Assembly (NCBI GenBank): GCA_964188305.1
Contig: OZ076886.1
Origin: Podarcis bocagei
Taxonomy: Eukaryota
Strand: one strand, 5' to 3'
Length of the DNA stretch: 64,000 nt
How positions within the stretch are numbered: the first letter of the stretch is position 1; each line of letters begins with the position of its first letter. The notes beneath the pieces were generated by a model. It ran no database searches. It was not told the origin of the DNA and saw only the letters and a list, made by a program, of their open reading frames with translations. A program made the translations under genes and the position numbers. Positions 1 to 64,000 of the stretch are shown here, in pieces.

Positions 1-1634
1 ACTTCATTAATGACCCTTAGAATGTAACCTGTACTGAGATACTGAAATATTTTTTAAATGGTGAATCAATTGATTTATTAGTTAAATGCAAGGCTGCTGA
101 TTGACTACAACCTTTAATAAGTTGACCGCTCTAATTGCTGGCAAATTTAGTGAAAGAGGACTTCATCCTAGCTAGCACATTTTTTCTTTTGTTTGACAAG
201 CGTCCATAGTAAGAATGCCTATTTAAGGCATCAAAGACCACCCAACTGCATCTATATAATGGTATCTCCCCCATTTATTTAAGTATGTTTTCCTGTTGTG
301 TATTAATTTCCATTCATTACTGTAGTATGGAGGTAGGGTGAGTGAACAATCTTGTTTCTGCTGTGGGCTCATTCCATCACAGGTCATGGCAGGGTGAGAG
401 TGGGTGGAGCTAGTGATGACTATAGGCAGAGCCAGAGACAGAAGTATACTGGAATAACTAAAATAAATATAGGTCACCGGCTTCAATTTTCACAATGGCT
501 GCCACATGTTAGAATACCCAATTTTTGCATGTGTCCCCAGAAGTGGAGCCTACTGGGTTTGATGAGGTTACTCTCAAATATACAGAGGCTTTAAAAAAGA
601 AGAAGAAATACAACAGATCAACACAGCTATTGTTCTAGTGACAGTACTTTCTGACTTTTGTGTGTGTCTCCCCCCCCCCCACTTGTGCGGGTGTGTTGCA
701 GCTGCCTACCAGTCTGTTTTCAGATAGTTTCAGTGCAGGGGTGAGAACATCTCCCCTAAGACATACGACAAGAAAAAACAAGTAAACCAAGAACAACATC
801 AACTTCTTCATACCACAGAGGGGAGGAAAACAGTTTATAAAGCCAGAATAACTAGTAAGGAGACAAAATGGGAGGCAGAAATTCTGATAGGAGTTGGGGG
901 TTTAGGATTTAGTGCTTAGGAGTTGTTAAAGCCTGGAAGTTGACATCTTTCATTGTTATTGCCAGTGACTGCCATCTCATCTCCATATTCCTCATACTTT
1001 TAAAATGCACTGAAAGGATATTACGATTGAATAATACTAACAACACTAGTATCATTACTAGGGCCATTTTTCTATTAAGTAAAATGCATAATGATGGTAG
1101 AAGCAGCAGTTTTGCAACCCAAGATGCAGGGCCACAGGTGAGAGAAGCAATGAAGCTGCAAGATTACCTTGAGAGAACATTTAGTGTTTAATGCCTTAGC
1201 TGAAATCACACGCACTCCCTGTACAGTATTACATGCACAAATGTTTTTCATCATAAACACATTTTGGAATTCTGTAAATTATAGTATGTGGGAGCCAGAA
1301 TTGTGACAGTGAAAAATATGCCAATTTGTCGTCCCCAAATGCATAACTGTTTCAAGTAGTAGGGAAATATGATCATTTCCGGAATTCTGTAGTTGTGACT
1401 GCCAGCCGTCAGACTCCATGGAAATGGCGGCTTCATTTTCTCCTCTGTACCCTTGTTGTGTGATGAAAGTTTCAAGCGGCATGTTTTAGAAGACAGATAA
1501 TGACTTTGCTTTTTGGTGGAATAATTTTGTGTTAAGTTTATGCCTATTTTTTTGGCTCATTGGTCTGGTGTGTTAGAACTGTGAGAAGACCGTCTTTATC
1601 CATGTGGTACATGTGGACAGACAATTTTATATAA

Positions 1635-1826
<192 letters not shown>

Positions 1827-2114
1827 TAAATAATGTTTAAATGATGTGGGCTGGGAAGATTGTCAACCTATGTAAAATGATTACATAGTTCTTTCGGAAA
1901 GTTACGTTTTGCATTTTATCGTTGTTCTTGGCATTGTATTTTGATGTATTTTCTGTGAGTCGCTTTGGTTCACCCTTTGAATGGGGAAAGGTATTTCTAT
2001 ACTGCTAGGTCATAAAATATATGGGAAATATGCTACATTAAAACAGAGAACTAGATAGTAGCAAGATGTGGATTTTATACCTTCAGCGTTAGAAATGCAG
2101 GAGTAGGCTAGAAT

Positions 2115-2261
2115 CAGTGCTTTTTTACTGGGGGGACGCAGGGGTATGCATACCCTTAAACATTTTGTGAATCTAAGTTTGGCCTCATTGAGGGGCAGTA
2201 TTTCAATATAAGTAGGAAAATGAGAGTACCCCTAAACATTTTTTAAAAGAAAAAAGCACTG
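2115..2261. mobile_element. hAT-type MITE (147 bp)
   Basis: TIRs CAGTGCTTTTTT / AAAAAAGCACTG; 8-bp TSD gctagaat (2107-2114) / gctaggat (2262-2269). Confidence 0.85.
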
Positions 2262-2921
2262 GCTAGGATTATTTTAAGCCATAAGTGTTTGTGTATTTGT
2301 GTTGATTTCCCTTATTTTTAATATTTAGATCTTCCATATGAGATAATGGAATTATTAGGCTAATAAGCACCCTATGCATACCTACTCAAAAGTGCATCTC
2401 ACATAGTTAAATGGGGCTTACATAAGGTTTATAATTCTAAACACACAAGTAGAAAGCCTCACTGAACACAGTGGGTCTCACTTTTGTGTAAACATGCATA
2501 GGACAGCCCTGTTAATTATGCACTTTTTGACTATCAGTGTGCCATATAATTAAGAAAAATGTAAATAGCGAAAAAAAGCCCAATTGTTTCAATATTTTCA
2601 GTTTAGAGATTACTTAAACATGGAGTAAAAGATGGAACATTCAGAACAGCTTTAACTGACTTTGAAAAGCTAGTAAATAACCATTAAATTCTTAAAGGAC
2701 TATTATCCAAAATTTATTGTCAATTGTTCCGTTAATTACCACTCTGGACTTAATTTGAAGCTAAGTTGGAAAAAATGCTTGATAGAACTCTTACAGCGTA
2801 TGGTTGGAACAAAATCTTTGCTAAGCTTTTACCCATATTCAATTTCTGTAATATGAAAGAGAGTCATTAGGAAACTATTCATAGGTCATTTCCTAACTGC
2901 CCATAGGTTGGATAGAGTAGT

Positions 2922-3323
2922 CCTTCTTCCTTGGTGATCACTCGTAGCCAAGTAAGATTTTCTTCCATAAACACGGTTTTAACGATGAGTCCGTAAGTGA
3001 CTGTGGGGGCCAAGTCCTTCCATAGTGGCAACATTGGTTTCTGGGTGGGAGTTGATCGCGGTGTGGATTGCACGTTTCTACCTTGTGTTCTGAATTTGAG
3101 TGTCTTCAGAGCTCATGACACCTTTGGTAAAAGCTGTTCTCCAATTGGAGCACTCGCAGGCAAGTGTTTCCCTATTGTTGGTGCTTATACTCCATTTTTA
3201 AAAATTTGCCTTGAGACAGTCTTCCAACCTCTTTTGCTGACCACCAGTGTTACACTTTCCATTTTTATGTTCAGAATAGAGTAGTTTCTTTGGAAGACGA
3301 TAATCGGGCATCTGCACAACATG
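2922..3323 (-). mobile_element. RTE-clade LINE, 5'-truncated 3' end
   Basis: Minus strand encodes degenerate HVVQMPDYRLPKKLLYSE...GGQQKRLEDCLKANF and a C-terminal ...HSHLRTH zinc-finger-like remnant, followed by a GAA-rich tail. Confidence 0.75.
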
Positions 3324-6300
3324 CTTTACCCTCTGCATATTTTTCTGTTTATTAATTTAAAACCTTTATATGCCACCTTATATCAATGATTTCAAGGCAG
3401 TTTGCAAAAACAAAAACAAGTAAAGCAAATAGTGTTGGGAACACTCTGGTCCCAATAGCTGGGACATACTCAGGTGTGTGAGGGTAGATGAGAAAGATAT
3501 GTTGTTGCAGCAGTTGATCATTTCTGACCTGTTCCAGAGTTCCCAACTTCTGGCATGGGGATTGGCTCCAGGATGAGGGAGAATTGTTGGGTCTTCCAGA
3601 AGAGTCCCAGAGGACCAGCAGGCAGAGTCAGCAGTAGAACAGGGAGCGACTGATAAGATAATTGCTCCAGCAAAGCCCCATGGTGGTCTGTCTTACTGCC
3701 TGATAAGCAGCATCTCCTGACCCACCCTGCACTGCTGCATGCTTAGAGTAGGAGCATTGAGGAGAAGACCTGGTGGTCCAGCAGTTTTTGTAGTGGATGC
3801 AGTGTTGAACTTCAGTGCAGACTCGAATATCTAGGGCTAGACTAACTTACCTCAGTGGGTAAGATCCTACACTTTCCTGAGCTCCTTGGAGGAATGTGCA
3901 ATAAATAAATAAAGTGAAGGCCATATTTATGACCGCAGGTTTGTATTTCCCTCACAGTTAATGTCATGTTACCTGGAAGCGGAACAGTTTTGTTTGACTA
4001 GCTTTTGTTTTCCAGGCCATATAATTTCTGCTATTTCCACATGGAATTTGCAGATTTCTACACAGCATTCTTAAGGGCCTTCCATCTGTTTCCCTTCCGT
4101 CTCTGCCACTGTTGCCTCGTATTTATTAAACATCGGTTATTCTGTAAGAATATCCTCCAGTCAGACATGCTCTCGCAAACAGGGCAATCTAGCGTGAACA
4201 GCCAGGACCGCAGTCTGTCAAAGCAACAGTTTGTGCTTACCTACGTGCTGCCAGTTTGCAACTCCCCCAAGATGTGAGCTGATTTTCATATGGTAATGCT
4301 CTTGCATGTTCTGTCAGAAGAGCAATCAGGAGCTTGTGTAGGTGACTAGGTAGGACATAAGAGGGGTTGTTGATCTCTTGACTCGTAAAGACATTCTGTC
4401 AGGCAAGCCCAGCCTCACAGCAGTCGAGCTTTCCGTGTGTAAACAGAGACTGCTTAATTACACAGGTCATGTCAATTAGCGTGACCTTCGCATTTTAAAG
4501 AAATTAATCACTTTCGGCAGAGCAAATCACTCCTCATACTTTAATATTCAGCGTGGCGGTAAAGTGTGCAGAAATGCATTAAGTGACAGAGCATTCCTAT
4601 TTTTATGAATAATGGTTCAGTTTAATCGTTGGTCCCACCCCAAGTCTTTGGACTTGTTGCTTGAACATTACAGCAAACAAAATAAGGATGCCTGTTGATG
4701 CTGTATATTTATTTTGGTCTAGCAAGAAGTGCACCTGGAAAAAAATGAGTTTGGGCGGGGAGGATAAGCTTGCTGAAGTCCCTCACAGTGTCCCACAGAG
4801 TCCCTCCTACATCTCACACCAAATACAACCAATGTAATAGGGTAGGCGCTTCTTTTCGTATTGGAGGCTCCTTGCATGGGATTAGCTGCTCCCACCTGGC
4901 TATGTCATGGCTTCCTTTTTGTGACGCATCAAGTTCCTCCTGTCTTCCATCTAGCAAACAGCTCCTTTCAAGTAAACTCCAGCATAACTCAGCAGTTCTA
5001 ATTAAAGAGTTGGTTGCAGAGGTGAGGAAGTAGAAAGAACCAGGGTGCCAAATGGAATTAGATGGCATATATCCTCTGTCATACAGCAGGATGATGTATT
5101 ACATCCTGGGCCTACCGGGAGACAGGTATGTAGCCCATCTTAAGTTGTTAATTGGGGACCAATATAACTTTGGAGAGATAATGAAGAAAGGTGGGGTTGC
5201 ATAGTGTTGCTAGCCAGGTAATGGAGGCAGCTGAGGTCATCAACCCTATCAAAAACCACTCCATCCAAAGTAGGTGAGACCATAGCACTGTGTCTGTTCA
5301 CACAGGAAATAACTGCACTACTGTTGGTGATATCGTGCTAAAAATTTTAAAACAACACCTTGGATTCTCAGGAATAAATTACTGGGTGAATTATGTCGTT
5401 ACTGGGGGGAAGTACCTGTTGCATCATCACAAAATGACAACTGAAAAGATTATTGGTTTGCTCCTTCTCTGGGTTTGCTACAATTCATTATTGGCAAATG
5501 TATGGTTAGAATTTTGCCTATCAGTCAGGCAGACAACTGACAATACAGGAATGAGATTGCTGGAAAAACAGGCGCCTGTGTTTTCTGTAAATTTCTAAGA
5601 GTATGCTGAAGTGTGTAATTAAAAGTACTAATGGGCTGGTTCACAATGAGCTCAGTTTTCTGAACATCTTCTAAAAATGACTGAAGACTCTTTTTAAAAA
5701 CAATGGCCAATTTTGATAGAGTTTCAAAGTTGGGGGGGGGGGGAGGTTCATTACTGCACAGGCACCAGCCAGTCAGCACTGTGCACAGCCAGCTTCTGCT
5801 GTTGCATTGCAGAACTGCCTCCTTCCTCCACAAGCTTGTGCCTGTATGTTAGTTCTGAGAAACAAAAGGTGGATTTTCCTGAATGGTACATCCAAACCCA
5901 GAGAGAGCCTCAGATACTTCTATTCCTCTGATTTGAGTAGCGTTGTTGCTGTTTCACTGCTTCACAAGATACGCAAATGGCTTTTTATATATCTAATTTT
6001 AAAGAACAGCAAGAGGAGACTGCATGTTAGTAGTCTCAAAGCCTCTACCTAAATTTAGGCTGGGCCTTTAATATCCTGCTAAAGCTGGGACTTGAGTCAA
6101 AATAATAATAGATGTGTACTGCGAGGAGTAGTCTGCCCAAAAGTTATTCCAGCCTCTTCCACACAGTGTTTAGAAGTGTAAACAAAAGTATAAATTTGCT
6201 TCCAGTAAAAATGGAGATTACTGAAAATACCAGGAATGTGCATAAACTAATTGGCTAGTGAAACCTAATGGGCTGTGGTTAAAAATGAGGAGTAATGTGA

Positions 6301-8515
6301 TTCCTAATCTTGAAATATTGGGTGGTGCACCCTAACAAATAAATAGGCTCCGTTAACCAACTCAGATAAACAGATTGATTTCTTAACCTCTAGTTTTCAT
6401 TTCCAGAAGATTTTTTAGCTTCCAGAACATTTGCAACTGAGCTATTTAATAATGCAAAAGAAGGATGTACACAGAGGAATGCAAATAACAGTAAATTTAG
6501 GATACACAAATTTAACTAACACCCCCCCCCCCACACACAATCTGATATTTTTATTAGCAGTCTGCTAACCTGCAGTGCTGCACATACATTTGAAAACTAA
6601 CAATCTATGAAGATCTGATGCTAAAGCCAATTTTCCTCCCCTCTATGTTTGCCTGTCCCAAATTAAAAACTGCATTTTCTTCACAACATTTCGATAGGTT
6701 TGAGATTTGGCAGGCCTGCCTGTCCCCGTGTTTATATGAGTTTGTCAGCACCTCATTAATCAATTTTTAAACTGCAATATGCTTCCCCCCTCATGTGTTG
6801 GCCTGTTGTTGTTTTTTCAAAGTTGCTTCACTGCCTGCTCTACACCTCCTGCTCTCATTTTTTTAAAAGCTGAAACAAAAGTTGTTTCCTTTACAAATTA
6901 GTTTTGCATGTGCTTTGATTGAAACGCATCCCACTCATTAAAAAAATAAAATAAATTGTTTCCTTTTCAAGAAATACACGCAAACCATATTTGGAACACA
7001 CTTGCTCCCGAGAAGTCCTGTTGACTATAGTAAGATTATTCTAAAGTAAATGGATTTGTGGATTTTAGCCATAAACTTGTGAAGGCTGTTTGGAAAGTAT
7101 TCAGTGCATATTAGATATTACTTTTTGCTTAGGCAGAGGACATTAATATTTAAATAACACGTAGGCCAAATATTTCTTTTCCCTTTATAGTAATCAAACT
7201 TTTGAATTCTCTCCCTCTCTCTGTCTGTCTCTCTAAAAAGAATCAGTAGAGAGTTTCTTCTTTTCCTACAGGTGCACTGTGAATAATCACTTCTTAAAGT
7301 AGACCACCACTTAACCACTTTTATTTTTTTCACATTTCCTGACCCTAGAAACAGTTTCTCTAGGGGATTCCTTTTATAGTATTTTCTCTTAATGACTCCA
7401 AAAGAGCCCAGCCCACCCCCAGCATGGCATCTTTGTAGTAAATCAAATTCTATTCAAGGGAACTAGGTAGCAACAGTCTGTTACTGCAATTCAAAACATA
7501 TTTTAAAGATGAATGGCTTAGGTTGAGTGCCTGATGTTGCGGATGTTGTGGGCAGGGAAAGTTAAGTAACTGATCTCAGTGAGATTACGCTGGTAACTAA
7601 AGTTGCTCACTGTTCATGCGCTCCTATGAACAAAATAGTTTGCACTGAAGGTCCGGGGCCCTTGTCATAGAATTGTTTGACATTGTATTTTATTTCTTTT
7701 AAACAAAATATTTCTTAAGTGGTTATGTTTTTAAAACCTTTCTTGGACTTGGGTCCCCAAAACACACTTTTCTGTTCCTTTTTTTCTGTCTCTTATACTT
7801 TGTATTTAGATACCATTTTCAGGTGGTTAAGGTCTTAACAAGAAGAAGGGTTATTGAAAGTGGCTTTAAAAATCCACAGGGGGAAAAAGGAAATATAAAA
7901 GGACAGCTGAAAGTTTGGTGAATTCTCAATGCATTTTGAGTATGTCTTTTATCGGGGGCAAAATGCTCATATTTGTTCCTTAATCAGCCTTCTTAAAGCA
8001 GTGGTAGCATGTAGCTTTTATGGAGCAGTTTTTCTTACGAAGGAGCAAAAATGATAATTTTCCTTTGATGAAGCCATACTCAAAATGTGCTGGGAACTTA
8101 ACAATCCTTGAAGCTGCCTTTTTGTGTTTGCTTTTTTCAGTGGAAGTTTTCCCCATCTGAGAAATCCTGTAGCTTGCTGTGGCCTCCATCCCTGAGGTAG
8201 GTGCCAGGCGAAAACGCTGTGCTTCAACCAGGCCTTTGGCCGATGGACATCTGATGTTATGGGAGGGGGGATTATTGGCTTGTTTTTGTTCTTAATTTTA
8301 TTGTATATTTTATGTTGTAATTTTGTGTTGTGAACCTCCCTGAGATCTATGAATAAAGTTAGTAATTTTAGTAATAAAAATAAAAGGTAGGCTAGACACT
8401 GGAGAAAATGTCCTGAGGGTATTCCTCTCTAATAGCCCTATGCTCTGGGACAGCAGTAGGACAGTGTCATAGTCTGTGAGATTCTTTAAGCTTGTGTCTT
8501 TAGCTTGACTATTTA

Positions 8516-8899
8516 AAGTAAGGTAAAAGGTAAAGGACCCCTGGATGGTTAAGTCCAGTCAAAGGCAACTATGGGGTGCAGCGCTCATCTCACTTCAGGT
8601 CGAGGGAGCCGGCGTTTGTCCACAGACAGCTTTCTGGGTTGTGTGGCCAGCATGACTAAACCGCTTCTGGCACAACGGAACACTGTGACGGAAGCCAGAG
8701 TGCATGGAAATGCCGTTTACCTTCCTGCCACAGCGGTACCTATTTATCTACTTGTACTGGCATGCTTTCAAACTGCTAGGTTAGCAGGAGGTGGGACAGA
8801 GCAATGCGAACTTACCCCATCATAGGGATTCAGTGCTGACCTTACGATCAGCAAGCCCAAGAGGCTCAGTGGTTTAGGCCACAGCACCACCTGCGTCCC
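8516..8899 (-). mobile_element. Sauria SINE, near full length
   Basis: (ACCTTT)n tail seen as aaggtaaaaggtaaagg; tRNA-like head gggacgcaggtggtgctgtgg on minus; TSD gcttgactattta (8503-8515) / gcttgactcttta (8903-8915). Homologous to the copies at 49820 and 52033. Confidence 0.9.
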
Positions 8900-8919
8900 T
8901 GTGCTTGACTCTTTAGCAG

Positions 8920-9030
8920 AGGCTGGATGGGCATCTGTCATGGATACTTTACTTGAGATTCCTGCATTGCAGGGGGTTGGACTAGATGACCTTCAGGATC
9001 CCTTCCAACTCTACAATTCTTTGATTCTAT
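8920..9030 (+). mobile_element. CR1 LINE 3' end fragment
   Basis: ggggttggactagatgacc...cccttccaactctacaattctttgattctatg, a typical CR1 3' UTR with ATTCTATG-type terminal repeat. Confidence 0.8.
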
Positions 9031-9471
9031 GTGTCAAGAAAGATAAAGGCACTAGGACAGGAAATCACTACCTATCCTCATAACAGCATGTGACTACTTC
9101 CTGGTTGCCATGGTCCTTGCAATAAGTTCCTTATGCGGGCTTCTACTATAAAGATGTGGGGAATAGGATTCTGTATAGCTCAGTATTGGAAGGAAGGGAT
9201 ACTTCCAGCTCAATATGCAAAAAGTTGACCTACAATGAGAATAATATTTGGCTAGCACAGTTGTTGTAGTTTATGGACCTTTTTTTGGTACACAGTTATA
9301 TGTTTTTCTTGGTGTTTCTGCTTGATACGTCTATAATTTTTTTAAAAAGAAAAGTTGGCTAAGTGCTTTCCTAGGCGTCACATTCTAACTTGGCAGCTGT
9401 TATTAAAAGTATTGTTACAAAATTTTAGGGTGCCTGGTCTCCCCTTCTAATATCTGGAACCCCAGCCCCAG

Positions 9472-10012
9472 TGCCGGACGTTGAATTTAGCTTGTTAAAA
9501 TATAAGCCAGGCTGGCTCACTGATGACGCAATCGCCTGGAGAGATGGGCCATCAAAAGAGCAGAAGGTGAAGACCTATTAAGAAAGCCATCAGCAAAGCT
9601 AAGACCGTGCCAGCTGGGAAATGGGTGAAGCCCCTCCCTGAGGTCCGAGTTGGGTAGAAGAACAAAGGCCATTAGTAGAGTTTCAGGATTGCAGTTTGCC
9701 TGATATAAGCAAGAGGAGAAATAGTTGCATTTGGCAAGCAGCTTGCAGGCTGCAGAACGGGAGGGTCACAGCAGTGTGGGCTGGCAGTTTGAATCCAAGG
9801 TGGCAGCCTTGTGAGAAACAGGGCCCTCTTGGAGTGTAATCTTGAGAGCTCCCCCATCCTAGGCTCAGGTTGTATATATGTGGAAATAAACTATACAGTA
9901 TATATTATAAAGACACCACAGTCTCCACTGTGCTTCATTTCCAAACCCTGGATAAGCGCCTGGAACCCCTGGAATCTCACAGTGCTGTGGGGATTATGGC
10001 AGCGTAGCAATA
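9472..10012 (+). mobile_element. Putative solo LTR (boundaries approximate)
   Basis: About 540-bp compositionally distinct block with TATA-like gatataag (~9702) followed by AATAAA (~9885). Termini and TSD are not clean. Confidence 0.4.
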
Positions 10013-10733
10013 TGTACATGTTGCTGTTCTTGCTTCAGCTAGCTGGAAATGTTGCTGGCCTCTGTCTGTGGGAATGAAAGTGACTTCTTCGCTCTCCCTG
10101 GTATTGGTAAAAGGGATCACTGGATTGCTACATGAGAAACTGGGCTCTCTGAAGCAAAGCACTTCATTTCTGTTTGGTTAGTTCTCAAAATAGTCTCCAT
10201 GAGCACATAAGTGAGCTGGGCAGAGCAATTTGAAGCTCTGATTTAGGCCATTGGGATGTAATGAATCAGTGGATGCACCACTGCATCTGAAGCCCTGCCA
10301 CTCATGTCGGCTAGAGTATTAGGAGAAAGCAGTTGTGTAACTTTTTTCCTGTGCCAGCTCCAGGCTGATGCAGTTTAGATGGCCAAATTGGGTCCCTCAA
10401 TGGGAAACAGGTCAGCTTTGGAGACAGCCAATCTAGTGTTGGCCCAGTTCTGCTCCTGCTCCACCTCTGTTTCCCTGCTTTGGAGATTTACAATGGCTGT
10501 TCTTGTGCTTTCAGAGCATGCAGCCGTAGCCTTTGTGGTAGTGCAGCTCTGTTGCTGGCAGAGCCCATTGGAGGGACACCTCTGCCTCATCCTAACCCCT
10601 TCCAGCAACAGGGTCAGGGATAAGGATTGCTTGGTAACAAATGAAATAACACATTTTCCCCACCCCTACCTTCCTTTTTGCACTTGTAAGGCATGGAATA
10701 GAGGTGGGGAGAAAAGGTTAGAAAGGACTGCCA

Positions 10734-11875
10734 TGTGCTGAGCAGCCTGCTTTATGGAAGTGAGTCATTATCAGAAGCCGGAGTCAGAGGCAGGTCAGCA
10801 ATAAAACATCCAGTGTCAGTGAAGTTAACTCTTTATTCAAAGAAACTAAAACGGTGCAGGCCTAGTGATCACAGCAGCTCTTTCCAGCAGGTCTTGCCCC
10901 ATTGAGGCAGTTGCAAAGACTGAAGATGCCCATCTTCCCATTGCTCTTTAAGGCTCCCCCCCCAGTTCCTTCCCCAGCAGCCAAAGGCTCCTTCGCCTTG
11001 TCTCTCTTTCCTCTACCCTCTTCATTTCTCTATGTGTTCTGGGAGACTGGGCAGAAGGGAAGCTGGAGCAGGAGCGGGAGATTCCCTGCTTTTTCAGTTG
11101 CCTACCTCCACTCTGCTTCTTGACCACACTCTGCTTCTGCCTCAGATTCTTGACTGCTCTATGCTACAGACTCTTCCCAGTCACTAAACCCTGTTACCTC
11201 TTCAGCTTCAGACACCTCATCCCAGTCTGCTTCCCTCTGACCACTCATCATCATCATCATCCCACCACCAGTCCCCTGGCTCTGAGCCGCCTTCTGCTGA
11301 GGGTTCCCTTGTTGGTTCTCCAACTGGTGCCCCCCTCCCACTCCTCTGCATCCAACCAGTCCATGACAGTTGTGAGCAACTTGCAGCCATTAGGAGCAAT
11401 GCCTTCACACCTTCCATATGTGCTGTGTCAGGAAGATGTTGGACACCACTTCTTTCAAACAAAGATGCCCTCTCCCAAGCCCCCATCCCCACTATGTTCG
11501 CATTCCTGTCTCAGCGTTGTCTGCGCTGGCTTGGTCATGTCCACAGAATGGAAGATGGCAGGATCCCCAAGGATGTGCACTATGGGGAACTGGTTTCAGG
11601 CATTCAGCCCATTGGCAGACCAAAGATGTCTGCAAACATGACATGAAGGCAAGTATCATCAACCCCACCGTTTGGGAATTCCTTGTAGGCAACCGCAGTG
11701 CCTACTTCTGCAGCAGCACAACCTGACGCCTTCATCTGCCCCAGCTGCAGCAAAACATGTCTCTCCCATATTGGTCTCTATGGCCACAGCAAGCACTGTA
11801 ACCTTCAAACAATTTTACTTCACCCCCAAAAGGTACACTCCTCCATTGTTTCCCAAGACCGACAGGTGCCAACAA
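10734..11875 (+). mobile_element. RTE-clade LINE 3' fragment (10734-10768 + 11369-11875) split by a solo LTR
   Basis: VLSSLLYGSES before the LTR continues as ...HTFHMCCVRKML...LSQRCLRWLGHVHRMEDGRIPKDVHYGEL...CPSCSKTCLSHIGLYGHSKHC after it; caacaa tail. Confidence 0.85.
10769..11368 (-). mobile_element. Solo LTR (~600 bp) of an LTR retrotransposon inserted in an RTE LINE
   Basis: Minus strand begins TGTCATGG and ends CTGATA (decayed TGACA); internal ttaaa and AATAAA signals in the expected order; 5-bp flanks gtcat / gttgt. Confidence 0.75.
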
Positions 11876-12299
11876 TGGGCATGTGATACATTATGTAGGA
11901 GCTATCATTTAAAGCTACCCTATTAAAGCAATTCAGTATTATACACACACCATTAAATGTTCACCAGCTATTGTTATGCAAAACAAGTTATGGACAAATG
12001 CCCTTTTGGAGTATGCATGTAATCTTGCCCATGTAGACTTTTCTCACACTGGAAAACTGTTTCTATGGATTGTGGTTGTAGGGAAGATTGAAACTGACTT
12101 AAACAGTGAAATGGAATATAACATAGGAATATCAAAAGTCCTTCTCACGTGTCTAGGGCTTTTCCTTCAGAATTCAAGTTCCCAAAACTTGTCAAATAAT
12201 TTTGACCCTGTTTTAACCCAATGGGTTTTTCCTTTTTAAACCACACTGTGAAATGAGCTAACAAGATTCCGGCAGACTATTTTTGGGCACAAATCATTT

Positions 12300-13050
12300 T
12301 ATGTTCACAATCTTAAAGGCCTTATTAAGTTTGATGGGGGGTGGGGAGGGATTGCTTTGCTGGAACTGCTCGACTAAGCAATGTTGTAGGTCAAGATCTG
12401 ACAAAACATGTTTTTTAAGAATTTTATTAGAGTTAATAAAGTGTTATTTGGAGAGTTTTGTTTCGATTGCCTTCCCCTTTCTACCCAGTTCAAGCAATGT
12501 AAGGCAATTCTTTGCAAGCAAATCTCCCTGCTCAGGCAACTTTGAGAGGGTAGCAGCTTCCTTGGAGAGTTGAAGCAATGTTTGCCAATCCTTGTAAAGC
12601 ATTTCACCTCTTCAGAGGCTAAAGCCTCTCAATACCAAGAACAATTAAAGCAAGAGCCTTTTGGAACGACTGGGGAATTCAGCAAAATAAATCAGAAATC
12701 CTCTGCCTTGGCTCTGGAGGGTTGCCTCATTATAAGAGCAGATCTATTAGCCCCCTTGCCATTGTCTTTCATTTCTCAAGTGAGGTGATTCTAATTAAAT
12801 TAATCTGCATGTCAATCTATCGGTGATCAATCAAAGGGGCCGAGGTCCCCCTTTGCGGCAGTGTGCTTGCGGCTGACAGGGCCTGATAATGGAGGAAGAA
12901 ATAAACTGTCGAGCAAAGTTAATTAGTCAACATAATAGGTGGATTAAACAGGAGCCGGCTGATTGCTGTTTCACATGTTGAAGCATGAGGTGGGAGCTGA
13001 AACTGCAATTAACAGACAATTATTATATTTGGTTGTAAGAGGTCGCATGA
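12300..13050. promoter_or_regulatory. Candidate conserved non-coding element / enhancer
   Basis: Repeat-free and retains CpGs; clustered P3 homeodomain, PBX, TCF/LEF and MEIS motifs. Conservation was not testable here. Confidence 0.5.
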
Positions 13051-14458
13051 ATAAACATATCTCAGTGGGTTTCAATTTTTAATCCCCCTTCCTTGTTTAA
13101 TATAAGGAGAAGTGTAGGTCATTTCTTCTTATTGTTTTAGCCAAAGTTCTGGAAGGCAGCACATGTTCTTGGGTAGAATACTTGGTAAGCGGTAGCGGAG
13201 AGAGGGACATTGCCATTTTGTTTGTATGGGTGATTAATATGGGCTAAGAGGTGATCAGGGCAACCAAGCTCAAGAAATTAATCCTGGAGCTGCTGCTGAT
13301 GTGCAGTGTATCATTATCAAAGAAGAGGCGCTCTCATATTGAAGGGCACTATGCTGTCCTTCAGAGCCTAATGCTAGCACATCCTGGGGCTGACCATGAG
13401 GCTTCCCCATACTTTTAGGTTTCAGCAAAGGCAAAATGGTCCAGTTTTACCTTAATATACAAGATGTCACCAGAGCTCAGGTACAACCAAGGATAGAAAT
13501 CAGCATCCCAGGCAACAAATTTTGTCGTCATCACTAACCAAAATCTCAGCAATCCCTTGCAGCGGTAGTCATCTCATTAGAACGTAGCATTCTTTATCTG
13601 AACTTCTTATTGGGTAAGCTGAGGTCATTTTGATAAGAGACTGAACCTTCATAATGAGTCTCCATAAAGAATCTCACTTACTTGCATTGTTTAATAGGTT
13701 CTGATGAAAACTGGAAACATGTTTTTAAATTTGTTGAGAAATATGTCAGTTGAGCTGCTGTGTGCTTGCAAGCCATCCTTTTGAATTCACTAGAATCTGT
13801 GACATAGTCCCATGTGCCCTGCACATTACAGCAACGTGGTATCTCCATTTTTAGTTGTTTAAGTGAATTGAGACAAGTCAAAGTTTGCCAAGTGTGTGAA
13901 TTCAAACTTGATTATTTGCTAAGGAAAAGGTTTACTTGGATTTGAAAAGCACTATTCATTTCAGCTCTGAAATGCCTTTGACACACATACCCTGTTCTGG
14001 AGAATTTTGGAGTGGAAACACCCCTGGCAGCTACAACTGTAACAGCATAATGAATACAGTTGCTCTCATCCCAACTTTTGCAGACCACACTTGCTTTTCT
14101 TTTTTAAAATACATTTTCATTTGCAATGACAGCAGCTTTATCTCTTCTGGCATATATGCTGAAGAATGGTGTAGGGTAAAATTCAGTCAGCTCTTAAAAA
14201 AAAAAGTTAATAAAGTGCTCTTGTTAGAATGATGGTTAACAGTGTACATTTCGCCATACAGCTACAAGCTGTGCAATTTGACTTAAAGCGACATCAAAAG
14301 CCTATGATGCCAAAGACCCACTCATCAATAGCACCTCTTGTTAGAGTCGTACAGTCTAAGCACTAGTTATTATGTGAAATAGCTGTGCAATTTTCTGCAG
14401 CTCCCAGCTGTTATTTAAGATTCTGGGTTTATTATACTCTGCGCTCATCTCATTTTAA

Positions 14459-14752
<294 letters not shown>

Positions 14753-17034
14753 TGAGAGGGTCAGTGTCTTCTCTCTTTTACCCCAAGGAGTACTTTGCTC
14801 AGTACTGGCGCATAGTTTTTAAACATTTGGGTAATTCCAGCAAAATCAGTTCATGCATTGAGTTTTGGCTCAAATGCTTACTGTGGGCAAGCTCTTCCCA
14901 TCAAATGTATGGATATTGTTAGTGCATTTGAAAAGGCCATGGGCAGGATATGTAGAGAATTAAATTGTGCACAGAGTGTTCTATATGCCCAAGAAAGCCC
15001 AGTTCTCTTCTATGATGCAGAGGAAGCACTTTAGGCTCTTGGAGTTTCCCAGCTGTGAGGCACATGGGAGACCGGTGCACTCTTTGCAAATTCTTAAATA
15101 ACTGATTCGCTTACTGTGGCACATTGTAGCTGTCACATGACAGTTGCAATGATCACATGGTTGTATGAATCGGGTCTTGTGTTTCAAGAAGCAGAACCGA
15201 ACAAAATGGTCTGCTTTTTTTAAATAAAAAAATGGGGCATAATCAAAATTGGTTTCCTTGTGTTATATTTTACATACTGTGATTTAGGGCAAGATTAAGA
15301 GATGGGTTAGTTTTCTCCTCTTTGTCCCATGGACAGAGTCTTAGGTTGTTTCCAGACATCCACAGAAGCCCTCACTTGATTCGTTTGAGGATTATGTTGC
15401 CAGACTCAAAAAAGAGGCAAGGTCAGGTTTCAGTAAACCAATCTTCAGAACAAAATCATATGTTAATATATTTACACGTCCCTCCTATAACTGAGAGCCA
15501 GATTAGGACATAGAGTACTTTCTTGTAGCTACCTGGATATTCATTTAAAACTGAATCTAAAAATTCAGACTTTCATCATAGCCTTGGTCAAATGACCATT
15601 TATCACCCTGATTCTCTGGCAATGAGAAAATAAAATTTTATTTATTTATTTATTTGAAACACATCTGTTCTGTCATTCTTCCTTAAAAGGAAACCAACAT
15701 AGCTAACAATCCATAATGCAAGACCTTAAAAAAATGCAAAACATGGCCAATAAATTCTTACCAGCGTATCAAAACCACATAAGTCAATAAACATACAGTA
15801 CTCATCACCTGCACACACTTCCCTCAAGAGCTCTGAAACAGAAATGTTATACCTGTCCCTTGAAAAAGACGTGGGTGGGTGTGGCAGATGTTCTTTATTG
15901 GGAAGCCAATCCAGAGCCTTGGGCCACCTGTCCATAGTGACTGCAAATCTAGTCTCTGCTTGTAGTGGCTCACCTGGAAGATGCCAGATGCTACAAAAGG
16001 CCTAACAATTGAAGTGTTTGGGTTTGGTCAGTGGCACTGGCAGAAAAGCTAACATGCCAAATCTACATGGCTAAAGGAAGGACAAGCCCCTCTATTTTTA
16101 GCATGGCATGGCAACTGTTTATATCTTACATGAGACAGGAGCAGCAGGCAAGGATTCCCCGACATTCTCATGGTGGTCTTTGGAGAAAGCTCCTTGATTA
16201 GGGTATATTCTTGTATGCTATTTGTATGTATGGCGTGACAATGTATTTTCCTTTCGTTCATAATATCCTGAATGCTCGTATGGATGAATAACGCAAATGC
16301 AACAGTTTGCAACTGTTCTTGGTTTTTTATTTCATTTTGAAATATATAATAAACCTTTTTTTTAAAACACACACACATTAAAAACAAAACAAAAGCCCTA
16401 GTCTCTGACAGAAGTGGGATGCTAGCAAGAGGCTCAAATGATGAGACATGCAGGCTCTTATGGGAGCAAGTTGTTCTTCCAGTCACTGAAGGTCTAGGGA
16501 TGTCTGTTGCTGGTAGTTAACTAACTTCCCTGGGCTGCTGAGAATAAATAAAATAAGCAATGAAAAAAACGATATTTAAAAATAGTACCGAAAAACTAAA
16601 AGGCAACTATACAATGTTTGATGGCTGGGGAAACTGTGGTCCTTCAGGTGTTGCAGCATGTCAACATCTGGACGTGCTTCAACATCCTCATCCGTGCTAT
16701 ATATATTAATCATTGCAAATTAATTAATCACCGTGAGTTGTTGCCACCTTAGTCATAAAATAGAGTGTGTAAACTGTAATTATAAGAGCTGGTAGTGGGC
16801 ACAAACAAGGTATATCGGAATCTGCCTACTTGTGTGTGGCTTACTTCACTATCTCATTCCTAACTTCACACAGGTGGGCTGTGATCCTGTGTACCTTGGA
16901 GTAAACCCCACTGTATATAGTTGGCTTCATTCTGACAAAACGTGCATAGGATTGTGGTGTTAGTGAAGCCACAGGGGAAGGTTCAGCCAGATTTTGGTAT
17001 GTGTCTAGGGTGCTGATTCCTCACAATTCCCATT

Positions 17035-17036
<2 letters not shown>

Positions 17037-17081
<45 letters not shown>
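17037..17081. repeat. (GT)n microsatellite
   Basis: Direct reading. Confidence 0.97.
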
Positions 17082-17083
<2 letters not shown>

Positions 17084-18393
17084 GTCTTCTCATGCCTGAT
17101 ATCTAATCCAGTTTTCATGGACGGTCAAGGAAGCTAAATACCATGGAAAAAGCTGCAAAGTGAAAATGGGCTTTCCCATCATTAGATAAATCAGTACTCA
17201 ACAGAAATTCTCTCACCTCAATATTTGAGTGTGATATCATCACACCCTACCATTTTTCTTTGCATACATTCAGAATTACTGGAACAACTTACGTGAGTAA
17301 ATGAAGTTATGCAGAAAATGCATAATGAATCAGGTCCACAAGTTTGCACTTTCTAACCTAAAATTCTTAGCTCTGCAGTGTTTCTTATTATGTAAACATA
17401 ACTTACATCTGTATTTATTTAGCTTTAACTTTTTAGGCTATAACTCATACTATAGATTTTTTCCATCCCTGCCAACAACCTAATTTAATAAACAAACCAC
17501 TGTCATAATTTTTGCCTGATTTTACTAAGGAATGTGCAAACTGTTATTTTATTAATTAGCAAGACGCAAAGCTATACAAAGGATATTTATTCATTCATCC
17601 TTGAAGTGTCCTAACATAGTCCTTCAAAGCCTGCTTTTTTATTTTTTAAGGAGATATTTTCCCCCTACAAGGAGGCCACATGAATACCTGCCAGTTACTA
17701 AGACAGCGCTAGATTCCTTCAAGCTTGGAAATATTCCTGTTCTCACACTTAGAGCACAACTATCTGCTCTAAATATTTCCCATACTTCCACCCCATGAGA
17801 TGAGGTAATGTTTTGGGGAAAGCAAAGGAAATCGTACTTTATTATAGCGGTTTTCTTGACAGTTCAGCTCATGACAGTCAACACCAAATGCTGTAGTTCT
17901 ACTATTATCTTCTAAAACTAGAATTAATGTTTCTATAGCCACTCTCCAAATGTTTCCCATTTACTTAGTTGAAACAGTTTGGAAGTCCTTGGGGAATGCT
18001 CACCTTTTTAAGAGACCATTGTGCTGGAGAAGTAGCTTACTTCAGGGTTGGCTCAACAATTAAGCAAAGTGAGCTGGCTGCCCTAGACACCAGATGTTGT
18101 GGAGGGTAGTGGCAGCCCCTCTGGCCATTCACCCAGAGCCTTTATGCCAGCAGTGGGAAGCCTTTGTCTCTCCATATGTTGTTAGCCCCATTAGCTGCAG
18201 CCAGCATGGCCAATGGTCATGGATGATGAGAGGTGACCAACGAAATCTAATATCCAGAAATGGTCCACAGATTTAAGATTCAGGACAGGGAATCCTGTTC
18301 TCATAACCACAGGATATTGTGGATCTCTTTCCAAATATAGTCTTGTGTAGAAGAGTGTTTCTGGTGCAATGTGTGTTATTAGTTTATTATTAC

Positions 18394-18395
<2 letters not shown>

Positions 18396-18449
<54 letters not shown>
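18396..18449. repeat. (TTA)n microsatellite
   Basis: Direct reading. Confidence 0.97.
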
Positions 18450-18450
<1 letters not shown>

Positions 18451-18555
18451 GTAGCTGAAGAGTAAGCAGACTTACATGTTTTACAATTAGAACTATTTTT
18501 GTTACTGTTGCCTATATAGTACTGAGCCAATCATACAAGGTGTCACCTTCTAGAG

Positions 18556-18681
18556 CAGCCTTTCTCAACCTTTGGTTCCTAGATATTGTTGGACTGCAAC
18601 TTCCATAATCCCTAGCTAACAGGACCAGTAGTCAGGGATGATTGGAGTTGTAGTCCAACAACATCTGGAGACCCAAAGCTG
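18556..18681. mobile_element. hAT-type palindromic MITE (uninterrupted relative of 36299-36821)
   Basis: CAG...CTG ends, internal inverted arms gttggactgcaacttcc / ggagttgtagtccaac, degenerate 8-bp TSD ttctagag / tcctaaag. Confidence 0.7.
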
Positions 18682-19512
18682 TCCTAAAGGACTCTTTTTG
18701 CCCTCTCAGTTTGGTGCCAAGGATTTCATGTGTCAGAAATCTGGTATGCTTTAGGGTTATCCAGCCTTTTTTTCCATTTACAGTCCACTTGTCAGTCAGT
18801 AAAAAGGAAAGTTACTCTCAGTGGTTTATCTCAGTGTAATCAAAATCATGCTTTTACATCCACCAAGTTCTTGATACATAAATAAATAAATACGTTACTC
18901 AACTAAATGTTTCAATATTTAAAAAGTAATAGCTGGCAAAGGCTAAGCAGCATTGTGTGGTACAGGCAGGGTAAACCACAGTAATCAGTGGCTTGCCATT
19001 GTTATTATGGGTTACTCAGTTAATAGTTTTTTTTTCTTTTTTAGAGAGAGAGGAAGAAATTCTGCTTGATTATTTCAAAGCTTATTTAGATACATTAAGA
19101 TGTTTACAGAGAAACCAATGTACCCAAAATCAATATTGACCTCCAGGGTTGTAGCTTTATAAGGAAAACTCCCCCCCCCCACCACCACCAAAAAACCCAA
19201 AACAAGCCCAGACCAAAAGACATTTGAAGGAAAGTGGTTACGGTGCAGAATTTGCCAGATGAAATAATGTCTTTAGCACCCTACCCACCCAGTCCCAACA
19301 GAGGTGGGTGTGAAATGTGTAGAGACTTAGGCCTGACTCTCTTCTGTCCTGCCACAGAAGTTTTGTGTGCCATATTAACAAGTCACTGTAGTACCTTTTT
19401 TTTTTCTTTAAGGGTGAAAGAGATCATATTAGTTGTAAATAAATTCCATAAGTATATGAGTTTAACTAGAGCGATATTTTTGCTTTCTGGGGTGGATTCT
19501 TTTCAAGTGTGT

Positions 19513-19543
<31 letters not shown>

Positions 19544-20715
19544 TATTTATCTATCAAATTTATATGCCAGCTTACAGTAAAATCTTATTAATGAGATAAG
19601 TTAAAATGCATAAAACAACTTTTTAAATGCACTTATGCTGCACCACCACTCTTGTATTTGACAGTTTTATATTAAGGCTGCACTGTGAAGTGGTGTTAGG
19701 AGTTGCTTTGTTAGCCTGGTGCTATTACCTCCTTTGAGTAATATTTTGACAACTATGCACCAAAGCAGTTATTACCTACAGTGATTACTTGCTAGAATGC
19801 AGTTTGTCCTTTGACTGTATCCCTCTAGGCTGCTCTATTCACAGCTCCCAGAAATTCTTCTGTAGGTATCCTCACTTCGTAATCTGTTCAGGCAGAATTT
19901 CATTTCCTCATAGCTGAGGTTGACTTCAAACAGCCAAGGCAGTGAACGAGGTTGTAAAACCACCATGGGCTGCGTTTTGACAGTCGTAAAATGTGTGTGT
20001 ATCTCCTGACATGCTATAGACTACTACATAGTATAGGCGCGATCATGGCTTATCTTCTCCTGAACTAGAGGGACCTCAGCAGTAAAATGATGCGACACTT
20101 CAGAGGAATTCCGGAAAAGAATGAGCTGCAACCTCTTCGCTGGTGTCAGTGTTGTAGCCACTATCTCACCCCTTGGTCTGAATTCTCTGATAACCACAGT
20201 TCACTCGTCTGTAACTAGGGGATGAGGTTGCAATGTCTTAGCAAAACGTGAGCCTGATTAACTCTCTCTTTTTATATAAATTAAGCACTGACTAGAAGAG
20301 GATATAGATGAATATAAACATCTGGGTGGAATTAAGACAGCTAGGAACACTGTTGTAGCCAGTGGAGGCTTGTCCAGTGAGGGCACTGTCCCAGCAGCCT
20401 TAGTCTGCCCTCAGGCAGCCTTCATCTTCCTGCCTTCTTTCTCACAACCAGTTCAGAGAGCTGCTCTGCCAGTCATTGGCTCTGGATTAACCTCCTGCTG
20501 GTCTTCTTACCTTTCCCCCTGTCAGTTTCAATGGGCACTTGCTACCGCTGGTTATCACTGCTAAAAAGCTTGCCATGTGGCATCTGTAACCACAAGGATA
20601 ATTATCTGTAGCTCATGACCCCATAGTAGACCCCAGTGCTACCAGGCAATCAGCGCCCTGGATTGTCAAATGGCTGCAAGATGTAAGCAGACATTGTTTT
20701 CCATTTCACCTTGTA

Positions 20716-20957
20716 CAGTGGTACCTCGGGTTACATACGCTTCAGGTTACATACGCTTCAGGTTACAGACTCTGCTAACCCAGAAATAGTGCTTCAGGTT
20801 AAGAACTTTGCTTAAGGATGAGAACAGATATTGTGCTCCGATGGCATGGCAGCAGCAGGAGGCCCCATTAGCTAAATTGGTGCTTCAGGTTAAGAACAGT
20901 TTCAGGTTAAGTACAGACCTCCGGAACGAATTAAGTACTTAACCCGAGGTACCACTG
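20716..20957. mobile_element. Tc1/mariner (Tigger/pogo-like) MITE
   Basis: TA TSD; TIR CAGTGGTACCTCGGGTTA / TAACCCGAGGTACCACTG; four related copies in the window. Confidence 0.9.
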
Positions 20958-22399
20958 TATTTGGTCACTTGCAGCTCTGTTTCTGATCCTTTGCAGTTCG
21001 CCTTCTGCCTTGCTGTCTGCTGTGGTCAAATTATGCAGCCGATGTAGTTTGTGCAATTAATTATGTAAATTAGGTAATTACATTGTCACTATATTATTCC
21101 ACTCCATTATATTATTCCACTCCATGCAAAGAAAATGCAGTTCAAATTGGGGGGGGGGGGTAATCCATTCTGTATCATTTGCGGATGGAAAGGAACACCA
21201 ACAGGAAACATGGATAGAACTCACTGGATTGATTTCCATTTTGAACAGGGGACAAATAACTGAACACTGACAATTTCCACTCCTGCTTCTGTTTTCATTG
21301 GAATCCCCCAACATCCCTCATTGCAAAGGAGTGGTGGTACTGGCCCTGTGTTATCAGAGGCGACAGATATCACAGACCACCTCCTCCAGCCTGGCCCAAT
21401 GACTTGTGGCAAGCTTTCTAGTGGCTAAGAAAGCAATCCATAGCTGCTGAGCACACTACAAATATTATAGTCACCTAGAGGCTTTTTTGAAGCATTCTCC
21501 ATGTTGGGGCCGTGACACGTGTATCAGCCCTAAGTAAGCTGGGGGGAAGTTGTCAGGCAAGGAAAGAACATGGAAATGGGCCATGCATCAGATTTGCAAA
21601 AGCAGGCAAGGTGGCAATAGGAAACACAAAATAAGTGAGCCCACAGTTCCCTTAGTGTAAAATAAAGATGTTAGTGCTGCTCCGGCACATGTTGAGAAGA
21701 TAGCTCAAATCTTGCATTTCCACCAGATAACAAAGCAGTGGCGTTCAGGTGAAATCCTGCTTCGTTCAGTGGGGGACCAGGTTTCACCGTAGATGTGTGC
21801 AAAGTTTTATCAGCACGCTCAATAGCCTCGCTTCAAAGTAATTTCCCAGCCTGCAGGTTGTATTTATTTGAATTTAAAGCCAATTGCACAATTGGTTTGT
21901 CTCTTTTTCTCCCCCTCCACGGCATAATGCAGTAGCCTCAAAATTATAGTGCTAGGGACCCTGTCGGCTCGCATGCTCTAACACTTTATTATCTAATGAT
22001 CTAATATGCAACAAGGCAAAGAGGAGGTGCTCATCACTCTGACAGGATGCCTAAGAGAAGTGACTAAATTACTTTATGTACCATTAGCGCTAGCAGCCAT
22101 GGTGAACTCACCGTGAGCATTTATGCAAATACTCCTGAATATATTCAAGTGGCCTTGTCAAGCTGACAACTGACAAGGAGTTTAAATGGCTCTCTCTTCC
22201 TTTTTTTTTTAAGGGCCAGGGCTGTGCTTTATTCCTTCTCACTTTCCCCCTCTACCCTGCGCAATTACTGGATCTCTTTGGCAACTGCTTTGATTCTATA
22301 TCAGTCTCAACAAATAGCAGAAGCCAAAAAGGCAGTGGAGTGGTGGGTGGTGGGATAGCCAAGCCGGCCTGTGTACATTTTTCATATGGTAAAAGTACA

Positions 22400-22630
22400 C
22401 ATAGAATCATAGAATCATAGAGTTGGAAGAGACCACAAGGGCCATCGAGTCCAACCCCCTGCCAAGCAGGAAACACCATCAGAGCACTCCTGACATATGG
22501 TTGTCAAGCCTCTGCTTAAAGACCTCCAAAGAAGGAGACTCCACCACACTCCTTGGCAGCAAATTCCACTGTCGAACAGCTCTTACTGTCAGGAAGTTCT
22601 TCCTAATGTTTAGGTGGAATCTTCTTTCTT
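22400..22630 (-). mobile_element. CR1 LINE 3' end
   Basis: catagaatcatagaatcatag terminal octamer repeat; minus strand reads [42 protein letters not shown], typical of the CR1 ORF2 C-terminus. Confidence 0.9.
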
Positions 22631-22742
22631 ACAGGTATGGCAAATTAATGGGTCATTACAGTGGTGGAACTACATTTTGGGGGCCCTTAAGCTTGAAGCC
22701 TCTGGGTATAGGGCAGTATATAAATTCAATAAATAATAATAG

Positions 22743-22743
22743 C

Positions 22744-22807
<64 letters not shown>
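22743..22807. repeat. (AAC)n microsatellite
   Basis: Direct reading. Confidence 0.97.
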
Positions 22808-23164
22808 GACTGTTATGAGGACCCCTTTGCAACCAATAATGAGGTCTGTTATCTTCTTCAATGGGATTGTTCCATGACAGATCACCATATTTTTTAAAAA
22901 AATTATATCTCAGATATTGATTTAAATTGCTGTACTGGATTATCTCATATGTCAAAGTCGCCGGTGTGAATAAAGATTTCCTATGCCTTATAGGTTTTTA
23001 TTCGTGTGACTCAAATTGGTTCTAATAGACCCAATTTTTTTAAAAAAATGTGGACTAAAATCACTTCTGGAGCCTCTTCATTAGTTTCATAGTAGATCCG
23101 CCCTGGGCCATTCTATTGGTCCATTTTAAATACTGCAACTTTTGAACATTTTTCCTGTTCCTAA

Positions 23165-23324
23165 GCTCTAGCTCAGCGGCAGAGCATCTGATTTGCATGC
23201 AGAAGGTTCCAGGTTCAATAGGGCTTGGAGAGATCTCTTTCTGAAACCCTGGAGATCTGCTGCCATTCAGTGTCGAAAGTACTGCGCTAGATGAACCTAT
23301 GGTTTGATAAGGCATGTTCCTATG
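23165..23324 (+). mobile_element. tRNA-derived Squam3-like SINE
   Basis: A box tagctcagcggcagagc, B box ggttcaat, 3' ttcctatgt end; related copies at 43859-44076 (+) and ~49495-49640 (-). Confidence 0.7.
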
Positions 23325-23464
23325 TAATTCCCAGGGTCTGGCCAAAATAGGATCAAGGATACATCTGACTATTGGGTATTTGGTTCAGTTACGGTATATG
23401 ATGCATTGAAGCCATATATATTTATTTTATCAGTTAAGTTTCACACAGAACCTATTTACAATAT

Positions 23465-23688
23465 TTGTTTATTACATTTATATTGCACCTTTCCTCCAGT
23501 GAGCTCAGGGTGGCATACATAGATCTTGTTCCCCCCATTTTATTCATACAAGAACCCTGTGAGGTTTGTGAGGCTGAGCGTGAGCAGCTGGCCCAAGGTT
23601 ACCAAGTGCGCTTCATGACTGAGTGGCGATTTGAACACTGGGCTTCCAGGTCCTCATCCAGCACTCTATCTGCTATACCACACTGGTT
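23465..23688 (-). mobile_element. MIR/CORE-like SINE
   Basis: aaccctgtgagg...tgaggctgag...ggcccaaggttacc...gatttgaac pattern typical of CORE-SINEs read on the reverse strand; A-rich tail on minus. Confidence 0.65.
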
Positions 23689-24394
23689 CCAATATACCAT
23701 TTTTTAATGAACTAATGCTATGGCTAGGAGGCAGAGGAGGATTACCACCACCAGCAAAAGTTATCCTCTCTTTGGACTTGTGCATTAACATTTCCTGTAT
23801 TCACTAAGTTCTGGAATAGACTCTGAAATAGATACTAAGTATTAGAACAGGCTATGAAATAATGATTCATTTGCCTTAAACCTTTTACACCAGACTTGCA
23901 GATTAGGTGGGGATGATGTTCCAGGGATAGTACATAAAGCCAAAGTTGGTTGCAATGGCAGGTGGGATTGCCAAAGCCCCTCCCCCCTTTCCACCCCCAT
24001 TGTCTTTTTGTTTAAGCAACCCAGCGCATAAAGCTGAATGTGCGCAAGTTCAACGTGCATAAGTTGTGACTCTACTGTATAAACTTTCAGACATATGACC
24101 TATAATATCAAGGCTGCACTGAAATTGCAAACCAGGACTGTTATTTTAAAGAATAGTCAGATCTCCTACATACGTCTTTGGGAACAGAGTCTGGAATTAT
24201 GTTACATTCCACCATAGTATGTCTCTACATTGGCTTTGTTTAAATCATTGTGGATGCTGAATATATTACTACTGTGATGAAAATTTTCCCCGCATTTCCT
24301 CCTGCACACAATTAACCATCACTTACTTGGAAAATACATTTTATTTGAAAATTATCAAAGGGAAGTTTTGTGTTTGTGTATTAAAATTCTCATA

Positions 24395-24520
24395 GGTAAG
24401 GTACATGGTTTTTGTTGCAGCTAAAATAAAAAAATTCCTTCCAGTAACACCTAAAAGACCAACTAAGTTAGTTCTTGGTATGAGCTTTCGTGTGCATGCA
24501 CACTTCTTCAGATACACTGA
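24395..24520 (-). mobile_element. Penelope-like element (pseudo-LTR) fragment carrying a hammerhead motif
   Basis: Shares ttccttccagt..cacct...agaccaactaagttagtt.ttggtatga.ctttc.tgtgcatgcacacttctt with 32014-32140 and contains a minimal hammerhead, a hallmark of PLE pLTRs. The family assignment is inferred. Confidence 0.7.
24478..24515 (-). ncRNA. Minimal type I hammerhead ribozyme motif
   Basis: Minus strand GUAU-CUGAAGA-A-GUGUG(CAUG)CACAC-GAAA-GC-UC-AUAC: stem I, conserved core, stem II, palindromic mini stem III, UC cleavage site. Confidence 0.75.
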
Positions 24521-24965
24521 AACAGCTGCCTTCCTTTCAGGGTGGTCAAGCTGTGTTTGTGGGTTCCCTTTTCTTTCATTTTATAATTCATTTTATAATT
24601 CCAGTAATTCTGCAGACTTTCTCAGTGCCCATATCCTCATGTCATCAGCTAGGCTTTTCTGTAAGCATGAGAAGGGGTCTTGCTGTGGACCTCACAGCTT
24701 TATTTCTTTTCTTTTTTTAAAAAAAAAAGTGAAGAGTTTTTCTTACTTTAAAAGAAATGAATGCAGAGAATGCTTCCTTTAAAACCAAAATAAGTGACTG
24801 CCCGGATCTCTGGTGTTTGGTAGGCAGCCTCCCTGTCTTCCTTTACTTCACATAGTTCAGGGCAAGACATCATGGGGTAACACTTACCTTATTTTTTCTA
24901 AATTAGGAAGTGCAAGCAACCAGGGAGGCTGCAGAGTGATGGAAAAAATGTTTAATGAAAAGAGT

Positions 24966-25754
24966 GTTGTTGTTGTTCAGTCATTTAGTCGTGTCCGACT
25001 CTTCATGACCCCATGGACCAGAGCATGCCAGGCACTCCTGTCTTCCACTGCTTCCCACAGTTTGGTCAAACTCATGCTGGTAGCTTCGAGAACACTATCC
25101 AACCATCTTGTCCTCTGTCGTCCCCTTCTCCTTGTGCCCTCCATCTTCCCCAACATCAGGGTCTTTTCCAGGGAGTCTTCTCTTCTCATGAGGTGGCCAA
25201 AGTATTGGAGTTTCAGCTTCAGGATCTGTCCTTCCAGTGAACACTCAGGGCTGATTTCCTTAAGAATGGATAGGTTTGATCTTCTTGCAGTCCATGGGAC
25301 TCTCAAGAGTCTCCTCCAGCTTTGTTGTTGTTTAGTCGTTTAGTCGTGTCCGACTCTTCGTGACCCCATGGACCAGAGCACGCCAGGCACTTCTGTCCTC
25401 CACTGCCTCCCGCAGTTTGATCAAACTCATGCTAGTAGCTTCAAGAACACCATCCAACCATCTCATTCTCTGTCGTCCCCTTCTCCTTGTGCCCTCCATC
25501 TTTCCCAACATCAGGGTCTTTTCCAGGGAGTCTTCTCTTCTCATGAGGTGGCCAAAGTATTGGAGCCTCAGCTTCACGATCTGTCCTTCCAGTGAGCACT
25601 CAGGGCTGATTTCCTTCAGAATGGAGAGGTTTGATCTTCTTGCAGTCCATGGGACTCTCAAGAGTCTCCTCCAGCACCATCTCCTCCAGCACCATAATTC
25701 AAAAGCATCAATTCTTCGGCGATCAGCCTTTTTTATGGTCCAGCTCTCACTTCC
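24966..25754 (-). mobile_element. BovB (RTE) LINE 3' fragment, outer element (24966-25320 + 25681-25754)
   Basis: (CAA)n tail; GSESWTIKKADRRRIDAFELWCWRR...LKLQYFGHLMRREDSLEKTLMLGK BovB ORF C-terminus; TSD aatgaaaagagt (24954-24965) / aatggaaagagt (25755-25766). Confidence 0.9.
25321..25680 (-). mobile_element. BovB LINE 3' fragment, inner nested element
   Basis: Own (CAA)n tail at 25321; flanked by the direct repeat ctcctccagc (25311-25320 / 25681-25690). Confidence 0.85.
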
Positions 25755-25819
25755 AATGGAAAGAGTAGCCACCCACAACCATAAAAGCAATACAGAAAGC
25801 TCGACTTTCTCTGTGCCTA

Positions 25820-26022
25820 GGGTTGTATCCAATGGAGTCATCCCATTAGCGCAGGGACTTCTGCCTGTGCAATGGGACTTCCTCTCCCTCTCCTCTTCCT
25901 GTGCCCACCCTGAGTCTGCCCCAGTCTCAAAAACAGATTTGGGGATGTAGGGGCAAAGACAAAGTCACATTGCGCAGGTGGAAGCCCTTGCGCTAACAGG
26001 ATGACTTCACTGGAAATCACAC
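25820..26022. repeat. ~200-bp palindromic MITE-like repeat (relatives near 30365-30548 and 60065-60273)
   Basis: Arms gagtcatcccattagcgcagggacttctgcctgtgcaatgggactt and aagtcacattgcgcaggtggaagcccttgcgctaacaggatgacttc are imperfect reverse complements. Confidence 0.65.
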
Positions 26023-29000
26023 CAGAATTCTTAAGAAACTCCAGAGTGCCCTGTGGAAGAGCCAGGAGAAATGGAAGCTTTATTTTGCATTGGAGGACAG
26101 ATTTTGGCGCACCACTTGAACATCTATCCTTGCTGCATATGGAAGGCAGCAGCCATCGATACAAGAAGCCAGTGGTGTCAATAGATAGCTCATGACAGAA
26201 CCAGAAAGTACAGACCCAGGTTCCTTTTCTGTGTTATTCCAATCATCTTTCCCCACCCCGATCTGTAGCTGGGTTGAGACAGAAATAACTGCAACCATTG
26301 CTGTTTGGGTTTTACAGATTTGGAATATTTAACAGTCAGCGTGTCAAAGCAAAACTGTATCCTGCATTCTAGCAACGTATAATAGTTTTCAGAGATTAAG
26401 CGTCTCCCTGCTTCATGTGCAGTCATACCTTCATCTGTGAATTTATAGTAGTATTATGGTTTAATGAATTGAACAAGTCCCTGAACAACAACAAACATCC
26501 TTTTTTGTTCAAATTTAGGTACTGCACACTTTGTTCTTCAGATGAATAATAAATCCAATATGTTTCTTTGGCAGTAAACTCCAAGCTACCTTTATTGCAC
26601 ATTACTAATAAGTGCTCAAGGGTTTGTGTGTGTGTGTGTGCGTGCGTGCGCGCATGCATGTGTGTGTGTATTTGCAAAGCGCCACTGTTACTTATGCTGC
26701 AAGACACACAGAGGCTGCAAATTTATATTCCGACAGGCAGAGGCAAACCTCTGAGAACAGATGGAGCAGAGTTCACCACAAAGGTTTAATCCTATCAAGA
26801 TGATTCCTCTATGGCCATCTGGATTATCCAACACACAAATTTAGTGCTTGTTAAAAATACAACGTAGGCCAAGATTAACGTCACAGATTTTCCAGTAGAC
26901 TTGTTCATGTTTGATTTTATGATTCCCAGGCTCTGGAAAATTGCATTAAATGATATCCTCTTTTTTTTAGAAAAGAAATCAAAACAAGAATAAGAGCACA
27001 AGGACGTTGTGAGTTTTTATTTGTAGAAACCAAATTACAGTCTGTTGTTCCCCAACAATTTCCTCATTTTTTTAAGGGTTTATTTAATTTGACTACTGTC
27101 TTCCTGCAGTGTCCAAAAAAGCAGAATTTATCCAAAAGTAGGAGAATTGATAAATGTTGCCACGGTATGAGAGCAAGTAGATTTCTTGATTACAACAAGC
27201 GTGGCAATCAACTGAATTAGTAAATAATTAATGATTCCTTATTTATACCATTTTATTTATTGGCCATTTTACACTTGTCTAAGGTTGGGAGTTCTAACCT
27301 ATAGACTTCCGTTTCAGTTCTTCCTGCAGTGCTGATGCAAAACCTCTGTGCAGCTGATGTAATTTCATTAGCATGATTTTGAAAATATGCCTAACACAAC
27401 ACACAGTGTGGGGCGAGGGAGGAAGTGGGATAGTTTCATTTGAAATTAGGCCACATTCAATTTAGCCTGCGGTCTATTCACCATATTTATAACTGCGTAA
27501 ACAATTTACTAACAAGCTTGAATTAGTACATTCATACTTTAAATAATTACAATCTGTTATCAATCATTACCATGAAATGAATAGAGTTACTGTAAATGAG
27601 GTCAAAACCTGGGGTTCTCAGGGTAGGCTAGGCTGGGATGCCATTTATTTTCAATGGAATAGGCACCATTTCCATCTTCCAGCCTTGGCCGGGCCAGATG
27701 TGTTTGTGAAGCTGGGAGAGGCAACAAGCAGGTATGACAGAAGCAGTCAGGCATCTGGATAGACAATTTTCTATTTCCCCATGGCTTTTCCAGTGCTTAG
27801 GGTTTTCTCTTCTTCCAGGGCTTCTCCCAAGTTTGGATCTTCAGTTGTGGTAGGAAGTTGCCGTGGCAGCTGTCTGCCTGCCTCAGTTCCACAAAGAGCT
27901 CTTGGGTCAAGTGACTTTTTCTCTATGTAGCATCCCAGAAGAGTTTAAAATCCATTTAATAAAGGGAACTGGGTACATTTGGCCATCCAGATGCTGTTGA
28001 ATTCAAAATCCCATCAGTCCCAGATGGTCAGAGCTTTAGTCCAACAACATCTGAATGGCCAGGTTTCCTCATTCCTTATTTAAAATAAGTAGACTGGTTT
28101 TAAGTCCTCTTCAAAAGCATCCCACCCACCCCATCCAATAGATTTTATTAAAGCATCCCACTTTGACCACTGAAGTAATGTGACCAAGTGCATGTCTCCA
28201 TCACTAACACTACAGATGCTGAGAGTGTTTGTGCACATTGTGCAGGTCAATAAATCCCATCCTGATAAGGAGAGCCTGTTGGGTCTTGCCAATGGCCCAT
28301 CTAGTCCAGCATCCTGTTGGACTAACAGTGGCCAACCAGATCACTGTGGTAAACCCACAAGCAGAACCTGGGCACAAGGGCACTTTCCTCTGGTGGTTTC
28401 TAGCACCAGGTATTCAGAAGCATTTCTGCCTCTGACAATGGGGGCAAATAGCTGTTGCAGCCTCTGTTTCGCAGTCCAGGAAAGACCTCCTGCATTCTGG
28501 ATCCTGTCCAGACATTCTGGCAGATTCCACTGAGGCTATTCTACAGTGGAACCAAGTGGTCTCCACATCTCTGATCCCAGTAATCATCTGTCTACAGACA
28601 AAGGCTTTGGATCCCCATAGTGCTTAAGCACTCGCTGTCTTTGTCCCAGCTCAGTAAACAATTAAACAATTAAATTACAGACTTGCAGCAAAATGCTTTA
28701 TTGGGTTTTTAAGCTGTATTTCCTTTTGCCTCCTCTCTTGCCTTCTACTTCTCTTGCTTTTCTTCCTCCCTTTCACCAACAGTTCACAATCCCCCTCTGC
28801 CCATAACCTAGACCCCCTGTGAGGATTTCTCCCTAGGTCTTGTCTTTATAAGTAATGGACATAATTTAAAACAGTAATTTAAGCATAATTACTAGCATAA
28901 TAATAGGAAATCCATTAAAAGTTTTCCTCTTCTGCAGTGGTTCCATTGACTCTAGTAGAACTGGTAGGGAATAAGTAGCGCAAAGTTCGCCTTTTAATTG

Positions 29001-29591
29001 CTCTGCAGAATTATAGTCCATATTGGGCCATGTACACATTAGCAGCTGAAAGCGCAGTGAGTTCGTTTTTCCCTACAGCGTTTCCAGTCTCATTTGCACG
29101 TTGCTGTGCACACCAGAGGGAGTGGGGCTGGGAATGTCTTTGTCCAATGCACATCACCTATTTTGATTCCCCATGGCTGCAACTCTCCCTCCTCCCTTAT
29201 TCCTGGAAGCTGCCATCTGTATGTGCACAACAGCCGTCTCAAATGGACACACCTCAGCTTAACTGACGTGAATGTGGCTTGCATTTTCAAATCAGATGGA
29301 AGCTGGTTTGAGGGGAAATGCATCAAACAGCAGTATTTCTCAAGAAGATACGGTTTCTCAAGAAGATAAGTGGAGTATATATTAACACCACATTAGTATT
29401 TAGATCAGTTAGACTGTAATACCTGGGAGTAAATATAACCAATTTCAGTGGAACTTCTGAATACATGCAATAGGACCAGTGTTGTTGTTTTTCTGCAGGT
29501 ACTCAAGAGTACACAGTACAGGCACCTTTTTTCATTAGAAGAAGAGCACTACATAGTGCTGTATTGGAGAAATGCTAAGAGACATGTGTGG

Positions 29592-29848
29592 ATCACTGCC
29601 TTGTCGTGGCAAAGGGGCTTGAATAACTCCAAGAAACTCTGAGCTATGCCGTGAAGGGCCACCCAAGACAGGCAGGTCATAGCCAAGAGTTTAGACTAAA
29701 TGTGATCCACTCCAGTATTTTGCCAAGAAAACTCCATGGGCATTAAAAAGGAGAAGCTTTGAGAAGAAAGTGAGTGTTTCCAAGGCATGCTCTGGTTCAT
29801 GGGGTCACGGAGAGTCGAACACGACTAAGATGACTAAACAACAACAAC
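29592..29848 (+). mobile_element. BovB-derived bipartite non-autonomous element (5' UTR part + 3' tail)
   Basis: ggatcactgccttgtcgtggc..aggggcttg resembles the BovB 5' region; it ends catggggtcacggagagtcgaacacgactaagatgactaaacaacaacaac, matching the BovB 3' end seen at 24966 and 25321. Confidence 0.7.
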
Positions 29849-32013
29849 CAAATGTGTGTGTGTGAAGTGAGTGTATTCTGCAATCAAAACAAACAAAGGT
29901 TTGAGCATTAAATCTCCATATGCTCCCTGGGCTTCTCTAAGCTTACAGAGAGTATGTAAGGGTCTCTGCTTACATTTTAGTTCAAGCAGGTTGGGGAACT
30001 TCGGCACCTCCTGCATTACACAAGCTGTTTTGCTTTCCAGTGTGATGAGTTTCCCTGATCTGTGCCTCAGGGACAGGCTCCTGGGGGTCGTCAACACAGT
30101 GAGGTCTTTTTCACAGTTCCTTTTAATGCCCTGGGCTTTGTGGGGTGGAGTGGAAAGGACAAACTGTTGAAGAGGCACGTGAAGGCATCCTGAAAAATGG
30201 AGGTGCTTTTCAACCACATATGAAAGTTTAAAAAATAAGTTTAAAATCCCATTTTGGCAAACCTCTAGTAAAAACATGTTCTCACATTCCTGTAGAAATA
30301 GGGATGTCTCATACTACATGTATACCAAGTGTCAACTTTGTGGAAAATGCAGAAAGGCCTTAATTATTTGAGGATACTCTGGCTCACTGGCTCTGCTCAT
30401 GTAATAGACTTCTGCGTGCACAACAGAACTCCCTCCCCTGCCCCCTCAAAATCCGCTCCAGAAGATTGAGGCGGGTGTCTTCTAAAGCAGACTTTTTTGT
30501 GGGCGGAGAAGAAGTGGAACTCTACACTGATGTGTTGAATGCAACCCTTTCAGTTTGCTTTTTCTTTTAAGAGGGAGAAGTACACAACTTTCCCATTTTC
30601 AGAAGTCTAGTAATTGGGGTTACTTGGAGTATATATGTAACCAACTTTTAGCTGTGTGGGTGATAGGAAAGAATTCCATTTTGGAACCCTCAGAACGAGG
30701 GAAAGGAAAGAACTGTGCTTCAAAGATGTGCCTCCTCTGAACCCAGTTCCCTCCTCACATTCCTTTAAGGCAGAGATAGAAAGCTTGTGGCCCTCCAGAT
30801 ATAGGTGGACTTCTGTATCCACCAGGAGGGGAACTGTAGCTCAGCAACAACAAGAATACCAGATTCCCATCCCTGTTTGCCCCAAAAGGATAATTTGTGT
30901 TGGAACTGGGTTAAGAGGGGAGCTGAGCCCAAGCTCTTCCACAGCCTGTGACTTCAGGGTGAAATGAATTTGAGTTTGCTACCTCTTCTTCCCCCACCCC
31001 AAAAAATGTTTCAGAATTATTGAAGGTTATTTTGCTAGACCAAATGAAAGCAAGCAGCCAGCTGAACTCCTGGCCAGCCAGTTGGAAGTTCACCACCAGA
31101 GCATAAGAAAATTCCTGCTGGATCAGGCCCATCTAGTGCAACATCTCTTGCAGGACATAAGGGCAGCAGCACACCCCTGTTTGCCTGCAAGGACACGTGG
31201 TCTCCAGCATCAATCAACAGCCAGCCCTACACAGTTACCATTTTAGGCTCCCATGGTATCTGCACATAGCATACCCTCTTCAAAATACAGCAAATGATAC
31301 TCTGTGCCTCCGTAAGTGTCAAGCAAAAGCAGTGTAACGAAATCTCTGCCCTTGTTTCTTCTAGGCATAGTGACTGGCTGAAGATGAAAACAAAATCAAT
31401 AAGTATTTATTTAAGCACTTAACTAGGGGATGACACAAAACAGTTTCCCCCCTTGTGCTGTTTACAAATACAGAACTTAAAAAAATATATTATTTGGCAG
31501 TTAAATTGACGACCATAAATGGACAAATAAAATTCTATAGTAAAGCCATATAATTTATTTTCACACTATTTAGAAAAAAAAGTTACCACTTTGAGGTACG
31601 TTTCTCTAAAATGTCATATTTCACATCTAAGCAGCATTCTACTTACTTGATTCATTAGGAGTGCGTTTTCAAATGAATATAATATTAGCAATGACTGCAG
31701 TGGCAACTAGAAAATGAAGCGGAGATAAAGGTGACCTCAGTGGACCACCTGGGGGAACCACCCCACTATTATTGCTATTATAAGGGTTGAAAAGAACTGT
31801 CAACTTCAGTTCTCTCAGTTTCTAATTTTTCCAATCTTAATTTCCATTCTCCACATTTTGCAGCAATTAATGATTGATTGATTTTTCAATTTTTTTTCAC
31901 AAAAAATCACCAGCATTTTAGTACAAATTTCTCCTAATAAACACATTTTTATATGCCATTTTGACTAATGTACACACTTTTGCAAGTGATTTGCCCTAAT
32001 ATATGGATTTTTA

Positions 32014-32140
32014 GTTACAGGTAGGTAGCCGTGTTGGTCTGCCGTAGTCGAAACAACATAAAAATATTCCTTCCAGTATCACCTTAGAGACCAACTAAGT
32101 TAGTTATTGGTATGAACTTTCATGTGCATGCACACTTCTT
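32014..32140 (-). mobile_element. Second Penelope-like fragment with truncated, mutated hammerhead, inserted in an older repeat
   Basis: Homologous to 24395-24520; ends before the CUG of the core and has substitutions in GAAA and stem III. Confidence 0.65.
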
Positions 32141-32358
32141 GAATTTAAAAGGATAGCTGTGTTGTGATTCACATATTGTTTTGGAATGTGATAGACTCAG
32201 ATTTAAATTTGATTTAAATTAAATCAAATTTCTCCTCTAATCATGATGATGATGTATATATAAATCACAATTATTTTCAAGGAGAGCAAGAAGAATCCCA
32301 GGGCTACAACTAGGCAATACCAGGAGTCCTAGAAAGTTGCAGACAGTTAGGATATATA

Positions 32359-32592
32359 CAGTGGTACCTTGGCTTAAGAACAGTCCTGTTTATGAATTTT
32401 ACAAACTCCACAAAACCAGAAGTAGTGCCCCGGTTTGAGAACTTCACCTGAGTCTATGAACGGAAGCCAAACGGTGGAAGGGCACTGACGGCGGGAGGCC
32501 TCATTAGGGAAAGTGCACCTTGGTTTAAGAACGGATTTGGTTTAAGAACAGACTTCCAGAACAGATTAAGTTCATAAACCGAGGTACCACTA
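32359..32592. mobile_element. Tc1/mariner MITE, divergent subfamily
   Basis: TA flanks, CAGTGGTACCT...GAGGTACCACT termini, internal similarity to the 20716 copy. Confidence 0.8.
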
Positions 32593-34619
32593 TAGTATTA
32601 ATCTTGATGGACCAATGACTTGATTTGATTTAAAACAGCTTTGTTTTATGTATTTGTTTTGACCTCTCAAAGTGTTTAGTGTTTTGCTGAAAGTGCAGCT
32701 CTCATGCTTATTTAGCATTACTGGAATATGCTGTCTTTTTGTTCCTGTGGGATGTGAACTGTTGTTCTTGCACAGCGAACAGGAACCTAGTCGCATGAAC
32801 TTTATTTGAAAGAGATTTTGTGAGTGCAGTAGGAATGGGCAGGTGGGTAGGCAACAAGAGATAGTGTTTCTTATGTCTCTGGGAACATGAAAGCACAATT
32901 CCTATGCAACGTTGTTAGCTGCATATGCAAATTGCAGAATTTGATCTTCAAAACAGTGTGAGTGAGCCCTTGGTTCTACTGCCATAGTATCTAGCCACCC
33001 TTCTCAAGGATAATCACTGTAGACTCAATACTATATTGACTATAGGCTGTATTAAGTCCCGAGGCCCAGTTGTACAGAGAGCTAACCTGATTGTGAATTT
33101 CCATTTCCATCGCTCTAAGGACTGTTTGATGTAGTCTGTTAATTGGTTTGCTTGAAGATCTTTGGACAAATATTTTCCCCCAGGACCATTTTAAACCCAG
33201 TCCAAATTTATTTAATCAGAATTGTTTGTCTCTCCTGTAATTGTTGCTTTACATTTTAAAGATGTTGCTTCTCGGCTGTGTCTTGCTTTAATTTGTTGAA
33301 CTGATTCTGTGCAGTTAGATTGCATTTGCCCTTTTCAGACGTTATCAAATACATATATGCTCATAGCTCAATTCTGACGACGTCCATCGTTGCTGGAGCC
33401 TCCTCTTATGGAATATGGAAGCTAAGCCAATGTTTCATGATGAATATTAGAGAAGAGGGCTAGGGGTTGGGTCTTTCTTCCTGAGACCAGCACGGACTGT
33501 GTATTAATCACAGCACAAATAGATTACAAGACCAACGGCAGGACCTTGCTGATAGCTGTACATGGCACTAATTCGCCTCAGTAAGCCTGAACTTCTGAGT
33601 TCAATTAACCCTTATTCTCAAGGCCCACCCATAAACTCCAAAGTAAGCACAGTTTTCCGCTCCCTGTGTGTATGTGTGTTTTATCAATGTAATAGATTGT
33701 TTCTCTTTGAGAGTGGAAGCCAGGCACATTGCTTATATGAATTCTAGCTACTAATGAATGGGGGTGATGGGGCCACTGCGTGTTGGTGGGCATGTGCATC
33801 ACTGTCCCTTCGATCTGGCAAATCGGAATCTTTGACGCTGCCACTAGCTTCTTAATTTATTTGTGTCATTAGATACCCTGGTGGCCCAGCAGGCGCTGCT
33901 GGAGGCTTCCCCAGTAAAACTGTTTGCCCACACAGAGCATTAGCGGTTAAATAAGTACAGAGCAGAAAAGGTTTTCCCCTCCCCATTATAATTATTTTTA
34001 GTATTCATTTTCCTCTGTCTGTGCCATTGTGCTGAGGCAAATTGGAAATCTGGTAATTAGGCCCTGACTCTTAGTGTAGTATTAGAGTCCCAAGCCAAAG
34101 TTCAACACCCTGAAATGAAATTTAAACCAATTAATCAGTTAGATTTTTACCGCTTGTCCGTGTTTTCTCAGCAATTCCCACAGCACGTGGCCTTTGATCA
34201 ATTCTCCTGCAAAAGCTAAAATGTGTGCCTGCTGCTAGCGAGATGGGGATGACATTAACATGGCACTCATAAAACAATCAGAGCAGTGAAGCCCTCAAAC
34301 AGAACAGGGCATAGTAATATTTAATAAAAGCGAGCACATAATCTTCAGAATTAGCATTTTGTGCCTTGCAGTACCTTTGGGAGAAGAGCTTTTATTTGTG
34401 GAGTGATCATTATTATAACAAAGAACAGCTACCTAATAATTTCCACTTTAAGTCTGCAATATGCTATGAGCAGTTCTGAACCATTATGCTAAACTGAGGC
34501 CCGGGTAATCATTTTATTGTCACCATTTGAAGGGAGGAAATTCCCCTCTACAGTACCTTTAGTGGCTGGAGAAATGAGAGAAAACCAAACCACAAACACA
34601 GCACTGTAGTAATGGTAGT

Positions 34620-34681
<62 letters not shown>

Positions 34682-34682
34682 A
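34620..34682. repeat. (AAC)n microsatellite
   Basis: Direct reading. Confidence 0.97.
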
Positions 34683-36048
34683 AACAACTTTTTTGTCTCT
34701 TCACATACTTTATATGGTATAGAATGCTCTGCATTCAGAAGCATAGGGGAAACCTAGTTGGCATTCTATAGGGAAAAAATATGTTATTTGCTTTTGCTTC
34801 TGTTGATGTCGTGTGTGACGTATAGTTTCATTCTTACAGATGCTATTTTACTTCATTGGTTGATTTGTGAACTGGGAGTAATGGTGCAGTCCTAATCCCA
34901 AGCAGGCAGCAACAAGACTTAGAACAGCTGCTGCAAAACTGCTGTGTCTGGAGCCCCAACACTGTTGCCAGTGAGAGAGGAGGACGTTAAAAGTCTGCAG
35001 TTTTTGCTGTGCCAATTCAAGGCTGGTGCAGCAAACAGAACTGGATCAGCCCGACCCCACCCCTGCACACACACAACTTCTGGGCAATTTTAAGCATATC
35101 CAGCGTGGTGCACATATCTCTCTGGCGCCCCCTCCCTCATTTTTAAGGGGGGGGGGCTTTGGTCCAGATTGTTTACATCGCATGGTCCAATGCGCGCGCG
35201 GCGTTGCACGTAAGTAAGAGGCACCCAGATCGCAGCCCAGATGGCCTCCCGTGAAGCCCGGAGCCCCTTACCTGCCTCCGTCCAGGGAGGTCTGTGCCAC
35301 AAGAGGGCCAGCAAGCAGATCAGGTGGCTTGCCGTCTGTGCCATCCTCGCTCGGCGCCAGGATTGCGCAGGGCGCTTCCCTTCTCCGCTCGCAGACTCTG
35401 CAGGGGGGTGCACAGATAGTGATGCAACCAGAATGGTAGCAGTAGCAGCAGCAATAGCAAACAAACAAACAAACGACTTGCCAGTAGCTAGACTGACTTA
35501 AAAACCCAGTGGATCCTTGGATAGCTCAGCTTTGTCCCCATCTTACCCCCTCCCCAAATACCCTGCTTTAAGAGTTTTTGCTGACTAGCACCAATGTAGA
35601 TTCAGCCGCTGGTAACTTTGGACTGTATAGGAGTTGTATAATAGGCCTTGTGGCACACAGCTCTGATTTCCAGCAGGAGGGAATAGCTGGGAGCTCAGGG
35701 AGAGCAGCTGGGTGCAGGGGCTGCCTCAGCTGCCCCCAGCACCTACTGACTGAGCTGCCTGCCTCATTCTGCCAGACAGTAGAACCATCTCTGCTTAAGA
35801 GATTGCTCTTGGATTTTTTTTGTCAGCGTGAAAGTTTAGAGTTGCTCTGCACTGCCCAGGTTATTGGCGTTTAGTGTTTATTTGATTGAATCCTATGATC
35901 TTGTTAAGCTGTTGCCTTATTTGTTCACTGCTCAAAGAACATTGTGTTGCAGAGCTGCCGATAAATATAATAAATAAAATAAATTGTGATGTGATGTGAT
36001 GTGGACATGCTTCTGAGAAGAGAGAGTCCTCTCTGGTCTCCGCTAGAA

Positions 36049-36290
36049 CAGCATTTCCCCAACTTGTCGTTCATGGCCCACAAGCGGGGTGGGTATCAAA
36101 AGCTTTTTCATTTTTGCTTGAATGTCTCAAGTAACGGTTATAAAATAGACAAACTTGCAGCTAAAATGCACAAAACCAATGGCCACCAAGGACCTAAGGT
36201 CCAAAAATCATGTGAAAATAAACTGATAAGTCACCATGCCAAATAAATGTGGACCCATGGGTTGCATACGGTAGGGGTTAGGAACCACTG
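36049..36290. mobile_element. Older hAT-type non-autonomous element
   Basis: CAGCATTTCCCCAAC ... GTTAGGAACCACTG termini; degenerate TSD cgctagaa / ctctagat. Confidence 0.55.
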
Positions 36291-36298
36291 CTCTAGAT

Positions 36299-36821
36299 CA
36301 GCAATGGCCAAACTTGGCCCTCCAGCTGTTGTTGGACTACAGCTCCCATCATCCCTAGTGCAGCCTTATTAGACTCTACCGATTGGTGGGGTCTGCGTTG
36401 CTCCCGGGAGAGAGAAAGAAAGTCAAATGATACCGAGATTGATTCAGAGAAAGAGTTTATTCTGCTCTCCGGATAGCAGAAGGCACTTGCGTGGTCAGTT
36501 CACAGCAAGTCCAAAGAAATGAGAAATTCCATGCAGTATATATAACCTCCAGGCACCCTCTCCCCCTTTCCCCAGGAATCCAGGCACGTAAGCTTATACA
36601 CGTAAGTTGACATCACAGATGTTCCTGCTCCTGTACTCTTAACCATAAAATGCACCCTTGGAGAAGGAAAAAATGGGATTTTGGGGCCCGTTTCAGACTG
36701 ACTGCACAGTCAGATTTTAGAATGGGAAACCTATTCCTTCACTAGCTAACAGGACCAGTGGTCAGGGATGGTGGGAATTGTAGGCCCAAAACAGCTGGAG
36801 GGCCAAGTTTGGCCATCACTG
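36299..36821. mobile_element. hAT MITE interrupted by a solo LTR
   Basis: TIR cagcaatggccaaacttggccctccagctgtt / aacagctggagggccaagtttggccatcactg; perfect 8-bp TSD CTCTAGAT (36291-36298 / 36822-36829). Confidence 0.9.
36359..36741 (-). mobile_element. Solo LTR (383 bp; ERV or gypsy type)
   Basis: TG...CA termini; 4-bp TSD CTAG (36355-36358 / 36742-36745); TATATATA (~36537) then AATAAA (~36457) on the minus strand. Confidence 0.85.
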
Positions 36822-39800
36822 CTCTAGATGGTGTGTAGGATCAGGATGCTTTGAGCTGCTATCCCAAGACCAATAACCATGTCAAAAATGGTAACTAGGG
36901 TCAAATTAGACATGGGGTTAATTATCTGAATGCAAGTAATTTACACATTGAATAGCAGCTGCAGGAGGGCCCTCAGTGGGATTGTAGGTTTCCCTCTTGC
37001 TGTGCCCTCCACCCTGCCCTGCCCTTCCTGAAGCTGCAATAAGCAAAGCCTTCATTTGGTTATGTGAGTAGCAGCTGGGAGGTCATTTTAGTTGGGGCCA
37101 CTGCAAAGGTGAAGAGGAAAGGCTTAAAGTCTCCGTTAGACGCAGTCAAGAATAAGACCCACAAATGCTTCAAAGAGTCCTTCAAAGAACAAGAATAGGA
37201 CAATGAATCATAAAACTACCAAACAACTGGTATAGATCCATTTTGACCATCAAGTCTTTTTCAAAGATGTCCCAATTAACACCAAGCTCTTGGGAAAGGT
37301 TTCCTAAACAATCTTCTGTGGACAATATGTCCAAACAATTCCTCTTTTGCAACAGTGGCTGATAAGAAGTCCTTTCACTAAACATTTTTCTTTTTGTTGA
37401 AAGGCTGTCCTCTACAAACACAGCTTTATGTTATTACATCACATATTATCCAACTTCACTGAGATGCAGATTAGATTAGATTTTATTACAAAATATAGCT
37501 GCATGTCTGGTTTTGCCCTAAATGGCCATGTGAATTGGCTCATAGTTGGGATGCAAAAGAGGAGAGTTTGTCTGTCGTCATCCTGATTTCCAAGAAACCC
37601 TGCAGCTTCTTCCAGATTGAGACATCTGGGCTTCCTATTTTTCTACAGAATTCGCTGACTGTTTTCCCAGTTCAATACCAAATATATAATTTTCATACCC
37701 ATTGTTAAAAACCATGTCTTTTGTACCAAATTTTGATTTCAATGATTTCTAGCTTCTTCCTGCCTCCATTTATTTAATGCATTGTCTTATTGGTCAGCAT
37801 CAATCTTGTTAATAAGTGGCTCTGAGAGAGGGTAGGAAGGAGACGTCTCCGTTTTCATACTGAATTCTGCCCCCCCCCCCATCCGTTCCCTGCTTGCATT
37901 GAAGAAGGAAGACACTGTTTTGTTTTGGATACGGGGGGATAAAATTTCAGGGTGATACTTAAAATTGAAAACTACCCCTTAAGATACCCACCATGGGGTG
38001 AAGAGTGAATGGATAGGTTATCTTTTTTTTTATAATGCTACAATAGCATTTGGAGTTCTTCACTGTCAACAAAAAGATGGAGGCAACTGGAAGGCTTTAT
38101 TCCTCCAGAGACATGGAGTTGAAAGTGCTGAATTGGTGCTTTAGTAATGGCTTTAATGAGGAGCTAATAAAAGTGTGGGGGGGGTGATGATGGTACTTGG
38201 TGGGTCAGGAGAAGGCCTGGCTGTGCCTGGCATGGAGACTAATGGACATGCAATGGAGGTTAAGCCAGAACTCATCCTGAGATTTCATTTCTCCTGCAGA
38301 TGTGAGAAGGGACTAAAATCCTGAAACTTCCAGTTAAAACCCTGGAACCTGTTAACCTTATTTTTACATCCATGCCTTCCCTTTTCTTAAAAAGGAGGAA
38401 AACAGTCAACATACCTCCTTTCCTCCAGCTGCCAATAATCTCCTTTCCAAGGAGAAAGGGAGAGAACAGCAGGTTTCATTGTGCTCATTGAACTATGAAT
38501 TATTTGTAAATTTCTAGAAAATATCCCCCTCCCACCGAGACATGTGGAATATTGGTTAAAGTTTGCTTATGTGGTGGGGTGTGTGCATGTACCATCAGGA
38601 AGTGTGTAATTGAGAAGCAATTTTAATTTTATCCATGCTCTGATTTAATCAGAGCATTTGATTCCTTGGAGGGCGTGGGACGGTATTTTTAAACTGCTTT
38701 TATTAGCTGTAAGCCCAGCACCATGAGTTGAGCTATTAAAAAAAAAAAGTGAGAAGCTTTCTGGAGTTTTTAATGCATGCATGGCTTTATGAGTGAAATG
38801 CAAGTCCAACGTAGACATATCAAAGTTAGTTGAGTGTGTATGACTTGAGTAATTCCTTGACTGTAGTGTTGTAAGATTCCTTTCGTTAGCTCATTTTTTG
38901 AGGTGCAAAGCTTGATGCTGTGTAATGGATGGAAAGGGCTTCTTTCCATTCTTCACTCCCCTTTTTGAGCAGGCAGTAGGACCAGATTTCCCAGAAGGCA
39001 GACTAGGGACTAGGCAGACATTTTTAGAAACCTCAAAATCTTGTATGAAATCTTAGCCAAAGCAATAATCTTAATACGTAAATAGAAACAACAGTAGCAT
39101 TCGTACAGTATACATCTAAGGTCCTCCTATACTTTAGCAGATGGCATTACTGGAAAATGTTTTTCACTGTTTTTAAACAAATATGTTTTAGCTGCCTTGT
39201 CATGCTACCAAACTGTACAAATTCAAATTCTGAATATATTTCATGCTGCTCCCCAAAATATTGATGGAGAACTGCAAATGACTTTCAACCAGTTGCCTCT
39301 GTTGCTGAACAATGCAGAAGCTTAGATGGTGAACACAGAGTTGAACACATCCAACCCAAAGTTGAGTGTGCTCAAGTGCATTGAAATCAAAGTGATTCCA
39401 CACACACAGTTTTATTACTTTTTTCCATGTGTATTACAAAGTGTGTCAAATCTATCTTCTGGACAGTCCTGTGTAGTGGATCTGTATTATTTAATTTTTC
39501 TAGCAAGGGGCTTTGGCTGGGAGGGATAAACTTGCTCAAGGTTACCCAAGATGGTCTGAATTTGAATCCAGGACCCTCTGGCATGTTTCTCTTGAGACCA
39601 TTTTTATTTGGATAAAATTCATACATGCCATGTTAATTATGCATGCATCAGACTAAGGGTGAGGTAAATTTTTGAGAATCTTCATATTCCTGTTGAAATT
39701 TTCATATTGGAAAAGATAAACTCTTCCTTTAAACTGCTTGGAAAATTAGTCAGAAATCAAAAGCATTTCTTTTGGTTCTTATCTGACTCCTGGTGCTAAC

Positions 39801-41717
39801 TGCTGCTCAGAATGTGTCTGGTAAAAGCTTAAAAGGACTGATATTTGGAGAGATGTTCAAACAGGTGGTGCATAGGAACCACTGAGGGAAGCGCCTGAGC
39901 CTTGGAAACAAGGGTGTTTTTCTCCACCCTGATCTGAAGTGTAAGGATTGGGAAGCTCCACCCTGCATTACAATGGCTGGGGAAAGATTCCAAGGAGGAT
40001 CCAATATGACCACACCCTACGCACAGTTAGCGTGTGCAATTTCAACCATCTGCCATTCATTCAGAGCTGGCTAAGTTGAACTTGCACAAATTAATTTCAT
40101 GCAAGGCAGAGAGTTTGAATGCTCCCTTTGCACCAGGTTTTTACATACAAATTCAGGAATTTCATAGAACAATCTTTGCCAAACTGATGACTTTGGAGTA
40201 CAAATCCCATCAGCCCCAGCCAGCACAGCCATACTGGCTGGATCTGATTGGAGTTGTAGTCCATAACTTCCAGATGGTACCAAGTCGAGGAAGCACAGCA
40301 TAGATACACAGAAAAGGTGAGTGGGAATAGAAAGTGTCCCTTCTTGCTTGCATTGCACAAAAAGTGTGTGTGCAAAGTCCCCTTGAAATAAATTTACACA
40401 ATTATTCCCCCCCCCGATATTTTCTTATTATTTTCTTATTCTGAGGTTCATGCATGAGGTGAAGGGTTTGATAATTAGGAATGTGCCAGATTTTCACAGC
40501 CTTCAGTTTTCACTTTGTGATAGGAACTTCCAACCCGGCAAATACTTTTGTCAACTCAATTCAATAGCCAAATTGTTCAAAATCCATTAAAAAACAAACA
40601 AAAAACCGCTGTTTCACACAGGAGTTGCATAGTTCTAAATCCTAAAGGATCAAATCCATGAATCTTTTCCGAGTTTTGGCACATCAAAACTGTGCAGTCA
40701 CTGAGTTAGCCCACCACCAAAGGACCAAGTCTTGTGAATCTCCCCCAATTTGGGATTCAAGGAAAGCAATGGAAGCTGCTCAGTCAGTGAACAAGATTAA
40801 AAAGGCCAAACTGAGGGAAACTCTCTAATTTGTCAGTAGCCTCTGGGCCCATCTCTCTTTAGATGCATTCTTTCAAGCCTTTTTGCAAGCCCTTTAGAAA
40901 AGTGATGGTCTACTTCCAGCCTCCACCTGTGGACCCACCCACAGCCTCATAGCTTGGTACAAAGAATTATAGAGGATATATCATGTGAGGCTGGTCCTGC
41001 TAGTCAGTTTGACCATTGGAGCAAGGATTGGGCAAGTCTATTGTGTTAAGGCTAGAAAACTTAGGTGGAATTTGCATTGGACTCTCGTGCCCATTAAAAA
41101 AAAAATTCCTCATAGAATTACTTCCTTTAAAAGATTGATCAACTACATACAACTATGGACTCACTGGGCATGTTGTTTTTATAACAATGGGGAGAAATAC
41201 AGGCATAGGTAACCTATGATAAGTGTAGCGCTGCTGCTTTCTTTCATGGTATTAAAATAATGGAACATTTTAAAGCATCTAATTCTTTCACAAATGTGAA
41301 TTTTGCAGTCGACTGCTAATACATGACACCATATTGGTTGTGCAATATCATGCTAACAAAATTCAAAAATGATTTTATAAAACTTATTAATTGGATAAAA
41401 TGGTTCCATGACACAAGGAACACTCTAGACACAGTAAGTTCTCCAAATAAAATTTGAGCTTTGTTATAATGGAACTCAAAGACAGCCCAGGATCATGTTT
41501 TGTGGAGACCTGAATTCAGTGTTACAAAAATGTGCTCTATTCTCTAGTCAGGCTTCAGCCAGCAATGCTGCTATTTTCTTTCTATGGCCTGCCAAACACA
41601 ATTATCTTCTCAAGAGAAACAATGGAAACAAAATAAAATTTTAATGGCAAACATTCCCTTTTCAAAGATCTGGTTTGGGATCTCTCGCACACAAAGTAGA
41701 GAGAGCTCTCTCTCTAG

Positions 41718-42014
<297 letters not shown>

Positions 42015-42321
42015 TAGTTTATAGCCAGCTTTCTTTCTTTTAGGCCCTGTTCTATTGCAGTAACAATGAGAAAGATTTTCTTATTCCTCCCATTTTATAT
42101 AAAATCACTGGAGCAACCCTTGGCGCAAATATAGTGCCACTGTCCTTGTTCACATTATCAGTTCTAGTGAGTTCTATTGACATTCTAAAATATAATGATC
42201 TATGTCACAGTCCCCCCCCCAAAAAAAACCACACCCACTGGTAGTCTCAGTTACCCTAATTTGCCTGAACATGAATAAAATAATTCAGCCCTTAATTATA
42301 ATTCTTTTTTTTTTTTTAACC

Positions 42322-42747
42322 AGGCACAACTCGTTTTGGCAAACCATGATTTAGTGTGAACGTGCAAGTATGTAGGCCCCAAGAGAGGAACTCAAAACTG
42401 TTTTGCTGCTCCCTGGTCATTCCTCTGTTGCATTGTGCTATGCTATGCCATAGCTTGATTTAGTGTGTCATCTGAACCCTGGCTTATGGTTTAGCGCTCT
42501 CCAGACTAGCCATGAACTATAGCCAAAGTTGGTCCTATGATTTATTGCTTGTTCTTTGTCCAAGAGAACCAAACCATATTCCAGATGACTTACTAAGCCA
42601 TCCAAATGACTTATTAAACTATGGCTAAGTTCAACGCGGCAGCTGAACAACTGGGGAGGAGCAAGGTAGTTGTGACCTCCTCTTCAAGATCCTGTATGTT
42701 GGTGCTAAAACATGGTTGGGCTTAGCATGGCGTGTGAATGGGGCCAC
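42322..42747. repeat. Long imperfect palindromic repeat (MITE-like)
   Basis: aaaccatg / catggtt and gctgctcccc-type / ggggaggagc arms in mirror arrangement; a similar aaaccatg-rich block lies at ~63640-63980. Confidence 0.45.
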
Positions 42748-43199
42748 TGACTTTATATTCTTTGTGCTGCAATATCCATACCTTAGTTAATCATTTTCTC
42801 TACTCATTTGTTGACATTTTCCTTCCTTTTCTATTTCCCATCAATATATGCCACAAATTTGTGGCCATGTCAGTGGTGACATGGCTGTTGAAATTACTTA
42901 ATCCAATAGCAGTTGTTGGACTATAATGGGACTACTTCACAAAAAGTGATTTGAAAATGGCAGCTTTAGAGGCAATTGAAATGTGTAGGTGCTCATGTGA
43001 TATAATAGATCATTTGTTTGAGTGCCTCTTATGTCAAGATCTTCCACATCTGGAGAACTAGTAAGGAAAAGGCTTACTGTCAATCTGCAATCATCTCTGA
43101 TGTGGGAGATCTTCATGTGCCAACAAATTATTAGAAGAACATCCCCAGCACACACACACATTGAGACTTCAAATGGCAGGAGAGTGTAGTGAAGCTGTT

Positions 43200-43652
43200 C
43201 TAGGAATGAGGAAGATTCAGTTTGGATTTAAAGGAGAACGTAACTAATTAGCATTTTTTTTAAAAAACAACAACAATCTGAGAATCAAACCAACCATCTT
43301 CCAAAATTTGCACTTCTTTGAATTTTGCAATGCAGTTCTTCAGCCAAGTGATGTATAAAAAGTGTATACATTGGGGTAGAGTGTGCATTAAAATGCATTT
43401 GTCAGTTAAGATAACATAACAAAAATGCATTATTTGGAGGGACATTCCTTTGCTGAAATGTGTATCTGTTGCAAAACTGCACACAAATGTGAATATTAGG
43501 AGAAATTCACAAAAATGTTGAGGAATGTTCATGATGCATTTTTAAAAATATATATATATTGCAAAATGATGTGGAAATGTGGAGTGTGGAGTACTGGATT
43601 TAAGATTGGAAAAGTAAGAAATTGAAAGTGTAATTGATGGATTCACCCATTT
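43200..43652. repeat. AT-rich interspersed repeat (probable non-autonomous DNA transposon); inverted relative at ~31780-32240
   Basis: aatgtggag...ttaagattggaaaa..aagaaattga is the reverse complement of tcagtttctaattttttccaatcttaa...ctccacatt at ~31815-31857. Confidence 0.55.
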
Positions 43653-43858
43653 GCTGTGACAAAGGAGAATTCAATGTGAACGGAGAATTCAATGTGAACG
43701 GGGAAACTATGCCAAGATGAGAAGAAGGTTTAACAACAACAACAACAACAAAACCAACTTTATTATTTAAACCTTGTCCATCTGGCTGGGTTTCCCCAGT
43801 CATTCTGGGTGGCTTCCAGCATATATAAAATCACAATGAAATGTATGACATGCACTTA

Positions 43859-44076
43859 GGGGAGAAGCCATACCTCTGTGGTAGAGCATATCCTTTGCAT
43901 GAAACGCATCCTAGGCTAATTCCCCAGAATCTGCTGTTGAAGTGTCTCAGGTATTAGTGCAGGGAATGATTTATGCTTAAGACATTGGGTGCCATATCCA
44001 GTCACAGTAGATAGCATTGGGCTAGATGAACCAATGATGCAGCTCAGTATATAAGGCCTCTTATATTCATATGTCC
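43859..44076 (+). mobile_element. Degenerate Squam3-like SINE
   Basis: gtggtagagcat...tttgcatg head and gctagatgaaccaatg...ataagg 3' part, shared with the 23165 copy. Confidence 0.6.
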
Positions 44077-47000
44077 CATTCTGAAGTTGTATCATTCCAA
44101 GTGGTGATTGCAACATGTGAGTGCCTGTATGTTTGAGCCGGCTCTCAAATGAATAAGCATTTGATCATATGTTACATAAGGTCTAGCCAAGAAGACAACA
44201 TTTCTTTGATTTTTATGGTTGCCACAGCAGTTTTACAGTTTGGTCTTCGGTTCTTGAAAAGTATGAGGGATCATTTTACAGTAGGTACCAATAAAGATAT
44301 GAACTTCATCTTTATTTTCTTCACGGAATTTTGGTTGACCAATAAGGCACTGGCAGCTGTGCCATTGGCTGCAAGAGATGCTACACCATGATGCTTAAAT
44401 AAACAAGATTCTCCCAAGGTGCCATTGCTGTACTGTGAGGCGTGGAATGCACATATTTCAATGTGAGCCCCATCTTAGGTACCTTGTCCCCTGTGCAAAA
44501 TTGAACCATACTGCATCTTTTCCTTTAAATGTGGTCATTCAGGGAGCTCCCGCCACAAACAAAACAAGTAATCTGTTTCTTTCTTCAGAGGTATGGAACT
44601 TTCATTTAAAAGATTAATTTCTTTTATACTTCCCTTCCATATTTCTAACTCTATTGAAAATATTGGCATTGGGGTACAACATTTTTAAGGGCTAAGAATC
44701 AGTTTCATCCAGTTTACATTACACTCCAAAATGAATTGATCCAATACAGTTAACTGCAGGGGATAAATTTTAAAAGCACCTTTATTTAGACCTCCCCCTT
44801 TAGATCTAAATTAATATTTTACATGTGCATTTGAGAAACAAAGGACATGAGCTCTCAAGTGTTCATTGTGAAATAGTCTTGCTGCTGTAAGGCACACACC
44901 ATAAGCAATTTGCAGTGCAAATATTGTAATTTTAATGTATTTTGCATGTATTCAAGCTTTGTAATTGCAGTATTTATAGGCATGAAATGGAAACTGATTA
45001 TCAAGCCATTTATTGAGACTCTGCACTGGTGTATGTGCCATTGAAGAAAATAGGACTTTTGCTAGCACAGCACTTTGAGGATTGAGATGCATGTTAAATA
45101 TGTAGATTTAAAATGATTTTGGAAACACGTATTTATTATTTAAACATACATTTCAGTTATAGGCTCTCATAACATAATTACAGCCTTTCTCACTCAGGGA
45201 AGTACATCGGAACATAATTTGTCATATTAATTGTGTGCAGAAATACAGATACTTCAGGCCGGGCTTTCAATTAATCTTCAACTGCCATAATGAAAATTAT
45301 TTTTAAAATTCTTTGACTTTTTTTTAAAAAAAGAAAGAGGAACAGGTTATTCACTTGAATTATGTTGTTCATACATAAACAGCAATTGTATATACAATGG
45401 CATAAACAAGCAAATAATTTCAGTCCCAAGACCAGATTATTTGGCAGCCTTGATTAAACCTCAGAAAATGTTGACTCTCTCTTGTAAGATGAGGACTGCA
45501 GGGACACTATCCCTTTATGCTTAAGAGCACGAAAGCATAGCTTCTTTTTTTATCTGTCACCCTTTCTCTGTTTAATTTTTGTTAGCTATATACATTTATT
45601 TTAGTGATTTGTTTTAAAACTATTTTTGATATTATTAGCTCGTTTTAGCACTTTTGAAGTGGGCAAGACGGGGTAAAAGTCTTGTTGTTGGGGAGAGAGA
45701 TCCTAGTGAAATTGAGAGGATGCATAAAGTTTTTGAAGCCAAAATAATTATATCCAAAGTAGCCCACAGAGACATTCTCCATTAGGGTACTGATTAGGTA
45801 GCTGGAATGGAAGAATTGTATATGTTGGAAATGGACAGTCTAAACATTTGCTGTAGGCCTCTAGTTCTTCTCATGTTGCAGATTAGGGTCTAAGACCACA
45901 AAAATCGTCAGTGATAAAGCGATCTTTGAATTTGGGTACTTCTGACATTAGTGCCGTTGTGCTGCCTCTCACATATTTTGGGGTTTCAGAAATTTGGGGA
46001 ATTGTAAGAAGTGGTTCCAGGGCATGGTCTGATGAAACATAATGCAGTCAGTAGTCTTGCTAAAGTGAAACAAATCTGGGTTTTATCCATGCCTTGATGG
46101 GAGACTTCCTTTTCAGTGGAAGAAAAGTGGGATATAAATGTTAATAATAATAAGAAGAAGAATGAAAAGGGAGATAGGCATATGGCTGCTTACAAATGTC
46201 ACGAAAAGGTAAAATCCTTAATCTGTTTTGCGTTTAAACATTAAGACCTGTGCTAATTGTTCTGCAGAACTAAAAGCAGAAGACATAACCATGTGCTTTG
46301 AAAGTACATGTCTTTTTTCATTATGTTGATAAATTTCTTCTTCCTCATGGTTCCAGCTGCTGAAATTACTTATGTTCATGCATTCATTCTTTTATTTATG
46401 GATTATATTTAAAGCACAAGCCTTCCCCATCCACAGAAATAGGGAACGGTTAAAATAATAAAAGTACACAGAAAAATCCTGATAATGTCAAGCCAAATAA
46501 GACATAAAGCCTCAGCCCAATTGAGAGCTTAAATCTTGAAGCCAAAAGCCAGCCAAAATGAAGAGGTCTCATAGTGTGTCTGAAAGAGGCTCCGTTAGTA
46601 TTTGGCAAGACTCCAGGAAAGGAATTTAATAACTGTGGGGCAATTGCTGTGCTTCTCTGCATTACACGTATTGCACAGCACACTGCTGGTGTGGATGTTA
46701 AGGACACTAATTTCAACCAACAGAACAATGAGGCTCTTGGTACATTTCACTTTTGCACAGTAACTCAAATGAATTTCTAACAAGCTGTCAATACTTTTGT
46801 TATTCAAGACAAATTATCTAGAACTAACAACATTTTTTAAAAAATACATCTCAATATCACCAACACCATAGGATGCAGTTACAGTCTGCAATATAAAAAT
46901 AATTGGAGTAGATTACAAACTTGTTACTGATGCAATGACAAATATACTTTGGGATCTTAAAATGATAGCAGCAACATACGTCTTGCTATTCTTAAGCCCT

Positions 47001-49236
47001 GTAGTTCAACTTGTAATACGGTTCATGTTCCAACTGATTTAAGAGAATTTATATGAAACAGATGACAAGCATAACAACTTAAAAAGTTTTAAGCTTACTT
47101 AAAAACCCCAGAAGGGAGAGGTGCTGTTGTACTTGATTCGAACCTCATTCCACATTCTCATTTCTTTTATGTCTAAGTAACTCACTTTATTTTCTTAACT
47201 AGATTTATATTCTGCTTTTTTGACTAAGTCCTCGTAGTTGCTCACAACTTTACAGAATGGAATGCATATATTAAACACCACACCTTTAAAAAATAAATAA
47301 AAAGAATTAGTCTACCTGGAGTAAGTGCCAGATGTTGACTTCACCTGCCTTTTTTCTCTGTGCTGGATTTGCAGTTAGTAGTAAATGGTCCTGTAATGGG
47401 AGGAAAGATAGTCTAGCAGCAGGCAACTGCAGTTATGTTAGTGTGTACAGAAAAACTATAGCGGTTACTGGGAAATGTTTGAATGTTGACAAAATAGTGG
47501 TAGGCTGCTTAGAGCAGATAAATGTTCCATTGCATCACATTTGATACAGTGAAAGAATGCAGCACAAACTTAAGTGCTTAAGGAGTTGTGACTTTAAAAA
47601 AAGAGAGAATTAGTACCTAGGGGTTATGTCTCAGGTTTTGGGGGTTCCTATAGCAGTTTAAATCTCTGGGCTGTGACTTAGCCTATTGATACACCTGTAT
47701 CATTAGTGGCTACTCCTACACATGCATTCCTGAAGCTGGGGGGAAGTGTATATGATTTATAAGAATCCATTCAAAATTTCAACACAGGAAGTTTGGGGGG
47801 GGGAGGAGCGGTTTTCAGATTTACCCCTTTCTGTAACCTCCAGTGCAAAATGAACTAAATGTCAACAGTTTGATAGAAAGTTTGTGCCCAGAATGACTGG
47901 ACAATAATCTATATTTAATTGTGCTTTTAAAACTATAGTTTTTGTTTAACATATTTACTTAAAAGAGAATGAGGGAGTGTGATCGTAAAGAACCTTCCAG
48001 CAAATCTGCTGAACTCTTTTCAACCTTAACACTATGCAACAATGTACCATAAATATGTCAGTTTCTTCATGGGAACCAACATGTTTTTATTGGGAAATGG
48101 ATGAAATGATGTTGAAAGAGAATTAAATTGGGGACAGACATATGGAAGCTGCAGAGATATTAATTTACACACATACAGACGCATATACACACATATACTT
48201 ATTTACACACACACACACCAGGGGGTTTCACCAATCACAAGATTTCATTTGAACGCCCCCCCCCCCAAGTGCTTCATAAAACAGCCTGATTTGGCTGGAA
48301 CCAATTTGAAGGCTGCCCAGTTCAGCTCAGGGGTCCAAGTCTGCTTGTTTTCTTTCCAAAAAGGAATAATGTCTCACTTTAAAAAAGGGGGGGCTACAAT
48401 TGGAAGACATTTGCAGGCAAGGTCACTCCTTCTGAGGGCAAGAATCATGCAAAAATGCAAAAGGATAGCTGTACTTTTTTTTTCCTGCAAAGGCAGCCAT
48501 TACAGTTGGGAGTGGGTAAAAAAGGAATCACTTCATCTTCCCTGGTGTTTTATGGGCAATTGGTCTGAAAATTGCAGACAGGAGAGAGTTGCTTCTGGGT
48601 AAGAATGGCAGACAAATAAGCCCAGGTGTTTTTGTTCTGGGAACCTTTAAATTTGATTTTGGAGTGGGAAGAACTGAAAGATTTGTTTTCCTGGGCGAAA
48701 TCATTCTCTATGATTACAGTTTAAAGCTGTCAGTCATAAAGGAACTCTTCATCCTGGTGCTTAGAGTTTGGCTGTTGCAAAGCTGTTCCCTCCCTCAAAG
48801 CACTGGGATTGGAGAGGGCCAGTAAAACCATTCCCCTCTGATTACGAGATGAAGCTGTCAGTAACAACACAGCTCTTCCTCTGTGTCCTCTCACCACTCT
48901 GCTTTCCCATCCGTCATCATCCCGCCCTGGCATTATGATGTTATGCAGCAGTGATTGGTGGGGCAACACAGGCAGTGTGGTGTGGTGCCTCTGGCTTCCA
49001 AACAGTGAGCTTTGCTGCTGCATACAAGAGAGAATGGCAATGTGCAGAGAGCTCAGCTTGGTGGAGGTGCGGTGGCAGAGCCAATCCGTGGTGCCTATCA
49101 CTGCACCTACACTAGGCTGAGCTTCCCATGCTTCACCTCTGTTCCCTTTGGGAAGCGGCAACGATTCTCCCTAGGAAATCAGGAGCACAATTCTGTGCTG
49201 CCTTTTTGCCACCCCACCAACTGCTGCTGTTGTTAC

Positions 49237-49458
49237 GGTACCTCAGGTTACATACGCTTCAGGTTACAGACTCCTCTAACCCAGAAATAGTACCTCGGGT
49301 TAAGAACTTTGCTTCAGGATGAGAACAGAAATTGTGCTCCGGTGGCACGGCAGCAGCAGGAGGCCCCATTAACTGAAGTGATGCTTCAGGTTAAGAACAG
49401 TTTCAGGTTAAGAACGGACCTCCGGAACGAATTAAGTACTTAACCTGAGGTACCACTG
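49237..49458. mobile_element. Tc1/mariner MITE (left terminus damaged)
   Basis: Highly similar to 20716-20957; intact right TIR plus TA. Confidence 0.85.
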
Positions 49459-49819
49459 TATATGCCACACTGTAAAATGAGAATGAATTTGGGCAGAGAT
49501 GATGCTATCTTATAATGAGTCAGACCACTGGTCCACCGGCTTCCATATCTGATGAACAGTGACTCCTCAGTGGACTGCCAGGCCTGATGTACTATAGCTC
49601 AGGATGCCAGGGATTGAACCTAGGATCCTCTGTATACAAAGCCTTTGCTTTGCCACTCAGCCAATACCTCTCTCCATGGCCAAACCCTCTTTGAAACCTT
49701 CCTCTTTTTATTTAAGTTTCTTCTGTCTTCATTTCATTTTTCCCTGTGCTGTGTTTTTATTATGCATGCAATTTACACAAGAGATGAATGAGTGGAAGAG
49801 TCATATATATATATGAATG

Positions 49820-50200
49820 AAGGTAAATGAACCCTGGACGGTAAGTCCAGTCAAAGGTGACTGTGGGGTTGTAGCACTCATCTTGCTTTCAGGTCAAGGG
49901 AGCTGGCGTTTGTCCACAGACAGCTTTCTGGGTCATGTGGCCAGCATAACTAAACCACTTCTGGTGCAACAGAACACCGTGACGGAAACCAGAGCGCATG
50001 GAAATGCCATTTATGTTCCCACCGAAGCGGTACCTATTTATCTACTTGCACAGGTGTGCTTTCGAACTGCTAGGTTGGCAGGAGCTGGGACAGAGCAACA
50101 GGAGCTCACCCTGTTCAAACAGGAGCTCACCAACACGGATTCAAACTGTCAACCTTCTGATCAGCAAGCCTAAGAAGCTCAGTGGTTTAGATCACAGCAC
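49820..50200 (-). mobile_element. Sauria SINE
   Basis: Colinear similarity with 8516-8899; internal aacaggagctcacc duplication. Confidence 0.88.
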
Positions 50201-51036
50201 AATGTAAAAGTCACTTCTGGAAAACTAGTGGAATCTAGCAGAAATTTAGTGCTCATCTGCATGCTTTTTGCTTTCAGAAAAAAATATGCTTGCAGCCCTG
50301 TTTACCTGGAAAATAATGGGAGTTCTGCATTGTAATTTGGCATGATGAAATTTGGAGTGTTATTCCAGCATACAGTTCTTTCTCAACATTTAAAATTTAG
50401 CTTGGCATGGAGGTATATCGATCAAAAAGCCACATTCCCATAACACAACAGGTAACACTGTATAAAAAAATATGTTAGAATCCAGGATATAAACACTAGC
50501 ATTGTAATTAGGAAAACTAACATAACAATCCCCATGTCTGCACCCTCACTCTTGCATAGATATATGTCAGTGAGGCACAAATGAAATTTACTTTGACTGG
50601 ATTATTCTCTTGTCATATGAGGTACATACTACATTTTAGAACTTGGGAATTTTCTGTTAAATTTCAATAATATGCTATAGAAGCCAGCATATCCTAGGCC
50701 CTGAATTATTATTATTTTCCTTGAGATGCATGGATATATAGAAACTGCAAGTTGACTGCATTCAAATGTTGCAATGTGTCACAAACAATTTTCATACCCA
50801 GAAGCAAATGCCTGCCATGTATGAAAACAGAGCTAATATTATTACAACTGGGAAGATGAACATTTGCAAATATTGTTGTCATTGGCTTTTATACTGGTTA
50901 CTTCAAAAACGCATTCAAACACTGACAGGTTAATTACACGTTCCAAACCTTTGTTTATGTGATCTGAGAAGAATGTGTTATTAAAGAACTATTTTGCATC
51001 TCACTGATTTCCTCCTTGCTTATTTTTTCCTCCTAG

Positions 51037-51249
<213 letters not shown>

Positions 51250-51264
51250 TGAATGTTACTGCAA

Positions 51265-51820
51265 TAGGCTTTGGTGCAATCACATTTGGAATGCAGCGTA
51301 CAGCTCTGGTTGCCTCACTTTAAAAGGGTATTGTGGAGTTGGAAAAGATTCAGAAAACGGCATCCAAAATGTTTAAGGAGATGGAGCAGCTCCCCTGTGA
51401 GGAAAGGTTTCAATGTTTTGAACTTTTTAGTTCAGAGAAAAGGTGGTTAAAAGGTGACGTGATAGAAGTTTATGAATCTGAGCATGGCACGCAGAAAAGG
51501 GGCTAGGGAAAAGTTTTTCTTCCAGTCTCCTAGCGCTAAAACTCAGAGACATCGAACGAAGCTGAATGTTGGAAGACTCAGAACAGAACAGTACTTCTTC
51601 ACACAGCACATGGTTAAATGTGGAAATTGCTCCCACCGCTGTCAGTGACAGCCACAAACATGGATGACTTTAAAAAGAGGATTAGACAAATTCATGGAGG
51701 ACAAGGCTATCAAGGGCTACTAGCCATGATGGCTGTGCTCTGACTCCATGATCAGAAGGAGTAATGCTACCAGTTGCTCTTGTACTTGGGGATTTCCCAC
51801 AGGCCTCTGGTTGGCCACTT
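51265..51820 (+). mobile_element. Degenerate CR1 LINE 3' fragment about 100 bp downstream of exon 10
   Basis: Remnant HLECSVQLWLPHF...ELEKIQK.ASKM..EMEQLPCEER...LFSSEKR, then FKKRLDKFMED.AI at the end. Confidence 0.8.
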
Positions 51821-51984
51821 CTTAGGTGACGTTGATGTATTTGAGTTGTTCTGTAGACAAAAGCCTCTGCTTCACAGGTGTGCATTTACATAGACTGAGA
51901 AGAAGGGAAAGTATGGTGAGAAAGCTTGTTCCATATAATAGAAATATGAAATACAATGCATACCCTTTAAACTTGGCATGTAAT

Positions 51985-52016
51985 ATACTTACCTGGCAGG
52001 GGAGACACCTTGATCA
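51985..52016 (+). pseudogene. 3'-truncated U1 snRNA retropseudogene (nt 1-32)
   Basis: ATACTTACCTGGCAGGGGAGACACCTTGATCA matches the U1 5' end (30/32 against the human sequence as recalled); perfect 16-bp TSD taaacttggcatgtaa (51968-51983 / 52017-52032). Confidence 0.88.
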
Positions 52017-52032
52017 TAAACTTGGCATGTAA

Positions 52033-52412
52033 AAAGGTAAAGGTAAAGGACCGCTGGATGGTCAAGTGCAGTCAAAGGCGACTATGGGGTTGCAGCGCTC
52101 ATCTTGCTTTTAGGCCACGGGAGCTGGTGTTTGTCCGCAGACAGCTTTCCGGGTTATGTGGCCAGCATGACGAAACCAGTTCTGGTGCAACGGAACACCA
52201 TGATGGAAACCAGAGTGCATGGAAACACTGTTTTCCTTCCCCCCACAGCAGTACCTATTTATCTATTTGCACTGGTGTGCTGCTGAACTGCTAGGTTGGC
52301 AGGAGCTGGGACAGAACAACGGGAGCTCACTCCATTGCGGGGATTCGAACCGCCGACCTTCCAATCGGCAAGCCCAAGAGGCACAGTGGTTTAGAGCACA
52401 GTGCCACCTGTG
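52033..52412 (-). mobile_element. Sauria SINE
   Basis: aaaggtaaaggtaaagg tail, B box ggttcgaatcc on minus, colinear with the other two copies. Confidence 0.9.
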
Positions 52413-54587
52413 TTTTGGGAACAACCCACTGTGTTTACCACCATTGGCCATTTGTACAAGCAGTGTAGTCTACTAAGACATGCTACTGGTAACCTTAAAG
52501 CACTCCTAGTGGAGTTCATACAGCTCTCTGACCTAAACACAATGGATTGAGTGCAGCTTGTAAAGCAGCAATGCTTGAAGATGGTAATCCTTAACTCCCA
52601 TCTCTTAGGCATCACGTTATAGCTCGCCAGGCTAGAAATGCATTTGGGTCAGACATGAGCCTATGGCTGGGCAATATCAGGGCTTTGCTTGTGGCTCCCT
52701 GGCCCTGCTCCAGGTACCTTTGGATATCAGCCTTCGTTTTCCTTCTATACCGCTATGGCCTCGACTTCTTGCTACCTAGCACTGTCTTTGTTCAAAATCC
52801 CTTTTAAATGGGCTTCCCAGGTTAGACGCTGGCCTGCAGTTGAAACTCTCTTGTCTCTCAGGACTTGTATTTCAGCTGTCCGCATACTTGGCTGCCTGTA
52901 TCCATTTATTGCAAGGGCTAACTTTTGCAGGGTTGTGTGCCTATTGTCTTTTTAGAATCCACTTCAAAAAATAAATAAATGGGGTGGTGGTGGTGCTTTT
53001 TGTTTTCTTTGCACAATGTACTCCATTTTATACACAACAAAGAAGGAACTTAGTGCAGTCTGGAGGACTTAAGAATCCACAAGCAGATGACTGTTTGGGT
53101 ACAAAAAATTAAAAGGGAGGGGGAGTTATACATTTATACACCTATCGGTCTCACCTTCAGAAATGCCTCCCAGCCCTTTAAACAAAATGCAGAATTGGAG
53201 CAAACCTGCTGAATAGTTTAAGTTAATTGAAAATTATAGGATTGACCCAAGAGGAAAATTTCGTTTGCACTCCAATCACTATTACAAATTAAGGAAAATT
53301 ACTACAATTTTGTTTAGCTATGGTTTCACACTGAGTTCACAAAATTAGCTCAGCTGCCCTGACAAAGTCAGCACTTTGTTAGTGATCAGTAGAAGGGGGG
53401 AGAAATAATAGACTGTGGTGTGTACAAACGAAGCATAGAAAAAGCCATGATGCTTTACAGAACTAGGCCAAGTGGTTTTAATTAGGATTATTAGTTCATT
53501 GTAAATTTTGAAGAATAATCAAACTAGCAGATTAGCTGTTTCTTTTAAAGCGAGAATTTCTTGCCATTCATTTTTCCCATGAGAACTTCTTTTAACTCCC
53601 ACATAGTTTACCCCCCCCCCACTTTTTTTTTTTTAACAAGTCTCATTATGGGCCTACAGGAAATGGACCAATTGGAAGTTCTGATCCTGCAACATTCCAC
53701 AGCAGCGTTCCAGTCGGTGGGAGTTTTTCCACAGTGTTTGTCGGTGAATTCAGTGTTCTGGAACGTTTTACAAAACCACAGAGGCCAAATGTTTTCTCAG
53801 AGGAGTTTGGCCTCTGTTTTTGGCTGAAAACAGTGAGGCATCACTTGGTGTTTATTTACCCTGAGATTGAGAATGAGAAAAGAGGACAGAGGAGGAAAGA
53901 AAAGAGGAAAGAGAATTGGGGGTTGTGGGCAGCGTAAAAGCCATTCAGGCGTACTTTCCTTTCTGGTGAAAATGCCCTATCCATTAATGGCCCCATTTTG
54001 TGGTTAGGTCTCATTTAGAAGAAATTATTTTTAATCAGTGTTCAACAAAATATCCCCTCAAGCCACCTGGCTGTAAACTTTTTTTTTAACTGTTAAGTGC
54101 TTAAATTCTCAGGGAAAAAAAGCCTAGTGGCCCATTAATTTTAAGTTATTTCCCCCCTCCCCTTCATTTAACTGCCAACAACTTAGAAATTTGATCTGTG
54201 AATTGCATGTTGCATCTATGAAGCAAGATCCTCGATGCAAGGAGAAATGTTATGTCTTAAAAATAATAATTCTTTTTTGTAAGTTCTGAGCTTCATTAAG
54301 AGAGGGAAACAGTTCCTTGATCCCACCCACCCCACCTCTTTCATTTCACACACAGTCTCTTGCAAAGCAAAACAATTCACATTTGGATGTTAAATATATT
54401 TAAATATAGAAAAAAAGAACTCGGATACTTTCAGTGTTCAGCAGTGCCTGTTTTTCAGTGAACTCTTAAAAGGGGCCAGCCTTAGCACAAAGCAACAATG
54501 TATTTAAAATTCACATAATTGTATAAAATGTAATGTTAGTCTCTTTTTTTTTACATTAAATTCCCCGTGAGGTTTACAGTGTGATAG

Positions 54588-54588
<1 letters not shown>

Positions 54589-54636
<48 letters not shown>
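54589..54636. repeat. (AC)n microsatellite
   Basis: Direct reading. Confidence 0.97.
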
Positions 54637-54638
<2 letters not shown>

Positions 54639-55980
54639 TCCTTGGAAGCACTTCAGAAGGATGTTTATGTTACAAACAGACTCATGAAACCTCCTGACAG
54701 GAATTGCTTTTCTGCATGGATTTTGACTGTCACAAAAGTCGCTGAAGAGAAGTAAAACTGTTTTCAACTAGAGCTGACAGAAATGCCTATGTCAGGCTGT
54801 CTTTACTGAAGGAAATGCAAGATGGTGTGTCTTGGAATCTGAATGACTGGGTGTGAGACAGTCCCATCTAGGGATGACTAGGAATAGGGCTAATGTCATT
54901 GGCCAAAAATGTTTTCTGTCAGCAGAGCTGACTTCCAATCAAATGCATTTATTTGGCTTAATTTTGGGTTTGTCTGAAACCTCCAGTGAATGCATACCTA
55001 AGTATGTATATATGCATTTAAATATCCCACCCTTTTATTTAAACTCTAAAGAGCTTAAAAATGCAATTATTCAATTCAATTATATTTTAAAATTCTTTAA
55101 AATATTTCCAACTGTTGGAGATTTTTTAAAATAGCATGAATCACCTCCTACCTGTGTCAGCTTTCAAATTCCATTCAGCAAATTAGGATTGATCTAGGCA
55201 CCTGGTATAAGCCTGCACAACATGTGACCAAATTGGTATGCATATCAATTTATTTTTGGGTGTACAAATCTCCAGTTTTTGCTGCTCTCCAGAGACTGCA
55301 ATGCTGGGCTGGGGTCATCCTAAACTACCTGGCAGTCCCTCAGTACATGGTTGCTAGACCTTGTACAATATATGATTTACGAAGCTTAACATACTCATTT
55401 AAATGTGATATATTCTTTCAGTAGCTTCTGGCATTAAAATATGACTCTATGTTACATTGACAATCCTATTCTAAAACAAAAATATACTGAGGAGATATTA
55501 AGCAAGACACTTCAAGTTCCTGTGGAATATAGAAAAATTCATTGCATGAGTGTTCATTTGTTCAAAATAGAACAGTACCCCACCTCAAAAAAGAATTTAA
55601 TGTTGCTTGTTTTCTGCCACTTTCTTATCTTCTGTAAATAGCATCCTGAGTGGAGCAAAGGTTTCTGCGTATCCGTCTTCTGATCTCCGTAGTCCTGCAC
55701 TCTTTTCAAAAGATCATGAAGCCAATCCTTTCACTGATTGGAATTACAAAATACCAAAATACTACATTCTGGATAAAAGCCACCTGGGTGTGGGTGTGAA
55801 GAGTTCTCTGTGTTCTAGTCCACACTGTGAATATTTCCCCCCGGGACTGAATTTGACATTTTGAATTTTGTTCATGAAAAAGTTTCCCATTTTCTTGAAA
55901 CTATATCTGGTTTCTTAATCATCCAAATACGTACAATAAAAAAAAAATGTTGGGCTTCTTTAAAAAAAGGAAAGGTAGTA

Positions 55981-56222
55981 CAGTGGTACCTCGGGTTACA
56001 AACACCTCGGGTTACAAACACTTCAGGTTACAGACTCCGCTAACCCGGAAGTAGTACCTCGGGTTAAGAACTTTACCTCAGGATGAGAACAGAAATCACA
56101 CACTGGGGGCACGGCGGCAGTGGGAGGCCCCATTAGCTAAAGTGGTACCTCAGGTTAAGAACGGTTTCAGGTTAAGAATGAACCTCTGGAATGAATTAAG
56201 TTCGTAACCAGAGGTACCACTG
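55981..56222. mobile_element. Tc1/mariner MITE
   Basis: TA|CAGTGGTACCTCGGGTTAC ... GTAACCAGAGGTACCACTG|TA. Confidence 0.9.
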
Positions 56223-57269
56223 TAAAAGCATTGCTTGTTGATTAGATTAAGTAGTAATAAGAGACACACTGGCTGTCATTAGTCTTGTATCAAACTACCA
56301 AAAACGCTTGGCTCCTTCCTTTGGTTAATCCATATTCCAATGTTTGACCAGAGAGCATCATGGAAACTTAGTTTAAGTGGAGTAACTGTAGCAAGCAGCC
56401 TCATCAGCTCTACAGTCTCCCACGCACCAGTAGTGGATGGTGTCGTGGGGTTGCAGACTTCCCTGACCTGCTGGCATGAGAGTTGCTGCTGCATACCAGC
56501 AGAAAGAGCTGTGCAATGCAAGTACCCTGACAGGAGCACCAGATTGGATATGCTGGTGTGTTCTCATTCCCCTTCCAACAACTCACCGCCTCTGTTCCAC
56601 AGTGCTATGTGCTACTGCCACCCACTTTCTTTTTCTTCATTCAGGCTTGAATAGTTAATAACAACTTTAGTAGCAGTTTGGTTTGGGGACAAGGAGTCAG
56701 TTTCACTGGAACAAGGGGAAATATTTCTTACTAGGAAATAGAACACAAAAGTCTCAAACTCTCATCCCCAAGGATAAGAAACAGGATACATTATGTCAGA
56801 GGTCAGTAAATATTTGGTGGAGGTTTTTTAATACATTCTTTTATATGTTCTTTGTTATTGAATGGTATAAGAGGATGAGGCCATGGCAGTCAAGGAGGTA
56901 ATTCTCCATCTTCTCAGGGCTTCTCTATCTTTTGTTCTGTTGCTCCTGTTGTGCATCAAATAAACATAAGCGAAGCAATTAGAATAAATTACACTGCGTA
57001 GATTTACACATTAAAAACTAAGATTGCTGCCGATTTTCAAAGTTCTAACAAGGATTAAAGGCAAACAAATGACTCTTAACAGCATAAAGTCTGCTAATCA
57101 GATGATGTACTCCAGTTGCATGTAACCACTTTTAAAATAATTGGGGAATTTTTGCTCTTTGTGATACAAGTAGAGAAGCCGAAGAGAAAAGAACAACACA
57201 CTGTGATCTAAACGCTACTTAAATGTTCCCAAACATTCCTGAGATTTTCTTCCTCCTTCTCTGTTCACA

Positions 57270-57353
57270 TGTAATCCTATATATATCTATTTAAAAGCAA
57301 GGCCTATATAAGTACAATAGGTTTGCTCCCAAGTAAGTGAGTATAGGATTGCA
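57270..57353. repeat. ~85-bp palindromic interspersed repeat (several degenerate copies)
   Basis: tgtaatcctata ... tataggattgca termini; related sequences near 2367-2509, 6985-7072, 16877-16958, 29412-29480 and 61536-61624. Confidence 0.6.
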
Positions 57354-57418
57354 GCCTCAGTCTCTTACAGATCAGACTGTGTCACTGTGCTGATAGGTCA
57401 TTGTCACCACTTACCACC

Positions 57419-57858
57419 CATCACATACCTACGGGACTGCCTCTTCTGGTATGCCCTGCAGAGGACCTTAAGGTCCACAAATGACAACACCTTGGAGGTC
57501 CCAAGTCACAAGGTGGTTAGATTGGTTTCAACTAGGACCAGGGCCTTTTCAGTACTGGCCCCGACTTGGTGGAATGCTCTGTCACAAGAGACTAGGGCCC
57601 TGCGGAATTTGACATCTTTTTGCAGAGCCTGGCCTTTGGTTTGGACTCAGTCTGACCCTTATGTTTCTCTTCCCTTATGGTTTTGATCCATGGGCTTCTA
57701 TTAAAATGAGGCTGCATTTAAAATTGTATTTTAACCCGTATTTTAAATTGGTCCCCCCCCATTATGTTTTTATTGTAATTTTACTGGTGTTAGCCGCCCT
57801 GAGCCTGGCTCTGGCCGGGGAGGGTGGGATATAAAAATTATGATGATGATGATGATGA
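57419..57858 (+). mobile_element. L2/CR1-group LINE 3' end
   Basis: YLRDCLFWYALQRTLRS...RAFSVLAPTWWNAL L2-type ORF2 C-terminus, 3' gccgccctgagcc stem-loop and (GAT)n tail. Confidence 0.75.
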
Positions 57859-59747
57859 TTCCCTGCATCTTCTGTTGGCTTCTCGGTGGTTTGTGTTGCA
57901 GTTAATTTGCTTGTTTGCTTATAATAACATTTATATCGGGGCTCACTCACTTGGGAAGTGGGAGCCTTCCCACCCTCCAGCTGAGCAGCGCAAACAAGCT
58001 GTGTTATCCCTGCCCACAATGCTCTAGGGTGAAAGTGCCTCAACTCCCAGGCTGGGGCCAATGCAGCTTGTTCCAACTTTGTAGTGTATCACCAGATCAC
58101 GATGTTTGGCTGGTGATACATTGCGGCGTTGAAAACCTAACATCACCAAGCCCTACCCAACATCTTGTAGGGGTGGTGCTTCAGATTCTTGACTATCATG
58201 TAATCAAGTCCAAATATTGCTTTAGCATGTCTACTACCTCATTTGAATTTGATGCAAAGGAGAGATATTGCTAGATGGGGTCATCAGCATATTGATAATG
58301 CCCAGTTCCAAAACCCAGGATGATCTCATTCAGCTGTTTCATGGAAACATCGGAAAGCATGAAGGACAATACAGATATGAAATCACTACAGCCAAGTAGG
58401 CAAACAGTCATCATGTGGAACCCAAACATAGTAAACCTGAAGGCAGATAGATGTAACTAATTTCATATAACTTTTTACAATGTAGTACAGTAGAGCTAAA
58501 ACCTGTACATAATACCGTGTCTGCAGAATTAATGCAATTACAGCTACAGTCACATTAAAATTTATAGTCAATGAAATATATTATTTTGCATACTTTACAC
58601 TTCCCAATAAATATGATCTTTTTCTCTCCGCACCGCCTGGTTGCCCAACAAAGCCTTATGCATCACAGGGTGCTCAGACTATTTAAAGCAACAATGTCCT
58701 CCTCCCCAATATTATAAAGTCTAGATGTGCCCAAGGCCTTATAATCTTGACTTTTCCCTGTCTGCTCTTAGTGAATAAGTGATAAATCCAGAAGAGACAT
58801 AAATCTTTGAAATCCCTGTCCAAAGAAAACATATTGACTACAGCCAAGCAAATAACAGCCCATAACCAATGGTCCAATTCATCATTTATGTAATAGGGGA
58901 TATAAAGTATTTTTTACCTATGAAATCATAAGGTGGGGGAGGGGGGAGGCTGATAAGAGCCCGGTCTAAGCTATGTGATTTGATTATTTAGGGACATGAA
59001 CTGTTTGTCACATACCTTTAATCTTTAAGATGTGTTGCCATTTCTAAACTATAAATTTGCACTAAAGGATTAGGAGAGTATTAACGATAAAGGGGTAAAC
59101 CAGACTTTATATGGCTTTCTGGCAATTTTCATGCAATCCCATGGACTCCTGGATCTTCTAACCTATTTAATGTGGCATAACCAGTTATCTGACCTTCATA
59201 GCCAATAACTCCCCCCTTTTTTTGCATTGCAGCTTCAACAATAAATTAACCCGCAGGGTCACTGAAATTTATCTTGCAAATCCTTTCCTTTATCCTTACC
59301 CATATGCTCTCATTTTCACACCCTTGCTTCCAAACTTTGCTCTGTTTGATTGGCCTTACTAGGATTTTATATTCTATTGTTATTTTACAACAGCTGCTGG
59401 TGTATTGTTACCCACTTTTTAAAAACGTGGCCTGATTCTCAAGGGATTTCCACTGAAACAAGCTTTGTTGTTTTAAGTGAGTCATGTATTGATGCTGCAT
59501 TTTGAGGTCTGAACAGCATGTGGTACAAGCAAAGGTTTAACATGTGAAATGATGAAAAAATAATAATCTTGTCCAGTTCTGAAGTTTGTTCTGGGATTTC
59601 AATAGGATTTTCTAGAAAGTTTATTTTAATTTGGACCTGCAAATACAATAATTTGCATACTGCTTAGAGAAGATGTATTCATCATGATTACCATAGATTA
59701 GTGATTCCCAGTTTAAAAAAGGTAGCATTTCTGTGATCAGTAGATGG

Positions 59748-59837
59748 CATAGCTGTCAACTTTTCCCATTTCTTAAGGCAAATTCCCTTATTTCGAATAG
59801 GATTCCTCGCAAGAAAAGGGAAAAGTTGACAGCTATG
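59748..59837. mobile_element. 90-bp hAT-type MITE
   Basis: Perfect 20-bp TIR catagctgtcaacttttccc / gggaaaagttgacagctatg; 8-bp TSD gtagatgg / ggagatgg. Confidence 0.88.
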
Positions 59838-62448
59838 GGAGATGGTAAAATCAATGCAACACAAGTTGGCACGTGAGAGTTCATTTTCAAGTCCAATTTA
59901 GGGTGAAAATATGGTTATCAGAAAGGGATCCTATGAGGGGAGTAGGTTTTCTGACCAAACAGTTTGGGAACCACTGCTTTAAATTAATCAGCCCTTAAAG
60001 CCAAAGTACTATAGCAGTGGCATTAAAAGAGCCAAATAAATATTACAAGGATTCCAATGAAGTTTAGATACCATTCAGTGTTGTAATACAAGGACTTCTG
60101 CTTGCCTAACAAAATTTCCCCTCTCTCACCTCTCCCCATGCACTCCTGTGCCCAATCAGCTCTGGAGGGTAGTGGGAACACTTGCAACAGATCTGGGAGA
60201 TGTATGGGATGAGGAGGGGAAGGGGAAATTCTGTTATGCCTCATGATAGTGGGACAGATTTGTTGGATGCAACCTCTAGGAAAGAATTTAACATCAAGCT
60301 ATGCCCAATGCATTTAAGCTTGGGGAGGAGGAGTGGGGGAAAGCCCCATAGTGGAAGCCCTTGAATCTCTCCCAAAGTCTCCACAGTGCTATGACATGTA
60401 CATGTCCTGCTTACATAGTAAAGGGCTTGTCTGTTTACTTGAATTACTGAGAACTTCGAGGTGGTGCTGATATTAGGTTGTGGGAAAGCCGTAGTTTGCA
60501 TCAAATGTCATTTCTACTCTGAGTAGACCCATCAAAATTAATGGATGTGACTAAACTAGGTCCATTAATTTTAATTGGATGCAGCCCTGTGTATCTATGC
60601 TTTCTGTCTTGATGTTACAGTAACCTTTGGAGGCAGACCTGTCAGTGTAACCAGGGTTTGGTGATTCAAGCATCATGCCAAATCATAATTGGATAAACCA
60701 TGGGGTTCACACCCTCCTCAAATAATGTCTGCTGGTTTTCAAACCATGATTCAGACATCACACTATTTCTCACTTGCACTCTGAGGTAGCTAGGGCTGAG
60801 AAAAACGTTTTGTTCTAGAGATGGGCTGATTTGTTTTTGCCCTAGCTTTTTTCCAGCAATTGGTGTGGGGACAGTTTTATTTTTTTTTATTTTTTATTTT
60901 AAAAAAGCCTTGTTGCATTTCTTGATGATCAAGAGATCAGGAGTGCAATATTTTCCAGAACTGAATAGAGGCTTAAACCACCCCTGAAACAGGGTTAGTT
61001 CTTTTCCTTCTTTCTTCTTTTTAGCAAGGTAGAACAGCTAAAAGTGTGAAAACACCATATATTTCTGTTATACTCCTTGTTGTCTCTCTTGCCCATCAAC
61101 AAGTTCAGCACAACCAACATAATCTTTCACTTTCTTCCGGTGAACATAAATTATGGTTAACCTCCAGGCGTCAGGAGCTGCCACTTTGAACTGCTTGTTC
61201 ATTTGCACCTGGATTTTGCACTGGTGGTTACCATCAGGAAACCTTGACTTCCAGCAGATGTAGGGTTAATTAAAGAATGCAAAAACACCTATTAATTCCC
61301 CCCCAATATATCTTTGTGGAACAGAAACTGAACAAGAAGAAACAATTGTCTGAAGACACTTCTGTTTGGTATTTGTATGTACATCTTTCTTCTTGTCAAA
61401 TTATAACTTGCATTTTAATTTAAAGAATAATTTCTAAAACAAGCCCTTCGGTGTCTGAATGCAGATTTGCAACTTTAAAAACAATCAGTAGTTTCTTTAT
61501 TGGAACTGGGCACCCATTTCTGTGGGTTTCCTAACTAAGGTGCAACCCTGTTACACGTATCTGGAAGAATGTGTCATTGAGAACTTTCTTCTAAATAAAA
61601 GTGTGTAGGGTTGAATTCTCTTAGCTACATAATACCAGACTAAGCACTTGATGAGCCAGGAATTAGCCCTGATCAGCCCATTTTTGGTCATGGAAAGTAT
61701 TCCAATAGCACCTGAACTTCATCACCATAAGAATTACTGTAGGCTTTAAGGACAAACTGACACTTGCAGCAAACTGTTATCTTGATAAGGTAGCATCTAT
61801 GTAATCTTCATCTTATCTATACTAAGGCACTGCCACAATGGCCAAGGCAGTGTCATATGCATTATAATGTTACAGGTACAGTACTGCAGCCATATTTTGT
61901 TTGTGCCTCTGCATCTGATTGTTTACAGTGTTTTGACAGCATAAAAAGGTCCTATGTTTTACAAACCAGGAAATGCTGGACTGTTTGTCCCAAATCTTGT
62001 TGCCAGCACCTGCAGTTTACATGTGGGTACCGATTACTGATTATTAAAAGATATGGGATTATTCTGAGATGCTTTTGCTCTCAGAATTCACTCAGAATTT
62101 GTTTGTTTTGCAGACAAAACAGAAAATGAGCAAATGCTAAAAACCAATCCTGCCACAGGTTTGCAGGATCAATGGGATAGCATCCTAGCCGGCTTGAGTC
62201 ATGACATTACCCTTTTTTTCTGCAGCAACTGGTAAACTGGATTTAATACTTTAAAAAACCCCACCCATGATTGCCAAGATTATCCTGGCAATTACTTATT
62301 TAATTCTATAGTGATATAACCCCACAGTTGATGCAGTCAAGCTGTTTGCCCTCTTTGGGCCTTGCAGTTAACCCGAGAACTTCAGCCCTTTCTTGAGGAT
62401 TGATAGCGCAAACAAAACAGCTTATTTGATGCTCAAGAAACAGGATGA

Positions 62449-62458
62449 TCCCCAGGGA
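62449..62458. promoter_or_regulatory. EBF consensus binding palindrome TCCCCAGGGA
   Basis: Exact match to TCCCNNGGGA; function untested. Confidence 0.3.
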
Positions 62459-64000
62459 CCATCCTATTGCCAGTTATTGGTGCTGTATAAAGAAACCCTT
62501 TAAGCTCCGATGTCAGCTCCCTTTGTAAATGCCCTTAACATGTATAAATGAAGGCAGCCCATAACGAGAATTCAGGGGAAAGCTCATGGATACTTTACAG
62601 AGCAAGGAGAAGCAGAGGTTCAAGGACAGGCGAGCATATTCACAGAGGCAGTACTCTTTATGCAGCATTCTCTAATGACTCCTCAAGCAAGCTGCCTCCC
62701 AGCAGCCTTTTTCTGGTTCATTTGCAGGGGCTGCTTGAAAGCTGTCCCTTGATAAGAGACTGAGAGTCTCAGGTGTGCTTCATTCCATGCAAGCAGCCTG
62801 GTTGAAAAGTGAATCCATATAATAAAACAGCTTGATTTCTACACTGAGATGCAGGCAGAGGCTAAAGTGATTGCACAGGAAAGTGATGTGGAGCCAAGCA
62901 GTTCATCACCCTGCAGCCTCTCTTATTTTAGCATCTGTCTGGCTGAGAGTTGAACTAGGGATAGGCACCAAGCGCTCTTAGAATGTGGTGCTCCTGGTTT
63001 TGCTGTTGCCCTCCCAATTTCTGAAAGATTTTTGCCCGCTTGTATTCTTTTGCCCCATTCTGAGTGCACTTGAATTATTACTTTAGAATTTTACTGGGGT
63101 TTTGAGCTTACCTTGTTGCTGTGAGGTAGTTGAGGATGGTGTATGTTCATTTATTTATAGTAAACATCTTTCCAGGACTCTGCAGCCTCCCCAGCTGCCT
63201 GGATTTCCTAGTCTGAAAAAGGCCCATGGAAGGAATTTTCTTGCATTAGCTTCCCTGGGCTTTAACTGAAGCGTGGCCTCCCGGGAAGGCTGCAGAGTGC
63301 AGACCACTGGGGAAATGATTTGTAGAATGAAAGAACAGACAAACACCCCAAGGTAATTTCAAGAGAACCCTGGCACCTCACACATGAAAATACCTCAACA
63401 TTTCTCTCTCCCATTTTTATAGCTTTTATGTGCAATTGCTTTTCATGCGGATTAATGGAGAATGTTTTTTTAAAAAATAACATACAGAATAATTCTTAAG
63501 CACAGCCCTATTTCTGCCCCCTTCTTCAGGTCCTTCCTCATACCCAAACCATTACGTATTTTTGAAGGTATAGACTCTCTGAGTTTGGAATCTTTAGAAT
63601 GGCTGCAGCCTGGAACTGTATTTAGAAGCATATTGCTTCCAACAGTCACGGTAGAGCATAGCAATTAAAGCATGGTTTGCAAGGAGCTGCCACACCAGAA
63701 TATCAAACCACAGTTTGTACTCACTGTGGCATGATGTCATGTCTCACTTACAAACCATTGACAAATTAAGGAAGTTGTTCTGTTTCAAGAAATTGCTTCA
63801 CTATTGAAATGGGATTAATCATACGAACTTGAGTGCTGAGCAGATGGAAACTGGAAGCAGCAAGGTGCTCAAAACCATGGCTTGTCTGCTCTGTGTCTGG
63901 CAACATAAACCATGGTGTAGATTCCTATATATGGCTAGCACAAAACATGTTTGGGCATGATGTTTGATTTAAGCCAACCACCTTTTGTGTGTGTGTGATA

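Follow-up and report, generated by a model that had tools for sequence, protein, structure and literature searches.

The window, a stretch of 64,000 nucleotides, carries on its minus strand at 24478-24515 a minimal type I hammerhead motif, which lies within a 100-nt inserted retroelement copy (copy A; 24423-24522, minus strand) in an intron of EBF1/COE1. We consider it highly probable that copy A is a young, 5'-truncated, dead-on-arrival insertion of the leader (pLTR) of a Penelope-like element (PLE) family, or of a non-autonomous derivative of such a family, and that it is inert in the intron. By its likeness to published systems, the motif very probably works like, and is, a PLE minimal hammerhead. 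Because PLE minimal hammerheads have already been published, including those of reptiles, and the genome contains them in great number, the single copy matters little.

Read on the minus strand, 24515-24478 is GUAU-CUGAAGA-A-GUGUG-CAUG-CACAC-GAAA-GC-UC-AUAC, the same string in which the sequence-only reading had recognized a complete hammerhead core with a 4-bp stem I and a 5-bp stem II; the descriptor scan and the majority letters of the family described below place the motif identically. Helix I consists of four Watson-Crick base pairs between GUAU (24515-24512) and AUAC (24481-24478). The core segment CUGAAGA (C3 to A9) occupies 24511-24505 and is followed by an extra unpaired A at 24504, after which helix II, five base pairs starting with G10.1-C11.1, joins GUGUG (24503-24499) to CACAC (24494-24490) across the loop CAUG. 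The remaining core comprises GAAA (G12 to A15.1) at 24489-24486, a GC insert at 24485-24484, U16.1 at 24483 and C17 at 24482. The invariant core is complete at all 11 bases (C3 U4 G5 A6 N7 G8 A9, G12 A13 A14, A15.1-U16.1, H17), with helices I and II flanking it and helix I as the open end. The predicted cut falls between 24482 and 24481 (between UC and AUAC), in agreement with the earlier placement of cleavage after the C at 24482.

Helix III is reduced to A15.1-U16.1 and the 2-nt GC insert. A palindromic stem III had been proposed here as AAGCU; the palindrome is present, but it reads AGCU (A15.1-G-C-U16.1), and a 4-bp helix III is possible only intermolecularly, via this AGCU. Stem-loop II (24490-24503, GUGUGCAUGCACAC) is likewise a perfect 14-nt palindrome through which two copies could pair, and cofolding of two copies favours a dimer swapped via the palindromic helix II over the helix III dimer. 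An alternative fold of the 100-nt copy is more stable (-19.9 kcal/mol) and masks the 5' strand of helix I and CUGA. Its 15-bp helix involves a letter found only in the window copy (24453), and we therefore give this fold no weight as a feature of the family.

Could the motif be a chance match in an unrelated SINE or other repeat, without ribozyme ancestry? Several observations would be expected in that case. None of the Rfam hammerhead models (Hammerhead_1, _3, HH9, HH10, II) gave a gathering-score match, nor did any match 24300-24700 at E up to 10, where the sole weak match, TUG1_2 (E = 5.5), was noise. The fold energy of the monomer is unremarkable in comparison with shuffles (z = -0.14), and minimal descriptors yield very many matches in animal genomes (PMC4209133). 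The loose core pattern by itself occurs at chance level (7 matches in the window, 6.8 expected). The full descriptor behaves differently, however: with both helix I and helix II set to a minimum of 4 bp, and with CUGANGA, a bulge that may be absent, GAAA, a palindromic insert of 0-6 nt and UH as its other elements, it finds one site in the 64-kb window and none in 300 dinucleotide-preserving shuffles. The hammerhead search that the sequence-only reading had suggested as a check thus succeeds with a descriptor and fails with the Rfam models. The curated models expect a helix III, of which this motif has only the A15.1-U16.1 pair and the 2-nt insert, and the published PLE minimal motifs were themselves found with relaxed descriptors rather than covariance models (PMC4209133). 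All 11 invariant core bases are accompanied by the PLE-specific bulge, the palindromic 2-nt insert and the short helix I; moreover, the distance of the motif from the 3' end of the insertion is as predicted by Poseidon_Ac, and the family has a PLE-type tail and inverted joints. As the majority letters of a very abundant repeat spell out the motif, a one-off match by chance is ruled out; a chance origin within an unrelated repeat appears very improbable to us.

The boundaries of the insertion were established by comparing 24100-24900 with contigs from three DNA runs that carry the labels of three organisms (X1, X3 and X5), and with the raw reads of one RNA run. Contigs of X3 and X5 connect 24417 straight to 24523, with 145 letters (X5) and 179 letters (X3) on the shorter side, and one X1 contig makes the same connection with 30 letters on its shorter side. 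This empty-site joint omits 105 nt, with five letters matching either side, and in their flanks the empty-site contigs are about 1% divergent from the window. The five letters are those of a target-site duplication, CAGCT, seen in the sequence at 24418-24422 on the element's 3' side and at 24523-24527 on its 5' side. Between the duplicates, at 24423-24522 by the empty-site contigs and the family pile-up, lies the 100-nt insert, in which the hammerhead is preceded by 7 nt and followed by 55 nt that end in a U-rich tract; compared with longer family members it is 5'-truncated. The element had previously been delimited as 24395-24520, which the contig joints and the sequence replace with this insert and its 5-bp duplication. 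Positions 24523-24525 also fit the upstream sequence of the family, and family reads align as far as 24525 before continuing into shared upstream sequence, which indicates a microhomology junction.

In each of three close relatives, at least one haplotype lacks the insertion, and the bridging of the empty site in contigs of three related lizard data sets makes it young. No filled junction was found among the contigs listed for the three relatives. Because contigs break off at the edges of a repeat this common, we stop short of claiming that every individual lacks the insertion. Since the site of copy A is unoccupied in the three related data sets, the family is apparently active at present, and the insertion could be used as a presence/absence marker in its lizard group.

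The host intron is about 27 kb long and extends between two exons on the plus strand. The upstream one, at 14498-14641, is identified by its translation, which matches COE1 in the PDB (E = 1.5e-21); the next one downstream, at 41844-41975 with approximate ends, is placed by six-frame matches to peptides of the IPT/TIG region. Further EBF/COE-family peptides were matched in the six-frame translation of the same strand at about 1710-1802 and 51040-51140. Of these exons the 14.5-kb one was checked against PDB, the others being placed by peptide matches, and the gene is probably EBF1 rather than another family member. As the exons are on the plus strand and the motif on the minus strand, the motif is antisense to EBF1, as had been stated before, and so are both copies of the repeat in the window. 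In the EBF1 sense the insertion presents AATAAA at 24425-24430, by its letters a possible cryptic polyadenylation signal in the host pre-mRNA, and at 24435-24444 a run of pyrimidines that closes with CAG and could act as a cryptic splice acceptor.

The antisense position raises the idea that the host has put copy A to use, for instance in cleaving antisense transcripts that run across EBF1. The intact core would suit such a role, as would a second copy 7.6 kb away in the same orientation, which could serve as a helix III partner. We nevertheless hold this to be extremely improbable. The empty orthologous site in three related data sets means that there is no conservation, copy A has no promoter of its own, and minimal hammerheads are poor as monomers. 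Nor were any RNA reads found on the unique flanks of the insertion in the portion examined of a stranded RNA run (X23), of which 12% was read and whose source was a relative without the insertion. Copy A is most likely inert at the EBF1 locus.

Other features of the window can be recorded briefly. Beside the insertion lie two adjacent copies of a 300-nt repeat, 93% identical to each other (24967-25266 and 25322-25621), which presumably resembles a SINE with a Bov-B-type core; a 45-nt segment of it recurs inverted at 29784-29828. Several other families of interspersed repeats have three to four copies each in the window, with members at 8549-8896, 49843-50209 and 52064-52413, and at 20713-20959, 49214-49460 and 55978-56224. 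Simple repeats comprise (CAA)n tracts (about 22740-22810 and 34620-34690) and (GT)n/(CA)n tracts (about 17036-17081 and 54589-54637). A U1 snRNA retro-fragment proposed at 51968-52032, downstream of an EBF1 exon, had no U1 match in the whole-window Rfam gathering scan.

Copy A belongs to a large family. The earlier suggestion of a dispersed, short family is borne out by thousands of contigs and by a second copy in the window, copy B, at about 32014-32140 on the minus strand, with an approximate 3' end. Copy B is 91% identical to copy A over 86 nt (32055-32140). Its homology starts at core position A6 (the equivalent of 24508), leaving it without the 5' strand of helix I, C3, U4 and G5, and it has U at 11.1 and AGUU where copy A has AGCU; judged by these letters, it is a dead, older copy truncated within the ribozyme. 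At its other end copy B has an additional AC-rich tail of about 35-40 nt, which fits 28 of the 30 letters of the RNA-read continuation beyond 24423. On the minus strand, GUUGGUCU in the body of copy B is perfectly complementary to AGACCAAC in its tail (32088-32095 and 32033-32040). By analogy this pairing may correspond to the AC-rich stem-loop at which reverse transcription of Poseidon_Ac starts, although 8 bp in about 130 nt could also arise by chance.

The family pile-up spans 24423-24525 and comprises 4,579-9,798 contigs per run. Summed word depth, which is not equivalent to copy number, amounts to 1.6-7.2 million on the repeat versus 9.5-63 on the flanks. The family is present in extremely high numbers in lacertid lizards; the contig pile-up, together with two copies in 64 kb, suggests a size of 10^4 to 10^5 copies. 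The comparison of family members rests on majority and variant letters at each position. The letter of the window is also the majority letter of the family at each of the 38 hammerhead positions, and copy A as a whole is about 98% identical to the majority letters. Only three variants within the hammerhead reach 10% of family members: C17>U (24482), which stays an allowed H17, C11.1>U (24490), which retains a G-U pair, and G12>A (24489). The sites of the latter two together form a CpG, which copy A still has.

Conservation of the core relative to its flanks among the genomic copies, for which the sequence-only reading had asked, was not observed: positions varying at 10% or more number 3 of 38 in the hammerhead and 5 of 62 in the rest of the element, where 24447 and 24453 are private to the window copy. 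Dead copies would decay neutrally whatever the constraint on their master, and we therefore reject the comparison of core and rest as a test. The letters are those of a family whose copies decay neutrally around a ribozyme-keeping consensus.

The ends of the copies are informative about how they were made. The 3' ends are discrete (24423, 24428, 24440) or run on into the AC-rich tail, while the 5' ends vary from the equivalent of 24508 (copy B) through 24514-24517 (most copies) to 24522-24525 (copy A). The flanks are unrelated to each other and AT-rich by the loose-end consensus, and some joints connect opposite strands. Among the best-supported loose ends there is no pile of 5' ends at the cut site; nearly all copies retain the whole hammerhead instead of starting there, which fits the insertion of PLEs without cleavage in vitro. 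The family reads in one stranded RNA run of a related organism show no pile of molecule ends at 24482/24481, which is weak evidence on self-cleavage and resembles what was seen for Poseidon_Ac (PMC11167929).

What could account for the clustering of most 5' ends at 24514-24517, where they adjoin unrelated AT-rich flanks? Longer family members extend upstream to a TATA-like box, recognized in a 30-letter loose-end consensus, which is 27-31 nt away, and TCAGTG at 24520-24515 is initiator-like. This arrangement suggests a putative transcription start at the 5' edge of the hammerhead. One reading of it, to which we assign a minor share of the probability, is that the family is a self-standing non-autonomous element and not a truncated part of an autonomous PLE. 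It could be a non-LTR retrozyme in monomeric form, or a mini element reduced to the leader and mobilized in trans by PLE proteins; in that case most copies would represent full-length run-off cDNAs from a short transcript beginning at the 5' edge of the hammerhead. Apart from the pile of 5' ends and the promoter-like elements, a copy number far exceeding that of usual autonomous PLEs and the existence of short hammerhead-bearing PLE derivatives in reptiles (bioRxiv 10.64898/2026.07.22.740005) speak for a self-standing element. Conversely, copy A reaches 24522-24525, beyond the putative start, and was thus not copied from a transcript of that length; the listed joints include no conspicuous head-to-tail tandem joint; and the TATA reading depends on a consensus of 30 letters. 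The family RNA reads, too, extend upstream and downstream into shared sequence, suggesting a longer transcribed unit.

A related proposal, which we advance only tentatively, concerns the origin of the short copies. Its copies of about 95 nt, tens of thousands in number, would be leader-only run-off products: the PLE reverse transcriptase (RT) would start at the internal site nearest to the 5' end of the transcript and copy to a cap site at 24514-24517, some 30 nt past the TATA-like box. If this were true, the family would constitute a natural genome-wide record of internal initiation by a PLE, and uncleaved RNA containing the hammerhead would be the usual template in vivo.

Two further properties of the family RNA deserve mention. 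The reads of the stranded run from the related organism represent both orientations about equally. At four positions (24452, 24453, 24464 and 24479), however, 17-38% of the family reads in X23 whose first mate lies on the plus strand have C where the DNA has T; these letters are nearly absent from reads of the opposite orientation and make up about 0.1-0.5% of the word depth in the DNA contigs. Such strand-specific T>C changes can stem from A-to-I editing of family RNA of the sense strand or, alternatively, from a small subfamily, roughly 100 copies in size, that is strongly transcribed. As to coding capacity, the only AUG within the motif, in loop II, meets a stop after 9 codons, and a candidate start codon is present in the tail.

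We return to copy A as an insertion of a PLE leader or its non-autonomous derivative. That it is a PLE fragment had been proposed from the start, and both the architecture of the hammerhead and the anatomy of the insertion match PLEs, but no PLE open reading frame was found in the window: of its 16 open reading frames of at least 110 aa, the 10 that were scanned with Pfam showed no RT or GIY-YIG domain, and a sub-threshold match to DUF6239 in one window frame was disregarded. Both copies are short non-coding fragments, and the missing frame therefore concerns the copy and not the master element of the family. Further points against this reading are the lack of Rfam matches, the monomer fold, the masking alternative fold, the balanced orientation of the RNA reads with no ends at the cut site, and the similar variability of the hammerhead and the rest of the element. 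An exact scan of metagenome contigs, where lizard DNA is unlikely, returned 0 matches to the 35-nt core. Variable 5' truncation and an optional tail, both PLE traits, are seen in the family, with copy A ending at 24423 while copy B and many RNA reads go on for about 35 nt. PLEs have AT-rich targets and frequent head-to-head inverted insertions. The flanks in the family are AT-rich by the loose-end consensus, and a few opposite-strand joints are among those listed; the target of copy A, CAGCT, is not AT-rich, and copy A is not inverted.

We hypothesize the following course of events. The leader of the parent element would carry a minimal type I hammerhead typical of its class, situated in the 5' leader of each transcript unit that is copied by the element's RT/GIY-YIG endonuclease protein. 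Cleavage would be weak and dependent on a partner, be it a second copy engaged via AGCU or the element protein, and, by analogy with Poseidon of Anolis, it would not be required for insertion. The RT would begin internally, about 60 nt (copy A) or about 95-100 nt (tailed copies) downstream of the cut, and proceed 5'-wards through the hammerhead, with the consequence that most insertions keep the motif intact. Copy A would then have come to rest in the EBF1 intron as a single antisense monomer without a promoter of its own, the upstream promoter-like part being absent. The PLE parentage and the weak, dimeric or protein-assisted cleavage in this scheme are drawn by analogy from the systems discussed below.

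The closest counterparts are the PLE minimal hammerheads described previously (PMC4209133). Their helix I is short, with 4-5 bp, helix II has one base without a partner at its 5' end, and several lineages possess a helix III that is small and palindromic. These hammerheads show low activity as monomers, and some are active as dimers. They occur mostly as single motifs, thousands of them, stemming from truncated copies, and are also found in reptiles. The consensus architecture, the dispersal of single motifs and the occurrence in reptiles are common to those motifs and to ours. The reptiles named in that study are a turtle and snakes, whereas the present family comes from lacertids, and the 4,000-9,000 motifs reported for coelacanth and Xenopus are apparently exceeded here by one to two orders of magnitude.

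The best-studied comparison is with Poseidon_Ac of Anolis carolinensis, whose hammerhead, read by eye, is CUGAGGA-U-(6-bp helix II)-GAAA-CG-UC (PMC11167929). Its RT starts internally at an AC-rich stem-loop 111-118 nt into the ORF, that is 82-89 nt past the cut, and a second RT start gives an optional tail of 30-40 nt; the hammerhead cleaves only with protein, insertion in vitro needs no cleavage, and RNA-seq reveals no ends at the cut site (PMC11167929). Compared by eye and not by machine alignment, the two motifs have a common architecture while likeness in sequence is not evident: both have CUGANGA, one unpaired base before helix II, GAAA, UC and a short helix I, and in both the 2-nt insert together with A15.1/U16.1 forms a 4-nt palindrome (ACGU in Poseidon_Ac, AGCU at 24478-24515). 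In both families the motif lies tens of nucleotides upstream of an internal RT start, there is an AC-rich region and the tail is optional. They differ in helix II, which in Poseidon_Ac has 6 bp and a 7-nt loop and in our motif 5 bp and a 4-nt loop, and in the ORF, which in Poseidon_Ac begins at A9, whereas the AUG within the present motif soon meets a stop. The stems differ in sequence while pairing and core are kept, as expected if structure rather than sequence is conserved.

Non-LTR retrozymes (PMC7229834; bioRxiv 10.64898/2026.07.22.740005) resemble the present family in being short elements that carry a hammerhead but no coding sequence and are related to PLE pLTRs; they occur in reptiles and are often solo. 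The short hammerhead-bearing PLE derivatives of reptiles have a mean consensus of 176 bp, and many are solo monomers (Li et al. 2026, bioRxiv 10.64898/2026.07.22.740005). Retrozymes are distinguished by head-to-tail tandem repeats, circular RNAs and canonical type I hammerheads, whereas the locus in the EBF1 intron holds a single monomer with a minimal motif; lacking a tandem array, it falls outside the strict definition of a retrozyme. The amniote intronic hammerheads (Rfam HH9, HH10) are likewise of type I and located in an intron of a vertebrate gene, but they are single-copy, conserved among amniotes and in sense orientation, while the motif at 24478-24515 is part of a young repeat copy that is antisense and missing in close relatives. 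The lack of a match to Rfam models and of orthologous conservation shows that it is not a conserved amniote intronic hammerhead. The family is very probably a new member of the PLE hammerheads, from a lizard group, the lacertids, outside those named in PMC4209133, and of a kind that has already been published, also from reptiles.
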